Part shown: positions 1 through 64,000 of the stretch, in pieces
Layout of the letters: every line of letters starts with the position of its first letter
Numbering within the stretch: position 1 is the first letter of the stretch
From: a virus
Virus record (IMG/VR): IMGVR_UViG_3300028392_000050
Coordinates: 1 to 64,000 of that record
Direction: 5' to 3' (one strand)
Length of the DNA stretch: 64,000 bases
Program-made: the position numbers and the translations under genes
The notes under the pieces: model-generated
The model's input: only the letters and a program-made list of their open reading frames with translations
What the model was told of the DNA's origin: nothing
Database searches by the model: none

Positions 1-2
1 AG

Positions 3-77
3 GTTATCGGTGTAATTGATATCCCATCGCGACTACTTCGGTATGGTCGATGGGGGATGGACTTTCCTTCATTATGA
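3..77 (+). CDS. 3' end of an upstream gene (partial)
   Basis: Open frame VIGVIDIPSRLLRYGRWGMDFPSL* whose TGA overlaps the helicase ATG (ATGA at 74-77). Confidence 0.6.
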   Translation, partial: VIGVIDIPSRLLRYGRWGMDFPSL

Positions 78-1300
78 GTACAGAAACAAAACTAATTGGT
101 GCGGCCATTCGTGTCCGCGACCTATCCTCCCTATTTGAGCGCGGGGTATCCGACTCTTGGTTTTCTAACGAAGATGACAAGCGTGTCTGGACATACCTGC
201 GTACGCACTTTGCCAAGTACGGTGAGTGCCCAAGCGAAGAGGTAATCGCAGCTAACTTCCCTACCTATCGAGTAGCGGAACTAACTGACTCAATTGACTT
301 CCTACTAGATGACTTAGTAGATAAGCGACGCAAGCTTTCTATTAGCAATACGCTACGTCAAGCAGTAGAAGCAATCCAAAACGAAAAAGACCACGAGGCA
401 GCCTTGCTGCTTATGCAGGGTGGTTTAGTAAAGCTTGAAGAAGAGGGCCTGAACAAGACCTCAGATATCAACTTGATTACAACCACAGAATCGCGGTGGG
501 AAGATTACTTATTCCGTAAGAACAACCCTGGTCTACTAGGAGTAGCTACCGGATTCCCTACCATAGATGCTGTAACCAACGGGTTGCAAAAGGGTCAGCT
601 AATTGTAATTGTTGCTACGCCTAAGACAGGTAAGTCAACGCTTGCTTTGCAGATTGCTAATAATATCCACAAGCAAGAGATGTCGCCTATGTTCCAGTCA
701 TTTGAGATGACTAACCGAGAACAGCAGAACCGCTATGACTCAATGCGTGCCCTAGTTTCTCACAACCGTTTGATTTCAGGTACATTGACTAAGGACGAAG
801 AAAAGCGATTCCAAGACTCGTTGAACAGTATGGCTGACGACCCTACTAACTTCTGGCTTGTAGATGCTGCTCACGGCATTACCGTGTCCACTATTCAGAG
901 CAAGATTCAAACGCTTAATCCAGATGTCGTATTTATTGACGGTGTGTATTTGATGCTAGATGAGCAGACCGGTGAGTCAAACACCCCACAGGCCTTGACC
1001 GGAATTACTCGTTCGCTAAAGCGTCTAGCCCAGCGCACAAACAAGCCAATCGTTATTACTACACAGGCGCTTAACTGGAAGACTAAAAAGGGTAAGGTAT
1101 CTACTGACTCAATCGGTTACTCATCATCATTCCTGCAGGACGCAGACGTTGTGTTTGGCCTTGAGCGTGAAGATGAAAACGTAGACGATACCAGAACCCT
1201 AAAGGTCATGGCTGCTCGTAACAGCGGTAACGTAGAAGCATCCCTAATGTGGGACTGGGCAAGCGGTTTGTTCCGTGAGATGACTAGTGATGACGTATGA
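74..1300 (+). CDS. dnaB: DnaB-like replicative helicase
   Basis: Walker A ATPKTGKS, SFEM, VFIDGVYLM, QDAD and ARN motifs of SF4 helicases; start moved to 74 because of the ATGA overlap. Confidence 0.92.
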   Translation: MSTETKLIGAAIRVRDLSSLFERGVSDSWFSNEDDKRVWTYLRTHFAKYGECPSEEVIAANFPTYRVAELTDSIDFLLDDLVDKRRKLSISNTLRQAVEAIQNEKDHEAALLLMQGGLVKLEEEGLNKTSDINLITTTESRWEDYLFRKNNPGLLGVATGFPTIDAVTNGLQKGQLIVIVATPKTGKSTLALQIANNIHKQEMSPMFQSFEMTNREQQNRYDSMRALVSHNRLISGTLTKDEEKRFQDSLNSMADDPTNFWLVDAAHGITVSTIQSKIQTLNPDVVFIDGVYLMLDEQTGESNTPQALTGITRSLKRLAQRTNKPIVITTQALNWKTKKGKVSTDSIGYSSSFLQDADVVFGLEREDENVDDTRTLKVMAARNSGNVEASLMWDWASGLFREMTSDDV

Positions 1301-2247
1301 GACTAGAGCAGATGGAGACGGTATTACGCCGTCTAGATATTGAACCGGTCAATGCACGCGGCTCAGAGGTACTTGCACTATGCCCAGGCCACAAAGAAAT
1401 TACTGGCAAGGAAGACCGTAGCCCGTCATGGTGGATTAACTCTGAAACCGGTGCTCACATCTGCTTCTCCTGCGGATTTAAAGGCAACTTATTTTCGTTA
1501 ATCGCTACCGTGCAAGGCTACAAAGACCCTAACGGTTTTTTAGATTACGCCGATGCTAAAGACTGGCTATACCTATCTTTTGATAATATCCAGCTAGGCG
1601 CTCCAGAAGAAGAACAAGAGCAAGAGTCTGTATTCAAAGAAGTTACTAATATCACAGAGTCAAGACTTGCTTTGTTTACGCTACCTCCGGCACACGCGCT
1701 ATCGGCCCGCGGATTTACATACGAAGCTGCTGAAAAACATCAACTGCTTTGGGATACCGTGCACTCAAACTGGATATCAGTAATTCGTGACCCGCATTCA
1801 AATAAATTACTCGGATGGCAGGAGAAAGGGTTTAGTCGCCGTTATTTCCGAAACTACCCGACTGGGGTAGAAAAGTCTACAACGTTATTTGGGCTTAACC
1901 GATATTCCGGAGGACGCATGATTGTTGTAGAGTCCCCATTAGACGTAGTAAGATTAGAGTCTGTAGGAATAACTGGAGCAGTATCTACTTATGGCTCTAT
2001 GATTTCTAATGCTCAGATTGAGTTAATTAAAGAGGCAGATGAAATCTTGTTTGCTTTAGACAATGACGAGTCTGGCATTAATGCATCTAAAAAGATGCTA
2101 GAGCAAAACTTTGAGGCTTGGTATTTTAACTATGGCCACACAGATATGAAAGACGTAGGCGCAATGAGCCGTATTGAAATCCTTACCGGATTGGATAACG
2201 CTAAGCACTCCGTAAATGGTCTAGGAGCACTGACATGGGGTTCGTAG
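1297..2247 (+). CDS. DNA primase (zinc finger + TOPRIM)
   Basis: CPGH...CFSC zinc finger, VVESPLD and ALDNDESG TOPRIM motifs; coupled to helicase. Confidence 0.9.
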   Translation: MRLEQMETVLRRLDIEPVNARGSEVLALCPGHKEITGKEDRSPSWWINSETGAHICFSCGFKGNLFSLIATVQGYKDPNGFLDYADAKDWLYLSFDNIQLGAPEEEQEQESVFKEVTNITESRLALFTLPPAHALSARGFTYEAAEKHQLLWDTVHSNWISVIRDPHSNKLLGWQEKGFSRRYFRNYPTGVEKSTTLFGLNRYSGGRMIVVESPLDVVRLESVGITGAVSTYGSMISNAQIELIKEADEILFALDNDESGINASKKMLEQNFEAWYFNYGHTDMKDVGAMSRIEILTGLDNAKHSVNGLGALTWGS

Positions 2248-3818
2248 GAACACTGCTGCCTTATCAGCCAGAGGCCGTTGATAAGATGACCGAGCGCGGC
2301 AAGATGCTAGTTGCTTATGACCTAGGACTTGGTAAAACAGTCTTGACTATTGCTGCTATTGAAGGGTTGATGGATAGCGGGGAAATTATTGAACCAGGTT
2401 TAATTATCTGCTTGTCTAGCCTTAAATACCAGTGGCAGTCATCCATTACTAAGTTTACTAATGGCTCTAACGCCCTTGTAATTGACGGCACCCAGGACCA
2501 GCGTAAACGCCAATATCAAAAGGCGTTAAAGTGGAAAACTTATGGCGTTGACTACATCATTATGAACTACGAACAAGTAGTTAATGACTGGGAGTATGTA
2601 AGTAAACTACCACGCGGATTTGTTGTGTTGGACGAAGCAACTGCTATTAAATCATTTAAATCTAAACGTGCTAAGGCAGTTAAAAAGTTAGCCACCTCTA
2701 AATACAGGTTTGCGCTTACCGGCACGCCTATTGAAAACGGTAAACCAGAAGAACTATTCAGCATCATGCAGTTTGTGGATGAAAGCGTACTTGGTAGGTT
2801 TGACAAGTTTGATATGACGTTTATTGTGCGCAATGCCTGGGGTGGTGTAGAGCGTTATAGAAATCTACCTACTTTGCATGAACGTATGAAAGAAGCCTCT
2901 GTACGTAAAGCACAAAGTGACCCAGATGTAGCACCCTTTTTGCCCGCCACTATTCACAAAGACCCTGTGTATGTAATGATGGATAGAAAAACAGCCAATC
3001 TTTACAAGCGTATTGCAGATGATTTGCTACTAGACTTGGATAACGCACAAACCTTATTTGGTAGCAACTTCAATGTCTTAGCTCACTACGGATTTGAAAA
3101 GTCTTGGGGAGGACCTGCAGACGAACTACGTGGCCAATTGATGTCTAAGATAGGCTGCCTTAAAATGCTGACTTGTTCCCCAGAGCTGCTTCAAATAAGT
3201 GCTGAAAAGTTCCGTGCAGGTAACGGACAAGGCTCAGCGTACGCGGCTCAATTAGACGACGAAGAGCTATTAAGTAATTTGCCGAATACAAAACTAGAAG
3301 TATTTATTAAATATGTAAAAGACTTCTTAGACCAGGATGAAAAGAATAAATTAGTTGTGTTTTGCTCATATGTCGATATGGTAGATATTATTGCTGACCG
3401 CATTGGTAGAGACATAAGCGTTACATACACCGGACAACTAGATGCTAAGACAAAGGAAAAACACAAAAATGCTCTTAATAATGACCCTAATATTCGTGTT
3501 TTTATTAGTTCAGATGCTGGTGGCTATGGAGTTGACCTACCATCCGCCAACATGCTTATCAATTATGATTTACCTTGGTCTTCTGGCCTTGCTATTCAGC
3601 GTAATGGGCGTATTCGTAGGGCTTCTTCCGCTTGGAAAACTATTGTAATCCAAGACTTCCTAGTTACTAATTCAGTGGAAGTTCGTCAACACGCAGCTCT
3701 CCAGCAAAAAAATGCTGTGGCATCTGCGGTTATTGACGGTACCGGAATTAACGAAAGCGGCGGAGTGGACTTGACAATTGGCACACTTCGTGGTTTCCTA
3801 TTAGATATGTCGGTTTAA
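2235..3818 (+). CDS. SNF2-family helicase
   Basis: DLGLGKT, LDEA, ALTGTPIEN, GGYGVDL, QRNGRIRR motifs. Confidence 0.9.
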   Translation: MGFVGTLLPYQPEAVDKMTERGKMLVAYDLGLGKTVLTIAAIEGLMDSGEIIEPGLIICLSSLKYQWQSSITKFTNGSNALVIDGTQDQRKRQYQKALKWKTYGVDYIIMNYEQVVNDWEYVSKLPRGFVVLDEATAIKSFKSKRAKAVKKLATSKYRFALTGTPIENGKPEELFSIMQFVDESVLGRFDKFDMTFIVRNAWGGVERYRNLPTLHERMKEASVRKAQSDPDVAPFLPATIHKDPVYVMMDRKTANLYKRIADDLLLDLDNAQTLFGSNFNVLAHYGFEKSWGGPADELRGQLMSKIGCLKMLTCSPELLQISAEKFRAGNGQGSAYAAQLDDEELLSNLPNTKLEVFIKYVKDFLDQDEKNKLVVFCSYVDMVDIIADRIGRDISVTYTGQLDAKTKEKHKNALNNDPNIRVFISSDAGGYGVDLPSANMLINYDLPWSSGLAIQRNGRIRRASSAWKTIVIQDFLVTNSVEVRQHAALQQKNAVASAVIDGTGINESGGVDLTIGTLRGFLLDMSV

Positions 3819-3819
3819 T

Positions 3820-3987
3820 ATGCCTACATATGAGTATCACTGTGAACACTGTAATAAATCAATTCTATTAATACATGAAATGAATGAACAGCCAAAGCCA
3901 GTATGCGAAGATTGCTCAACTCCTTTAAACCGAGTGTTTAAAATAGGAGCAGTTCAGTTTAGAGGCGGGGGCTGGGGAAGAAACTAA
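3820..3987 (+). CDS. FmdB-type zinc-ribbon protein (55 aa, not in ORF track)
   Basis: MPTYEYHCEHC...CEDC...VQFRGGGW. Confidence 0.8.
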   Translation: MPTYEYHCEHCNKSILLIHEMNEQPKPVCEDCSTPLNRVFKIGAVQFRGGGWGRN

Positions 3988-4223
3988 TGACGTTTGAAGA
4001 ATGGCTGCAACACGGCCTTACTCAAGGTTGGATTGGACCTAGTGTCTGCCACACTCACGATGGCTTACCTATGAGCGAGGATGAGTACGAAGAGTATGAC
4101 CGCGGAGACGACCCTTGCGTACATATATTAAGACTTTATGAAAGCCTAGAACACAAGGCTGCCGTAGAAGCAAACCACTCACCAAGCATTTGGCGAGCTA
4201 CCAATTCCGGCTACGAAATATAA
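3987..4223 (+). CDS. hypothetical protein
   Basis: Overlaps upstream stop; CHTHDG and PCVH motifs. Confidence 0.75.
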   Translation: MTFEEWLQHGLTQGWIGPSVCHTHDGLPMSEDEYEEYDRGDDPCVHILRLYESLEHKAAVEANHSPSIWRATNSGYEI

Positions 4224-4235
4224 GGAGAAATAATG
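4143..4235 (+). repeat. left copy of a 93-bp diverged direct repeat flanking the MTase gene
   Basis: AGCCTAGA...GAAATATAAGGAGAAATAATG, matched at 5009-5101. Confidence 0.85.
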
Positions 4236-4982
4236 TTGCCAATTGCTTCTAATGCTTCAGGTTCGCTTTATGCGGTTGATGCAGTCAAGTTCATGAAAGC
4301 TTTGCCTTCTAATGCTGTTCAATTGATTTGGACTGATCCGCCTTTTGGAACTAATAATGTTCAGCGTATTGAATCAACTGCTAAACAATACAAGGATTTG
4401 ACTGTTGATCAGGTTATTGAATTGATGGTTGATGTTGGTAAAGCTGCTTTTGATGCTTTGACTGATACTGGTGTTCTTGCTATTTGTTTAGATTATCGGT
4501 CAGTCCATCAGGTTTACTGCGAGATGCTTAAAATTGGTTTTATTCCGCAGAATGAAATTATTTGGACTTTTGGGCTAGGGCGTGGTGCTTCTAAATGGTG
4601 GGCGAATAAACATAATACGATTCTGCTTTTCAGTAAAACTTCTAATCCTTTATTTCAAGCAGACTTTGTTCCTTATGTTGAACGCAAATGGCCGAAGAAG
4701 GGTTATGAAGGGACTAAGAAGGTTGCTTCAGTTTGGGATATAACTTTGTCTAATACGCATCCTGAGCGTGTTGGTTATCCTAATCAGAAACCTTTGGATT
4801 TGATAAAGCCTTTTATTGAAGTGCATACTAAAGCTGGTGATGCTGTTGTTGATCCTTTCGGGGGTTCTGGTTCTACTGCTCATGCAGCTAAGTTACTTGG
4901 AAGGCGGTTTGTTACTAATGACGCTAATCCGGTTGCTGTTGATGTGATGTTGAAGCGATTGTTTGATCATGGCAAGAGATAG
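4233..4982 (+). CDS. N6-adenine/N4-cytosine DNA methyltransferase (beta class)
   Basis: TDPPF catalytic motif, YPNQKP, VVDPFGGSGST SAM-binding motif. Confidence 0.9.
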   Translation: MLPIASNASGSLYAVDAVKFMKALPSNAVQLIWTDPPFGTNNVQRIESTAKQYKDLTVDQVIELMVDVGKAAFDALTDTGVLAICLDYRSVHQVYCEMLKIGFIPQNEIIWTFGLGRGASKWWANKHNTILLFSKTSNPLFQADFVPYVERKWPKKGYEGTKKVASVWDITLSNTHPERVGYPNQKPLDLIKPFIEVHTKAGDAVVDPFGGSGSTAHAAKLLGRRFVTNDANPVAVDVMLKRLFDHGKR

Positions 4983-5008
4983 TTTCAGTTTTACTGTTTT
5001 TGGGTTTG

Positions 5009-5101
5009 AGCCTAGACCGCAAGGCTGAAGTAGAGGCAAACCACGCACCAAGTATCTGGAGAGCAACAAACTCAGGTTATGAAATATAAGGAGAAATAAT
5101 G
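5009..5101 (+). repeat. right copy of the 93-bp diverged direct repeat
   Basis: Encodes SLDRKAEVEANHAPSIWRATNSGYEI* versus SLEHKAAVEANHSPSIWRATNSGYEI* in the left copy. Confidence 0.85.
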
Positions 5102-5227
5102 GCCAAAGGAAAATCAGCACCAGCACCAGTCACTAAGGCTAGTGATGGCCGTAACAACGGTAAAGCATTTAAGAAGCACCCAAAGATTTTTGACGCAATT
5201 AAACGAAAGTTAGTGCGCAAAAAGTAA
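5099..5227 (+). CDS. small basic protein (42 aa, not in ORF track)
   Basis: AAGGAG RBS; MAKGKSAPAPVTKASDGRNNGKAFKKHPKIFDAIKRKLVRKK. Confidence 0.6.
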   Translation: MAKGKSAPAPVTKASDGRNNGKAFKKHPKIFDAIKRKLVRKK

Positions 5228-5228
5228 A

Positions 5229-5264
5229 TAAAAAACCCCCTGCTAAACAGCAGGGGGTTTTTTA
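5229..5264. terminator. bidirectional intrinsic terminator
   Basis: AAAAAACCCCCTGCT-AAAC-AGCAGGGGGTTTTTT between convergent genes. Confidence 0.85.
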
Positions 5265-5274
5265 CTATAAACTA

Positions 5275-5643
5275 TTAAGCTGTAGGAGCCTCTTCTTCTG
5301 GGGCGTCTACGTGGTCTGCAAGTTCTGATAGGTCACCAAAATCGCTAAGCTGAGGAGTTTCAGCAGCAGATTCTTCAAGTGCCTTCTTAATCTCAGGGTC
5401 ATTTGCTGACTGCTTTGCAACAGCTGCGCGGAAACCCTTTTCAATTTCTTCATTAGAAATAGTGGCATCCCAAGCAAGCTGGACACCAAAATAAATGATG
5501 ATTGATGAGAACACGGTCATAACACCGTTTAGAGCACCCAAGATAGGGCCAATGCCTGATGCAGCACCGGTAGCCATACCTGGAATTGCAGCAAACATAA
5601 TCACACCAATGGTGCGCTTAATTAGGTTAAAAAGTTGCTTCAT
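5275..5643 (-). CDS. holin-like membrane protein
   Basis: Two hydrophobic segments and an acidic tail; directly downstream of the M23 peptidase. Confidence 0.55.
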   Translation of the reverse strand: MKQLFNLIKRTIGVIMFAAIPGMATGAASGIGPILGALNGVMTVFSSIIIYFGVQLAWDATISNEEIEKGFRAAVAKQSANDPEIKKALEESAAETPQLSDFGDLSELADHVDAPEEEAPTA

Positions 5644-6167
5644 TATTTAATCTCCTGTTTGCAGGTAGGGCAAACCTTTGGGTCTGCGTGAACTGGGGCA
5701 GCAGCAGGTGCAACAGCAGGCTTAGCAGCCTTCTGCTTTGCAATCTGGCCTTTAATGTATTCGTGAGCGTTGTATACTTTACCGCCAAACACACCTTCTA
5801 CAGATGTGCTAAGAGTAAAGTGCAAATGACAACCAAAACTCGCTGAGCCGGTGTTACCTGCGTGACCTACTACATCTCCTGACTTCACAACTGTTCCAAC
5901 CTTAAGTGGCGATGGCTCATTCATGTGGCAGTAACCAAAGTAGTGGTCATTATCTGTTTTTAGTACTACGACGTTGCCGAGTACTGCGCTTTGTGCTAGA
6001 GGTCTGTTAAGTACGATTGTTCCATCGTTTACGGCGAGCAAAGGCTCTCCGACTGCGAAACCGTTATAGTCGGTTCCACGGTGACCTGGGGCTTTGTGCC
6101 ACTGGTCTACTGCGCCAAATAGTGATCCGAGTTTGACCTTCTTTACTGGGAAAATCCAGTTACCCAT
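5643..6167 (-). CDS. M23 family peptidoglycan peptidase (endolysin-like)
   Basis: HRGTD (HxxxD), YCHM, GNTG...HLHF (HxH) motifs. Confidence 0.88.
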   Translation of the reverse strand: MGNWIFPVKKVKLGSLFGAVDQWHKAPGHRGTDYNGFAVGEPLLAVNDGTIVLNRPLAQSAVLGNVVVLKTDNDHYFGYCHMNEPSPLKVGTVVKSGDVVGHAGNTGSASFGCHLHFTLSTSVEGVFGGKVYNAHEYIKGQIAKQKAAKPAVAPAAAPVHADPKVCPTCKQEIK

Positions 6168-6237
6168 AGGGATTCCTTTCGAAGGGTTGGAGGGGACATA
6201 TCTATTGTCCCGTATTTACAGGCATTTTACAGGGGAA

Positions 6238-6283
6238 AAGAAAAACCCGGGTACCTGCTAATTAGCAAATACCCGGGTTTTTA
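6238..6283 (-). terminator. intrinsic terminator
   Basis: AAAAACCCGGGTA...TACCCGGGTTTTT. Confidence 0.75.
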
Positions 6284-6289
6284 GCTAAA

Positions 6290-6448
6290 TTATTCAGCTT
6301 CTGGAGCGTCTTCCTCAGCTTCTTCAGCCTCTTCAACGTCATCGAAATCTACGAAGTCATCAACTTCTTCAACTTCTACAACATCCAGTTCAGCCTCAAG
6401 TTCAGCATCAGTTACTTCTACAGCATCTAGGTTTAGTTCATCCGACAT
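6290..6448 (-). CDS. extremely acidic 52-aa peptide (not in ORF track)
   Basis: MSDELNLDAVEVTDAELEAELDVVEVEEVDDFVDFDDVEEAEEAEEDAPEAE; AAAGGA RBS upstream, terminator downstream. Confidence 0.7.
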   Translation of the reverse strand: MSDELNLDAVEVTDAELEAELDVVEVEEVDDFVDFDDVEEAEEAEEDAPEAE

Positions 6449-6495
6449 AATGGTATCCTTTGTCTAGGTGGGTGGGGGGACACTTTTATTATGGC

Positions 6496-6684
6496 TTATT
6501 CGTCGCGATTACGCAGCGGGAAAGTAAGAATCCAGATAAGAAGAGTGACACCAATCAACTTACCTACGATATCTCTAGCAGAGCCTTCTAGAAGCACCCA
6601 ACCAAGGGCTAGACCCAAAAGGGTCCAAGCCTGGTCAAGTAGGTCTCTAAGCAGGGCAACTAGGAATTTTTTTACCTTTTTCAT
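6496..6684 (-). CDS. small membrane protein
   Basis: Two hydrophobic helices; overlaps the PA14 gene stop. Confidence 0.7.
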   Translation of the reverse strand: MKKVKKFLVALLRDLLDQAWTLLGLALGWVLLEGSARDIVGKLIGVTLLIWILTFPLRNRDE

Positions 6685-8198
6685 TGTTTTCTCCTATTTG
6701 TTCTATTTGAGGATGATGAGCCACCAGAAGCGGTTGCCAGGGCAGCTGTTTGAGCAATTTGCCCAACGACTAGGGTGGTTACTACAAGTGTCTGAGCTTT
6801 TTTACGGGCTTTAGGTGAGATATCCGCACCTACGTTACCAATAGCGTTCAATACGTTAGCAATGGCTACAGCAGCTTGACCAACACCAGGAATATTCGCA
6901 ATACCTGGGTCAACCACAATGTCATCTTGCTCGGCTGCCAAGTAAAGCGCATCCAAAGCTTGCTGGTACTCTGGTGAGCCTTCTGTTGCTGTTTCAAATA
7001 CAACCAAAGCCGCTTCTTTAAGTTGCGTGGCCTGTTCTGGAGTCAACTGGGTAGGGTCTACTGCCTGTAAATCAACTTGGCCTAAATCAGTAATTACCGC
7101 AGGAATATTAGGGTCACCTTGCGGCTCTGGCTGTGGTTCTGGAACAACTGGCGGGACTACGACAGGTGGGTCAGGGACTACCACAGGCGGAACAACTACC
7201 GGAGGTTCTGGAATAACTGGCGGCACAACTACAGGTGGGTCAGGTATTACAGGTGGCTGAGGGTCTACCGGCGGGTCAGGAATAACTGGCGGAACTACAA
7301 CAGGAGGTTCAGTAGGTTGTGGCACAGGGACGACTACTTGGTCAAAGCCTGTGTGAACTACGATTGGGTCAGAGTACTGCGAGTAAACGTGAAGAGTGTC
7401 ATTGTCAGAACGCACCATAAAAGTAACGTCTGTATCTTCTGGCAAACCACCAATCGTAATATTTTGGTCGGTAGAACTTACCCCCCAACCATCAGCACCT
7501 GCGTAAGTCCAAGTTACTGCGTAGTGCTCAATTGGAGTGTCTTCAACAACTGCTCCCCAAACCAAATCAACGTTAGTGCCATCAGCAGTTCCAACTAGAC
7601 CAACTGGCTGGCTTAGAAAAGGCGGGTTAACAAATACTGGAGCAGAGCCGTCAGTAGTGAAATATTCAGAAGGAACGACATCCCAGTTAGAGCCGTTGTC
7701 AGGAGAATACATAAGAGTATCGCTGGCACCACCACCATACTCGTAGAACCAAGCGTCTAGAGCGTAGGTATGACCGCCCTCAATCTTGATGTCTGGATAA
7801 ACCTGACCCCAGCGACCTTTTAGCACCCAGTCATTAGTAATGATTGGAGTTCCGTCAAGAGATAGCCAGAAACCGTCATCAGCAGGAGCCATAAACGCAA
7901 AAGTGCCAGACTTTGGGAAAGTTACAAAACCTGTGTAATGTACCAAAACAAAATCAGGCTGACATCCAGCAACAGCTCCTAAAGCATCAAAGTCGGCATC
8001 AATGTTGTCAACGTGAGTCCACGCACCTTCACAAGGGGTGTACGGTTGACGGTCAGGAGTACTTGACCGGTCATAAGTGTAAACCTGGACATTAAGCCCG
8101 GATACTGTATCGGCAGACGCTATTGCTGGGAATAGTAGCGGTGTAAAAGCAAGTGGTAGTGTGACGAATAGCGCTGCGAATTTACGCAGACTTCTCAT
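6681..8198 (-). CDS. exported PA14 + FN3 domain protein with Pro/Val-rich stalk
   Basis: Signal peptide (...AIASA/D), PA14 motifs ADDGFWLSLDG and WFYEYGGGA, FN3-like block, PPVVVPPVIPD repeats, hydrophobic C-terminus. Confidence 0.8.
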   Translation of the reverse strand: MRSLRKFAALFVTLPLAFTPLLFPAIASADTVSGLNVQVYTYDRSSTPDRQPYTPCEGAWTHVDNIDADFDALGAVAGCQPDFVLVHYTGFVTFPKSGTFAFMAPADDGFWLSLDGTPIITNDWVLKGRWGQVYPDIKIEGGHTYALDAWFYEYGGGASDTLMYSPDNGSNWDVVPSEYFTTDGSAPVFVNPPFLSQPVGLVGTADGTNVDLVWGAVVEDTPIEHYAVTWTYAGADGWGVSSTDQNITIGGLPEDTDVTFMVRSDNDTLHVYSQYSDPIVVHTGFDQVVVPVPQPTEPPVVVPPVIPDPPVDPQPPVIPDPPVVVPPVIPEPPVVVPPVVVPDPPVVVPPVVPEPQPEPQGDPNIPAVITDLGQVDLQAVDPTQLTPEQATQLKEAALVVFETATEGSPEYQQALDALYLAAEQDDIVVDPGIANIPGVGQAAVAIANVLNAIGNVGADISPKARKKAQTLVVTTLVVGQIAQTAALATASGGSSSSNRTNRRKQ

Positions 8199-8469
8199 TC
8201 TTAGATTCCTCTACATTTTTTAAAGCAACAGTCTGTTGGAAAGCCGCATTGATTTCGTTAAGGGTTAGTTTGCCATCTTCTAGGAAAGCCAAAGCTAGCA
8301 ATTCTACTACCTTAGCTACAGCCATCACACCACCCATTACGGCACTAAACCAGATAGGAATTTGTATGCCGCTCATAGAGCCTGCGACTGTACCAGCACC
8401 AATTACGCCTAGTGCTGAGGCTACAAAAGTTGCGATTACACGCAACAAAACGTTTGCAAAAAGTTTCAT
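8182..8469 (-). CDS. membrane protein, holin-like
   Basis: Hydrophobic helices; DGKLTLNEINAAF tail resembles DATISNEEIEKGF of 5275-5643. Confidence 0.6.
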   Translation of the reverse strand: MKLFANVLLRVIATFVASALGVIGAGTVAGSMSGIQIPIWFSAVMGGVMAVAKVVELLALAFLEDGKLTLNEINAAFQQTVALKNVEESKNEKSA

Positions 8470-8714
8470 AATTTTTTCTAAACTGATAGTTTTTATGGGA
8501 GTTTAGGTATAGAAACGCGTGTTTTAAGCAGATAACTGCGCGATTTATTTGACAAATAGGGTCTATTCCATTGTCCCCCATCCAGGTGTGTTTTTTTGGC
8601 TAAACCTTGCACACCTCTGTATTTCTATGTTATGGTCTTACCTATAACTTAATAAAGTGTCACTTCGACAATAAACGACCCCAGTACTAAAGCAATGAAA
8701 GGTAAGGTCGCTAA

Positions 8715-9254
8715 ATGAAAAAGTACGTAATGATAGCCAGTATTGTATTAGCTCTCGCTGGCTGCGCTGCATCAACAGCTACAGCAACCCCGCTAAAAAC
8801 TGTTAGTGTAGTTACAAAAGAAATAAAGCAAGTACCTGTAAACCAGCGGTTAATACAAACTGCAAAGGCGCATCAGGACGCTGCAAAAATGAAACAAGTA
8901 ATCAAGTACCTAAAAACTAGAGTAGATAGAACTGCTTATGTGTTTTCAGGTGCCAGTCCTCGTGGATGGGACTGTTCAGGTCTAGTGCGCTGGACCTACG
9001 AACGATTCGGAATCGAACTACCACATTCGGCTGATGCCCAAGGGCATTTAGGTAAAAGAGTATCTACCCCTAAACTAGGGGACATTGTTGTATTTGCTTA
9101 TAACGGCTCTAAGTCGTTTTACCACGCCGCCATTTACATTGGAAATGGAAAAATAATTAATGCACATCGTGGGGCTCACTCTACGATAATTCAGCCATTA
9201 ACGGATTACAAGAGCGGACAGATTAGATTTGTCCGAGTAATATCAACTCTATAA
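8715..9254 (+). CDS. NlpC/P60 cell-wall peptidase, predicted lipoprotein
   Basis: LAGC lipobox; DCSGLV catalytic Cys, GDIVVF, HAAIY...INAH. Confidence 0.9.
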   Translation: MKKYVMIASIVLALAGCAASTATATPLKTVSVVTKEIKQVPVNQRLIQTAKAHQDAAKMKQVIKYLKTRVDRTAYVFSGASPRGWDCSGLVRWTYERFGIELPHSADAQGHLGKRVSTPKLGDIVVFAYNGSKSFYHAAIYIGNGKIINAHRGAHSTIIQPLTDYKSGQIRFVRVISTL

Positions 9255-9420
9255 AAAAGTAATACAGCCCCGTCACTCGTTTAGGGTGGCGGGGTTTTTA
9301 TTTTATGTCATACTAGCCGTAGATTTACTAGACCAACCACGTGCAGTGGAAGGAAACACCCGACAAGGTATAGGGTGGTGCTGGGAAACTGGCACCACCC
9401 ACTTAAAAAGGAGGATGTAG

Positions 9421-9561
9421 TTGTCCAATTTTCTCCCGTTTCATATGAGAAAAAGCCAGCATTTACATCTTCGCCGTCCTAGAAATCTTTTAAAGAGCCA
9501 GCATAAAATGAGCATTTCGCGCCATAAAGTTTATAGCAAGGCTGCTTTACCTAAACAGTAA
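9421..9561 (+). CDS. small basic protein (46 aa, TTG start)
   Basis: AAGGAGG RBS; K/R/H-rich ORF. Confidence 0.45.
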   Translation: MSNFLPFHMRKSQHLHLRRPRNLLKSQHKMSISRHKVYSKAALPKQ

Positions 9562-9671
9562 CTACAGTTTTTGATATACTTTACCTAGGCACGCCAATTG
9601 GGTGCCGTAAATAAATGCTGTGCTATGGGCAGTAAATGTACCAAGGCACAGTTGTCGTCTAAGGAGACAAC

Positions 9672-10226
9672 ATGAAAATAACTGATAATCAATTTCCAGA
9701 CCCGTGGGACAAGCACGGAGCCCCGTACGGTAAACCGTATCCACCACTTCCAAACCCGCACAGTCCAGAAGATATCTACGAAAAGTGGAAGAAGCCTGTT
9801 CCACCTAAAGTCGTTACTATTAATGACTTATTCCCTAGCCTAGACCGCTGGGCAATTGGTTGGTCACCAATTCTAGATGAATTAAAAAGTTTAGCTGCGC
9901 TAAAGCCTAGCTATCCTCCTTATGACATCATTGACCAAAAAAACGATTCCACCCTCATCAACGTCGCTGTGGCTGGGTTCACTAAAAAGGACCTTACAAT
10001 TACAGTCGAAGAAAGGACGTTGAGCATTGAAGGCACAAAAGAAGATAAAGAAGCAGAAGGAACGCTCGTTCACAATGGCATTGCTGGACGCGATTTTAAA
10101 CTCACCTTTGCCTTGGCTGAGTTTTATGAGGTAGAATCAGCCACCGTTAAAGATGGTATCTTATCGGTCAAACTCATCAAAAATGTACCTGATGAAAAGA
10201 AGCCAAAAGTCATTGATATCAAGTAA
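9672..10226 (+). CDS. Hsp20 small heat-shock protein
   Basis: SYPPYDI, VAVAGF, HNGIAGRDF, A...DGILSV alpha-crystallin motifs. Confidence 0.9.
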   Translation: MKITDNQFPDPWDKHGAPYGKPYPPLPNPHSPEDIYEKWKKPVPPKVVTINDLFPSLDRWAIGWSPILDELKSLAALKPSYPPYDIIDQKNDSTLINVAVAGFTKKDLTITVEERTLSIEGTKEDKEAEGTLVHNGIAGRDFKLTFALAEFYEVESATVKDGILSVKLIKNVPDEKKPKVIDIK

Positions 10227-10242
10227 TTATAAGGAGTAAGTA

Positions 10243-10416
10243 GTGGCTGGTGGCTTCATAAATCCTTACCCAGACCCCATTCCAGACGATTCACATCATA
10301 GGGAGAAGTATTCGACTGGTTGGCTTGGCTGGAAAAATGAAAAACGTGGATGTTTATTCCTTGTTTTAGTATTTGTGGCCATTGCTACTTTAATCGCTGC
10401 CTTAATACTTGTATAA
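10243..10416 (+). CDS. small membrane protein (57 aa, GTG start)
   Basis: AAGGAG RBS; C-terminal hydrophobic helix. Confidence 0.55.
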   Translation: MAGGFINPYPDPIPDDSHHREKYSTGWLGWKNEKRGCLFLVLVFVAIATLIAALILV

Positions 10417-10520
10417 TTAGATAAGAAGACCCCAGAACCGTCCCTGTGTAATCCGTAAGGATAGACCAAACGGCTGGGGTTTTATCTTATTTTGTGCATA
10501 CATTTTGGTATACTAGGTAT

Positions 10521-10685
10521 ATGCCTAATGCACCTAAAACCCCGACACGCACTATTCGCGTATCCGATGAACTCTGGCTAGCCGTCCAAAAAGAGGCCGC
10601 TAAGCAGGGAGTTACCGTTACCAGCATCCTCATTGAAGCAATGGAAAAATTTGTTGCAGAAGGACTTGACAAAGTCTCAGAGTAG
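10521..10685 (+). CDS. ribbon-helix-helix DNA-binding protein, leaderless
   Basis: RTIRVSDELW...AAKQGVTVTSIL; TGGTATACT -10 element just upstream of the ATG. Confidence 0.8.
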   Translation: MPNAPKTPTRTIRVSDELWLAVQKEAAKQGVTVTSILIEAMEKFVAEGLDKVSE

Positions 10686-10747
10686 ATGTTAGTTTTGTAC
10701 AGCTAAGAGTTAGCATCCCCCACGGGGGTTAGACTAAGAGGTACAGA

Positions 10748-11182
10748 ATGCCAATTATCAACGATTCACCAGCTGATAACCTAGACAACCTACGTCAGGA
10801 AGTTCAGCAGTATGTAGCACTAAAAGAAGATGTGACTCACATCGAAGAACGCGTAGCAACTTTACGCAAACGAATCTTGGCCACAGTAGAAGAGCTGGGT
10901 GAGCCAAATGAAAAAGGAAGCCTAGTTCTTCCAATTAATGACGCAAAATCAAACACAGGTAATGTTGTAAAACAGCGCCGTGTGTCCAAAGTATTTGATG
11001 AAGACAAAGCCGATAACTTGCTAAAAGAAAAAGGCTTGTTTGATTCAGTAACTAAAACAATTACAGTACTTGACCAGGATGCTGTCATGGCAGCATACTA
11101 TGATGGTAAGCTAACAGACGAAGACATCGAGTCTATGTTTCCTGAGAAGGTTTCATGGGCACTAATATTGGAGAAGAACTAA
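10748..11182 (+). CDS. hypothetical phage protein (N-terminal coiled coil)
   Basis: GAGG RBS; upstream TTGACA promoter element. Confidence 0.75.
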   Translation: MPIINDSPADNLDNLRQEVQQYVALKEDVTHIEERVATLRKRILATVEELGEPNEKGSLVLPINDAKSNTGNVVKQRRVSKVFDEDKADNLLKEKGLFDSVTKTITVLDQDAVMAAYYDGKLTDEDIESMFPEKVSWALILEKN

Positions 11183-11424
11183 TGGCTAGAATCGCTGAAC
11201 TAGACGCAGAACTACACGAACTACCTGATGAGGCTAAAGATTTTATGCAGGGATTTACGCAAGGCCGTGACGAAGGGATTATCATAGGTCAGGCAGAGGG
11301 CGAAATAATGGAGCGAGAACGCATCATTGCTTTGCTAGAAAATCAGCACAACTTTGATGAAATCTTTTTAGACGCAGTAGACAACGTTATTGCACTTATT
11401 ACAGGAAAGATTGATGGGGAATAA
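11182..11424 (+). CDS. hypothetical protein
   Basis: TAATG coupling to upstream gene. Confidence 0.6.
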   Translation: MARIAELDAELHELPDEAKDFMQGFTQGRDEGIIIGQAEGEIMERERIIALLENQHNFDEIFLDAVDNVIALITGKIDGE

Positions 11425-11575
11425 TATCCCGACCAAATTGGTTATTATCTCTGTACTAATGATTACGTCATTGGTATACGGATACATTCTCATAAAAAGC
11501 GAACAACCTCACAATTGCTGGGACCAGTACACAACTGAGGTTGAAGCAATACAACACTGTGAGGTTCATCCATAA
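11414..11575 (+). CDS. small membrane protein
   Basis: One TM helix; coupled to neighbours. Confidence 0.55.
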   Translation: MGNNIPTKLVIISVLMITSLVYGYILIKSEQPHNCWDQYTTEVEAIQHCEVHP

Positions 11576-12024
11576 TGAGCCAAGTAAATTCTGGGCTTTA
11601 CTCTAGTGCGACTGATGACTGGGGTACGCCTCAAGCTTTGTTTGACGAGTTAAACTCAGAGTTTAATTTCACCCTGGACGCCTGCGCTAGTGCGCATAAT
11701 TTTAAAGTAAACATATACTTTAATAAAGAAATTAATGCACTAGCGCAGAGCTGGACAGGCACCGTGTGGATGAACCCACCATACGGCAGAACTATTGGCC
11801 AGTGGATGAAAAAAGCCTACGAAGAGTCTCAAAAAGGCGCTACTGTAGTTTGTCTAGTACCTGCTAGAACAGACACAGCTTGGTGGCACGACTATGCTGT
11901 AAAAGGCGAAATAAGATTCTTAAGAGGCAGACTAAAATTTGAACAACCAGGATTTGTTAAAAATAACTCAGCACCTTTTCCAAGTGCTATAGTAATTTTT
12001 AAAGGAGCAACAAATGAGCGATAA
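11575..12024 (+). CDS. phage Dam-family N6-adenine DNA methyltransferase
   Basis: DDWGTP, FTLDACA, WMNPPYG, LVPARTDTAWWH, RGRLKF, APFPS. Confidence 0.9.
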   Translation: MSQVNSGLYSSATDDWGTPQALFDELNSEFNFTLDACASAHNFKVNIYFNKEINALAQSWTGTVWMNPPYGRTIGQWMKKAYEESQKGATVVCLVPARTDTAWWHDYAVKGEIRFLRGRLKFEQPGFVKNNSAPFPSAIVIFKGATNER

Positions 12025-12484
12025 GATAGACGCTATGTTCAGCGACCTTGACGTTTATTACCCAGGTAGTAAGCGTAAGCGAAAAGAGCCTATCGAACAG
12101 CCTGTTATTGACACTAGCTGGGAAAATGACTACACTGAAAGAACTTTGCCAAATGGCCGTGTAATCAAAATGTATCTGCTAGGCTCATTAGCAAAAGCTT
12201 TGTCCAGACCTACTAAAACTATTAGGTGGTGGACAGAAAGAGGTACACTACCGATGTCGCCTTATCGACTTCCTTCAACATTTGGGAAAAACGGTAAAGA
12301 ATATGTCGGTCGTAGACTGTATAGTAAAGCAATGATAGACGTGACTGTAGAACTTTTTAAAAAAGCTGGACTTTTTGAAGAAAATCCTATAGAATGGTCT
12401 AACCACCGGAATCTTAGTGATAAGATAGCCGAGGCGTGGGAGTCAATCCGCGCAGAAGAAAATAAACCAATAAACAATCAATAA
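12014..12484 (+). CDS. MerR-like HTH DNA-binding protein
   Basis: LAKALSRPTKTIRWWTERGTLP...GRRLYS. Confidence 0.7.
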   Translation: MSDKIDAMFSDLDVYYPGSKRKRKEPIEQPVIDTSWENDYTERTLPNGRVIKMYLLGSLAKALSRPTKTIRWWTERGTLPMSPYRLPSTFGKNGKEYVGRRLYSKAMIDVTVELFKKAGLFEENPIEWSNHRNLSDKIAEAWESIRAEENKPINNQ

Positions 12485-12491
12485 GGAAAAC

Positions 12492-13148
12492 ATGCCAATT
12501 AACAATGCCCCAGATGCCTCTAGCTACGTTGCAGATGACATCGATGCCCGCCCTACACAGGCCACAGCAACATCCACATCAGTTCAGTCTGGTTGGGATG
12601 CAGCTGAGACCCTAACTACCTCAAGTGACTTCCCAACAGAAGTTAAGTTTGAGGAAAACCAGCACCAGGTCTTCAAGTTCCTTGACGAGAATGGCCCGTT
12701 TGCTATCTACAAGCAGCACTTCCTAAAGCAGAAGACAAGCGGTAAGCGCTCGTACGTCTGTATCGGTGCTAATTGTCCACTCTGCATCAAGTTGCAGGAC
12801 CGCCCAGAGAACAAGCGCGCATTTACTGTCGTGTCTTTGAACTCTCCGCTAGGTATCCAGCGTCAGATGCTTATTTCAGGTGCACGTCTATACCAGGCTT
12901 TGCACGCAGCCCACTACTCACCACAGGGTCCACTTACAAAGGGATACTGGGCGATTGTGCGCATTGGTAAGGGTCCACAGACCACTTACACCGTAACTCC
13001 AATTAAGGAGCGCGACCTAGAGGAAGATTGGAAGCTAGATGCAGATGCTGCAGCTGCTTACGTTTCTTCATCTGAGGTTTATTCACGCAACCTAATCAAG
13101 GAACACTCGTTCGAGGAACTCGACGAGATTGCGGATTCACTAATCTAA
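12492..13148 (+). CDS. single-stranded DNA-binding protein (gp32-like)
   Basis: H...CIGANCPLC zinc site, RIGKGPQTTY, acidic tail; adjacent to polymerase. Confidence 0.7.
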   Translation: MPINNAPDASSYVADDIDARPTQATATSTSVQSGWDAAETLTTSSDFPTEVKFEENQHQVFKFLDENGPFAIYKQHFLKQKTSGKRSYVCIGANCPLCIKLQDRPENKRAFTVVSLNSPLGIQRQMLISGARLYQALHAAHYSPQGPLTKGYWAIVRIGKGPQTTYTVTPIKERDLEEDWKLDADAAAAYVSSSEVYSRNLIKEHSFEELDEIADSLI

Positions 13149-13158
13149 ATCCAATGGC

Positions 13159-13199
13159 AATAGGCGGGGACTTGACATCCCCGCCTATTACGCTATTGT
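13159..13199 (+). promoter_or_regulatory. hairpin with TTGACA in its loop, overlapping the likely polA promoter
   Basis: AATAGGCGGGGA-CTTGACA-TCCCCGCCTATT then TATTGT 16 bp after TTGACA. Confidence 0.5.
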
Positions 13200-13208
13200 G
13201 GAGATATT

Positions 13209-15191
13209 ATGAATATTATTACTACTGCCAAACAACTTGCCGAGATGGTAGATTACTACCTAACTCAAGATGCCTTTGCCTACGATGTTGAAACTGTTGG
13301 CCCACGCCGAGGTATGACTCCTGTAAATGAAGTCTTATGGATTACATTTGCAACTAATGGTCGCTGCGATGTTATCCCTATGGGACACCCGCACGGTGAC
13401 TTTATTGAAGAAGTTTTCCCACTGACTGGTCAGGGCGAAGTTCGCAAGGAAAAGGGACTTACCCTTAGACCTAGCGACTATAGCCGTGACTCAAAAAAAG
13501 CAACCAAGGTATTTGGTCCTGCTCCAGAGCAGCTGTATCCAGCTGAAGTGTTTAAGGCTTTAGAGCCGTTGATGTTTAATGAAAACATCCTTACTATTGG
13601 ACACAATCTAGTATTTGACCTTACGTCAGTTGCAAAGTACTACGGAGGGCGTGTTCCGGCCGGACCATACTTTGACACTATGATTGCCTCATTTATTTCA
13701 GACAACCGCAATAAGAATAAGTGCGGTCTTGCTGACTGCCTTAAGCGTGAGTTTGGTTACGAAATGGAAAAAGGCGTTGGTAAGGAAGTTGAGGTCTATG
13801 ACTTTAACACCGTTGCTAAATACGCTTACCTAGACTCTAAGTACACATTCTTATTATGGAAGTCACTTGCCCCTAAACTAGAGGCCGCTGACCTTAACCG
13901 TGTGTTCGCCTTGGAGATGGACGTGCTACGCGTACTTTGCGATATGAAACTAACTGGCGCAGTAATTGACACCGAGTCACTAGAGCAATTAAAGATTGAC
14001 CTAGAGGCTAAAGTAGATGAGGCTCGTGGCAACATCTACAAAGCTGCTGGCCGTGAGTTTAACATTAACTCTAATCAGGAAAAGCAAGCTTTGCTATACG
14101 GCTCTAAAGAAGAAGGCGGCCGTGGTCTAAAAGCTAAAGTATTGACTACTAAGGGTAATCAAAAAGACAAAGAGGGTTCAGACCTATCTCAGTCAGATTA
14201 CTCAGTATCTGCCGAGGCACTAGAGCCTTACCGTGACAAAGACCCACTTGTAACTGCCTTATTAGAATATGCCGACTACAATAAGTTGCTATCTACTTAT
14301 GTAATCCCATATCTAGGTGGCGAGATTGAACGTACAACCTCTGGTAAGACCCGCACAGAGACCAAGGAAAGCCTTTTAATTAATGGCCGACTACACGGTG
14401 ACTTTGTACAGCACGGGGCTGAGACAGGCCGCTTCTCAAGTCGTAACCCTAACTTGCAAAACGTACCTGCGCCACACACTCCTCACGGTAAAGCTATTCG
14501 TAACTTGTTTACAGCTCCACCAGGGCACAAGTTAGTTGTAGCCGACTACTCACAGATCGAGCCACGCGTTATTGCGTCATTCTCAGAAGACCCAATTATG
14601 ATGGATAATTACCTAGAGGGTAGAGACATCTATACAACCATTGGTGACACGATGGGTGTAGACCGTAAGGCAGGTAAGGTGCTTGTGCTTGCTATGGCTT
14701 ACGGCGTTGGTCCAGATAAGATTGCTAGCCAGATTGGTTGTACCAAGACTGAAGCTAAAGATTTGCTAGACCGATTTGCTAAAGAGTTTCCAGCAATATC
14801 TACTTATCGTTCAAAGGTAATTTCAGCCACGCGTGCAGGTAAACCAGTTGCTCATATTAAAACTATTACAGGCCGTCGTCGCTATCTTCCAGAGATTATG
14901 TCTAGAGATAACGGTGCTCGTGCAGGTGCTGAGCGTCAGGCATTTAACACAAAGATTCAGGGAAGTGCTGCAGATATTATTAAGATTGCCATGGTTCGTG
15001 CTTGGAATATGATTCCAAAAGAAGCTAGAATTATACTTACTGTTCACGATGAACTGGTGCTAACTACTCCAGCGGAACTGGCAGAAGAAACAGCAGAAAA
15101 ACTGCGCGAGGCTATGGAGGATATACAAGTGCTAAAGGTACCATTAATCGCAGACATCAAGATTGTAGATAAATGGGGTGAGGCAAAGTGA
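13209..15191 (+). CDS. polA: family A DNA polymerase with 3'-5' exonuclease
   Basis: YDVET, GHNLVFD, TGRFSS...PNLQN, ADYSQIEPR, K...YG, QGSAAD, VHDE. Confidence 0.95.
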   Translation: MNIITTAKQLAEMVDYYLTQDAFAYDVETVGPRRGMTPVNEVLWITFATNGRCDVIPMGHPHGDFIEEVFPLTGQGEVRKEKGLTLRPSDYSRDSKKATKVFGPAPEQLYPAEVFKALEPLMFNENILTIGHNLVFDLTSVAKYYGGRVPAGPYFDTMIASFISDNRNKNKCGLADCLKREFGYEMEKGVGKEVEVYDFNTVAKYAYLDSKYTFLLWKSLAPKLEAADLNRVFALEMDVLRVLCDMKLTGAVIDTESLEQLKIDLEAKVDEARGNIYKAAGREFNINSNQEKQALLYGSKEEGGRGLKAKVLTTKGNQKDKEGSDLSQSDYSVSAEALEPYRDKDPLVTALLEYADYNKLLSTYVIPYLGGEIERTTSGKTRTETKESLLINGRLHGDFVQHGAETGRFSSRNPNLQNVPAPHTPHGKAIRNLFTAPPGHKLVVADYSQIEPRVIASFSEDPIMMDNYLEGRDIYTTIGDTMGVDRKAGKVLVLAMAYGVGPDKIASQIGCTKTEAKDLLDRFAKEFPAISTYRSKVISATRAGKPVAHIKTITGRRRYLPEIMSRDNGARAGAERQAFNTKIQGSAADIIKIAMVRAWNMIPKEARIILTVHDELVLTTPAELAEETAEKLREAMEDIQVLKVPLIADIKIVDKWGEAK

Positions 15192-15643
15192 CCTGGCCTA
15201 TTAGTCATAATGATGATGACGGACCTTACGAGGTTAGTAAAATTCCAGTTACTACTTTATTTCGCTGGTTTTTATACGACATAAGTAGTGAAGATGCTCC
15301 CGATTACGCTCATATTTTTGGGCTAACTCCGGTAAGTGAAGAAGGTCATCTTAAAGAACAGAATGATTCAGATTCCAGAGTAGAAGAGATTGCTGATTTA
15401 ACTCCACTATTGACTTTTTATGCTACAGCTACTGCTGAATTTGCTTTTAACTTGCACCGTCTTAAAATGAATAAAATTGACGGCATCACTAATGATATGA
15501 TTGATGCTTCAGAAGAGGCATTTAAAGAGTTCTATTATCACATGGTATTTGCAGGACTTTTAGGGTCATTCTCAGCCATGCGAGAATTAGATATAATTAA
15601 ATTAAACAGCACTCATACAAGTATCGAAGAAGGAGAATTATGA
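15188..15643 (+). CDS. hypothetical protein
   Basis: GTGA overlap with polA. Confidence 0.7.
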   Translation: MTWPISHNDDDGPYEVSKIPVTTLFRWFLYDISSEDAPDYAHIFGLTPVSEEGHLKEQNDSDSRVEEIADLTPLLTFYATATAEFAFNLHRLKMNKIDGITNDMIDASEEAFKEFYYHMVFAGLLGSFSAMRELDIIKLNSTHTSIEEGEL

Positions 15644-16056
15644 GTAATTGGTGGGCAGATAAACTAGGTACGCCTAGGCAACCACAGCCAAGATTACCGG
15701 AACAACAGGTACCGGTAGTTAATCCAGGAATAACTCCACAGTACCCTGGGTACACACCTAGTCAGGGTTACCCACCGGTTACCCAGCAGCCTCCTTATAA
15801 TCCAGAATTAGTTGGTAGATTGTTACCTGCTAGTGCTACGAACCCAGGTCGTTGTCCTAATTGTTCTAGTGGCAACTACGGAAAGATGACGCCAGAAACA
15901 GCTCCGCGTTGCTATGATTGTGGTTACCCAATTCAGCAGTCAGGTTCAGGTATGCCGGGAGTAAGAATTCCAAACAGCGGTAATACTGAAGCCACTAAGC
16001 AGGTAAGTACTGCAAATAACTTTAACCCAAACACAATCATTGATAGGATTGGCTAA
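15640..16056 (+). CDS. Pro/Gln-rich protein with CxxC...CxxC zinc ribbon
   Basis: CPNC...CYDC; AAGGAG RBS. Confidence 0.7.
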   Translation: MSNWWADKLGTPRQPQPRLPEQQVPVVNPGITPQYPGYTPSQGYPPVTQQPPYNPELVGRLLPASATNPGRCPNCSSGNYGKMTPETAPRCYDCGYPIQQSGSGMPGVRIPNSGNTEATKQVSTANNFNPNTIIDRIG

Positions 16057-17069
16057 TGTCATTAGAAAAAGTTTTAGCGCAAATAAATAAAAAGTATGGC
16101 GAAAATACTGTCGTACTTGCATCAAAAGTAGCTGCACCGACTCGTTTTCCATCAGGGTCATTATCGCTAGATATGATTTTGGGTGGCGGCTGGCCAACTA
16201 ACCAGTGGCACGAAATTATCGGTGAGGCCAGCAATGGTAAAACCGCTTTGGCACTTAAAACTATTGCCGCTAATCAAAAGCGTGACCCTAACTTTACTAC
16301 TATTTGGATTGCTGCTGAGCAATGGGTACCAGAGTACGCAGAGATGTGTGGCGTAGACCCTACACGCGTTCACGTGTTTACTAGCAACGTCATGGAAACA
16401 GCCCTTACAGCCGTTCTAGAGTTTATTGAAACCAAAGAAGTAGACTGTGTGGTTATTGACTCACTTCCAGCCCTTGTACCATCAGCCGAGGATGCCAAAG
16501 AAATGGAAGAGTTTACAGTTGGCCGCGGAGCTATGCTTATGGGTAAGTTTTTCCGCAAAATGGAAAAGGCCGGTAAGCGTGACTTACTAGGCGGCGAACG
16601 CCCTTTCATCGGACTAATCATTAACCAGTTCCGCATGAAGATTGGCGTTATGTACGGTGACCCTCGCACTACCCCAGGTGGCGAGGCTAAAAACTATTTC
16701 TTCTTTACTCGTATCGACGTTAAGCGTGACGAGTGGATTGAGATTGGCACTGGTCAGGATAAGCGCAAGGTTGGTCAGACTATCAAGTTCCAGACTAGAA
16801 AGAACAAGTCAGCCCCTCCGGGACAAACTGCTTTTGTGGACTTTTACTTTGATGACGGTTCTGGTATTGACAAGGGCGAATACGACTTCGCTAAAGAAAT
16901 TGTGTCCCTAGCAATCATCAATAAGATTGTTACACGTGCTGGTGCGTACTACCGCTACTCAGAACGTCAGTGGCAAGGTGCAGATGCGTTGCTTAACTCA
17001 ATTCGTGAAGAAGTAGACTTGCAAGAACAACTAACTAAAGACGTGATGGGTACTTTGAAGATTGGCTAA
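16056..17069 (+). CDS. recA: RecA/UvsX recombinase
   Basis: SGSLSLD...GGG, GEASNGKT, VVIDSL, INQFR.KIGVMYG.P.TTPGG. Confidence 0.95.
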   Translation: MSLEKVLAQINKKYGENTVVLASKVAAPTRFPSGSLSLDMILGGGWPTNQWHEIIGEASNGKTALALKTIAANQKRDPNFTTIWIAAEQWVPEYAEMCGVDPTRVHVFTSNVMETALTAVLEFIETKEVDCVVIDSLPALVPSAEDAKEMEEFTVGRGAMLMGKFFRKMEKAGKRDLLGGERPFIGLIINQFRMKIGVMYGDPRTTPGGEAKNYFFFTRIDVKRDEWIEIGTGQDKRKVGQTIKFQTRKNKSAPPGQTAFVDFYFDDGSGIDKGEYDFAKEIVSLAIINKIVTRAGAYYRYSERQWQGADALLNSIREEVDLQEQLTKDVMGTLKIG

Positions 17070-17406
17070 ATCCGAAGGACAGAAGCAATCATTAAAACAC
17101 GAAAAGCGTCTTGCTAAAATCGTCGGAGGTCAACGTAATGTTGCCTCCGGCGCTTTTTGGTTTCGTAAAGGTGACGTAAGGTCCCAGGACCTCTTGATTG
17201 AGCATAAGTGGACCGGTAAAAAGTCATTTACCTTAAAGTCTGATGTCCTAGAGAAGATAACTACCGAGGCTCTTTTGGACAGTCGTACGCCCGTTTTGGG
17301 CATAAGTCTAAACGACGTTAATTATGTAGTCATGGATGAAAATGACTTTTTGACAATGCGCGAATTTCTGTTACAATGTATAGAGGAGCACACGGAAGAG
17401 AAGTAG
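17062..17406 (+). CDS. PD-(D/E)xK Holliday junction resolvase-like nuclease
   Basis: HEKRLAK...SGA...KGDV...LIEHK. Confidence 0.75.
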   Translation: MAKSEGQKQSLKHEKRLAKIVGGQRNVASGAFWFRKGDVRSQDLLIEHKWTGKKSFTLKSDVLEKITTEALLDSRTPVLGISLNDVNYVVMDENDFLTMREFLLQCIEEHTEEK

Positions 17407-17425
17407 CTTACTATTAGGAGATTAC

Positions 17426-17800
17426 TTGTCTAACCCATTTATAAATCTATTCACAGAACCAGACCCTTGGGAATACCAAGCTAAATGCGGTGAGCGAATT
17501 TATGATGAAAACACAAAAGAATATGTGTCAGTCTATGACCCGGACCTTTGGTTCCCGCCTCGTGATAAGGCGCTTTACAAACCAATAGCTGATAAAGCTA
17601 AATCAATTTGCTTTGGCCGTGACGGCAGGCCTGAGTGCCCAGTTAGACTACAATGTCTAATGGCCGCGGATAAACGTGACGAAGTTCATGGCATCATGGG
17701 TGGCATGAGTCACCGTGAAAGAAACGCTTTAAAACGCAAAGCCAAGAAACAAAAAACAACTTTAGAAGAACTTGCTAAAAAAGCTAGTAGACAATCTTAG
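17426..17800 (+). CDS. whiB: WhiB-family transcription factor
   Basis: C...DLWFP...AKSIC...CPVRLQCL...GIMGG.S..ER. Confidence 0.88.
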   Translation: MSNPFINLFTEPDPWEYQAKCGERIYDENTKEYVSVYDPDLWFPPRDKALYKPIADKAKSICFGRDGRPECPVRLQCLMAADKRDEVHGIMGGMSHRERNALKRKAKKQKTTLEELAKKASRQS

Positions 17801-17837
17801 GAATGTGTGTTATGTTCTTCCTTGGAGGATATAAAAC

Positions 17838-18713
17838 ATGCCAGAGAAAAAACTAAAAAAGATACCGGCCGGTGCATTGAAAAACTTTGTAGATGCCGGT
17901 AAATCAACAACCCGTGTGATTAGCAAGGTAGAGCGCTTTGTATTGTCACAACCAATAGATAACTCCAGATCGTTTAACGGTCTGCATCCATCAGCTATGG
18001 TAAGCCCGTATTGGTGCCACAGAGCATCGTACTTTCACTTAAAAGGTAATCACCCTGCACCAGAAGCACGTCAGTTTAAGCGTGAACTTATTTTTGCACA
18101 AGGCCACGGCATTCACGCCACTTGGCAAAACTGGTTCCGAGACATGGGCAAACTATACGGAGTGTGGGAATGTAAAAGTTGCGGTGACAAAATTTGGGCA
18201 ACTAGCCCAGAAGGCTGCGATATGTGCAGCACACAAGGTACGATGAAATATAAAGAAGTACCTGTAGAACACGATGCCTTAATGATTACCGGCCATTCAG
18301 ATGGTTGGCTAAAAGGATTTGGCGATGACCTAATGCTTGAGATTAAATCAGTAGGTGCCGGTACGTTTATGTGGTATGACAGGTCTAACTGGTTTGCATC
18401 AAACCAAGATTTTGCTGAGGCATGGAAAAACCTTAAGTCACCATTTGAATCACACGTTGCCCAGGTTCAGCTGTACATGAAAGTGCTAGAGTTATCGGGC
18501 CGTACAGATGTACCACAAGAGGCTGTACTTATTTATGAGGCAAAGCCTACACAGGATGTTAAAGAGTTTATTGTTCGTAAAGATGATTGGGCAATTCAAC
18601 CAATCATTGACGGCGCACAACTTGTGGTAGACTCACTAGGTAAGAATGTTGCTCCAGACTGTAATGTCGGTGGGGCGCTAAAGTGCAAGCAATGCGGAGG
18701 GTTCAATGAGTAA
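17838..18713 (+). CDS. Cas4-like PD-(D/E)xK exonuclease
   Basis: HPS...C, GHSDG, LEIKS, QVQLYM, terminal C...CKQC cluster. Confidence 0.8.
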   Translation: MPEKKLKKIPAGALKNFVDAGKSTTRVISKVERFVLSQPIDNSRSFNGLHPSAMVSPYWCHRASYFHLKGNHPAPEARQFKRELIFAQGHGIHATWQNWFRDMGKLYGVWECKSCGDKIWATSPEGCDMCSTQGTMKYKEVPVEHDALMITGHSDGWLKGFGDDLMLEIKSVGAGTFMWYDRSNWFASNQDFAEAWKNLKSPFESHVAQVQLYMKVLELSGRTDVPQEAVLIYEAKPTQDVKEFIVRKDDWAIQPIIDGAQLVVDSLGKNVAPDCNVGGALKCKQCGGFNE

Positions 18714-19209
18714 GACAACTTTAATCACAAACGACACTAGCAAGTACATCTTGGATATGCTTGATGAGCAAGGTCTATCAGTAGACCGTGAAACATCTAT
18801 GCCAAGGCCACAGCTTCCTGCTGATATTACAGAGCTAGATGATGAAGACCTAATGCGTTTGTACACCCATTTGTCGGCGTATAGCGAGTTCTTAGGCACC
18901 CAGCTAGCCTGTGCAATCATTGACGAAAAAGACGCAGAGCGCAACAGAGATTACGCTGAGTCAGAGGCAATGTTACGTCACCAGACAAACAATGCCAAGA
19001 CCACAGTGACTATTATCAAGGCCCTAGTTGATGGCGACCCTACGCTTGGTGAAGTGCGTCAGGAGGCCCTGGTTAAGTATTCATACCGCAAGATGCTAGA
19101 GACTATGGTAAATAATTATGAGCGCAGTACTGCTGTATGTAGCCGTGAACTGACTCGTAGAACATCAGGCGATAACTTTAAGACCAGAAGTCGTAAGTTC
19201 ACTGCGTAA
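18706..19209 (+). CDS. hypothetical helical protein (possible recombination mediator)
   Basis: Helical, SRELTRR C-terminus; recombination gene context only. Confidence 0.6.
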   Translation: MSKTTLITNDTSKYILDMLDEQGLSVDRETSMPRPQLPADITELDDEDLMRLYTHLSAYSEFLGTQLACAIIDEKDAERNRDYAESEAMLRHQTNNAKTTVTIIKALVDGDPTLGEVRQEALVKYSYRKMLETMVNNYERSTAVCSRELTRRTSGDNFKTRSRKFTA

Positions 19210-19790
19210 TGGCTAAAGATAAAATATTCGGCCCAGGGCTAAGTCTAAACGTAGATAATATTTCTATCGGCATAGACCAGTCCTACTCTGGGTTTGGCAT
19301 AACTATATTAAATACTTATAACCCAGAAGAATATTCCACCTTAGTTTTTAAAGCAGAACAGTCGCACATTGACAGATTAGTTTGGGTGCGCGAAAGACTA
19401 AGAAAGCTGCTTGCATTATCAGGCGGATTTAAGTCAGTAACAGTAGCCATGGAAGGTTACGCATTTGGCACGACAATGGCCCATATGCTAGGCGAACTTG
19501 GTGCCATAGTAAAACTAACCTGTTATGAAGAACTGGATAAGTTTGAGGGCAAATACCCATACATCATTCCGCCGACTACTTTAAAGAAATACATTACTGG
19601 TAAAGGCACTGGAGTACAGAAAAATCAAATATTGCTAAACGTATACAAGAAGTGGGGCGTAGAGTTTAATGACGATAACGCTGCAGATTCCTATGCCTTA
19701 GCTATGCTGGCTGCCGGTAAAGGTGAACTAGCCTATGAGAAAGAAATACTTGAAAAAATTAAGGGCCCTAATTTCAGGGAAAAACCGTAA
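19209..19790 (+). CDS. RuvC-like Holliday junction resolvase
   Basis: IGIDQSYSGFG, AMEGY, PTTLKKYITGKG, DDNAADSYAL. Confidence 0.85.
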   Translation: MAKDKIFGPGLSLNVDNISIGIDQSYSGFGITILNTYNPEEYSTLVFKAEQSHIDRLVWVRERLRKLLALSGGFKSVTVAMEGYAFGTTMAHMLGELGAIVKLTCYEELDKFEGKYPYIIPPTTLKKYITGKGTGVQKNQILLNVYKKWGVEFNDDNAADSYALAMLAAGKGELAYEKEILEKIKGPNFREKP

Positions 19791-20068
19791 TGTGGAATGC
19801 CTTTAACCGAGAGATAAAGAGGCATTCATTTGCTATAAAAATGTTTGCGTATTTAATAGCACGAAGTTACTTGACTATACATAAACAAAACATTAGAATA
19901 AACGAATTAGAAAATCAATTAAAAAGATTTAAAGGATTAAGATGATAGAGTTATTAGCAATGATATTTGTATTTACATTCCTAGTAGCTCTAGGGGTGTT
20001 AATACTAACCGCGTTGTTTGTTTTTATTGGTACAATTTCCGGCTTGGATATTGACGCATTTCACGACG

Positions 20069-20218
20069 ATGAAGAGTAATAATTTATCAGGCACAACTTA
20101 CACCGGATGGTGTATAACTGGGCATCACATTAATTGCCCAAAAGTAGTAAAGTTATCAATGGGTACATTACAAGAAAAAGTGTGTGGCTGTGATTGTCAC
20201 GCAGAACAAGGAGAATAA
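20069..20218 (+). CDS. small Cys/His-rich protein
   Basis: TGWCITGHHINCP...CGCDCH. Confidence 0.55.
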   Translation: MKSNNLSGTTYTGWCITGHHINCPKVVKLSMGTLQEKVCGCDCHAEQGE

Positions 20219-20219
20219 C

Positions 20220-20657
20220 ATGTCATTTACACCAGGCGACCCAGGGGATTTTAACTCCCTGTCAGAGGCAGCAAAAGAATTTATCCGTAAAGCTGGGCCT
20301 ACAACAGAAGAACTAAAGCAACAGATTATTCAGGATAATTTTGAGGCAGCACTATCTACTAAGTTCCTAGAGGCCGAGGAACTGCTGGTCAAGAAGCACA
20401 AAGACTACGGACCAAAGAACATCAGTGAAAGCCCTGGCGGACCGTTGAACGGCCTTAGAGTACGTATGCATGACAAGCTGGCCAGAATCAACCATTTGTA
20501 CGACAGCGGCGCTACCCCTGAAAACGAGAGCCTACGCGACAGTTTTATAGATATGGCTAATTATTCCATTATTGCCCTTATGGTCCTTGACGGCGACTGG
20601 GATAACCGCGATATTGGCACCGTGCCGGATATCAGAGAAAAATTGGATTGGGCCTAA
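20220..20657 (+). CDS. nucleotide-modification-associated domain protein (DUF1599/Nmad1-like, MazG-type fold)
   Basis: KKHKDYG...RMHDKLARI...ESLRDSFIDMANYSII. Confidence 0.75.
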   Translation: MSFTPGDPGDFNSLSEAAKEFIRKAGPTTEELKQQIIQDNFEAALSTKFLEAEELLVKKHKDYGPKNISESPGGPLNGLRVRMHDKLARINHLYDSGATPENESLRDSFIDMANYSIIALMVLDGDWDNRDIGTVPDIREKLDWA

Positions 20658-20720
20658 ATTCAGCCTATTTTACCTTTATAGTAGTAACTACGGGAGTACT
20701 AACTACAACCAGAGGTAATA

Positions 20721-21002
20721 ATGTCCGAATCACCAGATGATAATGTGTTGCGCGTAAGCGCATCCAGCAACCCGCAGTCAGTTGCGTCTGCAATTGCCCA
20801 TGCTATTTACGAAAAGGGTACCTGTAGAATCCGCGCCGTAGGTGCAGGTCCAGTTAACCAGGCCGTAAAAGCCATTGCAATTGCTAGTGGATACACCGCC
20901 CCACGAGGAATCAGCCTAGTATGTATACCAGGTTTCCAGTCTGTGGAGATTAATGGCGAAAGCATCAGCGCAATCGTATTTAAAGTAAATTCAGTTAATT
21001 AA
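20721..21002 (+). CDS. spoVS: SpoVS-family protein
   Basis: LRVSASSNPQSVASAIA...AVGAGPVNQAVKAIAIA...PGF. Confidence 0.85.
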   Translation: MSESPDDNVLRVSASSNPQSVASAIAHAIYEKGTCRIRAVGAGPVNQAVKAIAIASGYTAPRGISLVCIPGFQSVEINGESISAIVFKVNSVN

Positions 21003-21067
21003 GCATATTTGGCTAATTCACTGTATCGTTATAGTATCAACCATCTTAGGCCAAAGAGGTAAAATCC

Positions 21068-21379
21068 ATGGAACAACCAAACAGCAAATTCCCAACTATG
21101 GGAACTAGTGCGTCTAACGGCGTTAAGAACGCTTCAGGCAAGCCACTAAAGGGCAAGCTAGTAAAGCGTAAGAACACCGCAGCTGGCGATTTGTCAGGTA
21201 AGAAGGGTGGACATGTTATGAAGCAGTCTACCTCAAAGCGTGCGTACGGCATCACCACAACGATGCCTTCATACGTGGACCCACAAATTGGTCCTACTCA
21301 GGGTAACGGTCGCATCTTCAAGTCTGCAACGAACCGTACCACTCCTAACTTTACCGATGGTATGTCAGACCACAACTAA
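21068..21379 (+). CDS. basic hypothetical protein
   Basis: GAGG RBS; followed by terminator. Confidence 0.65.
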   Translation: MEQPNSKFPTMGTSASNGVKNASGKPLKGKLVKRKNTAAGDLSGKKGGHVMKQSTSKRAYGITTTMPSYVDPQIGPTQGNGRIFKSATNRTTPNFTDGMSDHN

Positions 21380-21390
21380 AGTTAGCCACA

Positions 21391-21419
21391 AAAAGCCCGC
21401 CGAAAGGCGGGTTTTTTTT
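21391..21419 (+). terminator. intrinsic terminator
   Basis: GCCCGCC-GAAA-GGCGGGT-TTTTTTT. Confidence 0.85.
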
Positions 21420-21513
21420 ATACCTTGACAAAGTAAGCATTATCGGCAATAATCATGGTGTACCGCGACAACATGTGGTACAGTACTAATGAACATTAAC
21501 CGAGAGAAGGAAT

Positions 21514-21756
21514 ATGTTACTAGACGAACTAAAAATATTGGCCAGTAAAGCAGCTGTGGATGGCTGCGTAGTAGGCGTTTGGATAAAAAATCAAGACGCT
21601 GAGTTCCAGGAAGTATTTGGAATACTAAAGGACCGACCAAACCTAAACCTAACTGAAACGTTAGCCTTAATTAAAAAGTATCATCCAGAAATTCCATTTA
21701 AACGTACGTCATTTACATCCCATATGAGAGGAACATGCACTTGTCCGACAGCTTAG
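21514..21756 (+). CDS. hypothetical protein
   Basis: GAGAGAAGGAA RBS; H...C.C terminus. Confidence 0.65.
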   Translation: MLLDELKILASKAAVDGCVVGVWIKNQDAEFQEVFGILKDRPNLNLTETLALIKKYHPEIPFKRTSFTSHMRGTCTCPTA

Positions 21757-22751
21757 CTCAAGAATTAGCAAAACTTTTAAAAGAAGACCCAATAAAGCCA
21801 TTCCCAATTATGCAGGCACAGAAGATGACAATTAAGCCATCAACTATTGTCAAGCCTAAAAAGGGAAAAAACGATTGGAAACTGGCCGCCTTGTTGCCAG
21901 ACACACAGATTGGATACCGTGTATATGAAGACGGTACAGTAATTGAATTCCATTCTGAGAAAGCAATTGACATTGCACTACAGATACTAAATTACGCGCA
22001 CCAGCAGTTTGGCGTGGATACTGTGGTAAACCTAGGAGATACCCTAGACCTACCTGCACAGAGCCGTCACCACCAGGAGATTGCGTTTCAGAACTCAACT
22101 AACCTAGCTATCCAGCGTGGTTATGAATATCTGGCTGCCCAGCGTGCCACCGTGCCAGACGCGGAAATCGTATTCCTAGAAGGTAACCACGATTGCCGTA
22201 TATATAAGTATTTGGCAGAGAACGCTCCAGCCGTATCAAATATGCGTCAGGCAGGGACTACCCCAAGTGATTGGCCAGTAAACAGCCTGCCACACCTATT
22301 GCGTATGGATGAGCTCGGAATTAAGTACGCCAGCGGATATCCAGCGGGCGAGTACTGGTTGAACGAAAACTTACGTTGCATCCACGGCGATCGAGTTAAT
22401 TCAAGCGGCAGCACAGCTATGAAGTATATTAATTCAAATCACCACGTTTCCGTAATTTATGGGCATATTCACCGAATTGAAATGCTGTATCACACTAACC
22501 ACACAAGCACCGGTCCAGGTAGAAATGCTGCATTTAGCCCTGGATGTCTATGCCGTGTAGATGGTTCGGTACCTAGCGTCAAGGGCGGAATTACTCCAAA
22601 TGAAAAGCCAGTTAAATACTGGGAGAACTGGCAGCAGGGCGTTGGATTTGCTTGGTACAAAGACACAGGCGAATTTACCCTATTATCAGTGCCAATCCTA
22701 GATGACTGGGCAGTATTTATGGGCCAAGAGTTTAGAACTAAATTAGCCTAA
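21735..22751 (+). CDS. calcineurin-like metallophosphoesterase
   Basis: PDTQ, LGDTLD, EGNHD, HGD, GHIHR. Confidence 0.88.
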   Translation: MHLSDSLAQELAKLLKEDPIKPFPIMQAQKMTIKPSTIVKPKKGKNDWKLAALLPDTQIGYRVYEDGTVIEFHSEKAIDIALQILNYAHQQFGVDTVVNLGDTLDLPAQSRHHQEIAFQNSTNLAIQRGYEYLAAQRATVPDAEIVFLEGNHDCRIYKYLAENAPAVSNMRQAGTTPSDWPVNSLPHLLRMDELGIKYASGYPAGEYWLNENLRCIHGDRVNSSGSTAMKYINSNHHVSVIYGHIHRIEMLYHTNHTSTGPGRNAAFSPGCLCRVDGSVPSVKGGITPNEKPVKYWENWQQGVGFAWYKDTGEFTLLSVPILDDWAVFMGQEFRTKLA

Positions 22752-22771
22752 TAAGCGTATAAACTTGTCGT

Positions 22772-23299
22772 ATGGCCTCAGCACATCAAAATACCCAAAG
22801 CCTAGGCGCTGGCGGTTTATACGGAACTTACACTAATTATGGTGGCGGTGGCGTTGCTGTTGCACGTTCAGAACTTGATTACCTGCGCATGGGTGTGGGT
22901 CGTGAACCGTCTGCAGAATATCCTGACGGTTATTTAGGAACAATTAGAACTCGCCGCGATGACCGTGGACGCCCTAATAGCGTATCTGAGCAGGTCTTAA
23001 ATGGCCTAAAAGTACGCCAAACGCAACGTGGATATCAGCGCGGCGTTCATCGCGGCGAGCGTATTGACCCAGGTGACTATTATTTAGCACCTGAATTTGC
23101 TGTAGATAGAGGAATTAAACGACAAATGGTAGCAGCTCGTAAAGGCGTACCAACCCCTCGTTTTGCACCTGCTTTCTCACTAGCACCGGCCCCTCACCTA
23201 GTAAATGACGGTAAGGCAAATACTCGTTCTAGCGCACCGCTAGAGATGAACAACGTCCGCAAGTCACAGCTACGCGGCCTATCACCACAGTGGAGATAA
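22772..23299 (+). CDS. hypothetical protein, leaderless
   Basis: TAAACT -10 element 6 nt before ATG. Confidence 0.7.
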   Translation: MASAHQNTQSLGAGGLYGTYTNYGGGGVAVARSELDYLRMGVGREPSAEYPDGYLGTIRTRRDDRGRPNSVSEQVLNGLKVRQTQRGYQRGVHRGERIDPGDYYLAPEFAVDRGIKRQMVAARKGVPTPRFAPAFSLAPAPHLVNDGKANTRSSAPLEMNNVRKSQLRGLSPQWR

Positions 23300-23300
23300 A

Positions 23301-23657
23301 TTGCCTAATACCCCAAATGGTAAATATGGATTTAGGGCGTGGGATAAGCCAGTAGGCGTACCTCCACAGGCCGCCATGCCTCCGCAGGAATATATTGGCC
23401 CATTTGCTAGCAATAACGAACGTATGCTTAGCCAGGCCCTAAAAGTAGGTAACTTGACATCTGCTGAAATCCAAGAGTATGTTCGTCCGCCAATGCCTCA
23501 AATCCAGTTATTCCCTAATAAATTTGGTTACGAAACCTCAGAATATGGCATTAAAGATATAGTAGAACTATCTGGTCGCGTTCAACAGCGCACCGATTAC
23601 TCACAGCAGCCTACTACAACAGAATCAACTAGCAGAAATGCGTTAGGAAATACCTAA
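23301..23657 (+). CDS. hypothetical protein
   Basis: GGAG RBS, TTG start. Confidence 0.65.
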   Translation: MPNTPNGKYGFRAWDKPVGVPPQAAMPPQEYIGPFASNNERMLSQALKVGNLTSAEIQEYVRPPMPQIQLFPNKFGYETSEYGIKDIVELSGRVQQRTDYSQQPTTTESTSRNALGNT

Positions 23658-23658
23658 T

Positions 23659-23868
23659 ATGGATTTAAGAATGATTGACCCAAATGGTGAGGGTACAGCA
23701 TTTCCTGCACCATACCCAGCAGACATGGGTCGTACACAGTATAATGGGGATAAAGGTTGTACAAGCTGCGGCCTGATTTTAAACCCAGTTCAAGCCCTTA
23801 ATTCGGATATCTGCCCGTCCTGTTCAAGACGTGAAGCAGTAAAACGTTTTAAAAATAAGATGGTCTAA
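23659..23868 (+). CDS. small zinc-ribbon protein
   Basis: CTSC...CPSC. Confidence 0.6.
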   Translation: MDLRMIDPNGEGTAFPAPYPADMGRTQYNGDKGCTSCGLILNPVQALNSDICPSCSRREAVKRFKNKMV

Positions 23869-23879
23869 GGAGACACATT

Positions 23880-25186
23880 ATGGCAAACACGCCAAAACCT
23901 ACTCGTAAAGTAATAAAGTCGGTTGTAGCTAGAAACGCTGATAAGCCGCGTAGTAGCAAAGGTAAGCCGTTGTTGAACCCATCTGATAACATGAAGACGC
24001 CTAAAGCAACATCAGAGTATGGTAAAGTTTGGGCCGATGATAAGGCCTGGAAAAAGACCTTTTCTGCTTTAGACAAAAAACAACCGGGAAACCCTAAAAG
24101 AACCGGCCCAGTTTCTTCAAAAGTACGCTCAAATAAAGGTAAATAATCATGGCAGTAAAGAAAAACTTAAATAATCCGATGGGTAAAAAATCTAATGCAG
24201 ATGGTATTAAAAAAACAACTTCTACTAAAGAACCCGCTAAACTTGGTGGTCGTTCCTATAGAGTGGACCAACATGATGAATCATTGCGCAATAAGACTAC
24301 TGTTGGCCCTAACACAAAGCGTTTTGAAGTAGGTACCGTAGCGCCTGCAAATAAGTCCGTCCGTTCCGTAAAAACAGACATTAGAAAAAATGGTGCACCT
24401 AGCTCGCCAACTAGTATAGGAAATAAAAAAGGTACAAAATTAGCACAAAATAAATTTAAAAGAAATCTTAAGAAAGGCAAATAACCATGGCAGTTAACGA
24501 ATCACGTTCATTGAACCAGAGCCTAGAGAACGGCGCAACTGACGGTAAATACCGTAAGCGTCGCCCAAACACCGAAGTTATCCCTGGCCAAGGTGACCAG
24601 ACTGTAGTAAAGAACCGTGCGGGTTTACACCCATACATGAACTACGGTTTCATTAACAGCGAAGACCCAAACAAAGTAAATCCAGGAAAGTAAGTAAAAT
24701 GGCATTATTTAAAAATAGAAAAACAAATAAGCTAGAAGACCTAAACGGTTCATACGGAGCATACAAGGCCGCAGACGCTAGCCCTGGTCATCGCTTAAAC
24801 CCAAACCTATCAGGCAAAGAGCAGATGAACAATGGTACTCGTGTTCCTGGCCGCCCAAACACTGCGGCTGACAATGGTACTCTTGTTCCTGGAGTAAACC
24901 GCCCAAACACTTCGGCTGATTATAAAGCTAAGCAAGGCACCCTTGCTAGAGTGCAAAGCGCTAAAGTCCCGGGAGTAAAGAAGCCAGGAATGTAATCATG
25001 GGTCTATTTAGAGACCGCAGGAGTAAAGGTAAAGTAGTAGAAATAGCCGATACACAAAAACCAGCTTCGAGTGATACGCCTGCGCCTCCGTACAGTTCAA
25101 AGCATCCAGTACGTTCTCACAAACAAAATTTAGAAGTATCAAGAAGACCTAGAGAATTAAGAACATCTAACATAAATAAAGAATAA
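23880..25186 (+). other. run of five short, mostly Lys/Arg-rich ORFs (23880-24146, 24149-24484, 24487-24693, 24699-24995, 24998-25186)
   Basis: Tightly packed ORFs with 2-5 nt gaps; low-complexity basic sequences. Confidence 0.65.
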
Positions 25187-25223
25187 TATGATAGGCTAAT
25201 CACCTATCTACTAGGAGCACTAC

Positions 25224-25712
25224 ATGGCTAAAGAAGAACAAGAACCGTATTTCCGTTTACTTGTATGTAAGACCTGTCGTACCATTGACGAGCTTCCTCC
25301 TGCCGAGGAAGACCCAGGCGATACCCTTTTAACTATCACAGCAGAACGCCACGGCGAACTGCACTATGGCCGTTTGTGGAACGTTCCAAAGGCTATTTGG
25401 ATGACCCCAGCCCTTAAAGAAGATGTTGTAAAGCAACTATCTGGTGGCGAGGGCGAAGGACTAGGTCTGCCTTTCTACAATACCCGTATGCAGTTTGCGG
25501 AAGACGCTATGTCGTGTTATAGTTTACACCTACGCCCAAAGGGTCAATGCGCTGATTACAAGTCAGACAAAAAGAAACTTTCGGCGGGTACCGAGCAAAT
25601 GCGTAGAGCCGAAAAACTAGACGCATACTCAGGTCCAACTATTTACCTGTGCGATTTCTGCCCAGTTAAATCGTTTAATATGGTTAAACATCACGACAAG
25701 ACTATTAAGTAA
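25224..25712 (+). CDS. Cys-rich hypothetical protein
   Basis: CKTC...H and C...C...CDFC motifs; AGGAG RBS. Confidence 0.7.
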   Translation: MAKEEQEPYFRLLVCKTCRTIDELPPAEEDPGDTLLTITAERHGELHYGRLWNVPKAIWMTPALKEDVVKQLSGGEGEGLGLPFYNTRMQFAEDAMSCYSLHLRPKGQCADYKSDKKKLSAGTEQMRRAEKLDAYSGPTIYLCDFCPVKSFNMVKHHDKTIK

Positions 25713-25723
25713 AGGAATAACAG

Positions 25724-26020
25724 ATGGCACTCGGAGAACAAAACGAAACCACTACACCAGAGGACGAGAAGACCCCTAGATTTGAGACTGGGTTTATTGT
25801 CTTAAAAGGCGAAAGCGGAGCTTGGCACGTACTGACAGACCTATCAGCCAAGATTGACATTGACCGTGAAGTCAGCGTTAATGAGGTAAGAGCCGCTACT
25901 ACCGAAATTACCTATTCAATTGGTCAGCAGCAGCTAGCCGCCTTGGTAATTTCAGCCCTTTCACCACAACCTTCGGATATCAACCTAGAAGGCCAAACTG
26001 AGGGTACAATAAAAGAGTAA
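25724..26020 (+). CDS. hypothetical protein
   Basis: AAGGA RBS. Confidence 0.65.
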   Translation: MALGEQNETTTPEDEKTPRFETGFIVLKGESGAWHVLTDLSAKIDIDREVSVNEVRAATTEITYSIGQQQLAALVISALSPQPSDINLEGQTEGTIKE

Positions 26021-26042
26021 ACCCCTTGGTTAGGAGCCCATC

Positions 26043-26252
26043 ATGTTCGCAGAAATGTCCTGTAAGTGCGGTTCAACCCTGCAACTTGATGGGCTCAATG
26101 ACACCTTCACTGAGTTTACAACTATTAGATTTCTAGAGGCCCATGTTGGCTGTGGATTTGTAACCCCAGTTAAAAAAGATGAGCCAGATAAGACCACTAA
26201 ACGAGATGTTGATTTTAAGCGCATCGTGTTTAAGGATGACGACGAGGATTAA
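26043..26252 (+). CDS. small zinc-binding protein
   Basis: CKCG...H..C; AGGAG RBS. Confidence 0.6.
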   Translation: MFAEMSCKCGSTLQLDGLNDTFTEFTTIRFLEAHVGCGFVTPVKKDEPDKTTKRDVDFKRIVFKDDDED

Positions 26253-27146
26253 ATGTTAGAACCAGCAGAGACATCATACTTTAGTAAGCCTTCTGTTGGA
26301 CTAGACCCACGGTTATTCAGAGATGGAAACCTACAAGGTTCGGTTCGTTCAGCTATTCTGCAATTACTATTTAATCATTTAAACGGCCTTTACACAGGAG
26401 CAGAGTCCTGGTCCCACGTTTGGCTAGCCGGATCGGGTGTTTCGTATCAGTGGGCCGCACACCGCGACCCAGGCGATTTAGATTGCTTAATCGGAATTGA
26501 TTACCCTAAATTTAGGCAATCAAATCTTAGATTTATGGGGTTAAGCGACCAAGAAATAGCCTCAATGCTTAACGAAGAGTTCCGCGAGAAGCTGCACCCT
26601 ATTACTGATAGGTTCCTCGGCTCGTTTGAACTAACCTTTTATGTAAATGTTCGTAGCAACATTGTAGATATTAAACCTTACGCCGCCTATTCAGTTACCG
26701 ATGATAACTGGACTGTTACCCCAAGTATGGAAACCGTTGAGGCTAACCCAGCTTGGCTAAATGCTATTGAGAACGACAGACTAATGGCAATTGATATATT
26801 GTCAAAATACGTATCCGCTAAGAACAAGTACGAGCAGGCTAGCAACGAAGCAGTTAAAGCAAACGCCCGTTCAGAAATGCGTATGGCTATGTCACAGGGT
26901 ATAGCATTATATGAGAGCGTACATTCAGAGCGCTCAAACGCCTTTAGCCCATCAGGTGAAGGTTATTCAGATTTTGCTAACTACCGTTGGCAAGCAGGTA
27001 AGCAATCAGGAGTTATCCAGTCCCTTCGTAGTCTAAAAGAAGAGATGGACGCCGAAGACGAAGCACTAAATAAATCAAAATACGGAGTAGATTTGCCAGA
27101 CGCGAATACCCTAATTCGCCGCGCTGCAACTCGTCACCAATACTAG
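26253..27146 (+). CDS. Pol-beta-superfamily nucleotidyltransferase
   Basis: LAGSGVSYQW...GDLDCLI (GS...DxD). Confidence 0.75.
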   Translation: MLEPAETSYFSKPSVGLDPRLFRDGNLQGSVRSAILQLLFNHLNGLYTGAESWSHVWLAGSGVSYQWAAHRDPGDLDCLIGIDYPKFRQSNLRFMGLSDQEIASMLNEEFREKLHPITDRFLGSFELTFYVNVRSNIVDIKPYAAYSVTDDNWTVTPSMETVEANPAWLNAIENDRLMAIDILSKYVSAKNKYEQASNEAVKANARSEMRMAMSQGIALYESVHSERSNAFSPSGEGYSDFANYRWQAGKQSGVIQSLRSLKEEMDAEDEALNKSKYGVDLPDANTLIRRAATRHQY

Positions 27147-27158
27147 AAAGACTTAATC

Positions 27159-27614
27159 GTGGCAATTGTAATGTTCCTTGACGGAGTATTGCGTTCTGAT
27201 ACTAAGACGCCAATATATGAGGGTGTTTCCCTATATAAAGCCCTAAATGTTAATGGGCTAGTTACCCTTGCCTGCGAAGACCAGGAAGAAGCCCAGCGTT
27301 GGTGCAAAGAGCACAAACTAAATGACGTTGATGGGTTTATTTCTAATAAAAGCGTTGGCGAATACCCAGATAAAGACTTCCTCAAAATACAGCACCAGCA
27401 GGCTTCAGGGCCCTTGCACATGGTTGTCACAGCAGATATGGATTTGGCTGTTAAATGCCTTGAGCACGGCATTAAAACCCTTTTATGGCTACATCCTGTC
27501 TATTTAAATGCTAAATTCAGACCAGACGGCAGAGATGGGCGCAAGAGTTGGGATGCTGTAGTTAGTGAACTAGACAGACAAGTACAACTTAAGTTAGAGG
27601 ATGACCGTCTATGA
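27159..27614 (+). CDS. HAD-fold protein (first Asp of DxD absent)
   Basis: MFLDGVL motif I remnant; Rossmann-like pattern. Confidence 0.55.
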   Translation: MAIVMFLDGVLRSDTKTPIYEGVSLYKALNVNGLVTLACEDQEEAQRWCKEHKLNDVDGFISNKSVGEYPDKDFLKIQHQQASGPLHMVVTADMDLAVKCLEHGIKTLLWLHPVYLNAKFRPDGRDGRKSWDAVVSELDRQVQLKLEDDRL

Positions 27615-29053
27615 GAATAGTATATTTGGGTGGCGAAGTACCTAGTAATAGGACTATCCTAGACCACGGCGGAGCTAAGCGAGTTGGCGTTAGTTACTGG
27701 GGCATTGTAAAGCGTGGATTGCCAAAGACTAAAGAGTATTTGCTAGAAAACTACTTTAAAGATGATGTTGAGATATATGTACATCCAGGCATCCCAGCTG
27801 TAGCAGAGCTAACTGAGCAGGAGTTATTTGATTTTTGCGCCGATTATGAAGAGTTTATTCATAATAACCTAAAAAGAATTACCCTTTTTACAGAGGTAGT
27901 CCATCCATCGCTTCCAGATGACTTTATAGCCCAGCAGAGGGCCTCTGCGTGGCACGAAATAGATGAGGCCAAGTTTGGTGTCATCTACCGGTCAGGGAAC
28001 CTTGAGAGCCTTGCTACAAGGTATTTAAATATATTTATACACGGAGATATTGCCGAACCACTATTACCTATGCTTCGTAAGTTTACCTCGCAGCACGGGA
28101 CCAGCTTCCACTTGCTTAACTCTATCAAGCCTGATATGTTCCGTAATTCACCGTTTGAGACAACCAGCACTTTGGCGTGGCTATCTCCTATGATGAGGGG
28201 CGAAACTATTGTCTGGTATGGTAACCAACTACACCGTTACCCAAAGCGTATGAAAGAGCAGGCTAGGTCTAGATACAAGGCTGCCTACGAAGCCGCTAAC
28301 CTAAACTTTGATAAGATACTGGCAGATGACGCTGTGGAAATATCTAAATTAGCAATTTGGTCATACAATCAATTAGAAGAATGGGCACTAAAAACAGGTG
28401 CAGGGCTAGTAACTAGCGCCAGTGCTTCGTCACCCGGTGATTTATCGGAAACACCCTCCTCTGATGTTACTGGTGGGGGGTCTGAACAAGGGAAACTTGT
28501 GACAAGAAATCCCGCTGAAATTCGTACTTTACCTGTGCTTGGTGTTGAAGTTTCACGAGTAATTGAGCAAGACGAAACTGGGCGCGATATCATTAAAGAA
28601 GTGCCTGTGCTTCGCTCTAACAGCACTAGCCTACGTCAGTGTAATACCTGTTTCGTTAAAGACAATTGCCCAGCGTTTAAGGTTGATAACCCTTGTGCGT
28701 TTAACCTACCAGTTGAGGTAAAGACCAAGGAACAACTTAAGGGCTTAATTAACTCACTCCTGGAAATACAAGGGCAACGAGTGGCATTTGCTAAATTTGC
28801 CGAGGATTTAAATGGCGGATATCCTGACCCAAACACAGGTTTAGAGATGGATAGGTTCTTTAAAATGCTTAAAACAATTAAAGAATTAGACGAGTCAAAA
28901 GAGGTTATGCGGGTCACGATGGAACGCGGAAGCTCGGCTGGAGTGCTGTCTAGTTTATTCGGTGAGAGGGCTCAAAAACTAACCGAATTACCTAATAATG
29001 GGCTTAATGAAGAACAGACAAACGAAGTAATTAAGAAAATTACAGACGTTTAG
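27611..29053 (+). CDS. degenerate tRNA-guanine transglycosylase-like domain fused to a Cys4 zinc domain
   Basis: FHLL...PFETTSTLAWLSPMMRG resembles the HxLG...SxDSxxW...G segment of phage TGT-like proteins; CNTC...CP...C downstream. Confidence 0.45.
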   Translation: MRIVYLGGEVPSNRTILDHGGAKRVGVSYWGIVKRGLPKTKEYLLENYFKDDVEIYVHPGIPAVAELTEQELFDFCADYEEFIHNNLKRITLFTEVVHPSLPDDFIAQQRASAWHEIDEAKFGVIYRSGNLESLATRYLNIFIHGDIAEPLLPMLRKFTSQHGTSFHLLNSIKPDMFRNSPFETTSTLAWLSPMMRGETIVWYGNQLHRYPKRMKEQARSRYKAAYEAANLNFDKILADDAVEISKLAIWSYNQLEEWALKTGAGLVTSASASSPGDLSETPSSDVTGGGSEQGKLVTRNPAEIRTLPVLGVEVSRVIEQDETGRDIIKEVPVLRSNSTSLRQCNTCFVKDNCPAFKVDNPCAFNLPVEVKTKEQLKGLINSLLEIQGQRVAFAKFAEDLNGGYPDPNTGLEMDRFFKMLKTIKELDESKEVMRVTMERGSSAGVLSSLFGERAQKLTELPNNGLNEEQTNEVIKKITDV

Positions 29054-29204
29054 GCTAGTTACTAGCCCACCCTATTTTGGCTGATTTAGGCATAGTCTGA
29101 AATCTGCTCAAAATAACACACCCAATCTCAAATTTCTACTCAATCCCGATGAGAGATAATCTATACTAGAACATCTAACCCCCCATAAAAGAATAGGAAA
29201 TGCT

Positions 29205-31238
29205 ATGCCATTATCATTTAAATTAACATCCGACTTTGTAGAAAGTTACAAGACCAAACCAGTTCCTTGGGGGTTTAAAGATGTCGCTGGTAACTCTGTC
29301 GGAGAGATTACCTTTCTAAGAACTTACTCCCGCCTAAAGGCTGACGGAACTAAGGAAACTTGGCTAGATGTATGTGAGCGTGTTATTAACGGTATGTACT
29401 CACTACAGAAAGACCACTGTAAGACTAACCGACTACCTTGGAACGACGCTAAGGCACAGGCTTCTGCTAAGGAAGCATTTGACCGCTTGTTTAACCTGAA
29501 GTGGACTCCGCCTGGCCGAGGCCTGTGGGTAATGGGTACCCCGTTGGTAAATGAGCAAAAGAATAGCGCGGCTTTACAGAATTGCGCATTTGTTTCTACT
29601 AATGAAATGTCTAAAAACAATCCTGCTAAGCCATTTGCGTTCCTTATGGAAGCCTCGATGCTGGGTGTAGGTGTAGGTTTTGACGACAAGGGCGCTGATA
29701 AAGGTTTTGATATTTATGAGCCAAAAGGCGAACAAGTGTACGAAATCCCTGACACACGCGAAGGATGGATGGAAAGTACATCTATGCTAATAAATGCTTA
29801 TTTAAAGCCAGACCAGACAAACTGGGTATTTAATTACGATAATATCCGTCCATATGGCGCACCTATCTCTACCTTCGGAGGAACTGCGGCGGGCCCTGCG
29901 CCACTTGTGAAGCTCCACGAACAAATTAAAAAACTCTTTAATGGCAGGGCTGGAAATAAGGTAACCCGAATTGATATTGCCGATATAGGAAATATGATTG
30001 GTGTCTGCGTCGTTTCCGGAAACGTACGCCGTTCTGCTGAGCTGTTGCTTGGGCGTATTGATGACGATAACTTCTTAAATCTCAAGAACGCTGAGCGTTT
30101 CCCTGAGCGTAACTCTTACGACCCAGAAAATCCAGGTTGGGCTTGGATGTCTAATAACTCTGTAGAAACCTCTGTGGGTACTGACCTCTCACCTATCGTG
30201 GATGGTATTGCTCTCAACGGTGAGCCTGGAGTTATCTGGATGGACGTAACTCGTAAGTATGGACGTTTGGCTGACCAACCTAACAATAAAGACTGGCGTG
30301 CTGCGGGATATAACCCTTGTGCTGAACAATCTCTAGAAAGTTTTGAGTGCTGTACTCTTGTAGAAACCTACCTGAACAGACACGATAGCCTAGAGGACTA
30401 CAAGCGTACTCTTAAGTTTGCTTATCTCTACGCCAAAACCGTTACTCTACTTCCTACTCACTGGGAAGAAACAAATGCCATAATGCAAAGAAACAGACGC
30501 ATTGGTACTTCTATGTCTGGTGTTGCTAATTTTGCGGATCTAAATGGGCTTCCAGAGCTACGTGAGTGGATGGACAAGGGCTACAACACTATCGTTAATT
30601 ACGATAAAGCATATTCCGAGTGGCTTGGAATACGAGAAAGTATTAAAACCACTACTGTAAAGCCTTCTGGTACTGTATCTATTCTCTCTGGCGAAAGCCC
30701 TGGCGTTCACTGGACACCAGGTGGAGAGTACTTCTTGCGTGCCATCCGCTTTGGTAATGATGACCCTATGCTCTCTCTCTTTAAAATGGCTAATTACCGA
30801 GTAGAACCTGCTAGCGAAAACCCTACCAAAACCTCTGTGGTGTTCTTCCCTATCAAATCTCTCGCCAAGCGCTCCGAGAAAGATGTTTCTATCTTTGAGA
30901 AAGTATCTCTCGCTGCGACTGCTCAACGCTACTGGTCAGACAACTCTGTATCTGTAACTATCTCTTTTGATGTTGAGAAAGAAATTAAAGATGTAGGTAC
31001 TGTACTACATATGTACGACGGCCAACTCAAGACAATCTCTTTCTTGCCTATGGGTAACCACGTCTATCCACAAATGCCTTACTCTCAAATCTCTCAAGAA
31101 GAATACGAACAGTACGCTATGGAACTCTTCCCTATTGACTTTAAGGGTATCTATGAGGGTCTGGCTATTGACGCTATCGGTGAGGCTTACTGTACTACTG
31201 ACGCTTGTGAAATCAAACTCATCAAGGACAACCAGTAA
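29205..31238 (+). CDS. nrdJ: class II (adenosylcobalamin-dependent) ribonucleotide reductase
   Basis: RTYSR, PPGRGLW, NCAF, GNVRRSA, NPCAEQ, TVKPSGT, C-terminal CTTDAC; no beta subunit nearby. Confidence 0.93.
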   Translation: MPLSFKLTSDFVESYKTKPVPWGFKDVAGNSVGEITFLRTYSRLKADGTKETWLDVCERVINGMYSLQKDHCKTNRLPWNDAKAQASAKEAFDRLFNLKWTPPGRGLWVMGTPLVNEQKNSAALQNCAFVSTNEMSKNNPAKPFAFLMEASMLGVGVGFDDKGADKGFDIYEPKGEQVYEIPDTREGWMESTSMLINAYLKPDQTNWVFNYDNIRPYGAPISTFGGTAAGPAPLVKLHEQIKKLFNGRAGNKVTRIDIADIGNMIGVCVVSGNVRRSAELLLGRIDDDNFLNLKNAERFPERNSYDPENPGWAWMSNNSVETSVGTDLSPIVDGIALNGEPGVIWMDVTRKYGRLADQPNNKDWRAAGYNPCAEQSLESFECCTLVETYLNRHDSLEDYKRTLKFAYLYAKTVTLLPTHWEETNAIMQRNRRIGTSMSGVANFADLNGLPELREWMDKGYNTIVNYDKAYSEWLGIRESIKTTTVKPSGTVSILSGESPGVHWTPGGEYFLRAIRFGNDDPMLSLFKMANYRVEPASENPTKTSVVFFPIKSLAKRSEKDVSIFEKVSLAATAQRYWSDNSVSVTISFDVEKEIKDVGTVLHMYDGQLKTISFLPMGNHVYPQMPYSQISQEEYEQYAMELFPIDFKGIYEGLAIDAIGEAYCTTDACEIKLIKDNQ

Positions 31239-31239
31239 A

Positions 31240-31260
31240 TCTCTCTCTCTCTCTCTCTCT
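31240..31260. repeat. (CT)10 microsatellite
   Basis: Directly after the nrdJ stop at the strand-switch point. Confidence 0.9.
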
Positions 31261-31375
31261 AAATAGCATTAAAGCCAATAGTTAAATACGACTATGGGCT
31301 TTTTGCTATTTTATCTCTCTCACAATTTATCTCTCCCGCAGCGTACCTGAGCTAAGGTCCAGGGGCTTTGGGAAA

Positions 31376-31403
31376 TAAAAAAGCCCCTATTGCTAGGGGC
31401 TTT
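31376..31403 (-). terminator. intrinsic terminator of the minus-strand block
   Basis: AAAAAAGCCCCTA-TTGC-TAGGGGCTTT. Confidence 0.8.
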
Positions 31404-31420
31404 AATATTTAAATCGCTGT

Positions 31421-31897
31421 TTAATAGTGAAACGCTATTGCCAATGCGAAACCGAAGGTTAATAGCGTCAATGGAGAAAGCCTTATCACTGTCGCACGAG
31501 AGAACTTTATAGTAAAAATTGCTACAAAGACAGACAGCACTGCCAGAATTGGCAAGAACGATAGGGCTACTCCCCAAGAGAACCAGCCGAGTATCATCAT
31601 TAAAGTTGATAGCAATTTAATATCGCCCATACCTAATAGGTCATACTTCACATTTAAGAATAAGCCTAATACAGTAACTCCGATAAAGAATAGAACAGAG
31701 ATACCAAACCTAGCCCACTCACCCTGCCATATGGCTAGGGTCAGCCAACTCAATAAAGTCAGAGCCATTAGGGGCAGAACTATTTTATTAGGAACTCTGC
31801 CGTCTTTCACATCTGATAGCAGGATAGGGATTACAGCACCACCTACATACGCTAGTGGTAATAGGGTTATTAGTAATTGTATTTCGTGTATAGTCAT
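31421..31897 (-). CDS. A24 prepilin peptidase-like membrane protease
   Basis: SDVKDGRVPN and LGMGDIKL aspartate motifs; multiple TM helices. Confidence 0.8.
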   Translation of the reverse strand: MTIHEIQLLITLLPLAYVGGAVIPILLSDVKDGRVPNKIVLPLMALTLLSWLTLAIWQGEWARFGISVLFFIGVTVLGLFLNVKYDLLGMGDIKLLSTLMMILGWFSWGVALSFLPILAVLSVFVAIFTIKFSRATVIRLSPLTLLTFGFALAIAFHY

Positions 31898-31924
31898 TTG
31901 ATTTCCTTATTTATCATCTGGGGT

Positions 31925-32131
31925 TTAGTTACCCTCGTAGTAATCTTTGTGTTCATACTTGCTCTGTGGGTCAAAGATACCACCCTCGCCATTACACTCT
32001 GGGCAGGATACTTCATCAACAGCACCCTCTCCCTCGCAAGCCTCACACTCGTTCCAGCATACAGGGCAACTCTCATCACAGCCACTCTCACTTGTGTAAG
32101 GGCTTTCTAGCCAGCCGTCATAGTCAAACAT
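31925..32131 (-). CDS. small acidic protein with DnaJ-type CxxCxGxG repeats
   Basis: CEACEGEG...CPECNGEG. Confidence 0.65.
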   Translation of the reverse strand: MFDYDGWLESPYTSESGCDESCPVCWNECEACEGEGAVDEVSCPECNGEGGIFDPQSKYEHKDYYEGN

Positions 32132-32615
32132 TAGTTATCTCCTTTATCAAAGTCTAGTAGCACCTCGTAGCACTCTTGGCACTCAACAGCAACATTAGTA
32201 TCGGCATAGGATACAACTTCTATATCGTGTCCTATGTGTCGGCTTAGGTCTTTGTAATCGGTAGCACTCATTTATTCCTCTCCCTCAATTTCTATAACCT
32301 CTGTGTTAGCACTTAGTAAAGTAACTGCGTCTATCTCTACTCCGTCTTGCCACCATCTCTTTTGAGAGAGGTCTAGCAGGTTGCCCCAGTCCTCTCCCTC
32401 TTTAGTATCTATCTCCCAGATTTGGCGTACCTCTACTGTGTATTTAGGCATTAGTTACTCTCCTTTAATTTCTTTAGCATAACTTCGTAGGCATTGTAAG
32501 CACCTTCGGCATAAGCATAATCATAATCTAGGTTATGTTTATCGGCTACTTTCATATCCTTTTTAAACTCTCGCATAGCCTTTTTAATAAACTTGGTTAG
32601 TTCTTTAATTTCCAT
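32131..32615 (-). other. three coupled small ORFs (32131-32271, 32272-32451, 32451-32615) not in the ORF track
   Basis: MSATDYKD... (46 aa), MPKYTVEV... (59 aa), MEIKELTK... (54 aa); stop/start overlaps and GGAG-type RBS. Confidence 0.65.
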
Positions 32616-32857
32616 TAGTTTCGCCAGTCCTCTCCGATAACTCTCATCAAAGCATTAGGGCTAACTTTTAGAACAGAACATAGGGCAGACATAGTTCCAC
32701 TCGGTATCTCTCGCTGTAAATGAAAGTACCTAGACAGACTAGATTTCTGGAAACCTGTTGCTATTGCGAACTGGTTGAGTGATTTGTAGCCGAGTTTCTT
32801 GTATCTGGCTACGAACCATACCCAAGCGATTTCCTTTTGCTTATTAGTTTTTAACAT
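32615..32857 (-). CDS. Cro/CI-type HTH protein
   Basis: YKKLGYKSLNQFAIATGFQKSSLSRYF...LCSVLKVSPNALM. Confidence 0.8.
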   Translation of the reverse strand: MLKTNKQKEIAWVWFVARYKKLGYKSLNQFAIATGFQKSSLSRYFHLQREIPSGTMSALCSVLKVSPNALMRVIGEDWRN

Positions 32858-33227
32858 TTGTTTCCTCTACTTCCTGATTTAAATATTCGCTAAACTGTTT
32901 AACGAAATCTTCCTGTGTGTAATGCGTATTTTCATATTGTACCTCGCCTGTATCGGCATTAACAACGATAGGTGGGTTGTCCTCTGTGTAATCCACAGAA
33001 CTAGCAGAGCCAATACCAAAGCCAGTAGAGCCTTTGTAATTACCCTCTACTATTGCGAACTCATAGAACGCCTGTGCCGTTAGGTAGGTGAAATCACCTA
33101 CTCGTTCTGTCTTGTTTAGCAGGTTGGCTACGGCAACAGCGTTATCTGTGCCTGACCAATGACCATATATCCTAATTATGCTGTCGTCAATTTCGCTAAC
33201 GAGGTAGATAGAACTCCTATCGCCCAT
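32844..33227 (-). CDS. hypothetical phage protein
   Basis: MGDRS...IYGHWSG; AGAAAGG RBS. Confidence 0.7.
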   Translation of the reverse strand: MGDRSSIYLVSEIDDSIIRIYGHWSGTDNAVAVANLLNKTERVGDFTYLTAQAFYEFAIVEGNYKGSTGFGIGSASSVDYTEDNPPIVVNADTGEVQYENTHYTQEDFVKQFSEYLNQEVEETNVKN

Positions 33228-33353
33228 TTGATTTGCCTTTCTTTCCTGATTTATTTGGCTCTGATGTGTAATGTAGCCAGACCATTAGGGCTAGTGTTTC
33301 TAGCCCGAATAGTCCAACTGGCAACAGAACTGCGTAGGTAACTAGCATAGTGT

Positions 33354-35423
33354 CTAGCCCCTAACTTTTCTACTCTTGATTTGATGTTTTACAACATCTC
33401 TAGCAACCTTTACCAATTCGTTAGGATTTTGGATAGTTCTAAAATCGCTAGCGTTGTGTGTGTATTGAGCAAGGCTCTTAGGGTTGGATAAGATTTGCTT
33501 AGCGTAGTCCTCGTCACCGAGCCAGACCACACTTACATAACAGCCTTGCTGTACTAGGTTAGCGATTTTCTGGTCACACACAGCAGAGTTAGACCACTCG
33601 CCGTCTGTAAGAATAAATACTAATTTAGTTTTAGCAGTTGTATTATCCATTATTCGCTTGGTTTCGTTTAGGCTGTCTATCGGGTCAGTACCACCACCAG
33701 CCTCAACTACACGAACGACAGAGGCATTAGCAGGGGTATCTCTGTCGTAGATTTCCTTAGCCCCATAACTAAAGGCAGATACAGACACCTTGCCGTTAAT
33801 GCGTTCTATGCCACGCTTGATAACCCAAGCCGAACGGCAAGCCGAGCCGATAAGTGACCACATAGAGCCAGACTTATCTATCAAGATACTAGCCTCAATG
33901 TCGTACTCGTCGTTGCCCTCTGACCACCTATCAAACAGTCTATCTATCTGGTTGATGTCTGCGTTCATAGCCCTACGAACATTTAACTTGCCACTAGGCT
34001 TTTCTCTATCCCACGCTGGGTCACTTTCTATGCGTAGCAGTTCTAGTTCCTGTGCGAACAGCCTACTAGCAGTCACTTCCGACATCTCTGGGGTAAAGTT
34101 TCTAGCCCTACCTTTCTCTAGGGTAGATTTGCTACTCCTATCCTTTTGGATAGCCTTGAGTGTGTCTATGACCTTACGCTGTAAAGACTTATCTGCCTTA
34201 GCACGATTAACAGCCTCGTTTAATTGCTCAACTACCTCTGACTGTTCGTTGATGAAACCAGCAGTATCAGGATTAACCTCGCCTGTTTCCTTTCCAGCCT
34301 CGTTGCCAGCAGACAGCCCACCGAATAGGTTGTCTGTCTTATCGCCGTCTAGGTCTAGCAAGCCCTCTTGTTCTTTCTCGCCAACTGGTCTGCCGTTTCG
34401 CATAGGGGCTCGGTAGGTACAGCCATTAGGGTTATCAGGTAGGTCTGGCTTGCCGTTCTCGTCTTGAGGCAACAGAGCAATTAGAACTGTGATTAGGTCT
34501 TTGGCTCGGTCATACTGGCGAGGGAATACAAGCGTACGATATTCATTTATGATTTCGTAAATAGCCTGTGCCTTATCAAACCCATATTTAGAAATAAACA
34601 TCTGGGCAGATATCTTGCGTAGTTCCTGTGAGAAATACTTACGCCCAGCCAGCAGGATAAACTGTTCGCCTAATTTCTCGGTCTTGTTCTCTAGCAGGTA
34701 ATCACCCAGCAGGGCTACCATAAATGGTCTTACGCTTGGATACTTGAGTGTTAAGAAATACTCGGCTCGGCAGTCCTCAAGGATATTAAAGACCGAGTTT
34801 CGTCTAGGGTCTGCCAATTCCTCTGTGGTATAGGTGTGGGTTAAATCGTTTCCGTCACTATCCTTACCATACACATAAGACTTGGTTTTAGTAACTTTCT
34901 CGCCTACCCACTTACCCAACGCTGTACCAATGCGAGGTGTAAATAGCAGGTGACCGAGTTCGTGATAGTTAAGACCCTGTAAAGATAGGACTGTGTTTTC
35001 GTCAAGTTCCTTAATCAACTTGCCAGAGAACACGATATCTTTGCCGTCATTGTAGGCAGGGGCTACCTCTGTTTCGCTAACAGACACTAGAACATTTAGA
35101 CCAGTTAAAATCCTGTCGGCTCGTTGATAGACAGACACCACGCTATCTAGCGTGTTGTTGCGAGAGGTGATACCACCACTAGCCCTGTCTTTCTCGCCGT
35201 CTAGGTAGAGGTCATACTCCTCTTGGATTTCCATAGATAAATGTAAGCGTTCGTTATAGATTTCGTTTTCTGTTCTACCAGTTTCTTTGGCAACTCGCTT
35301 AACAGTATCGTCATCTCTAGCCCAGTCTTGGGCTTTGTAGCCGTTTTCATTGAGCCACTCATAGAAACCCTTGCCAACGCTAATGCTTTCTACGGACTGT
35401 CTTGTAATCTTTGGCTTAGGCAT
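33354..35423 (-). CDS. vWA-domain protein with N-terminal HExxH domain (CobT-like)
   Basis: HELGH...NILED; MIDAS DKSGSM, GGT, LTDG. Confidence 0.85.
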   Translation of the reverse strand: MPKPKITRQSVESISVGKGFYEWLNENGYKAQDWARDDDTVKRVAKETGRTENEIYNERLHLSMEIQEEYDLYLDGEKDRASGGITSRNNTLDSVVSVYQRADRILTGLNVLVSVSETEVAPAYNDGKDIVFSGKLIKELDENTVLSLQGLNYHELGHLLFTPRIGTALGKWVGEKVTKTKSYVYGKDSDGNDLTHTYTTEELADPRRNSVFNILEDCRAEYFLTLKYPSVRPFMVALLGDYLLENKTEKLGEQFILLAGRKYFSQELRKISAQMFISKYGFDKAQAIYEIINEYRTLVFPRQYDRAKDLITVLIALLPQDENGKPDLPDNPNGCTYRAPMRNGRPVGEKEQEGLLDLDGDKTDNLFGGLSAGNEAGKETGEVNPDTAGFINEQSEVVEQLNEAVNRAKADKSLQRKVIDTLKAIQKDRSSKSTLEKGRARNFTPEMSEVTASRLFAQELELLRIESDPAWDREKPSGKLNVRRAMNADINQIDRLFDRWSEGNDEYDIEASILIDKSGSMWSLIGSACRSAWVIKRGIERINGKVSVSAFSYGAKEIYDRDTPANASVVRVVEAGGGTDPIDSLNETKRIMDNTTAKTKLVFILTDGEWSNSAVCDQKIANLVQQGCYVSVVWLGDEDYAKQILSNPKSLAQYTHNASDFRTIQNPNELVKVARDVVKHQIKSRKVRG

Positions 35424-36808
35424 TAGTTAGCCACCTCGTCTGCCTCAAGTGAAACATCAACAGCGATACCAAAGCCACTAGCAATACCAGCCTTAGCAGT
35501 ATCAAAGACCAATTTAACAGCCTCTCGTTCATCATCAGAGAACGAGTTTAAATAGGTTTCTGTCGCATACTCAAGGTCTATGTTCTTTACATTTTTAACA
35601 AAAGCCTCAAGACCTCTGGTAGAGATAGGGGTATCTATCTCGCCTCGTTCGTGCTGTTCTCGCAACTGATTAGCAACCTCTAGCAAGGTAGCGTTTCCGA
35701 TAAGTTTTTTCTCAATAGCCTTATCGTAACCAAACTCCCACTTGTGGGCAAACCTATCTTTCCACGCTTGGTTCATTGGGCGAGAGCCACGATAGTTAGG
35801 GTTGTGGTCACCGATAACAACTAGGTCTGGGTGAGCCTTGATTACCTCACCACCATTTTCTAGCAGTTGGATTTCTCGTCTATCGTCTAGCAGACCGAAC
35901 AGAACTGTTGTAACTCGCTCTGGCATAAAATCTATTTCGTTTAATAGCAATACGCCACCATTACGAACTAGGTCTGTAACAGGTCCGTCTTGCCACTTAA
36001 ACACGCCAGCCTGTTCTGTCGGTATCCACATACCGAATAGGTGGCTCGGCTCTAGTCCAATGTTGCTAGAGATGTTGTAGTAGCGATAGCCCCTAGAACT
36101 TGCCCAAGCGATAACACACATAGTCTTACCTGACCCAGCGTGACCTCTGATTAGTAGGTTCTGGTTATTTGCCTTGATGATGTCCAACATCTCAAAGTCC
36201 GTTCTGGTCTTGGTAATTTTGCGATTTAGGTAACGCTTAGCCCAAGAAATATCTGGCACGCTTGCCATTTCCATTTGTGCCTGTGGTCTTGCCATAGTTG
36301 GTACTGGGGCTGGTGTTGTCGGGGCAGTCATTACAGGAACGAAAGCGACAGCCAACTCCTCGTCTGCCTCAACCTCAACTGGGGTAATCGGGTTAATGGT
36401 TACAGGGTTGGTTCTGCGATTATCAGACACATAGTTAGATAGGCTCTGGTCACCAGCGATTAGTCTGTCGGTTAGTTCTGTAATCCAAACCTGATGTGCT
36501 TTGGCATTTTTTTCTGGGTTATACACATAGTCACCAGTAAGGTTGGTAAGCCTACTTGATAGGGCTGTTACATTTCCGTATTTGGCATTAAATACATCTG
36601 TGCTGTTGATAGCAACTGCGACAGGTAGGTTCTGTGCGACAGTCTGGGGCAAGGTAGTTACATCTGTGACCTTGTGCCAAGCCTGACCTCTGCCACGCTG
36701 TCCGTTAGATACTCGGTGAAATACTAAGACCTCACTCTCGGTTGGAACAATTAGGGTCTGTTCCTTTCCGTCTGTTACTGGGGTAGATACCATAAGGGCA
36801 ATACTCAT
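35423..36808 (-). CDS. MoxR/CbbQ/CobS-type AAA+ ATPase
   Basis: GHAGSGKT, WQDGP, LLLNEID, NPNYRG, DRF, ISTR; coupled to the vWA gene. Confidence 0.88.
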   Translation of the reverse strand: MSIALMVSTPVTDGKEQTLIVPTESEVLVFHRVSNGQRGRGQAWHKVTDVTTLPQTVAQNLPVAVAINSTDVFNAKYGNVTALSSRLTNLTGDYVYNPEKNAKAHQVWITELTDRLIAGDQSLSNYVSDNRRTNPVTINPITPVEVEADEELAVAFVPVMTAPTTPAPVPTMARPQAQMEMASVPDISWAKRYLNRKITKTRTDFEMLDIIKANNQNLLIRGHAGSGKTMCVIAWASSRGYRYYNISSNIGLEPSHLFGMWIPTEQAGVFKWQDGPVTDLVRNGGVLLLNEIDFMPERVTTVLFGLLDDRREIQLLENGGEVIKAHPDLVVIGDHNPNYRGSRPMNQAWKDRFAHKWEFGYDKAIEKKLIGNATLLEVANQLREQHERGEIDTPISTRGLEAFVKNVKNIDLEYATETYLNSFSDDEREAVKLVFDTAKAGIASGFGIAVDVSLEADEVAN

Positions 36809-37055
36809 AAGATTTGATACTTTCTGTTAGTTGTGGGGCAGACCTCTTGCCTGACCTCTCTCTCCGAGTTTATGCGATAGGCACGACATTTCCTAGAGCC
36901 ATAAACCTAAATAAGCATTTATTAACCTATTGTTCATCTTTGCCTATAAAGTATCGGCAGCCGATAGAAATTACGGGGCTTTGCTTATTTCTTTGTTTCT
37001 ACCTCATAGAGAGAGAACTAATAGAGAGTAAGGGATAGGTGTAGCCCTAGTGACT

Positions 37056-37093
37056 AACAGGCTAGTAACTAACCAACAGGCTAGTAACTAACC
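37056..37093. repeat. 19-bp perfect tandem repeat x2
   Basis: AACAGGCTAGTAACTAACC twice. Confidence 0.9.
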
Positions 37094-37353
37094 AAGTTCG
37101 CAAGGTAGCCCACATCTGGGCTTACCCCTGCCTCTCTTTCTGTATTGCTAGGCAGTAGCCTAGCCATTACCACAGTTTCGGCTATTTAGCAAGGATTATA
37201 ACGAAATCGTTATAATCTCTCTATTCGGCTCATAGCATACTCTCTCTCTATAGTCAATAGGGTATCTCTCTCTGTTATGAAATCGTTATAACCAAGATTA
37301 ACCGGCCGTTCTCTCTCTGTTAACCAGCTGTTTACTTTGGTGTGGTAAGCGTT

Positions 37354-37447
37354 TTGTTGCGTTGGTAGCCTTTTAGCCTTAACTATGCGATTGAGCGTAG
37401 CGAGCACGCACGGCACGGCTAAGGCTAAAAGGCTACCAACTCAACAA
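37354..37447. repeat. palindromic element 0 (12-mer core flipped)
   Basis: TTGTTGCGTTGGTAGCCTTTTAGCCTTA...TAAGGCTAAAAGGCTACCAACTCAACAA. Confidence 0.9.
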
Positions 37448-37685
37448 TTTCGGGTATGCGAAAGCCCCCAAGCCAGAGAGGGGGCTTGGGGGCTTTGGGC
37501 TGGTCACAGAAAGGGGAAAAAGACCAGCCTATAGCGAGGTGGGACAAATCACCTGCTAATTCTTATGTTTTCCTTGTCTATACCACTTTAGAAAGTCGGT
37601 GGCACAGGTAATACATAGAGCAGTTGGGGCTACAGTTGGGTCTGTAAGTTGTGTTTTACAGACAAAACACTTCTTACCAGTATAA

Positions 37686-38024
37686 CTACCCATTGTTATC
37701 TAGTTTCATCTTACTAGGGTCATAGATACCTAGCAAGGCGAGTAATTCATTAGGGGTCATTAGTAGAGCATAACACAGTTTAGGCAAGAAATACAAAGGC
37801 ATTGTGCCGTTTCCCTTGAGGTAATTGCCTACAGTTCCAGCAGTTACGCCAAAGTTATTACGCCTACAAAAGTCGGCTAGGGACTTATACCCTAGGCTCT
37901 TGTATCTAGCCTCTATTAGTTGTTGCTTACGCTTGCGTTCTTGGGTGTTCCAGTCGTAATAGGCTTGTATTTTCTCATAACGAGTTTCGGCTGGCTCATT
38001 TGGGTCATACTTCGGGTATTCCAT
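37686..38024 (-). CDS. Cro/CI-type HTH protein, paralogue of 32615-32857
   Basis: YKSLGYKSLADFC...GTVGNYLKG...LCYALLMTPNELL. Confidence 0.8.
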   Translation of the reverse strand: MEYPKYDPNEPAETRYEKIQAYYDWNTQERKRKQQLIEARYKSLGYKSLADFCRRNNFGVTAGTVGNYLKGNGTMPLYFLPKLCYALLMTPNELLALLGIYDPSKMKLDNNG

Positions 38025-38132
38025 TATTTACTCCTCATTGTAATTAGTCGTGCTTGTAGTCGGGATAGGGCAATAATGGCTTTACTTAGTAGCCTTATTG
38101 CTATGTGGCGTGGGCTTGGGTTGTATCTGTGC

Positions 38133-38852
38133 TTACTCATTACAGCACTCCAAGTTACAGTAACCACGCAAATCCATACCTAAAGCGTGGGTGATTTCAG
38201 GCTCGTTCTCATAGAACTTATCGCCGTCTAGCCATTGAGCCTCATAAGCAAAGCAGTCGCTTTCGTCAATACTGGACAGGTTTATAGTGATGTCGGGGTA
38301 TTGGCTAGCCAAGTGGTCTAATGCCTCTACTGGTGGTGACCACGCACTTTCTAGGTGATAGGTAATCTCTAGAGAAACTGGCATAGTATCTGGGTCAGTA
38401 TCGCCCATCTCACCTGCGAGAATAGTAGGCATTTCATAGACAATAGAGGCTTCGTCTGTTATCTCCCACTTAGTTCCCCAGTTACGGCAGTTCCAGTTAT
38501 ACCAGTCGTCGCTGGTCTTGCGTTCCTCTAGTATCTTGACGAGAGCCTGATTAGCGTCAAAAGGCGTGCTGGTCTTATCAGCCTTGTCTATCTCTACCAA
38601 GTCAGGGTCAGCCTTTACAATGCTGTCAAAGGCTTTCTTACCCCTCTCTAGGTAGGTATCAAGGTTACTAGGCTTTACTATGTTCCATAGCAAGAATACT
38701 CCCTCAACCTGCTCGGCTGGGGTAGGTTCGCCTTTCCAGTTAGTTTCTCCAGCCCAAGGTGTAGTATAAGGCTTAGCAAGCCTATCCTTTATTGCCATTA
38801 CTGTATCGTAGTCACCAACGATAGTGACTTTACTGCTAGCCCAATTCGGCAT
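38133..38852 (-). CDS. DUF1281/YubB-like ferredoxin-fold protein
   Basis: MPNW start, WYNWNCRNWGTKW, SAWSPP motifs. Confidence 0.75.
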   Translation of the reverse strand: MPNWASSKVTIVGDYDTVMAIKDRLAKPYTTPWAGETNWKGEPTPAEQVEGVFLLWNIVKPSNLDTYLERGKKAFDSIVKADPDLVEIDKADKTSTPFDANQALVKILEERKTSDDWYNWNCRNWGTKWEITDEASIVYEMPTILAGEMGDTDPDTMPVSLEITYHLESAWSPPVEALDHLASQYPDITINLSSIDESDCFAYEAQWLDGDKFYENEPEITHALGMDLRGYCNLECCNE

Positions 38853-38959
38853 TAGTCGTTCTCCTCAATACAAGTGTGGTTATTCCAGTCTTGTTCGGCT
38901 GTGTCAGAATAGTTATCCACTATAAATCCACAATGGTTACATTTAGTCCAGCGTGCCAT
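38852..38959 (-). CDS. 35-aa Cys/His peptide (not in ORF track)
   Basis: MARWTKCNHCG...HTCIEEND; TAATG coupling on both sides. Confidence 0.6.
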   Translation of the reverse strand: MARWTKCNHCGFIVDNYSDTAEQDWNNHTCIEEND

Positions 38960-39210
38960 TAGTCGTTCTCCTCTTTCTGTTTGATAAGGAACTCTAGGTC
39001 ATCAGCAAGTTCATACCCAGTCTGGGTGAACTCAATGTGACCTGATAGTGTTTGCTGTGCCTCTCCAATGAACTCTGACCATACTCTCTCTACATCTGCT
39101 CTATCTAAGCCTGTATCTACAAAGTAGGTCTTGTCCCAATACTCCACAATGATTTCATCATCTAGAGCATTGTCTTTTAGTATCTGTGCGATTAGGTCTT
39201 TTACCTTCAT
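38959..39210 (-). CDS. small acidic protein
   Basis: AGAAAGG RBS; first gene of its unit. Confidence 0.7.
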   Translation of the reverse strand: MKVKDLIAQILKDNALDDEIIVEYWDKTYFVDTGLDRADVERVWSEFIGEAQQTLSGHIEFTQTGYELADDLEFLIKQKEEND

Positions 39211-39289
39211 CTCTCAATTCCTTTCTGTGAATTGTAATACGAGTTTATACCTATCTCTCTCTAAATAGCAACTCTCCTGCGTGTATTCC

Positions 39290-39319
39290 AGGTAAACATT
39301 AGATGAACAACAGGTGAAC
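39290..39319 (-). promoter_or_regulatory. 11-bp-pitch GTTCACCT-type boxes
   Basis: AGGTAAAC-att-AGATGAAC-aac-AGGTGAAC on +. Confidence 0.8.
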
Positions 39320-39326
39320 AGCCCTG

Positions 39327-39401
39327 CCAACTCAACAATTTAGCCATTTAGCCATCCGACGATCCGGAGAAGATGGCTAAATGGCTAAATTGTTGAGTTG
39401 G
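39327..39401. repeat. palindromic element 1
   Basis: CCAACTCAACAATTTAGCCATTTAGCCATC-loop-GATGGCTAAATGGCTAAATTGTTGAGTTGG. Confidence 0.95.
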
Positions 39402-39512
39402 GAAAGCCCCCTAGCGTGATGAATGAAACGCTAGGGGGCTTTTATGCCAGAGAACCAGTCTGGCTTGGGTTGAGGGGCTGGGCTGGGAGAACCAGCCCCT
39501 CAAGTCTGTTGG

Positions 39513-40073
39513 TTAGTCTACCTCTACCTCTGTGTCGGAAATGTCAAATCCGTAACCAGCCTCGTCAAGGTCGCTGTTGGTAACGGTAGCTTCGGCTGTA
39601 ATGTTTAGGTCGCTCTCAATGTCGTCCCAGTCATAACCTCTAGGGGCTGTTACCTCTAGTGAGCCAGTAATGGTAATGTTTACTGTCTTAGTGACTTCTG
39701 CCTCAATGTCAAAGATTTCGCATAGTTCGTCACGAACTTCCTCGTCAATGTCGTTCCAGTTGTCGTCAAGAAATGTCTCAAGTTTGGTGACTTTCCTGAT
39801 TAGTTCCTGCCACTTCACATACCACTCTTGCTTTTCGGTTTCTAAGCTTTTTAGGTTTTTGTGTAGGTGAGTGAGTTCGTGGCGAATAGTTACCTTGTCG
39901 CCCCCAGTTACCCAGCCGTTATCTATGTAGCCATAGAACTTTACTTCTAGGTCTAAGACATCTGCTAGTGGCTTTACTGGTGTTGTTGCTAGTTCGGTCA
40001 GACCTGCCTCTGCGAGTTTTTCCTCAACAGTTAGTTCTGGCTTTGGTTCTTGGTTCTCTTGGTTCTCATACAT
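39513..40073 (-). CDS. acidic hypothetical protein
   Basis: Start moved to MYENQE after AGAAAGAGAG RBS; D/E-rich C-terminal half. Confidence 0.75.
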   Translation of the reverse strand: MYENQENQEPKPELTVEEKLAEAGLTELATTPVKPLADVLDLEVKFYGYIDNGWVTGGDKVTIRHELTHLHKNLKSLETEKQEWYVKWQELIRKVTKLETFLDDNWNDIDEEVRDELCEIFDIEAEVTKTVNITITGSLEVTAPRGYDWDDIESDLNITAEATVTNSDLDEAGYGFDISDTEVEVD

Positions 40074-40153
40074 AGTAATCTCTCTTTCTGTAGGTTGTGT
40101 ATTGCTATGTATTACTATTATGGCAGTTGGGGGTGGCAAAACCCAAATCCTAG

Positions 40154-40194
40154 AGGCAAACTCTAAGTAAAGCTTTTGTGAACAACAGGTAAAC
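40154..40194 (-). promoter_or_regulatory. four 11-bp-pitch boxes
   Basis: AGGCAAAC, AAGTAAAG, TTGTGAAC, AGGTAAAC at 40154/40165/40176/40187. Confidence 0.75.
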
Positions 40195-40201
40195 GGATCT
40201 C

Positions 40202-40268
40202 CCAACTCAACAAAGCCCAAAGCCCGATCTTTATTAGGGGCTTCGGGCTTTGGGCTTTGTTGAGTTGG
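40202..40268. repeat. palindromic element 2
   Basis: CCAACTCAACAAAGCCCAAAGCCCGA-loop-TCGGGCTTTGGGCTTTGTTGAGTTGG. Confidence 0.95.
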
Positions 40269-40352
40269 CACGAAAAAACCCCCCAGCGAGAACCTTGGGA
40301 GTTCGCTGGGGGGCTGGTATTATCGGGCTAGACACCAACACACCCGATAAGT

Positions 40353-40703
40353 CTAACTAGGCTGGTGAGCCTCTGGCTCTACCTCTACCCACTCGCCGTC
40401 TATGAACTGTTTTTCGTTCACTAACTCACTAATAGCCCCTGAGTATAGGTCATAGTAAAAGGCGTATAAATCAACCTTTTGTAAATCCTCTATTGTTTCG
40501 GCACTGTCATAGCCAAACTCTTTCCACCTGTTTTGATACTCAAAGTCTAGGCTAGCCCAGTCTAATTGAATGTTAGCCGTATAAACTGGAACTGCTCCGT
40601 CGGCGTATTCGTGAGCGATGTCCTCGGGATAAGGTCGCCCTAAAATCCACTCTCGGTTATCCCAGATTTCTTGGTTGATTTCTGTTTCTGTCCAAAGTGC
40701 CAT
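40353..40703 (-). CDS. Ocr (T7 gp0.3)-like DNA mimic, copy 1
   Basis: 116 aa, acidic; EDIAHEYADGAVPVYTANI aligns with the recalled Ocr segment DAIHMAADNAVPHYYADI. Confidence 0.65.
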   Translation of the reverse strand: MALWTETEINQEIWDNREWILGRPYPEDIAHEYADGAVPVYTANIQLDWASLDFEYQNRWKEFGYDSAETIEDLQKVDLYAFYYDLYSGAISELVNEKQFIDGEWVEVEPEAHQPS

Positions 40704-40729
40704 TTGCTGGTTCTCTCTTTCTGTTTGGT

Positions 40730-40819
40730 GTAGCCCCTTTGGCTACTCTCTTATACTAATGCCACCTAATGACTTATTAGGTAGCGAGCTGATGAATGTC
40801 AGGTTAATATTAGGTAAAC
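40730..40819 (-). promoter_or_regulatory. cassette promoter: four boxes, -10 TAGTAT, 5' hairpin
   Basis: Boxes at 40779/40790/40801/40812; minus strand GCTACCT-N20-TAGTAT-AAGAGA-GTAGCCAAAGGGGCTAC. Confidence 0.75.
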
Positions 40820-40826
40820 GGATCAA

Positions 40827-40903
40827 GCCAACTCAACAAAAGCCATTTAGCCAACCCTCTTATCTAGTGGGTGTTATGGCTAAATGGCTTTTGTTGAGTT
40901 GGC
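40827..40903. repeat. palindromic element 3
   Basis: GCCAACTCAACAAAAGCCATTTAGCCA-loop-TGGCTAAATGGCTTTTGTTGAGTTGGC. Confidence 0.95.
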
Positions 40904-40951
40904 AAAAACCCCCTAGCAAGTCAGGTTGCTAGGGGGCTGGTCTTTGCCGGT

Positions 40952-41317
40952 TTATCCGTAAGTCAGTTCACCGAAAATCGCATACTGGATAACCATATCG
41001 CCAAAGCAAGCGTCAGCGTCCTCAATGTCTAGGGAGTAAGTGCCACAGTGCTTCTGCCCTGCGTTTAGAGCCAACTGGTATCCCTTTGCTAGTTGCGCTA
41101 GCGTAACGGTGTGCCACTTGTCTTCTTCCTCGTCATACAACTTAAAGTCCTGTGGGTTAGGCTCGTAGTCTGGCAAGTGCCAAAGGCTAATCTTGCTACC
41201 ATCAGGCTTACGGATTTTACTCGCCCAGTAGGTAATACCTGCGCCATCACAGCCCCAGATACCTTCCCACAAATCATCAAGCGAAACCTCTACGCTTACA
41301 GTGATTACCTCGCTCAT
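40952..41317 (-). CDS. acidic hypothetical phage protein
   Basis: GITYWA...DADACFGDMVIQYAIFGELTYG. Confidence 0.75.
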   Translation of the reverse strand: MSEVITVSVEVSLDDLWEGIWGCDGAGITYWASKIRKPDGSKISLWHLPDYEPNPQDFKLYDEEEDKWHTVTLAQLAKGYQLALNAGQKHCGTYSLDIEDADACFGDMVIQYAIFGELTYG

Positions 41318-41424
41318 TAGTATCCTGCCTTTTCTAGAATAGCAAGCACAGTATCTACCTGCTCGTCGGTTAGTTTCTCTATTGCTTCGGTGTTGATTAC
41401 ACTCTCGCCGAATAGATTTTCCAT
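41317..41424 (-). CDS. 35-aa acidic peptide (not in ORF track)
   Basis: MENLFGESVINTEAIEKLTDEQVDTVLAILEKAGY; AGAAAGAGAGAACC RBS. Confidence 0.7.
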   Translation of the reverse strand: MENLFGESVINTEAIEKLTDEQVDTVLAILEKAGY

Positions 41425-41444
41425 TGGTTCTCTCTTTCTTTTAG

Positions 41445-41533
41445 GTAGCCCTTTTGGCTACATACTCACTCTATACCACAGGCGACCAGACAAGGTAGCC
41501 GGTGAGTAAATGGCAAATGAACGTTAGGTGAAC
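41445..41533 (-). promoter_or_regulatory. cassette promoter
   Basis: Boxes at 41493/41504/41515/41526; GCTACCT-N19-TAGAGT; GTAGCCAAAAGGGCTAC hairpin. Confidence 0.75.
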
Positions 41534-41539
41534 AAAGCA

Positions 41540-41614
41540 GCCAACTCAACAAATAGCCAACAGCCATACATCCGATCAGGATTAGTATGGCTGTTGGCTA
41601 TTTGTTGAGTTGGC
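41540..41614. repeat. palindromic element 4
   Basis: GCCAACTCAACAAATAGCCAACAGCCATAC-loop-GTATGGCTGTTGGCTATTTGTTGAGTTGGC. Confidence 0.95.
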
Positions 41615-41682
41615 ATAAAAAAGCCCCAGAGCGAAAGGGGGGTCGCTCTGGGGCTGTGGTTAGAGTAGGGAAATGAGAGAAC

Positions 41683-41937
41683 CTACTCTAAGTTTGTTTC
41701 GTTGTTTAGTATGTAAAGCACATACAAAGTTTCTGTTTTTTCTGTATGAACAAAAGTATACTTAGGAAACTTTCTGCGTAAATAAGTTATTTCGGTTCGC
41801 TTTACAGGGTTATTGTAAATAGCCCATTGGTTCGGGTGTTTTGTAAGTTCTGTTAGAAACGGCTCAATGTTTCTAATAGTGCTTCCTGCTCTGCCTTTTT
41901 TTGGAACTAGGCTTTCGTCAATAAACTTGATTTCCAT
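41683..41937 (-). CDS. hypothetical protein
   Basis: GAGGAGG RBS; coupled. Confidence 0.65.
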   Translation of the reverse strand: MEIKFIDESLVPKKGRAGSTIRNIEPFLTELTKHPNQWAIYNNPVKRTEITYLRRKFPKYTFVHTEKTETLYVLYILNNETNLE

Positions 41938-42131
41938 TAGTTTTCCTCCTCATTTTCGCCAAAGGCTTCTCTGGCTTCTTCCATTAGACCCATAGCATCT
42001 CGTAACGCTTGGTCTAGGCTGGTGAAACCCTGTATCCTAATCGGCTCAATAGGTTCTAAGCCTTTGTAGTCGTTACAGGTTGGGCATACTGCTTGCTCGG
42101 TGTGTGTTCCGTCAAATACACAAACGCTCAT
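41937..42131 (-). CDS. small zinc-binding acidic protein
   Basis: C...CPTCNDYKG; coupled. Confidence 0.65.
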   Translation of the reverse strand: MSVCVFDGTHTEQAVCPTCNDYKGLEPIEPIRIQGFTSLDQALRDAMGLMEEAREAFGENEEEN

Positions 42132-42409
42132 TAGTTCTCCTCATCCTCGATAATGGTGTTATTGGTGTTGTCTGGCTCGTCGTGAGGTTCGCCACACTCA
42201 TCACATTTTTCTTCACGACACTCAAAGCAAGAGCCGTCTAGGTCTAGTTCTCGTTCGCAACCTCCACAGACCTCTTCGAAGTCGATAGACTCGGTGCCAG
42301 AGTAGTAAGAGTTCAGGTCAGACAAAAACGCCTTCTCTGCCTCTTCTTGTGTGTTGCCTTCTACTACACCCTCGTATTCATAGAGGGCTTTGATTTTGTA
42401 AAATGCCAT
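42131..42409 (-). CDS. acidic Cys-rich protein
   Basis: Start moved to MAFYKI after AAAGAGAGAACC RBS; CGGC, CFEC, CDEC. Confidence 0.7.
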   Translation of the reverse strand: MAFYKIKALYEYEGVVEGNTQEEAEKAFLSDLNSYYSGTESIDFEEVCGGCERELDLDGSCFECREEKCDECGEPHDEPDNTNNTIIEDEEN

Positions 42410-42436
42410 TTGGTTCTCTCTTTCGTTTCTCATTTA

Positions 42437-42525
42437 TGTAGCCTTTTGACTACTCTCTAATACTAGGGTATAGGGCACGCCCACAGGTAGCCGTCAGGTA
42501 AAAGCCAGATGAACAACAGATGAAC
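42437..42525 (-). promoter_or_regulatory. cassette promoter
   Basis: Boxes at 42485/42496/42507/42518; GCTACCT-N19-TAGTAT-TAGAGA-GTAGTCAAAAGGCTAC. Confidence 0.75.
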
Positions 42526-42533
42526 AGATCGCC

Positions 42534-42600
42534 CCAACTCAACAAACAACAGCCAGCCAGCTTTTATATAGCTTTGGCTGGCTGTTGTTTGTTGAGTTGG
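42534..42600. repeat. palindromic element 5
   Basis: CCAACTCAACAAACAACAGCCAGCCA-loop-TGGCTGGCTGTTGTTTGTTGAGTTGG. Confidence 0.95.
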
Positions 42601-42681
42601 CAAGAAAAAGCCCCCCTGCTCCTAGATTTAGCAGGGGGGCGGTGTTGGCGAGGGGATGAATGGAAACCTCACCAAGTCTAT

Positions 42682-43050
42682 TTAGTCCTCGCCGAAGAAC
42701 TCCTCGGCTGTGAGGGTGTGAGAGCGTTGAGTTTCTTTGATACGCTCCTGCTCATCACGCTCCTTAACTAACGCCTCAATTTCGGTGTAATAGTGTTCTT
42801 GGTAATAAATCCAGAGGTCAAGGTGCATTAGGGTATAAATGCTGTCTGGCAGAGTGTCGGTCATTTCATTAAACCTATTTAGATACTCAGTAGGTAATGA
42901 GCGCCACTCGTCTAGGATTTCACTGTGCCACACTGGCACGCCACTATCGGCGTATTCACCTGCCAAGTCTTGTGGATAAGTCTGCTCCAATAGGTATTCT
43001 TTATCAGCTAAGATTTCTGCCTTAAACTGCTCTGGTGTATAAAGTGCCAT
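42682..43050 (-). CDS. Ocr-like DNA mimic, copy 2
   Basis: 122 aa, acidic; QDLAGEYADSGVPVWHSEI; clear paralogue of 40353-40703. Confidence 0.6.
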   Translation of the reverse strand: MALYTPEQFKAEILADKEYLLEQTYPQDLAGEYADSGVPVWHSEILDEWRSLPTEYLNRFNEMTDTLPDSIYTLMHLDLWIYYQEHYYTEIEALVKERDEQERIKETQRSHTLTAEEFFGED

Positions 43051-43075
43051 TTTGTAGTTCTCTTTCTCTCAATTT

Positions 43076-43165
43076 GTAGCCCCTTTGACTACTCTCTAAC
43101 TCTACACCCCTAGGGGGACTTACTAGGTAGCGACGAGGTGAATGTCAAATGAACAGCAAGTGAAC
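43076..43165 (-). promoter_or_regulatory. cassette promoter
   Basis: Boxes at 43125/43136/43147/43158; GCTACCT-N20-TAGAGT-TAGAGA-GTAGTCAAAGGGGCTAC. Confidence 0.75.
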
Positions 43166-43173
43166 AGATCGCT

Positions 43174-43243
43174 CCAACTCAACAAAGCCACAAAGCCATA
43201 CACCGATCTAGGTAAGTATGGCTTTGTGGCTTTGTTGAGTTGG
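43174..43243. repeat. palindromic element 6
   Basis: CCAACTCAACAAAGCCACAAAGCCATAC-loop-GTATGGCTTTGTGGCTTTGTTGAGTTGG. Confidence 0.95.
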
Positions 43244-43300
43244 CATAAGAAAACTCCCCTGCCAGTTTCGGCAGGGGAGTCCTTTTCTTGAGAGAGAAAC

Positions 43301-43879
43301 TTATCCCTCGACCTCGAGCAATACCTCGAAGCCGTATGCGTCTTTTATCCAATCAGCGTTTAGCGTGAATAACTTTTCTACAACCTCAGAATAACCGAAA
43401 TCTTCATCAGTAATCCACTCAGTTCTAGTTTCGCCGTCATTGGCAGTAAATACCTTAGCGTATTCTACGCTAACCCGATAAACCTCACCAGCGAACCTAG
43501 CGTCAAAATCCTCAGCGACAGACTCTAATCCCTTAGCATTCCATTCCTTTCTCAAGTCATAGATAACCATTGTGTGCCATTCGCCTTGACTAAATCCCTT
43601 TAGTCCATAGATAAGGAACGGAATACCCTCGCCTGTGAAGTAATCGCTAACGGCGTCCTCAATTAGAGTGCCGTCCGAAACAATTTCCTCAATTTCAGTC
43701 TTGGCGTCATCATCAGTGGAATAACGGGTGAAGTTGTTTGGAGCGTGGAGTGTCTGAACGCCTAAGCCAATATTGCGAGCAACCTGATCGATAGTGTCAT
43801 AGTCCTCTTCATAATCAGCAACAACTCTCACGCTTGGGCTAATTTGGAATACTTGTTCTCTTTTTGTTTCTACTAACAT
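43301..43879 (-). CDS. acidic hypothetical protein
   Basis: 192 aa, D/E-rich; GFSQGEW and FAGEVY motifs. Confidence 0.75.
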   Translation of the reverse strand: MLVETKREQVFQISPSVRVVADYEEDYDTIDQVARNIGLGVQTLHAPNNFTRYSTDDDAKTEIEEIVSDGTLIEDAVSDYFTGEGIPFLIYGLKGFSQGEWHTMVIYDLRKEWNAKGLESVAEDFDARFAGEVYRVSVEYAKVFTANDGETRTEWITDEDFGYSEVVEKLFTLNADWIKDAYGFEVLLEVEG

Positions 43880-43954
43880 AATTACTACTCTCTCTTGTGA
43901 GCAAGTCCTCTGTGCCTTGCTTCACTTACTACAATACACCACGCCAAGCGTGTT

Positions 43955-43995
43955 AGCTAAACGCTAGGTTGATGTTAGGTGAACACTAGGTGAAT
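43955..43995 (-). promoter_or_regulatory. four 11-bp-pitch boxes
   Basis: AGCTAAAC, AGGTTGAT, AGGTGAAC, AGGTGAAT at 43955/43966/43977/43988. Confidence 0.75.
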
Positions 43996-44001
43996 AAGCC
44001 T

Positions 44002-44076
44002 GCCAACTCAACAAATTAGCTAATTAGCCGATCTAAGGTTACACCGGCGGCTAATTAGCTAATTTGTTGAGTTGGC
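44002..44076. repeat. palindromic element 7
   Basis: GCCAACTCAACAAATTAGCTAATTAGCCG-loop-CGGCTAATTAGCTAATTTGTTGAGTTGGC. Confidence 0.95.
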
Positions 44077-44129
44077 GCAAAGTTCACCCACTGTTCATCT
44101 CTGAACAGCAGGTGAACTCTGGCTGAACT

Positions 44130-44423
44130 TTAGTCCTCTGCTGGCACGCCGTTCTGGTAGTCCTCAATGCTGTCGTAAGATACGCCCTCAACTCTAATTG
44201 CCCCGTGGCTGTGGATGAGGTAATCAGTTTCACTTGACATCATAAGAACTTGCTGGAGGTTAGCAATTAGAGTTCTAGCCGCTTCACGGGTAATCTCAAC
44301 CTGAACTGCTGACGGCTGAACTAGCCCGTCCTCTAGGTGATAGAGGTTGCGAATGGTTAGGCTAATGTCAGCGTTTCCAGTGTGTCTGCTATCATTTAGC
44401 AGGATGTTAGTTTCTACTCTCAC
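44130..44423 (-). CDS. hypothetical protein
   Basis: AGAAAGAGAACC RBS, GTG start. Confidence 0.7.
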   Translation of the reverse strand: MRVETNILLNDSRHTGNADISLTIRNLYHLEDGLVQPSAVQVEITREAARTLIANLQQVLMMSSETDYLIHSHGAIRVEGVSYDSIEDYQNGVPAED

Positions 44424-44570
44424 TTGGTTCTCTTTCTATTTTGGGCAAACTCTCTTGGTTTGCCTCACTTACTAACTTACAGGATTACACCTAAACAATA
44501 GGTATTAGTTTGATGAACGGCAGATGAATTAAGAATTAACCTGCTGTTAACCTAGGGTTCACCCCCCGTT

Positions 44571-44632
44571 CAACTCAACAAAATAGCTGGCAACAAACAA
44601 CGTTGCCTAGCTATTTTAAATTGTTGAGTTGG
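44571..44632. repeat. palindromic element 8 (imperfect)
   Basis: CAACTCAACAAAATAGCTGGCAAC-loop-GTTGCCTAGCTATTTTAAATTGTTGAGTTGG. Confidence 0.85.
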
Positions 44633-44709
44633 CGGCTGTTCACCAAAAGTTCATCTAATGTTAACTTTCCCCGAAGGGAGGAGGGCTGGTTTCCCAGCCC
44701 TCCTGTTTG

Positions 44710-45069
44710 CTAAGCTTCTAGCCCTGCGATTACCTGTTCTTTGGTATCTGTTGGTTCTACCCCTGGCTTGCTGTAATCAGCAAGTAGGCAATCCTCATCA
44801 CAGATAACTCTAACCTGTGCCCTGCTCCACAGCCCTTGGTGAGTATTACACCACCAATCAAATCCGTCTGCCTTGTCGCCTGTAAAGTAATCGCTTAGGT
44901 TTCTGTCCAAGGCTGGTATCCAAATTTCTGGGAATTTCCAAGGCTTTTCCAAGGCATAAGTATCAAACTTTAAACCTCGTGCCTTGTAAGCGTTTAGAAT
45001 TGAGCCGATTAGGTTGAGTAGTTCTAATGAACCTAGTTCATCAATTCTTTCTAGATAACTTTTTTCCAT
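44710..45069 (-). CDS. hypothetical protein
   Basis: GAAGGA RBS; YALEKPWKF motif. Confidence 0.7.
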   Translation of the reverse strand: MEKSYLERIDELGSLELLNLIGSILNAYKARGLKFDTYALEKPWKFPEIWIPALDRNLSDYFTGDKADGFDWWCNTHQGLWSRAQVRVICDEDCLLADYSKPGVEPTDTKEQVIAGLEA

Positions 45070-45129
45070 TTGTTTGTCCTTCTTGTTTGGAGGTTTGGGG
45101 GAGGTTGCCCTCCCCCGTCGCCTGTTTGA

Positions 45130-45396
45130 TTAGTTAGTTCTAGTGGTTAGGGAAATTGGAAATTGTGAGTAAGTTCCCTCAGTACAATAGGTTAGTTTTC
45201 CCCAAGGTGTGTGGATAGAGTAGTTGTATCCCTCGCAGTTAGGCTCGTGGTTCTTGTCGCAGTTTGTCTCCAAGTCAATTTTTACGGGTTCTACAAACTC
45301 AATGTGGTTATTTTCCCAAATTGCCATTACATAGCCATACCATAGTTCATTTTCTGGTCCAGAGGTAATGTGTTGTTCGGTAATTCTAATTTCCAT
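45130..45396 (-). CDS. hypothetical protein
   Basis: AGAGAGAGAACC RBS. Confidence 0.7.
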   Translation of the reverse strand: MEIRITEQHITSGPENELWYGYVMAIWENNHIEFVEPVKIDLETNCDKNHEPNCEGYNYSIHTPWGKLTYCTEGTYSQFPISLTTRTN

Positions 45397-45534
45397 TTTG
45401 GTTCTCTCTCTAATCTGGAGAGGTTCTCTTGCCCTCTCTCAATTACTACATTACAGGATACTTATTTGGATCTATACCAATTCAGATGAACGTCAGGTAA
45501 ATTAATTGTTCACCTAATGTTCACCTAACCCCCC

Positions 45535-45623
45535 GCCAACTCAACAATTTATGGCAACGAAGTTGCCTATAAATTGTCAAAAAAGCCTGTTAGCTATGCT
45601 ACAGGCTTTTTTGTTGAGTTGGC
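45535..45623. repeat. palindromic element 9 (branched, two inner hairpins)
   Basis: GCCAACTCAACAA...[GGCAAC-gaa-GTTGCC][AAAAAAGCCTGT...ACAGGCTTTTTT]...GTTGAGTTGGC. Confidence 0.9.
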
Positions 45624-45668
45624 AAGGCTTAGCCAGCCGGGGTCTCCGGCTGGCTTGCCTAATCCCTC

Positions 45669-45998
45669 CTAGTGTCCTGACTTGTAGAGTTCTAGATACT
45701 GCTCAATGGCTTGGAGCAAAGCGTTGTGGTTGCCCTCGTAGCGTTCCACTAGATACGCAAAACGCTTAGCCCAAAGTTTGCGGCGTTCGTCTTGGATGTA
45801 GTAAACGGCAGCTGAATAGCCCTGCTCCTCTAGAGTGTGGTAGCCGACATCTTCGCAAGTCCAGCAAGCGTTTTCCATGTCGTAGCCAGCAGTGAACTTG
45901 CCGTGGCAGCAAGAGCCTTGGGCGATACGCTCACGCAAGTATGCGATTTGAGCGTTCTTGACGGCAATGGCTTCACGGGCGATTTGTGCGTTTAGCAT
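45669..45998 (-). CDS. Cys-containing hypothetical protein
   Basis: AGAGAGAACC RBS; CCHG...CWTCED. Confidence 0.7.
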   Translation of the reverse strand: MLNAQIAREAIAVKNAQIAYLRERIAQGSCCHGKFTAGYDMENACWTCEDVGYHTLEEQGYSAAVYYIQDERRKLWAKRFAYLVERYEGNHNALLQAIEQYLELYKSGH

Positions 45999-46138
45999 TT
46001 GGTTCTCTCTACACCCACGCCCCTTGCGTGGTGTGTCCTCTCAGTCTAGCAACCTAGAAATAGATCACCCTCTCTCTAAGATGAACACTTGGCAAACAAC
46101 TTAGATCATTTTTATTCATCTAATGTTCACCTAGGGGC

Positions 46139-46232
46139 CCAACTCAACAAAGGCTATTGACAGCAAAGCTGCCTAATAGCCTTATAATACCTAGGCTATG
46201 TATATCATAGCCAGGTATTATTGTTGAGTTGG
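46139..46232. repeat. palindromic element 10 (branched, two inner hairpins)
   Basis: CCAACTCAACAA[AGGCTATT...AATAGCCT][ATAATACCT..GGCTATG...CATAGCCAGGTATTAT]TGTTGAGTTGG. Confidence 0.9.
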
Positions 46233-46302
46233 CGAGGGTCTCCTCTGCTCCCCGAGAACGCCAAGACCAGCCCCCATCGCTGGGGGCTGGCTGGCTGATT
46301 AC

Positions 46303-46548
46303 TTACATAACTTTGTGTCCGCAATCACACTTTTCATCGTGGTCGCCACCCAGTGAGCCTTCTGGCAAGCCTAGACTACGCTCCAACAAGTCTAGCCCAG
46401 TCCAGAAGGACTCACGCCATCCTGGGCTGTCATCCCAGTCCTGTTGGTGATAGTAGTCTAGAGCATACTCTATCTCGTTCACTAACTGATTAGCGGTTTT
46501 TGTAATTGGCTGGTCGGATAGGGTTGCCCAGATTTGTTCTTTTATCAT
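46303..46548 (-). CDS. small acidic protein
   Basis: AAGGA RBS; ATGA overlap. Confidence 0.65.
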   Translation of the reverse strand: MIKEQIWATLSDQPITKTANQLVNEIEYALDYYHQQDWDDSPGWRESFWTGLDLLERSLGLPEGSLGGDHDEKCDCGHKVM

Positions 46549-46649
46549 TTTGTGTCCTTATCTATTAGGTGATCTTGTGTGTATTGGTAAAGCCTGCCTA
46601 GTAAAAATGATACTACTAAGCCTAGTACTACAAGCCAGTGTGTTGGCAT
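46545..46649 (-). CDS. 34-aa membrane peptide (not in ORF track)
   Basis: MPTHWLVVLGLVVSFLLGRLYQYTQDHLIDKDTK; AAAGGA RBS. Confidence 0.6.
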   Translation of the reverse strand: MPTHWLVVLGLVVSFLLGRLYQYTQDHLIDKDTK

Positions 46650-46708
46650 TTGTTTGTCCTTTGTTTAGGGGTTCAGGGGGGGATTGCTCCCCCCCGTCGC
46701 CTGTTTGT

Positions 46709-46903
46709 TTATTCTGCTGGTTCTACTTTAGCCAAGGTGATTAGTACTGTGATTAGTTCTTGGCGTTCTGCTGGTGTTAGTTCCAATGCGATTTCCACAA
46801 CTGTACCAGAGCCGTTAGCCCCGAGAGTGTGAACTAGCAGGTTGAACATTCCCTTGTCGCCGAAGGTGAAACCCCCGAAGGTATAACGCTTTACATTTTC
46901 CAT
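46709..46903 (-). CDS. hypothetical protein, first gene of the minus-strand block
   Basis: Start moved to MENVKR after AAAGGGG RBS. Confidence 0.65.
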   Translation of the reverse strand: MENVKRYTFGGFTFGDKGMFNLLVHTLGANGSGTVVEIALELTPAERQELITVLITLAKVEPAE

Positions 46904-46962
46904 TTTGTTGCCCCTTTGTTTTGTGTGAGCCTTGTTGCTCACAAATACAGACTAAGGCTCTT

Positions 46963-47070
46963 AGGTAAACAAACAATGCTAGTTAGGTGAACGTCAGGTG
47001 AACAATTCCAAGATCGTTAGGTTAACAGCAGGTGAACAGGGGGGGTAGGTTAGGTGAACGCCAGGTAAAC
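46963..47070 (-). promoter_or_regulatory. dense cluster of AGGTRAAC-type boxes
   Basis: Seven boxes, mostly as 11-bp-pitch pairs. Confidence 0.75.
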
Positions 47071-47161
47071 AGGCCGGCAGGACGCAGATACGATTGACGA
47101 CCCAAAAAAGTTAGGCAGTAGCCTAACTTCGTGCCCAAAGGGCGGGGGGAGGCGGCGCAGC

Positions 47162-47200
47162 CGTTACGGCTTCGTTACCAAATCGTTACTAAATCGTTAT
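47162..47200. promoter_or_regulatory. four CGTTAY repeats at 11-bp pitch
   Basis: CGTTAC at 47162, 47173, 47184 and CGTTAT at 47195. Confidence 0.75.
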
Positions 47201-47372
47201 AATTCAAATCACCACGTGCTATGCAAACTGTATTAAATATTTGATTATCTCTTTGTTTTAATAGGAATACCTATTTAGCAGTGCTAGCTGCGCCGCCCTA
47301 TGCAAAAATTACCCTCTGGATATTCTCAGCAATTAATGCTATAATCACCCACTTATCATTTATACTAAAGTA

Positions 47373-47735
47373 ATGGCAAACATTTCTAATAAGCAAAGAC
47401 GTAAGATAGCTAAATCACAAACTATTATGACTCAGCGGGGTTTTAAAGCTGATAAAGAGGCTATCCTAGGCAATCCTGACGGCCCTGTTAACCAAAAATA
47501 CAATAAAATGTGGTCTAAAAAAACTAGGGCAACAGAAAATGAGTTTAACAACGCTGAGACTACTATGGGTAGAACCGGGCATTTTAGAGAAGGTCTAAAC
47601 TTATTTAAAACTGCTCAAGCAAAATCAAACATTAGAACCGATGCGATGTTTAACCCTAAGTTTGAAAAAATGGCAGACAAGGCTTATAACCCTGGTCCTA
47701 AGTCAGGATTCCTAAGTAAGGCGAAGAATAAGTAA
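47373..47735 (+). CDS. basic hypothetical protein, probably leaderless
   Basis: TATACT 6 nt before ATG. Confidence 0.65.
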   Translation: MANISNKQRRKIAKSQTIMTQRGFKADKEAILGNPDGPVNQKYNKMWSKKTRATENEFNNAETTMGRTGHFREGLNLFKTAQAKSNIRTDAMFNPKFEKMADKAYNPGPKSGFLSKAKNK

Positions 47736-48037
47736 TGAGACCTAAGAAAACGCAATTGAAAAAAAGCGGTGCTGATACCTCACGCAACGCAGCCGGTAAG
47801 AACACCTACAGTTTTGGAAATGGTGTAACAGCTCACCTAAGTGATTCTGACCTAAAGCACATGGCCCGTACCGATATGCCGGGCCATGAGTGGCATCCAG
47901 CTGACCCTAACGCGGCTAGGGACTGGGATAAGAGTAACCCTCACCACACTTACCTGGATTATGTAAATGGCTGTAAGAAGTGTGAAGACCTGGAAAGCAA
48001 GCGGATGCACCCTAACGGCTCTAAGCCTTGGGAGTAA
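47735..48037 (+). CDS. hypothetical protein
   Basis: TAATG coupling. Confidence 0.6.
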   Translation: MRPKKTQLKKSGADTSRNAAGKNTYSFGNGVTAHLSDSDLKHMARTDMPGHEWHPADPNAARDWDKSNPHHTYLDYVNGCKKCEDLESKRMHPNGSKPWE

Positions 48038-48038
48038 A

Positions 48039-48266
48039 GTGAAACCACGCGGGCTATACGAGGAGTTTGCACACGGCCGTGCGCCCGAACTGCATCAAGT
48101 GCTAGGTGTATTCACCCAAAATAATGCCGTTTTAGGACTAAATGTCATGGATGCACGTAGAATTAATGATGGTATCTTTACTGGTCCAAAAGGTGCCTAC
48201 CAACGCTATAATGTTTCTGGACAAGCAACAAACGTTGCACAAATACCTTACGGGAGCTCACAATGA
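48039..48266 (+). CDS. hypothetical protein (GTG start likely)
   Basis: GGGAG RBS; ATGA overlap with next gene. Confidence 0.5.
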   Translation: MKPRGLYEEFAHGRAPELHQVLGVFTQNNAVLGLNVMDARRINDGIFTGPKGAYQRYNVSGQATNVAQIPYGSSQ

Positions 48267-48565
48267 AACCAACTGATGGTCAATTTGATAAAGTACATAG
48301 TGAAACTATGGGACACCTTAGTAACGCCATTAAATTAACTAGGGGCCTTGCCGATATCTACAGCAACCCTAATATGTCTTCTTCTCAGAAAGAAGCCGCT
48401 GTAAACGCTCTAAACTCCTCTATGAGAAGCCCTGAGCAGCCTACAAGCACAGAACATGAATATAATGACGCAATGGCTAATGACCCTCGCTACGAGACTC
48501 CTGAAGCCTCTGAGGAAAAGGGAAATGCGATGTTCAAAGCAGAACAGGAAAAGAACAATGGCTGA
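48263..48565 (+). CDS. hypothetical protein
   Basis: GGGAG RBS. Confidence 0.6.
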   Translation: MKPTDGQFDKVHSETMGHLSNAIKLTRGLADIYSNPNMSSSQKEAAVNALNSSMRSPEQPTSTEHEYNDAMANDPRYETPEASEEKGNAMFKAEQEKNNG

Positions 48566-48896
48566 AAAGAAAAAGGCAACTGGTAAGAAGACCAAGACCC
48601 TGGCTGGTAAAACAGCTGACGGTAAAAAGGTTTATGGCCCATTTAAGGGTTCAAAGTCTAATGGCGGACGCCCTATGATGTCTGTTGTGAATAAGGATGG
48701 CTCACGCACATCTATTTCGGCCGCTAAATATAAATATGAAAAAACACACGGCAAGTTGCCTAAAGGCGTGGATGTTGACCACAAGGACAACAATCACTCT
48801 AACGACAACTCTGGAAACCTACGCGCTCTAAAGCACGGTAAGAACACCGCTAAAGAAAACAAGCGTCGCGTTGGTAAGAAAGAAAACGACAAGTAA
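48558..48896 (+). CDS. HNH endonuclease
   Basis: DVDHKDNNHSNDNSGNLRALKHGKN. Confidence 0.8.
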   Translation: MAEKKKATGKKTKTLAGKTADGKKVYGPFKGSKSNGGRPMMSVVNKDGSRTSISAAKYKYEKTHGKLPKGVDVDHKDNNHSNDNSGNLRALKHGKNTAKENKRRVGKKENDK

Positions 48897-49204
48897 TGCA
48901 CCCAAAAGACGAGCAGATGCCCCGTAAATATAAAGGCCAAGGCGGAATGAGCCCTTATGATGCTTTTATTGATTACTACAATGAAGAAAACCAGCGTGAA
49001 GAAGACACCGCTAACGCTGTTAAATCAAAGCGTTCTATCAAAGATATTGATAAAGAATACAAAAAGACCGGCAAGACTCTAGAAGTAAGCGGTGATGCTA
49101 TTAATAGGGCTAAACGTGGCAAGCCTTCTAAAAAAGGCTGGGATATTGCAAAAGATGTCTGGGACTCAATGTCTGAGGCAGAAGCAGCAAAGCACAAAAA
49201 ATAA
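48896..49204 (+). CDS. hypothetical protein
   Basis: TAATG coupling. Confidence 0.6.
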   Translation: MHPKDEQMPRKYKGQGGMSPYDAFIDYYNEENQREEDTANAVKSKRSIKDIDKEYKKTGKTLEVSGDAINRAKRGKPSKKGWDIAKDVWDSMSEAEAAKHKK

Positions 49205-49305
49205 TTCGGTTTAGATAAGAAATCCGAAACAACTCCCGCCATACTTAATAATATGGCGTTCCGATCAAACGTCTTTAAATCTATCTCTAGAGAAAGTACA
49301 AATTA

Positions 49306-51378
49306 ATGTCAAATAACCTAGGTGACGTGCAGGATAGCGGTACGCTATACCCTGTTACCACACAAAAAATCTCTGGTGCAGTAACTAACAGCACTAGCGT
49401 AACTCTTTCAGCGTCTAACTCAGCTATCGTAGTTGGTCAGGTAGTTACTGGTCCTGGTGTACCAAACGCTAACGGTATCACTGCTGCTACTACTGTAACT
49501 GCAATTAACAGCACTTCATTGACCCTAAGCAACCCTGCTACTCTTGTAGATGGTGTTGTTCTAAACTTTGCTGCTGCGTCTAACTTAAACATCCAGACTG
49601 ACTTCGTATGGAAGAACATCGCTATTCAGTCAAACGACGACCGCGCAACTACTGCTGCAAACGCTATTGGTGGTGCAGGTGTTCAGTCTGTAACTATCTC
49701 AGGTGCAAGCAGCGATGGTAAGGTTACTACCTTCACAACTTCAGCCGCTCACGGTCTAACCGTAGGTGCAACAGTAAACACTGGTATTTATGCTATCGGT
49801 GGAACTGTAGCTGCTCCAACAGCTGGTACTACCGTTCTAGCGACCACAGGTTCATCTTCATCAGTAACTCTTGCTGCAACTACCGTTACAGCTGACACTA
49901 CTCAGAAGACTGTTACCCTAACCACTTCTGCTGCTCACAACATCAGCGTTGGTGAAACCGTTATCATTTCTGGTGGTCTAACCACTGCTGCTGTTTACAA
50001 CGGTACTTTCACAGCTTTGGCTGGTACAACTGGAAGCACACTAGTAGTTGCTAACGCTGCTGCTGCTGTAGCATCTCCTGCTAACACAACCACTGCTTGT
50101 ACTATCGCTGTTTACCACTTCGATGTTAACCAGGCTGTAATCCTATCAGTACCTTCAACAACTACCTTCACTATTGCTCAGGCCCTTTCAAACATTAACT
50201 CAGTTGCCGCTTCTAATAAGACTGCATCACTAGAGGTTGTAGGAGACTCTTCATGGGGTTACACCACTCCAGTACAGAGCGCTCGTCTAGCAGTTGATTC
50301 AATCACTAAGACCATCAACGGAAACTCATACGCAACTCCTGTATATGACGGAAACCTAGTTGATTCAGCGTACTACGGCTTCCCAGCATACAATACTGGT
50401 AAGTACAAGGCAACAGCTGCTGCTGTTGGTTCAAAGTCTGGTTCTGCTTACATTTATGTAACTGCTCCAAACAACTTGTCTGACTTTGTAACTCTAGGAA
50501 CAACTACAGTAAGCATCACTGGTTTCACTGTTGCTGGCCTAAACGTAACTGGCGCTACTGTTGTTGCCGCTAACCTAGATGGTTTTGTGGTTGCTGGTAC
50601 TAACGCACTTCTAGGAACTTCTGTTACTGGTCAGAACGCACTTGTACAGGTTGTCGGTTGGGGCGTTGCTAACTACAACGTTACTGCCGCTGCTGTTGAC
50701 GCTACTACAAACACCAAGTACATCTACACCGCACAGAACAACCTACAGGTCGGTGACGTCGTAACCGTTACAGGTCTAACTAACAGCGTATTCAACGTTG
50801 CTTCTCAGACCGTAGCTGCTGCAACTGCAACTAGCTTCACTCTAACCAGCCAGACTGCATCAACTGCAGGTCTAACCATCACTGGTCAGGTCGGTAAGGT
50901 TGAGTACTCAGCTGCTATTACTAACGTAGATGGCGGTTACTCAAGCGGTACTTTCGGTTACCTAGTTCCTAACGTAATTGGTAAGACTGCTACTTCTGCT
51001 GTAGATGCATTTGCTGACCGTGGTATTACCCTTACCGCAGGAAGCACTACTTCAAAGGCTAGCAAGACCGCTGATGGTGTATGGAGAACTGCTGGAAGCG
51101 CTTTGACTCAAATTGCTACTAGCGCTACTCACGGCCTTGTTGCAGGTGACACCTTCACCGCTGCTAGCATCACTGGCGTGACTGACGGTGATTACACTGT
51201 GCTATATGTGATTGACACATCAAACTTTGTGTTTGTGTCAGGTTCAACCGCAGTTCAGACAACCGCTTCTGGTGGAACTGGAACTGTTATTGGTAAGGTA
51301 GGAACTGTACACTCTACCACCCCTGCAGGTAACGCCCGCACTACAACTGCTACTGCTACTTACAGCCTCTGGGCTTAA
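49306..51378 (+). CDS. Thr/Ala/Val/Gly-rich repeated beta-domain protein, likely virion decoration or fibre
   Basis: Repeated T.AAHGL..G..V modules, PASTA-like VPNVIGKT block, strong codon bias, own terminator. Confidence 0.7.
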   Translation: MSNNLGDVQDSGTLYPVTTQKISGAVTNSTSVTLSASNSAIVVGQVVTGPGVPNANGITAATTVTAINSTSLTLSNPATLVDGVVLNFAAASNLNIQTDFVWKNIAIQSNDDRATTAANAIGGAGVQSVTISGASSDGKVTTFTTSAAHGLTVGATVNTGIYAIGGTVAAPTAGTTVLATTGSSSSVTLAATTVTADTTQKTVTLTTSAAHNISVGETVIISGGLTTAAVYNGTFTALAGTTGSTLVVANAAAAVASPANTTTACTIAVYHFDVNQAVILSVPSTTTFTIAQALSNINSVAASNKTASLEVVGDSSWGYTTPVQSARLAVDSITKTINGNSYATPVYDGNLVDSAYYGFPAYNTGKYKATAAAVGSKSGSAYIYVTAPNNLSDFVTLGTTTVSITGFTVAGLNVTGATVVAANLDGFVVAGTNALLGTSVTGQNALVQVVGWGVANYNVTAAAVDATTNTKYIYTAQNNLQVGDVVTVTGLTNSVFNVASQTVAAATATSFTLTSQTASTAGLTITGQVGKVEYSAAITNVDGGYSSGTFGYLVPNVIGKTATSAVDAFADRGITLTAGSTTSKASKTADGVWRTAGSALTQIATSATHGLVAGDTFTAASITGVTDGDYTVLYVIDTSNFVFVSGSTAVQTTASGGTGTVIGKVGTVHSTTPAGNARTTTATATYSLWA

Positions 51379-51389
51379 TCACTAAATAA

Positions 51390-51420
51390 TAAAACCCCGG
51401 TCGTTTGGCCGGGGTTTTAT
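51390..51420 (+). terminator. intrinsic terminator
   Basis: AAAACCCCGGTC-GTTT-GGCCGGGGTTTT. Confidence 0.85.
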
Positions 51421-51461
51421 TATTTAAACTGCTAAAATTACTAAAAAGATAGGATTTAATA

Positions 51462-52115
51462 ATGGCTGATAATATTGAAAAATCTGCTGCTGATAGCATG
51501 GCAAGTTCCGAAAAATACGGCGGCTTTGCAAAAATGAGGAACCTTACAAACATTCTCATGGGAAGAACTAGATCAACTACTGATTCAGATGGCGGTAGCT
51601 CAACTGGAGGTAGCTCAACTGGCGGCGGAGGAAGAACCGGTAACGGCTGGACTGCAGAAGATTACAAGAACTACGGTGATTGGCAAGAGCGCCACTATGG
51701 TCTTCACAATGACGCAGAAGATAAAAAAGTTTACCGTGAGGCTAAGGGACTTGAAGCTAGAAATGATATAGAAGATATTGCTAAAAATAGAGACCTTGGC
51801 AGAGAGATACAAAGAAGACGACTTGATTCAGTGGGTTATGGCCCTGGTTTTCAAGGTACAAGCCAGCAACAGGCTAAACCGGGCGGTAGAAGGTCTACAA
51901 CAACCGCTGCACCTGGAACAACTGCAGTAAAAACCACAACCACTCCTGTTAAAAAAACACGTGGCAAAGCTGTTGCACAAGTGGACTATAGGTCTAATCC
52001 TACATTAGATGCAAAAAACAGAGAACCAAACTTTGGTAAAGTTACCCCTAAAGATTTAACTACAACCACTGTTAAACCGGCAACTACTCGTAAAACACGT
52101 GGAAAACGAGCTTAA
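51462..52115 (+). CDS. low-complexity hypothetical protein
   Basis: AGGA RBS; Gly/Ser and Thr/Lys tracts. Confidence 0.65.
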   Translation: MADNIEKSAADSMASSEKYGGFAKMRNLTNILMGRTRSTTDSDGGSSTGGSSTGGGGRTGNGWTAEDYKNYGDWQERHYGLHNDAEDKKVYREAKGLEARNDIEDIAKNRDLGREIQRRRLDSVGYGPGFQGTSQQQAKPGGRRSTTTAAPGTTAVKTTTTPVKKTRGKAVAQVDYRSNPTLDAKNREPNFGKVTPKDLTTTTVKPATTRKTRGKRA

Positions 52116-52305
52116 AGTAGATATACGCCGTAAAGGGCCTCTAGCGGCCCGTACAGGCGCTATTACATCTACTGATGTATATGAACGCTTAGAGAGGCCT
52201 GTAGGCCGCTCTAAAGAGTTTTTTGATGCCCTTATGCGAGTGTATGCCCCTGTAGTTTCCGGAATACCTACTCATATGAAAGAGCAAGGTCGATGGGACA
52301 GCTAA
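52099..52305 (+). CDS. hypothetical protein
   Basis: ORF track; overlaps upstream gene. Confidence 0.5.
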   Translation: MENELKVDIRRKGPLAARTGAITSTDVYERLERPVGRSKEFFDALMRVYAPVVSGIPTHMKEQGRWDS

Positions 52306-52478
52306 AAAAACACAAAGTTAAAAAAGAGTTTCAAAAAGAAGCTCTATTTAAACCTGCACAAGTAAAAGATACGCGATTCGGTATTCGTAGAATATATTTG
52401 GGACAAACGGAAAAGCCAACCACTTTTTCATACATGGACCCTAACACCAACTGGTGGGGCACTAGATAATAGGATTTT

Positions 52479-52748
52479 ATGGATACCAGTCAAATTATTG
52501 CGTCAATCTCTGGCCTCTGTGCGGCTCTTAGCCTAATTGGCTTTATAGTTGCCCGATTAATTAAAGGCCACACTAGCGAAATAGTAAATACTCTTGTAAG
52601 AGACTATTTGTCAGAACTTAAGCCAAATCACGGCTCATCTCTTAAAGATGACGTTTTATCTATTAAAAAAGACATCACAGACCTTAAAGTAGACATTGCT
52701 ACTCTAGAAGGAAAGTTTGACCAGCATATCACGGAGAACTTTAACTAA
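52479..52748 (+). CDS. membrane-anchored coiled-coil protein
   Basis: N-terminal TM helix, ELKPNHGSSLKD motif typical of actinophage small membrane proteins. Confidence 0.7.
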   Translation: MDTSQIIASISGLCAALSLIGFIVARLIKGHTSEIVNTLVRDYLSELKPNHGSSLKDDVLSIKKDITDLKVDIATLEGKFDQHITENFN

Positions 52749-52798
52749 ATCTGTTATTATTAATTAATACACTATAAGAAGAAACTTATTACGGTCAA

Positions 52799-53014
52799 AT
52801 GAAGATAATTAAAACACAGGCTTATCAAGCCCACCCAGTACCTAGTCATGTGTACTATCCTCCGGAAGACCCACTAGAGCCAGACATTACAGCTCAACCT
52901 GAACAGGCGATGGATGATGAAGAGCCGGACTATGAAGAGCGCATATTTAGATGCAAGCATTGCCTTGACCTTGTTCTTGAATTTGATATAGAAGACCACG
53001 AGTGTGATAACTAA
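52799..53014 (+). CDS. acidic zinc-binding protein
   Basis: CKHC...HEC. Confidence 0.6.
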   Translation: MKIIKTQAYQAHPVPSHVYYPPEDPLEPDITAQPEQAMDDEEPDYEERIFRCKHCLDLVLEFDIEDHECDN

Positions 53015-53436
53015 TGGGTGACCGCGAAAATACTAGCTATTGGTTAGACGTTTTACTGCAAGGCTCTCAAGACGGGGCGTCTGCTCCAGAAGATGAAAAC
53101 TTTGAAATCGATGAGCCTGCGGCATCCATGCCCAATATGCTTCCTACTATTTCCACAAATCCTAAAAGACCCAGAACAGTAAAAGCTGGTTTTGACTACA
53201 CTACATTTAAAATGATAGTAGTATTTAGAGACGGAACTTGGTGGCAATATAATGGAGTTCCAGTTCAGATTTGGGAAGGTTTTAAAGCAGCAGCGTCTAA
53301 GGGAAAGTACTTGACTTCTTCTGGCCTAGACTCTTGGCCAGACATGGGTCCCGCTGACATGGCTGCATTATCCAAGGCCCAAAGAACACAGATAAACGAT
53401 ATGAAGGGTTATTTAGATAACATCTATAAAGGATAA
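53014..53436 (+). CDS. KTSC-domain protein
   Basis: GFD...VVFRDG..WQYNGVP...F..AASKGKY. Confidence 0.8.
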   Translation: MGDRENTSYWLDVLLQGSQDGASAPEDENFEIDEPAASMPNMLPTISTNPKRPRTVKAGFDYTTFKMIVVFRDGTWWQYNGVPVQIWEGFKAAASKGKYLTSSGLDSWPDMGPADMAALSKAQRTQINDMKGYLDNIYKG

Positions 53437-53441
53437 ATAAT

Positions 53442-53696
53442 ATGAAATCAGTTGGTCCACTATACATTGACACTATTAAACTAAAACACCCAGTATTCCC
53501 AATGTTTGAATGGGGCTGGAGCCAGGAAACTGAACACCCATTTAGAGCTAGCAAGGTTTGCCTAGTATTCTGGGTTCCTTTTGCCCCTAGGGGATATGCC
53601 ATCGGCCTTTGGGGTAACCCAATCGATGAAGACGAAGCCCTTAATAAAGTCTTTAAAGTTAGGAAAACCGAAGCTAAGGAGATTAGAGAATGGTAA
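53442..53696 (+). CDS. hypothetical protein
   Basis: AAGGA RBS. Confidence 0.6.
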   Translation: MKSVGPLYIDTIKLKHPVFPMFEWGWSQETEHPFRASKVCLVFWVPFAPRGYAIGLWGNPIDEDEALNKVFKVRKTEAKEIREW

Positions 53697-53935
53697 AGCT
53701 TTTTAAAAAGAAGCGTTGGGACAAGCCTTTTTCTGAAAAGATATCCCGCAGAGTTAAGCGCATATCTACCCCTGACCTGAGTGTGTGGGCAGACCAATCT
53801 ATTTATGAATTAGGTAGGTTGCTTAACATTTACCAGCGCATTCGTACTCCAGAGGCGCTTAGAGAAGTGCTTTTAGGTGCTGAGGCACTTCATGCTGTAA
53901 TTGATGAATTAGATAAAAGAACAAACGAAAACTAA
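53690..53935 (+). CDS. hypothetical protein
   Basis: AAGGAG RBS; upstream of terminase. Confidence 0.6.
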   Translation: MVKLFKKKRWDKPFSEKISRRVKRISTPDLSVWADQSIYELGRLLNIYQRIRTPEALREVLLGAEALHAVIDELDKRTNEN

Positions 53936-54052
53936 CCTAGTTAATTATTTTTTTATGTTATCATTAATAAGCCAACCTTCCTTCTCTCCCGTGTGGCACT
54001 TAGTAACCCTGAGTCTTATCGGCTCAGGGTTACTTTACTATTAAGGCATAAT

Positions 54053-55630
54053 ATGAGTGAATATGACGATTTTGAAGAAGTAGATGAAGAACTCGAAGAA
54101 CAACTAGAGGTCTACGAAGAGCTGTATGATGACGGCCTGGATGAACTGTCGCGTGAGTTTGTTGACCAACTAATTGATAAGATTATGATATTTATGACTG
54201 CCTTAGTCGGTCACCCACTACGCGTTTATCAAGAGCCTTTAGCCAGACGTATTATCGAGTCTGTTGTAATTAACGAAGGTGAAGAAATTACCGCTCTGGC
54301 TTCTCGTCAGTCAGGTAAGTCTGAGACCGTGGCGGATACCGTAGCGGCGTTGATGGTTATCTTGCCACGACTTGCCAAGATGTACCCTGACCTACTAGGT
54401 CGCTTTAAAGACGGCCTGTGGGTAGGTTTGTTTGCCCCTGTTGAAGGCCAGGCTGAAACCCTGTTCTCCCGTGTTATTTCACGACTTACCAGTGAGCACG
54501 CGTTGGCAGTCCTTGAAGACCCAGAGATTGATGATGAGGCTAAGAAAGTCGCTGGTGTGACTAAGCAAGTTAAACTTCTTAAGTCTAACTCCTCAGTTAT
54601 GATGATGACAGCTAACCCTAGAGCAAAGATTGAGTCTAAGACCTTCCACCTTATCGTTATTGATGAGTGCCAAGAGGCAGATGACTTTATTGTGGCTAAG
54701 TCAATTGGTCCTATGCTAGCGTCTACTAACGGTACTATGGTAAAAACTGGTACCCCTACCACTCACAAAAACAATTTCTATCGCGCTATTCAACTTAACA
54801 AACGCCGCGCTACTGGCCGTGGTGGTAAGCAAAATCACTTCCAATGGGACTGGCGTGACGTAGCCAGAGCTAGCGAGGACTATGGAAAGTTTGTCCGTAA
54901 AGAGATGCTTCGTATTGGCGAGGACTCTGATGAGTTCCAGATGGCTTACAACTGTAAGTGGCTTCTAGAACGCGGTATGTTCGTTACTTCAGGCGTTATG
55001 GATGAGCTTGGTGATACTTCTCAGAAGACCGTAGAAGCTTGGCACCGTACCCCTGTAGTTGTAGGTATTGACCCTGCCCGTAAAATGGACTCCACAGTAG
55101 TCACCGTGGTTTGGGTAGACTGGGATAGACCTGATGAATTTGGGTATTTTGACCATCGCGTGCTTAACTGGCTAGAGATTCAGGGAGATGACTGGGAAGA
55201 CCAGTATTTCCAAATCGTTAACTTCCTTGAGAATTACGACATTTTGTATGTAGGTGTAGACGCCAATGGTGTAGGAGATGCTGTAGCCCAGCGTCTTCGT
55301 CTTTTGCTTCCTAGAGCAGAAGTTATCTCTGTCGGAAGTAGCCAGCAAGAACAGTCTAAGCGTTGGAAGCACTTAAAGACATTGATTGAACGCCGTCTTA
55401 TTGGTTGGCCAGCGCACGCTAAGACTCGCGGACTTCGTAGATGGAAGCGTTTTTACCAGCAAATGACTGACCTTGAGGTTAAGTTCCAAGGCCCTAACTT
55501 CCTTGCCCATGCCCCTGAAGAAGCCCATGCCCATGATGACTTTGCCGACAGTCTAGCCATTGCTTGTAGTTTAACTATGGATTTGACTATGCCGAACGTA
55601 GAAGTAAGTTCTTCGCCTTTTTACAGATAA
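54053..55630 (+). CDS. terL: terminase large subunit
   Basis: SRQSGKS Walker A, IVIDECQ Walker B, TGTP, VGIDPA nuclease motif, HDDFADS. Confidence 0.92.
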   Translation: MSEYDDFEEVDEELEEQLEVYEELYDDGLDELSREFVDQLIDKIMIFMTALVGHPLRVYQEPLARRIIESVVINEGEEITALASRQSGKSETVADTVAALMVILPRLAKMYPDLLGRFKDGLWVGLFAPVEGQAETLFSRVISRLTSEHALAVLEDPEIDDEAKKVAGVTKQVKLLKSNSSVMMMTANPRAKIESKTFHLIVIDECQEADDFIVAKSIGPMLASTNGTMVKTGTPTTHKNNFYRAIQLNKRRATGRGGKQNHFQWDWRDVARASEDYGKFVRKEMLRIGEDSDEFQMAYNCKWLLERGMFVTSGVMDELGDTSQKTVEAWHRTPVVVGIDPARKMDSTVVTVVWVDWDRPDEFGYFDHRVLNWLEIQGDDWEDQYFQIVNFLENYDILYVGVDANGVGDAVAQRLRLLLPRAEVISVGSSQQEQSKRWKHLKTLIERRLIGWPAHAKTRGLRRWKRFYQQMTDLEVKFQGPNFLAHAPEEAHAHDDFADSLAIACSLTMDLTMPNVEVSSSPFYR

Positions 55631-55708
55631 TTTGTGTTTATCCTGCAAAAATACTGTTTTAGTATAAAACTTGTATAGAGGCCTCAACCTTTTTATTAGG
55701 AGATATTA

Positions 55709-56107
55709 ATGTCACTTGCACCAGACCCACAGTTCCCAGAGCGTGCCCCACTAACTTACGACCGTAAGATGGCTGCAGCAGCTCCTGGCCAGCGCGGACC
55801 ACTTCGTTTTGAAGAAGGTATCGCAACCGATACAGACGTTCCAGACCAGTTCATTCTTGGTGCACAGCAGGGTTACACCCCAGCTGCTGGTCGTCCAAAC
55901 CGCAACGCCCCTGTCCACACCAAGACTGCTGAAGAAACCATGAGCGAACGCGCTCACGTTGGTTCAGCTGCATGGGTGGAGTCACAGGACTACCTAAGCG
56001 AGTTCTCAGGCGCAGCCTTTGAGGACCACGGTTCAAACGTATACGAAGAGGTTATTCGTAACGGTTCACGCCAGCAGCACCCGAACCCAGCTCAGGTTCA
56101 GGACTAG
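55709..56107 (+). CDS. hypothetical head-module protein
   Basis: AGGAG RBS; strong codon bias; between terL and portal. Confidence 0.7.
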   Translation: MSLAPDPQFPERAPLTYDRKMAAAAPGQRGPLRFEEGIATDTDVPDQFILGAQQGYTPAAGRPNRNAPVHTKTAEETMSERAHVGSAAWVESQDYLSEFSGAAFEDHGSNVYEEVIRNGSRQQHPNPAQVQD

Positions 56108-56175
56108 GTTCTAGCGTTTAACCCCGTCTGCCCTAATAGGTGGGCGGGGTTAAGCTTCTTATAAGGCGGTGAATT

Positions 56176-56493
56176 ATGGCTCTCGTTAAGGGTCAAGAAG
56201 TAAAAGAGACGCCCCAACAATACCCTGCAAACCCGCGTCTTTGGAACCTGATTACTACCCAGGCAAAAACTCGTTTTGCTAAATATCCTTCTCCAGCTGC
56301 TGCTCACTGGGTGCACACCAAGTACATACAACTTGGCGGACAATTTGTGGATACCCAAAAAGAAGTAGACCCACGTATGCGTGACCGCGCTCAAGAAGCT
56401 ATGGATAAAAAAGAAGAGCAACAGAAAAACTCTATCCAAAAAGACGTAAATAAGAAAGTAACTAAAAAAGTTACTAAACCAATTGCTAAATAG
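56176..56493 (+). CDS. hypothetical protein
   Basis: ORF track; head module. Confidence 0.65.
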   Translation: MALVKGQEVKETPQQYPANPRLWNLITTQAKTRFAKYPSPAAAHWVHTKYIQLGGQFVDTQKEVDPRMRDRAQEAMDKKEEQQKNSIQKDVNKKVTKKVTKPIAK

Positions 56494-56566
56494 TAAAGCC
56501 TAAAAAACACACGAACTTTGCGATACACTATAATTACTATTAAACTTACTGAAGGCGCTTTGTAGC

Positions 56567-58288
56567 ATGTCGATTGATTTTTCCCCACCGTCATATAGAG
56601 CCGCATCGTCTGACCTTACCATCAGCATTTCCCCTCTGGGCCTTGTAGAACTTGCTGATGAAGAATTTGAGGTTCACGGTCCTCGCCTAAACCGTTACAG
56701 CCTTAACTGGGCTATGTACCTAGGTCACCACACATCTTTCCGCCGCCAAGCTGGTGAACCTTCTATTATCCTGAACTATTACCGCGCTTTTACTGATTTT
56801 ATTATTAACTTCACATTTAGCAAGGGTGTCCAGTTCCGTAGCGTTAAGGCCACAGAAGCTATCGTTCCTTCACTTCTAGAGCGTGTTTGGGAAGTAGACA
56901 ATAATAAGGCTACTGTGCTTTGGGAAATTGGTCAGCAAGGCGGTGTATCTGGTGACTGCTTTATCAAGGTGGCTTATGAAGAAGCTTACACAGATTCTGT
57001 AGGCGGTATCCACCCAGGCCGTGTTCGTATCCTACCTCTTAACTCTTCTTTTGCTTTCCCAGAGTTTCACCCTCACGACCGTGAGCGACTAGTCAGATTT
57101 AAGCTAAAGTACCGTTTCTGGGGAACATCTCTAGAAGGTACTCGTCAGGTATACACTTACACTGAGATTCTTACCGAAGACACTATTGAAGAGTACATCA
57201 ACGATGAAATGATTGACTCTCGCCCAAACCCTCTAGGTATTATTCCAGTTATTCACATTGCTAACGTTCGCGTATCAGGTTCTCCTTGGGGTCTATCTGA
57301 CTGTAATGAAATGATTAGCATTAACCGTGTCTATAACGAAACTGCTACAGACATTGCAGATATCATTAACTATCACGCTGCTCCTGTTACCGTAATTATT
57401 GGTGCTAAGGCTAGCCAGCTAGAAAAGGGTGCTAACAAGGTTTGGGGTGGTCTGCCAAAGGACGCTCGTGTTGAAAACCTTGAAGGTGGAGGCCAGGGTC
57501 TAAAGGGCGCTATGGACTTTATGGCACAGCTAAAGAAGTCAATGCACGAAATGACCGGTGTGCCTGAGTCTGCTCTAGGTCAGGCTATGCCTGTTTCTAA
57601 CACTTCCGGTGTTGCACTTTCTATCATGTTCCAGCCTTTGATGAACCGCTACCACCAGAAGATTGTGCAGTACGCGCATGGTATTGAGCGTGTAAATGAA
57701 CTAGTACTTCGCACCCTTGCACTAAAAGAACCAGAGACATTTACTCTTAACCTAGACGTAGACACCATGCCAAAGCCTGAGCAGTTGGTTCAACTTGACC
57801 CTAACGACCCAGAGACTTACAGAACATACGCACACTTCCCTCCACCACTTCCTCTAGACAAGCTAATTATTTTGAACGAAGTTCAATCATTGCTATCACT
57901 TGGTCTACAGTCTAAAGCTGGTGCTTTGCGTGACCTTGGTGAAGAGTTCCCTGAGTCTAAGCTTCAGGAAATTCGTAAAGAACTTATTGACGATGCAGTT
58001 GCTGATGGTGCCCTACGCCTTGTTCAAACTGAAGTTGACCAAGAAATCGCATCACTTACAGGCCAGATGGCTCCGGCTGACGGCACAACTGCTGGTGGCG
58101 GGGCTACTCCAGGTGCTGCTGCTCCTGGCCCTATGGCAGGTGGACCAGCGGCTGCTGGACCAGCCCTTGACCCAGAAACTCTTGATAATTTGAGCATGGG
58201 TGAGTCTGAACTTAGAACTCGCCTAGTGACAGAAGCTTATGGAAGTCGTCTTCCACAAAGACAAGTTCCACAAGATTATACAAAATAA
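56567..58288 (+). CDS. portal protein (SPP1 gp6-like)
   Basis: NPLGIIPVIHIAN...WGLSD, SNTSGVAL motifs; position. Confidence 0.85.
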   Translation: MSIDFSPPSYRAASSDLTISISPLGLVELADEEFEVHGPRLNRYSLNWAMYLGHHTSFRRQAGEPSIILNYYRAFTDFIINFTFSKGVQFRSVKATEAIVPSLLERVWEVDNNKATVLWEIGQQGGVSGDCFIKVAYEEAYTDSVGGIHPGRVRILPLNSSFAFPEFHPHDRERLVRFKLKYRFWGTSLEGTRQVYTYTEILTEDTIEEYINDEMIDSRPNPLGIIPVIHIANVRVSGSPWGLSDCNEMISINRVYNETATDIADIINYHAAPVTVIIGAKASQLEKGANKVWGGLPKDARVENLEGGGQGLKGAMDFMAQLKKSMHEMTGVPESALGQAMPVSNTSGVALSIMFQPLMNRYHQKIVQYAHGIERVNELVLRTLALKEPETFTLNLDVDTMPKPEQLVQLDPNDPETYRTYAHFPPPLPLDKLIILNEVQSLLSLGLQSKAGALRDLGEEFPESKLQEIRKELIDDAVADGALRLVQTEVDQEIASLTGQMAPADGTTAGGGATPGAAAPGPMAGGPAAAGPALDPETLDNLSMGESELRTRLVTEAYGSRLPQRQVPQDYTK

Positions 58289-58415
58289 TTTATATTTAGC
58301 AACAAAAACGCTGTAGAAAGCGTAAAACTTAATATTGAAAACATAACGTGCGGCTATATGTGCTACGTGTCGAAAGACACATTCGGAAAACGCCCTAGAG
58401 AAATTAAGGATATAC

Positions 58416-59219
58416 ATGAGTACAACAGATTCACAACCAAATGCCGAAGCTTTTGAAGCTGAAGCAGGAGTAGTTCCAACAGTAGCAACGCCTGACGCTG
58501 ATGCGTCAATTGCTACATCGGTATCTTCAACTGATGCGCCAGCTACAAACACCAAGTTCTATACGGACGAGGATTTGTCTAAGGTACGCACCCAGGAAAA
58601 AGATAAGCTTTACCCACAGATTGACGCACTAAAGTCTGAACTTGCAGAGATTAAACGTCAACGTGAAGAAGAACTTGCAGCAAAACGTGCGGAAGAAGAC
58701 GCCAGAGCCGCTGAAGAGCGAGCAAAGGCAGAAGCTGATATGGACGTTCGTGACCTTCTAAAGCAGAAGGAAAACGAATGGCAGGAGCAATTGGAGCGTG
58801 AGCGTCAAGAACGCGAACGCGCATTTGCTGAGTTGGACCGTGAAAGGCAGTACTCAGAACTTACCAGTTACAGGCAGCAATTGCTTGAATCTGAGCGGGA
58901 CAATATTATTCCCGAACTATTGGACCTTGTATCGGGTAACACCCCGGAAGAGGTTAGTGCGAGTATCGAAGGCTTGAAAGAGCGTTCCGCTCGTATCCTT
59001 GATTCGGCACAGGCAGCGATGCAGAATGCCCGCAAGGAAATGACGGGTAGTCGGGTAACCGCGCCACCCACCGGACCATTGGATATCAATTCGGAACAAC
59101 GTACGCTTACGGCTCAAGAAATTGCAGCCATGCCGATGAACGAATATGCACAATATCGTCAGCGTCTATTGAGTGATAAAGCTCGTGGACGAGGACAGGG
59201 TTTGTTCGGGAACCCATAA
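58416..59219 (+). CDS. capsid scaffolding protein
   Basis: Charged coiled coil directly upstream of the capsid gene. Confidence 0.75.
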   Translation: MSTTDSQPNAEAFEAEAGVVPTVATPDADASIATSVSSTDAPATNTKFYTDEDLSKVRTQEKDKLYPQIDALKSELAEIKRQREEELAAKRAEEDARAAEERAKAEADMDVRDLLKQKENEWQEQLERERQERERAFAELDRERQYSELTSYRQQLLESERDNIIPELLDLVSGNTPEEVSASIEGLKERSARILDSAQAAMQNARKEMTGSRVTAPPTGPLDINSEQRTLTAQEIAAMPMNEYAQYRQRLLSDKARGRGQGLFGNP

Positions 59220-59256
59220 AACTAATAACGTCAATTTAATTTAGGAGCCCACACAA

Positions 59257-60345
59257 ATGGCATCAGGTATTACGGGAACCGGCAATCTAGCTGCCGCCCC
59301 AACCTCGTACTCAGGTACAAACACCCAGCTAACTCAGGCGATTCAGCAAATCTGGTCAAAGGAAATCCTTTTCCAGGCTATGCCAATCCTTCGCTTTGAG
59401 CAGTTCGCAGTTAAGAAGACAGAACTTGGTGTTGCACCGGGTCTTCAGATTAACTTCTTGCGTTACAACAACCTAGGCTTCGCTTCAGCGCTAGTCGAAG
59501 GTGTACGTATGCAGACCAACGCTCTGACTGCACAGCAGTTCTCAATCACCGTTTCAGAGCACGGATACGCACTTGCAGTTTCAGAGCTATTGCTAAACGC
59601 ATCTTTCGATGACGTTATGGCTTCAGCTTCTCGTCTGCTAGGCCGTAACATGGCTCTTTACCTAGACAAGCTAAGCCGCGACACCCTATACGGTGCGACT
59701 TCTCAAATCTGGGGTGAAGACCGTACCAACCTAACCGCTATCACTAACGGAACTGGTAACTTCAACCAGTACGGATACGGTACAAATGGTACAAGCAACG
59801 CCTCAATGACTGGTAACTACTTCTTGAGCCCACGTACTGTTAAGGACGCGGTAGAGAACCTAGCGACTAAGAACATTCCAAGGCTTGGCGAGACCTATGT
59901 TGCATTCGTTCACCCTCACCAGTCACGTCGTCTACGCGACACTGCTGAGTTCATCGAAGTAACTAAGTACGCTGCTCCAGGTAACTTCATGCTAGGTGAA
60001 ATCGGTCGTCTATACGACACCGTATTCATCGAGACCACTCAGGTCCGTAAGGTTACTAACGGTGCAGGTACCGGTTGGTCTGCAGACACTGCAGTATCTA
60101 ACCCAACCCCAGCTGCTGGTGGAGGCTACGTAAGCCCTGCTGAGTGGACTGGTAACGGTAACGCAGACCGCTACGACGCTATCTTCATCGGAGATAACGC
60201 ATTCGGTCACGCTATTTCACTTCCAGTTGAGCTACGTGATGGTGGTATTCTAGACTTCGGTCGTGAACACGCACTAGCATGGTACTCAATCTTTGGTCTA
60301 GGTCTAATCACTGACCAGGCTGTGATTGTAGCTTCAACCAACTAA
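59257..60345 (+). CDS. major capsid protein (N4-gp56-like family)
   Basis: WSKEILFQA...FEQFA, YVAFVHP, GEIGRL..TVFIET, D.GR...LAWY. Confidence 0.88.
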   Translation: MASGITGTGNLAAAPTSYSGTNTQLTQAIQQIWSKEILFQAMPILRFEQFAVKKTELGVAPGLQINFLRYNNLGFASALVEGVRMQTNALTAQQFSITVSEHGYALAVSELLLNASFDDVMASASRLLGRNMALYLDKLSRDTLYGATSQIWGEDRTNLTAITNGTGNFNQYGYGTNGTSNASMTGNYFLSPRTVKDAVENLATKNIPRLGETYVAFVHPHQSRRLRDTAEFIEVTKYAAPGNFMLGEIGRLYDTVFIETTQVRKVTNGAGTGWSADTAVSNPTPAAGGGYVSPAEWTGNGNADRYDAIFIGDNAFGHAISLPVELRDGGILDFGREHALAWYSIFGLGLITDQAVIVASTN

Positions 60346-60352
60346 TTGTGTT

Positions 60353-60378
60353 AGGGGGGTCAGAAATGGCCCCCCTTT
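60353..60378 (+). terminator. intrinsic terminator after the capsid gene
   Basis: AGGGGGTCA-GAAA-TGGCCCCCT-TTT. Confidence 0.75.
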
Positions 60379-60421
60379 TACAACCCCTGCAATACCGAGA
60401 TACTAATTAGGAGAATACCCC

Positions 60422-60790
60422 GTGGCAACACAAAAGAAACCAAGCGACTTTACAGGTCGCCAACGAGATGCCCTCGTCGCACAGCAGTTAGATGACCAGG
60501 CAGCACGCACAAGCGAGCTTGCAATGGCTACTGCTGAAGCTGCTATTAAAGCAGAAACAGAAGTAATCGACGCTACAGAGCCAAATCGTGCTCAGCCAAT
60601 CGTAGTTGATGAAGTTGTTAAGAGCAAAGAACAGAACGCCACAGTAACTATCCGCGTGTCGGATACTATTGAGGGTATGACTTTCGGTGCTGGCAACTAC
60701 TACAGCTTCAAGGCTGGTCAGAAGTACGAAGTTACTCCAGAAGTAGCTGCTCACCTTGAGCTAAAAGGTTATGTATCACAGAGATTCTAA
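60422..60790 (+). CDS. hypothetical head-associated protein
   Basis: AGGAG RBS, GTG start. Confidence 0.65.
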   Translation: MATQKKPSDFTGRQRDALVAQQLDDQAARTSELAMATAEAAIKAETEVIDATEPNRAQPIVVDEVVKSKEQNATVTIRVSDTIEGMTFGAGNYYSFKAGQKYEVTPEVAAHLELKGYVSQRF

Positions 60791-60902
60791 ACTTCTCTTT
60801 AGACGGGGCAGCGGGCTTAGTGCCCGCTGTTTCGTTTATCCAGACTTTTTGCACGTTATAAGTCATCATATAAATGACGGATTTTTCTTAGGTTAGGTTA
60901 AT

Positions 60903-61961
60903 ATGGCGACTGTTTCAGACCTTGTATCTAAGGTCCGTGTTGAGCTAAACGACCAAGCTCGTCAGTTCACCAAAGTTTTTATTGGTGATGGAGTTACTAA
61001 AGACTTTACTACTGGCTATAAGCCACTAGATACAACCACTTTGATGGTTAAAGACAACAACACCGCCCTGGCTAATCCAACTACTTATACAGTTGAGCCT
61101 ATTTATGGCGTTATCCACACAGCCACTGCCCCAGCAGTTGGGCACACCCTGACTATTACCGGTAACGTATACAGATACTTTACTGATGACCAATTAACTT
61201 ACTACGTTAACACCGCAGTCTTACAGCACACAAATAACCGCACAGACGGCTATAACAGGGCTATAACTATTGACACCCTACCTGAGATTGAATCTTATCC
61301 AGTAGTCCTCCTAGCGTCCATAGAAGCCCTCTGGGCCCTAGCTACGGATGCAGCATTCGATATTGATATTCAAGCCCCTGACGGTGTCAGCATTCCTCGT
61401 TCTGAGCGCTTCCGTCAGCTTAGTGCAATCATTGAATCTCGCAAGGAACAGTACCGCAATCTATGTTCTGCTCTTAACATTGGTGTTTGGCGCATTGAGA
61501 TGGGAACTCTACGCAGAGTGAGCCGCACTACTAATAAGCTTGTTCCAATCTACGTTGCTCAAGAGATTGATGACTCTACTAGCCCAGAGCGCGTTTACAT
61601 GCAAAACGACCTTAATGGCCGCTCAGTTATACCTAGCACAGTGCCTATCTACGATATGGTAATGCAGCAGGGTGACACTTTCTCAGTTATTCTTGATTTC
61701 CCTGACACTATGAACTTTAGCACTAATACGTTTAAGGCCCAGATTAGAACCTACCCTGGCTCACCTACACTATGGGCTACATTTACCATTGCCGTTTATG
61801 ACGCTAACCTTAAGAAGCTAAAGCTAAGCCTTGATGGACCTACTACCGCTATTCTGCCAGTTCGTTGCTTCTGGGATATTCAGGCTACCTCATCTGTTGA
61901 TAACAGCGTTACTACCTATCTTCGCGGACAGGTATTTACTTACCCACAGGTGACCCAGTAA
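60903..61961 (+). CDS. head-tail adaptor/neck-like virion protein
   Basis: YFTDDQL..Y adaptor-like motif; C-terminal QGDTF...WDIQ beta domain; position. Confidence 0.6.
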   Translation: MATVSDLVSKVRVELNDQARQFTKVFIGDGVTKDFTTGYKPLDTTTLMVKDNNTALANPTTYTVEPIYGVIHTATAPAVGHTLTITGNVYRYFTDDQLTYYVNTAVLQHTNNRTDGYNRAITIDTLPEIESYPVVLLASIEALWALATDAAFDIDIQAPDGVSIPRSERFRQLSAIIESRKEQYRNLCSALNIGVWRIEMGTLRRVSRTTNKLVPIYVAQEIDDSTSPERVYMQNDLNGRSVIPSTVPIYDMVMQQGDTFSVILDFPDTMNFSTNTFKAQIRTYPGSPTLWATFTIAVYDANLKKLKLSLDGPTTAILPVRCFWDIQATSSVDNSVTTYLRGQVFTYPQVTQ

Positions 61962-62320
61962 TGACTGATACAATTATTGTTACCCCCTCACCAGTCGTAG
62001 AAGTTACCGTAACTCCTTCAGTCACTACATCTACTAATCCAGGCACTGTTAGCGTTTTTACAGGAACTCCGGGACCTACTGGACCAGTTGGACCAACTGG
62101 ACCTACAGGGCCACAAGGAACTTCTGGCGGTTCTCTAACTTTTACACAAAACTCAGTTACTACTACATGGACTATAACTCACGCTCTTGGGTATTACCCA
62201 GCAGTTACAACAACTGATTCATCAGGAACAGTAATTGAAGGAACAATCTCTTATCCATCCATCACTTCGGTAGTAGTAACTTTTGGAATTGCTACCAGCG
62301 GCTTTGCTTATCTATCTTAG
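61961..62320 (+). CDS. short virion protein with collagen-like GPx repeats
   Basis: GTPGPTGPVGPTGPTGPQG; WTITHALG.YP. Confidence 0.7.
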   Translation: MTDTIIVTPSPVVEVTVTPSVTTSTNPGTVSVFTGTPGPTGPVGPTGPTGPQGTSGGSLTFTQNSVTTTWTITHALGYYPAVTTTDSSGTVIEGTISYPSITSVVVTFGIATSGFAYLS

Positions 62321-62328
62321 GAAAATAA

Positions 62329-64000
62329 ATGGCTAGATTATTTTTAACCCCAATTGACTTAAACGGTCTTGAACTACGAGGTGCTGTAATTGGCAACCTT
62401 CCAACTGCTTCTATCGACGCTATTACTTCTGGTGCTGGTCGTATTCAATATGACTCTTCACTAAATGTGCTAAAGTATCGTGACAATGCTGGTTGGAAAA
62501 CAATTAGCACTTCTGCTGGAACCGTAACTTCCGTAGCCGGCACCTCCGGAAGAATTACTGCTTCTGGTACTACTTCGGTAACCCTAGATTTAGCGGCTAA
62601 TTATGGTGATAATCTAAACCCATATGCTTCAAAAAGCGCTAATACTATCCTTGCTGCTCCTAACGGCTCTACTGGTGTTCCAACATTTCGTGCTCTTGCT
62701 GCTGCTGATATTCCTAGCACTCTAAATGCAACTATTTTTAGTGGCGCTGTTGCTATGGGTACCTACAGAATTACTGGCGTTGGTGACCCGTCAGCTGCTC
62801 AAGACGCTGCTACTAAGGCATATGTAGATACTATTGCTACTGGCATTAATGCTCACGAAGCCGTGTCTTATGCTTCAACCGCTGAAATTACAGGAACTTA
62901 CTCAAACGGTGTTTCTGGTGTAGGAGCAACTCTTACTGGAACTGGCTCACTGGTAATTGACGGTTACACTGTTGTTTCTGGTGATGCAGGTACCAACGTT
63001 CAAGGCGGAACTGGACTTAGAGTTCTACTAAAAAACCAGACTACAAACACTGACCAAAACGGTATTTATACTGTAACTGCCTGTGTTTCTACAACTAGCT
63101 GGACTCTTACTCGTGCATATGATTATGACGCTCTTGGTGAAGTGGCTGCTGGTGACTTTACCTATGTACTTCTTGGAAGCGCAAACGCTAAATTTACTTT
63201 TGTTCAAACTAGCAAACCTGCCGCTATTAGCGGTGTTGGTACTACAGCAAACGCTATTACTTTTGGTGTCTTTGCTAACGGTAATATTAGCGGTACTGTA
63301 GCAGTTAACCAAGGTGGTACAGGGCAGACTACATTTACCTCTAACGGTGTTCTTTTGGGTAACGCTGGTAGTGCGCTTAACGTGACTGCTGCCGGAACTG
63401 CAGACCAGGTATTGCGTATTCCAGGTGCTGGAGGTGCGCCTGCGTTTGGTGCCATTGACCTAAGCAAGTCTGCCGCTGTAACTGGTTTGCTATCCCCTAC
63501 AAATGGCGGAACTGGTGTAAACAACGGTTCTAAAACTATTACCCTTAGCGGTAGCGCGACTATTGGTTCTAACACAGATACTGTTCAATTCACTACTGCA
63601 GGTAACACTAACGTAACTTTGCCTACTACTGGTACTTTGCTTACCGCAGCAGGCGCTGTTACTTCTGTAAACGGCTCTGTAGGAGCAGTAAGTAACATAG
63701 CAGTAACTAACGCTGCTAACACCTTTACTGGAACTCAAACTGTTCAAGCCGCTGCTACACAGGATTCTGTAAAGGTTGCTGGACGTGCGGGCGGTACCTC
63801 AAGCTATGCAGTTACTTTGACTCCAGCAACACTAAACGGTAGCGTCACGCTCACCCTACCTAGCTCACAAGCTGCTCAGGGGTTCACCTTAGCGCGTACT
63901 TTGACCGGAACTGTTACAGTAGCCTCGGGTACTGGTACAATTACACATAATATGAATAACCAATATGTTCTTGTTCAGATTTTTGATAACAGTACTAACG
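62329..64000 (+). CDS. tail fibre protein (runs off the window, not in ORF track)
   Basis: MARLFLTPIDLNGLEL...; PSAAQDAATKAYVD, VLLKNQT...QNGIY, GGTG repeats. Confidence 0.8.
   Translation, partial: MARLFLTPIDLNGLELRGAVIGNLPTASIDAITSGAGRIQYDSSLNVLKYRDNAGWKTISTSAGTVTSVAGTSGRITASGTTSVTLDLAANYGDNLNPYASKSANTILAAPNGSTGVPTFRALAAADIPSTLNATIFSGAVAMGTYRITGVGDPSAAQDAATKAYVDTIATGINAHEAVSYASTAEITGTYSNGVSGVGATLTGTGSLVIDGYTVVSGDAGTNVQGGTGLRVLLKNQTTNTDQNGIYTVTACVSTTSWTLTRAYDYDALGEVAAGDFTYVLLGSANAKFTFVQTSKPAAISGVGTTANAITFGVFANGNISGTVAVNQGGTGQTTFTSNGVLLGNAGSALNVTAAGTADQVLRIPGAGGAPAFGAIDLSKSAAVTGLLSPTNGGTGVNNGSKTITLSGSATIGSNTDTVQFTTAGNTNVTLPTTGTLLTAAGAVTSVNGSVGAVSNIAVTNAANTFTGTQTVQAAATQDSVKVAGRAGGTSSYAVTLTPATLNGSVTLTLPSSQAAQGFTLARTLTGTVTVASGTGTITHNMNNQYVLVQIFDNSTN

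Follow-up and report, generated by a model that had tools for sequence, protein, structure and literature searches.

Introduction

In bacteriophage T5, restriction hits only those sites that lie in the first-entering DNA, as described for EcoRI (10.1101/866236). Similarly, a study of Murciavirus phages reports that only motifs in the first-injected region cause restriction by a type I system, and that this region is variable and thought to carry anti-defence genes (PMC12455610). Genome-wide avoidance, as analysed by Rusinov et al. (2018), mainly concerns orthodox type II sites and takes the form of complete or near-complete elimination (PMC6286503). Our search of the full-text literature, in which most subscription journals are outside coverage, found no paper describing a purge of multiple sites from one region. 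Here we describe such a region in the 87-kb genome of an uncultured freshwater phage. The window analysed is a stretch of 64,000 nucleotides of this genome, and positions refer to it.

Results and Discussion

A core region nearly free of ten palindromic tetramers

The region 31351..39360 (R1) forms the core of a zone depleted of the tetramers AGCT, GGCC, CCGG, GCGC, CGCG, TGCA, CATG, ACGT, TCGA and GATC. A sequence-only reading had claimed that about 8 kb were almost without these words, and the computed scan confirmed the observation. Only three sites occur within 31354..39360, at 37302 (CCGG), 37304 (GGCC) and 37326 (AGCT), all in one non-coding spacer. They leave site-free stretches of 5952 bp (31350 to 37302) and 2035 bp (37326 to 39361), and all other gaps in the window are 756 bp or shorter. 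Permutation of synonymous codons within genes, the null that the same reading had proposed as a check, gave an expectation of 160.2 ± 10.1 sites for R1, with 128 as the lowest value of 500 permutations. The expectation was 174.9 ± 11.5 when codons were redrawn from the usage in the rest of the genome, and about 177 at the site rate of the rest. Therefore, amino-acid and codon usage do not account for the depletion, which is selective and not compositional; the two outcomes that would have overturned the observation, many missed sites or codon usage alone, are both contradicted by these counts. Other palindromes are retained, as had been noticed by eye: within 31354..39360 there are 64 CTAG, 38 TTAA, 29 AATT, 22 TATA, 15 ATAT and 10 GTAC.

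Two control stretches contained 194 and 187 sites of the ten tetramers versus 236 and 243 expected, a deficit due mostly to GATC, TCGA and AGCT, which are scarce genome-wide. In a test for genome-wide under-representation only GATC and TCGA scored low, and the other eight words did not. The statement that all words but GATC are frequent elsewhere is thus correct for the rarity of GATC but overlooks TCGA, another rare word with just 56 sites in the 71 kb outside the zone.

Extent and edges of the purged zone

R1 is followed by a partially purged zone at 39361..47000 (R2), which consists of about 14 small early-type gene cassettes between repeated boundary elements and contains 54 sites versus 140 ± 8 expected by codon permutation. 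The avoidance had been thought to fade beyond about 41 kb. Instead, it falls to a partial level at 39.36 kb, stays level and stops abruptly at about 47.0 kb, where the observed/expected ratio in the per-kb scan changes from 0.22 (46-47 kb) to 1.06 (47-48 kb). On the other side, a graded shoulder (25000..31350, plus strand) extends back to about 25 kb over convergent replication-module genes, namely a TGT-like gene, the ribonucleotide reductase gene and genes upstream, with ratios of 0.61, 0.78, 0.82, 0.42, 0.70 and 0.48 per kb from 25 to 31 kb. A shoulder of 4-7 kb is also found in the relatives G001, G002 and G003. The edges are therefore asymmetric, abrupt upstream in a divergent region (also in G006 and G007) and graded downstream past the terminator (also in G001, G002 and G003), and such asymmetry, which is expected from polar, time-dependent exposure, supports exposure of this kind.

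Outside 25-47 kb, the observed/expected ratio of the eight tetramers other than GATC and TCGA stays at about 0.7-1.25 in almost every kb bin. Four bins deviate, those at 7 and 62 kb (0.41 and 0.50) being lower and those at 76 and 81 kb (1.51 and 1.46) higher. The purged zone of 15.6 kb makes up 18% of the genome. Restriction-type words that are lacking in the zone are present in the rest of the genome, which is a feature of a T5-type first-step region. In contrast to the genome-wide avoidance described earlier (PMC6286503), the other words here are gone from 18% of the genome and normal elsewhere.

The purge acts on duplex DNA

The purge of palindromes stands, but the set is wider than the ten words first noticed, since many non-palindromic and degenerate words are purged as well. 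In both orientations, counts are close to zero for CCGC, GANTC, GCNGC, CCNGG, GGNCC, TTSAA, GAAGA, GCATC and further words. Fifteen strand-specific tetramers are at least 5-fold depleted against the codon null, comprising the ten palindromes plus CCGC, GCGG, GAAG, GGAG and GACG. Observed and expected counts for the two orientations of asymmetric words are 0/9.2 for CCGC and 0/8.8 for GCGG, 0/6.2 for CTCAG and 0/7.0 for CTGAG, and 0/3.4 for GAGAC and 0/7.0 for GTCTC. The absence of asymmetric words in both orientations indicates that recognition acts on duplex DNA. At least 25 separate words are depleted in the zone. The purged words correspond to the sites of the type II and type IIS enzymes AluI, HaeIII, HpaII, HhaI, TaqI, MboI, NlaIII, AciI, HinfI, Fnu4HI, ScrFI, Sau96I, MboII, SfaNI and FokI.

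The zone coincides with a gene block

The zone coincides with the only large minus-strand gene block of the genome, about 30 leftward genes, all on one strand, running from about 46.9 kb to a terminator at 31.4 kb. The downstream end is marked by an intrinsic-terminator-like hairpin with a T run (31373..31410, minus strand), in which 10 pairs are followed by TTTATTT (31403-31380), as at the end of an early region. The left edge of the zone, the last AGCT at 31350, lies just beyond this hairpin. The last gene of the block (31421..31897, minus strand) encodes a membrane protein of 158 aa, in which a prepilin-peptidase (Peptidase_A24) domain scores 31.6 bits against a cut-off of 26.5. An AAA+ ATPase of the MoxR/CobS type (AAA_5; 35423..36808, minus strand) served as the conserved marker for the search of relatives. 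Its partner gene (33354..35423, minus strand) encodes a 689-aa protein with a C-terminal VWA-like domain that scores below the Pfam cut-off. The non-coding spacer upstream of the ATPase gene (36809..37555), which carries all three R1 sites, also contains an imperfect hairpin with 35-nt arms (37354-37447) and the palindromic TTATAACGAAATCGTTATAA, which has a TATAAT on either strand. Further upstream lies the gene of a very acidic 239-aa protein of the DUF1281_C family (38133..38852, minus strand; net charge -26), and a pI below 4.7 is found in 15 of 30 block proteins versus 18 of 108 elsewhere. At the upstream edge, site density returns to normal in a divergent non-coding region (46942..47373). 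Six AGRTRAAC repeats lie there at 46963-47063, together with two promoter-like TATAAT sites that would serve the rightward genes.

Profile searches against Pfam, PHROGs and NCBIfam detected in the block neither a nuclease domain nor an Ocr-, ArdA-, T5 A1/A2-like, SAM-hydrolase or other known anti-restriction family, and no phage RNA polymerase was detected there. Two adenine methyltransferase genes, a gene for a TGT/DpdA-like protein, and HNH and other nuclease genes are present in the genome. An Rfam search of 30-49 kb returned only sub-threshold microRNA-type matches to long hairpins, and the window contains no tRNA genes.

Similar to the first-step DNA of T5, a terminal block of small early genes (AY692264) in which alone EcoRI sites matter, the zone is a block of small early-type genes. 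However, the 9.7-kb region of T5 is not depleted in 4-bp palindromes, with 54 GCGC versus 6.9 by the rate of the rest. The assumption that the first-entering DNA of T5 is poor in sites thus does not hold for these words, and the analogy is a conceptual one. In a tblastn search with 12 T5 pre-early proteins, including A1, A2 and dmp, on which second-step transfer depends, the best E value was 0.048, and no match in the zone was below 0.5. The injection-stop region of T5 has nested repeats and paired DnaA boxes; here, the DnaA-box motif TTWTNCACA occurs only twice in 31-47 kb (36519 and 42971), unclustered. Repeat arrays other than DnaA boxes are present in the zone. Co-oriented early genes ending at a terminator are also a likeness to the T7-like leading region as presented in the Murciavirus study (PMC12455610). 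That system, as reported there, concerns one type I motif in podoviruses, whereas here at least 25 type II-like words are affected over 15.6 kb in a BRock-like phage.

Relatives keep the purge with lineage-specific word sets

The purge was kept in all 22 related contigs found; a repeat on related genomes had been proposed as a check. Comparison of the ATPase and VWA genes over this phage and the 22 contigs (ATPase identity down to 48%) showed that AGCT, CCGG, GCATC, CCATC, GCNGC and CCNGG are absent from 23 of 23. CATG, GCGC, ACGT, TCGA, GTAC, ATAT, CCGC, GANTC and TTSAA are, depending on the lineage, either found 0-1 times or frequent. Mapping of 17 variable words on the ATPase tree gave at least 41 changes of state. 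Flanking replication genes on the related contigs have normal word densities. Conservation together with at least 41 on/off switches indicates ongoing selection on duplex DNA.

R1 is 91% identical to the related contig L009, and R2 has only patchy matches to it of 70-82%. R2 is mosaic, with alternative joints and loose ends in four runs. This patchy homology and these joints, as seen in contigs, suggest exchange of R2 cassettes. Neither the zone nor a replication stretch had a megablast match among cultured phages. The host is probably an actinobacterium, judging from a WhiB gene. Relatives of the ribonucleotide reductase were also tried for host assignment and were set aside, as the 7 matches come from MAGs of unrelated taxa and appear to be phage contigs that were mis-binned.

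Comparison with BRock and the genome ends

Of the 145 ORFs, 39 match Streptomyces phage BRock (Borockvirus) in perfect inverse colinearity, with identities of 69% for the major capsid protein, 54% for the portal protein and 54% for the large terminase subunit. BRock has an annotated tail sheath, and the structural genes of the present phage match those of BRock. Both genomes carry, at the same placement, a block of small genes on the strand opposite to the rest; in BRock this block (gp1-27) begins at the left physical end and reads inward. This colinearity is our one indication that the zone lies at a genome end. However, none of the block genes is shared with BRock, whose genome is nowhere depleted in palindromes.

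The record is an assembly that looks circular, with an overlap of 114 bp. Ten of the 22 related contigs break at most 730 bp upstream of the ATPase gene. A reading of this pile-up as physical termini was rejected, as the ends are scattered over repeated motifs, and three near-complete relatives (G005-G007) break in the cassette region yet cross the junction equivalent to 47 kb. Five relatives carry a 690-aa protein near this junction, too few to reveal a pile-up of ends. The first-step region of T5 is part of a terminal repeat at the end that enters. In run X1, contig depth, which is not copy number, is about twofold over 36976-47896 (104-123 versus 49-56); in runs X2 and X4 the step has different edges, and there is also a second strain. 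Joints at about 48100 were also considered as a terminus and rejected. They coincide with a 41-nt block inside a small ORF that is invariant in 5 relatives, which explains the branching of the graph without any terminus.

Proposed explanation and its alternatives

We propose, with a probability of about 0.6, that the zone enters first and is exposed early, like the leading DNA of T5 or T7, and has been purged of host restriction words. It would be the early gene block of the phage, and its clearing of words recognized by many host restriction enzymes would be continuing. Its DNA would be in the cell and need to stay intact before phage protection is in place. Most likely, the genome would enter end-first from near 47 kb, in a slow or staged manner, either coupled to transcription, the T7 mode, or with a halt of the T5 type. 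Early proteins, many of them very acidic, may then shield the DNA that enters later. Sites would be lethal in the block, progressively less harmful over the next 4-7 kb, giving rise to the shoulder, and harmless beyond. Exposure to many restriction-modification systems before protection had already been suggested by the sequence-only reading; the selective, duplex-directed and conserved purge of an early-type block speaks for it, although the Ocr-like protein invoked was not found. The broad host range deduced there is not required, since a single host population whose strains carry many restriction systems between them would produce this pattern as well.

Several observations sit uneasily with first entry of the zone. 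If entry starts at 47 kb, R2 enters first and yet is less purged than R1, for which we see no explanation other than a high turnover of R2 cassettes. Half of the residual R2 sites and all three R1 sites are non-coding, where cuts should be equally lethal. BRock shows no depletion, and the block contains no detected member of a known anti-restriction family. In addition, if the methyltransferases or the TGT/DpdA-like protein guarded virion DNA, avoidance would be needless for their target words.

The zone matches the transcription block exactly, from promoter region to intrinsic terminator. The same would be seen if the whole genome entered at once and only early-transcribed DNA were accessible to restriction, with virion modification, condensation or proteins injected alongside temporarily shielding the rest. 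In that case the zone would mark early transcription, not early entry, and the shoulder could be read-through; the methyltransferases and the TGT/DpdA-like gene carried by the phage fit such shielding. However, modification enzymes act genome-wide and hence would cover the block as well, we identified no candidate for a shielding protein, and to our knowledge transcription-dependent access of type II enzymes has no precedent, so that we consider this explanation rather unlikely. A mobile module could also have brought a site-poor composition from other phages or hosts, without present regional selection, and both the mosaic R2 cassettes and the contig breaks near the ATPase gene agree with mobility, as does the doubled depth in X1 if it reflects a block common to two strains. 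Yet purging is strongest in the most conserved part, which comprises the ATPase and VWA genes, and weakest in the mobile R2. Moreover, the zeros persist at 48-77% protein identity despite saturated synonymous sites, and together with the many switches they call for present selection in place, which makes mere inheritance improbable.

The residual sites are concentrated in non-coding sequence, with 3 of 3 in R1 and, in R2, 27 of 54 that fall within the ten boundary elements (about 16% of its length). This distribution would suit selection guarding each early gene unit, with spacer cuts tolerated where each unit has a promoter and a terminator to itself and breaks are sealed, or with expression from a doomed genome helping co-infecting kin. 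Ligation is suggested in the BASEL paper to contribute to T5 resistance (PMC8594841). Against this, even the spacers have fewer sites than the genome at large. The boundary elements are themselves functional and repeated, so that constraint or gene conversion can explain the sites in them, and no repair function was identified in the block; we give the idea a small chance. For T5 A1, Davison raised the possibility that the phage avoids words cut by its own nucleases for host-DNA degradation (10.1101/866236), here active while only the block is in the cell. Despite the nuclease genes elsewhere in the genome, this is very hard to reconcile with at least 25 words that switch independently between close relatives, which cannot stem from few phage nucleases, and with the block being devoid of detectable nuclease domains.

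Implications of early exposure

Restriction that acts mainly on first-entering DNA was previously demonstrated in two cases, T5 with a single site type and marine podoviruses with a single type I motif. Under early exposure, the same logic seems to have cleared dozens of specificities from 15.6 kb, with sets that differ between close relatives, and the regional avoidance would be far more complete than in T5 or T7-like phages. We tentatively picture a freshwater clade of BRock relatives, probably infecting Actinobacteria, that enters polarly and slowly, the first 18% of the genome serving as a restriction-proof landing strip. The word list of each lineage might then record the restriction specificities of its uncultured hosts, and the 4-7 kb shoulder might gauge the build-up of protection against entry. 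If so, host restriction repertoires would be readable from viral metagenomes, giving a testable inference of the systems encountered by a phage lineage in its natural setting. Staged or slow entry of the genome could be widespread in uncultured phages, and genome ends and early regions of metagenomic phages could be recognized from composition alone.

Boundary elements of the R2 cassettes

Hyperplastic regions of T4-type phages contain promoter-plus-stem-loop cassettes around small early ORFs. Similarly, a repeated, putatively regulatory stem-loop element flanks small early ORFs in R2, and cassette content appears to vary between strains. The sequences are unrelated, and here the stems are perfect over 26-30 bp, the promoters are predicted and the shuffling is inferred from contigs only. 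Ten such hairpins lie at 39328..46231, with the conserved base CCAACTCAACAA / TTGTTGAGTTGG and upper stems that are variable but complementary. AGRTRAAC repeats precede all ten, and several have a GC-rich terminator-like hairpin behind them.

Depletion of short words in the minus-strand gene block

A count of ten tetramers (AGCT, GGCC, CCGG, GCGC, CGCG, TGCA, CATG, ACGT, TCGA and GATC) revealed only three sites in 31354-39360, at 37302, 37304 and 37326. The site-free gaps are 5952 and 2035 bp long, whereas every other gap of the window is 756 bp or shorter. The sequence-only reading had reported these site-free stretches, and its count is correct. About 177 sites would be expected in the core zone R1 (31351-39360) from the density in the remaining genome. 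Synonymous codon permutation within genes, which preserves all proteins and the codon usage of every gene, yielded 160.2 ± 10.1 sites with a minimum of 128 in 500 shuffles; this null is approximate, as the gene list is our greedy ORF call. Redrawing the codons from the usage in the remaining genome yielded 174.9 ± 11.5 sites. Therefore, amino-acid and codon usage, named beforehand as what might refute the depletion, do not explain it. Two control stretches contain 194 and 187 sites, versus 236 and 243 under the codon-shuffle null, a deficit mainly due to GATC, TCGA and AGCT, which are low everywhere in the genome.

The record is an 87,293-bp viral contig with a 114-bp overlap between its ends, and the window is its first 64 kb. 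Replication genes (0-31.2 kb) and packaging and structural genes (47.4-87 kb) lie on the plus strand, and the sole large minus-strand block spans 31.4-46.9 kb. The depleted zone is this block. In a per-kb profile of eight tetramers, with GATC and TCGA excluded, the observed/expected ratio is 0 at 32-37 and 38-39 kb, 0.23-0.24 in the 31- and 37-kb bins and 0.19-0.45 over 39-47 kb, followed by 1.06 at 47-48 kb. On the other side, a shoulder rises from 0.48 to 0.82 between 31 and 26 kb and then reaches about 1. The partly purged zone R2 (39361-47000) contains 54 sites against 140 ± 8 under the codon-shuffle null. The zone is thus composed of a complete part, R1, and a partial part, R2, bounded sharply on the upstream side and by the graded shoulder downstream; the earlier statement that the avoidance fades beyond about 41 kb is therefore inexact. 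The block ends with an intrinsic-terminator-like hairpin (31373-31410), and the left edge of the zone (last AGCT at 31350) falls immediately beyond it. Only two bins outside 25-47 kb have a ratio of 0.5 or less, the 62-kb bin and that at 7-8 kb (0.41); most of the latter is filled by a 505-aa PA14-domain gene (6681-8198, minus strand) in a small minus-strand cluster.

The purge is not directed at palindromes as such. CTAG, TTAA, AATT and TATA occur at normal levels in 31354-39360, and CCGC/GCGG has no site in R1 versus 46 expected at the rate of the remaining genome. By the same comparison (observed/expected), GANTC (0/16.6), GCNGC (1/36), CCNGG (2/20), GGNCC (2/15), GGNNCC (0/12), TTSAA (0/21), GAAGA (1/24), GCATC (0/16), GGATG (1/11), CCATC (3/15.5) and RAATTY (0/7) are depleted. 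An unbiased scan against the codon-shuffle null revealed 15 strand-specific tetramers depleted at least 5-fold, including all ten palindromes as well as CCGC and GCGG. Of the pentamers that contain none of these words, ACCGT, CATCG, CTCAG, GAGAC, CGACC and others are zero in both orientations. A word and its complement are lost equally, which suggests that duplex DNA is recognised rather than a transcript. We take the purged words to be mostly recognition sequences of type II or IIS enzymes.

Word avoidance in related contigs

Searching IMG/VR with the VWA protein (9 loci) and the AAA ATPase (22 loci) of the block yielded 23 contigs. Both genes are present in 22 of them, with ATPase identities of 96-48%; the remaining one, L017, is a fragment that covers no more of these genes than the final 159 residues of the VWA protein. 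The site-poor zone is kept in all related contigs and adjoins replication genes of normal density. The graded shoulder is also found in G001, G002 and G003, and the abrupt edge at the strand switch in G006 and G007.

Words were counted in the ATPase and VWA genes alone (3480 nt) in 23 sequences including this phage. AGCT, CCGG, GCATC, CCATC, GCNGC and CCNGG are absent from all 23, GGCC and CGCG occur at most once, and TGCA, GATC, GAAGA and GGATG are absent from 22. Other words switch between lineages: CATG is absent from 11 sequences and occurs 8-20 times in 12, ACGT is absent from 20 and occurs 16-17 times in three, and GCGC is found 0-1 times in 13 and up to 31 times elsewhere. TCGA, GTAC, ATAT, CCGC, GANTC and TTSAA are likewise absent or frequent by lineage. 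CCTC is zero in L034 only, AATT in L034 and L040 only, and GTNAC is found 0-1 times in L038, L041 and L042. A quick ATPase tree of 20 distinct sequences requires at least 41 state changes over 17 variable words (CATG 7, CCGC 6, GTAC 4, GANTC 4), a count from one protein and a short search that recombination could inflate. At 72-77% nucleotide identity, zeros cannot persist by descent. Selection is therefore present, regional and lineage-specific.

Gene content and relatives of the phage

The block encodes a MoxR/CobS-type AAA+ ATPase with a 689-aa VWA-like partner, a small HTH protein and about 25 small ORFs without a family. Half of its proteins have a pI below 4.7, versus one in six elsewhere; acidic examples are encoded at 38133-38852, 39513-40271 and 43301-43879. 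The acidic protein at 38133-38852 is a member of DUF1281_C, which is fused to the polyvalent-protein domain LPD28 in some atlas clusters; we regard this fusion as a lead rather than a function. Family searches and comparison with T5 proteins found no homologue of Ocr, ArdA or T5 A1/A2 in the block. Its last gene (31421-31897, minus strand) encodes a prepilin-peptidase (Peptidase_A24)-like membrane protein, an unusual gene for a phage to carry.

The large terminase shares 54% identity with its counterpart in the cultured Streptomyces phage BRock. Of the 145 ORFs compared, 39 have a BRock match (capsid 69%, portal 54%), perfectly colinear in inverse orientation; the block contributes none of these. 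BRock carries at the corresponding place gp1-27, small genes on the strand opposite to the remainder, but lacks the palindrome depletion. These genes begin 0.9 kb from the left physical end, and the BRock record has a 221-bp terminal repeat. By colinearity, the ends of the present phage would coincide with the upstream edge of the block or lie slightly past it, at 47.0-48.3 kb. A WhiB gene above the Pfam cut-off, together with five public runs labelled freshwater metagenomes that contain half or more of the sampled words of the phage, suggests a freshwater actinobacterial host. The contigs that carry relatives of the ribonucleotide reductase (L051-L057) had been assigned to MAGs of seven unrelated taxa, and one of them, 85 kb long, is labelled Bifidobacterium; they are probably phage sequences placed in bacterial bins by mistake. 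The virion DNA may carry modifications, given a TGT/DpdA-like protein (27611-29053; PHROG 887 match only, no Pfam match) and two adenine methyltransferases, one CcrM-like (4233-4982) and one of phage N6A type (11575-12024).

Proposed exposure of the block during entry

As a cut anywhere kills the phage, there is a gain from purging 18% of the genome only when the remaining DNA does not face the same risk simultaneously. The reading that we find best supported, with a probability of roughly 0.6, is that the block has already entered the cell, where it is exposed and required, at a stage when the phage still lacks protection. Entry would begin near 47 kb and run leftward. It might be tied to transcription as far as the terminator, on the pattern of T7, or stop part-way, on that of T5. 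Restriction would then be neutralised by early proteins, and the shoulder would represent DNA arriving while protection accumulates. The principle of region-limited restriction is already in print. In T5, EcoRI cleaves sites in the first-step DNA only (10.1101/866236), and in Murciavirus phages a type I motif matters in the first-injected region only, the authors proposing restriction on a sub-genomic scale (PMC12455610). Genome-wide avoidance of restriction sites has been studied extensively (PMC6286503). A full-text literature search turned up no description of dozens of words being purged from one region. Unlike this block, the 9.7-kb first-step region of T5 has normal or raised counts of 4-bp palindromes. 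Early transcription could by itself make the block accessible, with no staged entry, which we consider rather unlikely; inheritance of the signature from a mobile module is less likely still.

The weak points of the early-exposure reading are the weaker purge of R2, the sites in spacers and the placing of the ends by colinearity. We ascribe the first to cassette turnover; matches to L009 are patchy and 70-82% identical in R2 versus 91% in R1. As to the second, all three residual sites of R1 lie in the spacer at 36.8-37.55 kb, and 27 of the 54 in R2 lie within boundary elements of the cassettes, the small gene units of this zone (9 of 14 GATC and 10 of 16 AGCT among them), indicating that purging is weaker in non-coding regulatory DNA than in genes. 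This is not what the simple model predicts. Protection of gene units with repair of cuts in the spacers is an improbable alternative, and it is very improbable that the avoided words are targets of the phage's own nucleases.

Cassette boundaries and candidate ends

Ten hairpins, one per cassette, are found at 39328-46231, with a conserved base in which CCAACTCAACAA pairs with TTGTTGAGTTGG. The upper stems vary between copies yet remain complementary, and seven are perfect stems of 26-30 bp. The motif is absent from the remainder of the 87-kb genome, and comparison with Rfam gave no family at threshold. AGRTRAAC repeats lie 5' of the hairpins at spacings of about 11 and 33 bp, and six form an array in the divergent region from which the block starts (46963-47063); they could be promoter sites, regulator sites or iterons. 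GATC is strongly avoided throughout the genome (16 in 71 kb), yet it has nine boundary sites over 39361-46571, five within hairpin loops and four immediately 5' of a hairpin, which suggests a function at cassette borders. The phage carries an N6-adenine methyltransferase of phage type (11575-12024).

Evidence on termini comes from assembled contigs of public runs. Exact-match contigs in run X1, possibly the source sample, have a depth of 49-56 at 30.8-36.6 kb, 104-123 at 36976-47896 and 52.7 from 48107, and a second strain in X1 has a depth of 56-78. The doubled depth hints at an 11-kb terminal repeat or, equally, at a block common to two similarly abundant strains; the edges of the step differ in runs X2 and X4, and the depth of contigs does not equal copy number. 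Of 22 related contigs, 10 have an end in the 730 bp upstream of the ATPase gene and 14 in the 1.6 kb upstream, and five of them (L010-L043 set) start at an identical position of the CNNAACAA motif. As the ends are spread across repeated motifs, mosaicism among strains in the cassette region explains them better. A 41-nt block (about 48097-48137), with which the joints near 48100 coincide, is invariant, third codon positions included, in five genomes, those of this phage and of four relatives. The ORF that contains it is small and conserved and precedes the HNH endonuclease gene; the block may act in cis, for instance as a packaging signal. Many (CT)n/(GA)n runs, TCTCTCTCTC for example, lie beside gene starts and within spacers, both in the minus-strand block (as at 31240-31260) and in its relatives.

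Follow-up and report, generated by a model that had tools for sequence, protein, structure and literature searches.

Putative nick sites paired around hairpin spacers in the terminator-promoter cassettes of a freshwater phage

The early regions of T4-type phages contain promoter-early stem-loops (PeSLs), which, according to published accounts, consist of only a promoter and a short stem-loop in which G-T pairs are tolerated (Arbiol et al. 2010, PMC2839356; Comeau et al. 2014, PMC4122927). In T5-like, phiKMV-like and tf/LUZ24-like phages, the DNA carries site-specific nicks with a 9-20-nt consensus; as described in the source consulted, these sites are solitary and all on one strand (PMC3517423).

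We analyzed a 64,000-nt stretch (the window) of the 87,293-bp genome of an uncultured freshwater phage, which contains an array of palindromic elements between small early genes. The array resembles the PeSL regions, as these are described, in its small ORFan genes, its plastic early region and its composite terminator-plus-promoter linkers, and relatives differ by insertion, loss or replacement of units via linker recombination (PMC2839356; PMC4122927). Unlike the PeSL described in those accounts, it adds a 63-94-nt, Watson-Crick-only palindrome with invariant 12-mer ends between terminator and promoter, and its promoters have, in place of a sigma-70 -35 box, direct repeats phased at 11 bp. 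As in the described nicks of T5, phiKMV-like and tf phages, a short, conserved, asymmetric word marks a precise bond, and lineages carry close variants of it; unlike them, the sites flank a palindrome as inverted pairs that occupy both strands and are concentrated in one early-gene array, and we infer breakage from contig ends rather than from biochemistry (PMC3517423).

Here we describe the anatomy of the elements, the Watson-Crick-only covariation of their arms, the mosaicism of the cassettes they separate, and an accumulation of contig ends at a single bond of the 12-mer, which the preliminary description had missed. We propose that the elements are strand-specific nick sites, paired around a hairpin spacer, and that they belong to PeSL-like terminator-promoter cassettes undergoing reassortment among relatives, an account to which we give an even chance of being right.

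Eleven palindromes at terminator-promoter joints

All eleven inverted repeats previously reported were found at 37354-46232, with coordinates agreeing within 1 nt, and none was present elsewhere in the genome. Their paired ends are CCAACTCAACAA/TTGTTGAGTTGG. We refer to the order of the two 12-mers as type A or, for the opposite order (TTGTTG.. at the 5' side, CCAAC.. at the 3' side), type B. The elements, to which no strand is assigned, are as follows.

37354-37447: element 1, type B, TTGTTGCGTTGG ... CCAACTCAACAA, 94 nt, one 12-mer mismatch; last in the array, upstream of the AAA_5/VWA operon promoter
39327-39401: element 2, type A, 75 nt, perfect 30-nt arms, core TAGCCATTTAGCCAT
40202-40268: element 3, type A, 67 nt, loop GATCTTTATTAGGGGCTTC
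40828-40902: element 4, type A, 75 nt
41541-41613: element 5, type A, 73 nt
42534-42600: element 6, type A, 67 nt
43174-43243: element 7, type A, 70 nt
44003-44075: element 8, type A, 73 nt
44570-44632: element 9, type A, 63 nt, bulged stem with an inner GGCAAC..GTTGCC hairpin, first base T
45536-45622: element 10, Y-branched, 87 nt; one branch terminator-like (A6-GCCTGT..ACAGGC-T6), the other GGCAAC-GAA-GTTGCC
46139-46232: element 11, Y-branched, 94 nt, first of the array along transcription

The near-invariance of the 12-bp ends claimed earlier holds in general, the exceptions being the reversed order and single mismatch at 37354 and the initial T at 44570; the last two copies are branched, as had been noted. 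With at most one mismatch allowed, the window has 25 occurrences of the 12-mer where 0.42 would be expected; 0 of 100 shuffles reached this number, and 22 of the 25 are the eleven element pairs. The whole genome holds 20 exact copies, all within 37436-46232, and no occurrence of a reversed 12-mer control pattern. Eight of its ten perfect inverted repeats (arm at least 16, loop at most 60) are array elements. Freshwater metagenomes yielded 120 distinct element copies, and a search of 185,579 prokaryote genomes yielded none.

The arms are 26-35 nt long and fully complementary in seven pairs. Folded as single-stranded DNA, the eleven elements reach -21.6 to -36.4 kcal/mol (z-scores -8.7 to -17.7), and for each of them 0 of 200 shuffles match the native energy. 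The earlier view that structure rather than inner sequence is conserved stands insofar as the arms vary yet stay complementary; it does not extend to the doublet (A)GCC(A)-N3-4-(A)GCC(A), which is conserved within the arms (58-copy alignment). Many loops carry the polar motif GATC..TTATTAGGGG.

Each of the eleven elements follows a minus-strand unit's terminator and precedes the next unit's promoter, which bears repeats. The surrounding features are listed here.

37556-46942, minus strand: cassette array, about 21 small early genes in about 12 transcription units
39403-39442, minus strand: example of a terminator hairpin, G+C-rich, abutting the upstream side of element 2
39290-39319, minus strand: example of promoter direct repeats read from the sequence, GTTCACCT/GTTCATCT/GTTTACCT, 11 bp spacing
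48456-48896, plus strand: HNH_3 endonuclease ORF (Pfam E = 2e-08; PHROG HNH families)

Across the family, an upstream hairpin (terminator) is present in 104 of 119 elements, versus 18 of 117 on the downstream side, and a T-run within 14 nt in 53 of 119 versus 2 of 117; the run stops 0-4 nt ahead of the element in 45 of these 53 cases. Just downstream, three direct repeats make up the upstream portion of the promoter that follows, and such repeats are enriched at 38-47 kb on the minus strand. The encoded proteins are nearly all ORFans, and 15 of the 21 are acidic (pI < 5). Profiles for Phage_integrase, Resolvase and Y1_Tnp found no match in the complete 87-kb genome (of 14 control genomes, 14, 13 and 10 gave matches, respectively), and a Pfam scan of 13 unannotated ORFs of at least 150 aa gave no match either.

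Contig ends on one bond of a conserved 12-mer

Both 12-mers match the consensus in 103 of 136 elements. Judged by their variants, the 12-mers are conserved for sequence, because uncompensated changes in the pair outnumber compensated ones by 25 to 8; here the notion of a structure conserved without its sequence fails. CCAAC-NN-AACAA is retained in diverged lineages, and solitary exact 12-mers occur outside the array in two relatives (four in G005, one in G001), where by our own arithmetic about 0.01 per genome is expected. The two 12-mers of an element are about 39 to 82 bp apart, and their orientation can flip.

At least 15 assemblies contributed 93 distinct true contig ends (assembled contigs, not reads). 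Eighteen of these independent ends sit on a single bond, CCAA^CTCAACAA, always on that strand. Read inward, they start C-N-N-AACAA, the 3'-terminal 8 nt of the CCAAC strand (14 exact CTCAACAA, two CGCAACAA, one CTTAACAA and two CCTAACAA, minus one duplicate). No other partial stretch of either 12-mer strand, at 6-11 nt, opens any of the 93 ends, nor does TTGG. Contigs L038 and L047, for example, have their ends precisely at CCAA^C(T/G)CAACAA in the element 1 equivalent. The bond tracks sequence rather than hairpin geometry, since its distance to the outer edge differs, at 4 nt in eight type A cases and 8 nt in ten type B cases.

The pile-up, seen in assembled contigs, seems to reflect enzymatic nicking, with an assembler or library effect at this word also possible. 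Several assemblies, including that of the window's own genome, read through every element, so any breakage is partial. RuvC/Hjc-type resolvases cutting cruciforms had been suggested as the acting enzymes; the concentration of ends on one bond points instead to site-specific nicking. Nicking leaves the AGCC doublets, the polar loop motif and the GATC enrichment unaccounted for.

An insulator or boundary function would read the same word differently: a phage or host DNA-binding protein would clamp the 12-mers, and perhaps the AGCC doublets, without cutting, and would block read-through or organize the region upstream of the next promoter, the contig ends being an artefact. The confinement of the elements to terminator-to-promoter joints, right after the T-run, agrees with this, as do the conservation of the 12-mer as sequence and the small HTH proteins encoded near the array (weak matches); lineage-wide 12-mer variants are expected from co-evolution with a binding factor. 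However, a protein bound to double-stranded DNA needs no perfect complementarity at freely varying arm positions, the spacing and orientation of the 12-mers are not fixed, and the 18 ends on one bond go unexplained. We consider a clamp unlikely.

The nick could instead prime replication. The inverted terminal repeat of parvoviruses such as AAV is a foldable, sometimes Y-shaped palindrome whose stem carries short direct repeats and is broken on one strand near its base; AAV has Rep-binding repeats and a nick site, CCAA^CT, on the complementary strand. By analogy, a nickase would cut the base of each element as at a terminal resolution site, and the early region would be over-replicated, in a rolling-hairpin-like manner, or resolved into hairpin-ended pieces. 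The elements would share with the AAV repeat a foldable and sometimes Y-branched form, stem doublets and a nick-like bond at the stem base, and geometrically the fold-back of either overhang would set CCAA-3' beside 5'-CTCAACAA. Unlike the AAV repeats, they lie inside the large double-stranded DNA genome of a phage, in about 11 copies, and the searches above found no HUH Rep (Y1_Tnp and the 13 ORFs). In 152 of 155 elements the palindrome goes no further than the 12-mer edge; it extends past that edge in just three, and thus fold-back (hairpin read-through) contigs are not seen. We regard a hairpin origin as distinctly improbable.

Mosaic cassettes among relatives

We distinguished 60 cassette types, 29 of them seen at least twice. 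Among these 29, ten have more than one upstream neighbor and nine more than one downstream neighbor, and, of the 27 cores that recur, 8 differ in their flanking genes on both sides. Single cores also move: one was exchanged between otherwise homologous flanks, the core of element 7 lying within the flanks of element 8 in relative G003, and the core of element 2 recurs with flipped 12-mers (type A versus type B) at the orthologous junction in G005. The proposal that the elements delimit cassettes is thus borne out, as content and order vary between relatives. Homology breakpoints are scattered across the whole intergenic module: 4 of the 79 fall inside an element, and 8 lie no more than 12 nt to the right of one. 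This spread speaks against exchange at a fixed, attC-like crossover; that breakpoints are not focused at the 12-mer is consistent with repair-driven exchange and does not prove it.

The core consensus of integron attC sites is RYYYAAC / GTTRRRY, and the type A ends contain ACTCAAC / GTTGAGT, in line with the AAC/GTT of its R''/R' boxes. Like attC, the elements are foldable, imperfectly sequence-conserved sites after each cassette, with variable inner sequence and some branched tips, and in three cases the same 12-mer variant is found in both arms facing one cassette, as folded sites for recombinase-driven excision and insertion of mosaic cassettes might show. Against such an integron-like system, the genome lacks an integrase, the perfect stems have no extrahelical strand-marking bases, the box order is reversed in type B, and no copy was found in the prokaryote genomes. 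As the preliminary description had concluded, this is no classical integron: tyrosine, serine and Y1-HUH recombinases are absent from the 87-kb genome, and each cassette supplies its own promoter and terminator. Taken with the spread of breakpoints, this makes recombinase-driven cassette exchange very unlikely.

Watson-Crick covariation of the cores and a proposed mechanism

Stem pairs in 93 distinct elements comprise 2254 Watson-Crick pairs versus 14 others, and these 14 are all located in the 12-mers, none in the cores. Across 24 pairs in 58 copies, changes are two-sided in 149 cells versus one-sided in 7. The core is preserved for pairing. This Watson-Crick-only pairing, the mostly two-sided changes, and the position after terminators and before promoters point to action as DNA rather than RNA, in agreement with the earlier suggestion.

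If the hairpins instead acted in read-through transcripts, as RNase III processing or stability stems, their length would suit that enzyme, and G.T on the sense strand accounts for 10 of the 12 wobble-type mismatches, though mostly as one recurring variant (CCGAC). Yet 12 wobbles among 2268 stem pairs, with none in the cores, and the scarcity of one-sided changes argue against selection on RNA, and the elements follow intrinsic terminators. The Y-forms hold a terminator-like branch between their two 12-mers, so a terminated RNA could not form the basal stem; an Rfam search gave only sub-threshold microRNA-hairpin noise. We find this reading less credible still. Least credible is a selfish MITE- or REP-like palindrome colonizing intergenic spaces, which would fit the many intergenic copies with conserved inverted 12-bp ends, but not interiors that differ from copy to copy, exactly one element per joint in a single array, the lack of a visible target-site duplication at any of the 11 copies, the lack of a RAYT/Y1 transposase in the genome, or the absence from 185,579 prokaryote genomes.

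In the nick-site account that we favor, each element would consist of two modules, a 12-mer recognition site and a palindromic core. The 12-mer would be an autonomous, asymmetric site at which one strand is broken between A4 and C5 (5'-CCAA^CTCAACAA-3'), a localized single-strand interruption as in phages T5, phiKMV and tf; with inverted 12-mers flanking each element, there would be one site per strand per element. The variable core would be a true DNA palindrome that folds back at some stage; in type A elements it may, once snapped back, serve as a cap or protection for the broken end.

The elements would form the joints between self-contained, PeSL-like early cassettes, and the nick, or a fork collapsing there, may create a double-strand end exactly at a cassette border. 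The phage encodes RecA, a Metallophos protein (Mre11-like phosphoesterase) and a Cas4-like exonuclease, which could repair such an end from another genome or element via conserved neighboring sequences. The HNH_3 protein is a candidate for cleaving the 12-mer; its C-terminal 88 aa are 85-97% identical beside the arrays of six other contigs, but small HNH genes near terminases usually serve packaging. Through such repair, whole cassettes and even single cores might reassort between relatives, a link between breakage and shuffling that we infer. If this account is true, the elements would be built-in hotspots of gene reshuffling.

Hairpin elements between early gene cassettes

The preliminary description had placed eleven palindromes at 37354-46232, and a census of their ends confirmed them. 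The 12-mer CCAACTCAACAA occurs 25 times in the window with at most one mismatch, against 0.42 expected, and 22 of these copies pair up as the inverted ends of 11 elements, numbered 1 to 11 by rising coordinate. The whole genome holds 20 exact copies, 10 forward and 10 reverse, all within 37436-46232. Arms are 26-35 nt long and perfectly complementary in 7 pairs, and single-stranded DNA folding beats shuffled sequence for 11/11 elements (z-scores -8.7 to -17.7). Eight of the ten long perfect inverted repeats of the genome are elements. We call the common order of the 12-mers, with CCAAC.. at the 5' end, type A, and the flipped order, with TTGTTG.. at the 5' end (element 1), type B; in Y-form elements the first branch resembles a terminator. 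A covariance model of type A, a check that had been proposed at the outset, recovers the 10 type A copies. Confined to that form, it gives no further hit across the whole genome, three distant relatives and the cultured phage LuckySocke.

Features of the array and its surroundings
33354-36808, minus strand: AAA_5 ATPase and VWA-domain protein pair, directly downstream of the array
37195-37330, minus strand: promoter region of the AAA_5 operon, downstream of element 1, with TTATAACGATTTCGTTATAA-type palindromic operator-like repeats and GAGAGAGA runs
37354-46232: elements 1-11
37556-46942, minus strand: cassettes, about 21 small early genes in about 12 units
39290-47100, minus strand: GTTCAYCT direct repeats preceding every cassette (e.g. 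39290-39319 and 46985-47090)
39361, 40196, 40226, 40821, 41574, 42527, 43167, 43205 and 44030, among others: GATC sites of the array region
47.1-46.95 kb (approximate): first promoter region of the array, with repeats and without an element
47170-47215: repeat pair at the array head, similar to the operator-like repeats of the AAA_5 operon
48456-48896: HNH_3 endonuclease ORF

We read the anatomy of the joints off the sequence, taking the minus strand as the direction of transcription. A gene stop is followed by a G+C-rich hairpin, often with a T-run, then by the element, 5-8 nt, and three to four GTTCAYCT repeats at 11-bp spacing, the last of them near the position expected for a -35 box. A 17-nt gap separates the repeats from a TATAGA/TATTAG-like hexamer, which precedes a small leader hairpin, AGAGAGAACC and the ATG. 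Terminators, scored by script as hairpins and T-runs, lie on one side: a strong hairpin occurs within 53 nt upstream of 104/119 distinct elements versus 18/117 on the downstream side, and a T-run within 14 nt upstream of 53/119 versus 2/117, ending 0-4 nt ahead of the element in 45 of the 53. The array's first promoter region has the repeats and no element. Together with the side bias, this confines the elements to the joints between consecutive units. The repeats resemble actinobacterial PhoP (PHO box) units. A sigma-70 consensus scan gave no enrichment (12 found, 13.7 expected); the terminator consensus used with it was too strict for these terminators and picked up 1/11. Relatives of one lineage, that of the related genome G005, carry another repeat, TTATAAC..TGATAAC, at the same promoter position.

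The window covers the first 64 kb of an IMG/VR virus record of 87,293 bp, whose ends overlap by 114 bp, so the assembly closes on itself. It encodes a contractile-tail phage (sheath, baseplate J and hub genes) with a T4-type large terminase, an SPP1-type portal, a class II ribonucleotide reductase, and replication and recombination genes comprising a DnaB-like helicase, a DnaG-like primase, PolA, SNF2, RecA, a Metallophos nuclease and a Cas4-like exonuclease. Among cultured phages, its terminase is closest to that of the Streptomyces BRock/LuckySocke group (54% identity). Positions 1-27,000 of LuckySocke hold no long perfect inverted repeats and the gene layout is different; hence we found no cultured model. 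No match to the array came up when 50,697 phage records were searched by megablast. Runs containing the array are freshwater metagenomes, and the Streptomyces-type terminase together with the PHO-box-like GTTCACC repeats hints at Actinobacteria as the host group. A 480-aa protein matches the PHROG family queuine tRNA-ribosyltransferase (E = 1.5e-34), and an ORF with a "nucleotide modification associated domain 1" is recorded as its neighbor (coordinates given, 27611-29053 and 20184-20657, both plus strand). By analogy with earlier work on DpdA-like phage genes, guanines in the phage DNA may be replaced by a 7-deazaguanine derivative.

Pattern scans found the element in 6 + 6 viral-contig stretches and 34 metagenome contigs; neither arrangement had a match in 185,579 prokaryote species genomes. 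Orienting the loci by coding strand, with two undecided loci (L022 and L024) left out of oriented counts, we obtained 120 distinct elements. Of these, 68 are simple type A, with CCAAC.. 5'-terminal on either strand, 22 are simple type B and 30 are branched. Farther relatives, reached through the neighboring AAA_5 protein, have the same elements with lineage-wide 12-mer variants CCAACCTAACAA, CCAACCCAACAA and CCAACACAACAA, and the three farthest (48-49% protein identity) have no such palindromes within 1.2-1.6 kb of sequence. The AAA_5/VWA pair itself is kept in 22 viral contigs at 48-96% identity, many of which stop about 400-570 nt upstream of the pair, at the last element. Literature matches to the 12-mer strings were unrelated eukaryotic primer lists only, and searches on phage cruciforms and early genes, BRock, freshwater actinophages, promoter-early stem-loop (PeSL) cassettes and T5 nicks found no description of the element.

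Conservation of cores and 12-mers

The two parts of the element are conserved in different ways. The 93 distinct elements whose basal stem reaches 12 bp or more contain 2254 Watson-Crick pairs, 12 wobble-type pairs and 2 other mismatches; all 14 non-Watson-Crick positions sit in the 12-mers and none in the cores, and 79/93 stems are perfect. The covariation alignment comprises 58 simple type A copies; the other 10 of the 68 distinct ones were removed by hand for loop sub-hairpins or very short or long cores. Double changes occur at 11/24 pairs, with 149 cells changed on both sides versus 7 on one. An RNA stem under compensatory evolution would hold many G-U pairs, and a protein site on duplex DNA needs no symmetry at free positions. 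The Watson-Crick-only covariation therefore argues that the two arms of a core at some stage pair with each other in one and the same DNA strand, or that one arm is copied from the other. The initial view that the inner arms vary and stay complementary stands, and the cores are also constrained in sequence: they contain a doublet, (A)GCC(A)-N3-4-(A)GCC(A), whose two units co-vary within an arm in the 58-copy alignment.

The 12-mers follow another rule. Both are consensus in 103/136 elements, and among variant pairs 25 are uncompensated versus 8 compensated. One junction between the same two genes is type A in the window and type B in G005, with the identical core TAGCCATTTAGCCAT; the 12-mers can thus flip as a module. 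The palindrome stops at the 12-mer edge in 152/155 elements. Relatives also have exact solitary copies away from the array: four in G005 (12590, 34970, 41361 and 75219; three inside open reading frames) and one in a second related genome, G001, against a calculated expectation of about 0.01 per genome; one ORF-internal G005 copy is conserved in G001. Taken together, uncompensated variation, flipping, the sharp palindrome edge and these solitary copies indicate that the 12-mer is an autonomous word kept for its sequence. Watson-Crick-strict cores beside sequence-conserved ends cleanly part what is kept for pairing from what is kept for recognition. In the window itself, solitary 12-mers with one mismatch lie at 2620-2631 (minus strand), 31745-31756 (plus) and 58825-58836 (minus), three copies being about chance level.

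Type A loops have a further feature, a polar GATC-containing motif found in 27/68 of them versus 6.6 expected from shuffling, and in none of the type B or branched loops. GATC is seven-fold under-represented in the genome (31 observed, 213 expected). The stretch 39361-47012 has 15 of them, chiefly within element loops or adjoining the promoter-side 12-mer, and the N6_N4 DNA methylase gene (4233-4982) contains another four.

Cassette exchange and comparison with known systems

We compared the order and content of cassettes among relatives. Gene content between elements differs among 6 relatives, and over 40 non-contained loci there are 60 complete cassette types, of which 29 were seen at least twice; 10 of these have more than one kind of upstream neighbor and 9 more than one kind of downstream neighbor, counts that are approximate because the families derive from crude ORF calls that include some spurious overlapping frames. 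The cassette order is thus not fixed. Cores move as well: 8/27 recurrent core types have different genes on both sides, and an element of the related genome G003 combines the flanks and 12-mers of window element 8 with the core of element 7. Exchange at a fixed attC-like point found no support, since breakpoints are not focused on one crossover. High-identity homology stops inside the element in 2/46 and 2/33 cases (4/79 overall); the other 75 stops fall in linker flanks or neighboring genes, with a small cluster 6-14 nt past the terminator-side 12-mer.

Contigs of four sequencing runs (X4-X7) were also compared with the array; their joints are mostly weak and we take them only as hints of strain variants. 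One skip, 45527->46166 (X4 and X6), has lost a cassette and replaced element 10 by an element-11-like copy, one side being only 24 letters long. Two others, 40738->43084 and 42421->43256, have sides of 25-45 with unknown letters between, and a loose contig end at 43166 continues into a different element. A backward joint, 45523->44571, considered as a mini-circle, which in PeSL systems forms by exchange between neighboring linkers, was set aside as a variant arrangement showing no evidence of a circle. In X4 and X5, within 36500-47500, summed contig word depth over approximately 37.6-47.1 kb exceeds that of the short flanks about 2-3 times, with boundaries that differ between the two runs; this depth does not measure copy number. 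Cassettes common to co-occurring strains, a collapsed terminal repeat or local over-replication could each raise the depth.

Cassette proteins are acidic, with pI < 5 in 15/21 and net charge down to -30. Judged from sequence, this is compatible with a DNA-mimic or anti-restriction role; the genes are ORFans, with no family match supporting such a role.

PeSL cassettes of T4-type phages are among the closest known systems. In the portions of PMC2839356 and PMC4122927 available to us, these place a composite of terminator stem-loop and early promoter between ORFans, and the linkers delimit the indels and replacements that distinguish relatives; the array has the same arrangement, with putative promoters, and the same pattern of differences.

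The integron attC analogy fares less well. The early remark that no integrase is present in the window holds for the complete genome: PF00589 (tyrosine recombinase) gave 0 matches at E<=1, with the control positive in 14/14 genomes, and Resolvase (serine recombinase) and Y1_Tnp/PF01797 (Y1 HUH) were absent, with controls positive. The suggested search of the rest of the genome for a tyrosine or HUH recombinase thus found none. The consensus of the attC R''/R' core sites is RYYYAAC / GTTRRRY, and ACTCAAC / GTTGAGT of type A fit it; in type B the boxes are swapped, and the CCAACACAACAA variant departs from the consensus. In attC sites extrahelical bases give strand choice, whereas the element stems lack them (79/93 perfect). 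Integron cassettes are promoterless and share a common promoter, whereas here each has its own upstream repeats, leader and terminator hairpin. On recombinase, stems and promoters the analogy thus fails, in keeping with the original statement that this is not a classical integron. Three other candidates were rejected: a REP/RAYT element (PF01797 absent, and neither arrangement in the 185,579 species genomes), a known RNA family (Rfam 15 gave only microRNA-precursor models below gathering, best 45.6 vs 70 bits, both strands alike), and, judged by ORF size and the annotation of the large ORFs, an N4-type hairpin promoter, which needs a virion or phage RNA polymerase that reads DNA hairpins (no such polymerase or very large ORF found; none >874 aa beyond 62 kb or >690 aa in the window, the large ORFs being tail, baseplate and similar proteins).

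Contig ends and a nick-and-repair proposal

Assemblies often end at the element, and they do so at one bond. Our set of 93 distinct true contig ends was drawn from the two ends of each of 36 full contigs, the first base of 17 loci that open at a contig end, and 5 further contig starts. Eighteen of them, from at least 15 assemblies, begin, read inward, with C-N-N-AACAA, the last 8 letters of the CCAAC strand; 14 are exactly CTCAACAA and the others are lineage variants. Other partial lengths (6-11) of the 12-mer, on either strand, account for none of the 93 ends, and TTGG starts none of them. In type A context (8 ends) the core follows, the contig retains the element, and 4 nt separate the break from the palindrome's outer edge; in type B context (10 ends) the flank follows, the contig lacks the element, and that distance is 8 nt. 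Hence the break follows the word and not the hairpin geometry. The tracking of the word, and a shared end sequence of only 8 nt, far below assembler word size, both speak against an assembly artefact of structure or graph. A search for fold-back (hairpin read-through) contigs found none, and the palindrome passes the 12-mers in 3/155 elements, one of which is a flanking operator repeat.

Read from contigs rather than reads, these ends would correspond to a 5' end at C5 of the CCAAC strand. One possible source is a set of staggered nicks, with library end repair filling in the overhangs of type A and trimming those of type B; another is a replication fork that runs off at a single nick. We consider it an even call that the 12-mer marks a spot where one particular strand is broken. 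The nearest parallels on record are the localized nicks of T5-like, phiKMV-like and tf phages, with a 9-20-nt consensus and, in the part of PMC3517423 available to us, no known function. Those sites resemble the present ones in having a short asymmetric consensus at a precise bond (here 18/93 ends at CCAA^C-N-N-AACAA, the putative breakage being read from contig ends). They differ in that all lie on one strand, whereas the exact copies here number 10 forward and 10 reverse. The hallmark of such a site in virion DNA is a ligatable 3'-OH/5'-P nick.

In our proposal, the nick-like sites, placed on both strands around a foldable spacer, belong to terminator-promoter linkers of the PeSL type. Breaks at the border of a cassette would be repaired by the phage recombination genes, with a co-infecting relative or another element as template, and the fold-back of the palindrome at a broken end could, we guess, cap it. 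Such break-repair would account for the cassette mosaic, the core swaps between 12-mers, breakpoints around rather than in the element, and the frequent assembly breaks. As to the acting enzyme, our guess would be the HNH_3 endonuclease ORF, the sole recognizable candidate. Its C-terminal part is conserved beside the arrays of 6 other contigs, and a search against solved structures returned nothing significant (best E = 0.6). A more elaborate version, which we regard as improbable, is a recombinase-free "nick-and-fold" system: a phage nickase would make staggered cuts in both strands at the inverted 12-mers, leaving 5' overhangs at type A and 3' overhangs at type B; on each side the palindrome would snap back into a hairpin-capped or ligatable end that resists host exonucleases; and these ends would prime copy-choice repair, yielding exchangeable early cassettes that are perhaps over-replicated locally.

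The element is best filed as joining two known kinds, PeSL-type cassettes and phage nick sites. To our knowledge, the reshuffling of early, host-directed genes by phages is understood in outline only, with PeSL homologous exchange as the main worked example, and we know of no function assigned in fifty years to the localized nicks of T5-type phages. The size of the family, with 120 distinct copies, lineage-specific site variants and two orientations, allows comparative work. If the proposal is true, nicks at cassette borders would be programmed break points that drive modular exchange, a function that can be tested.
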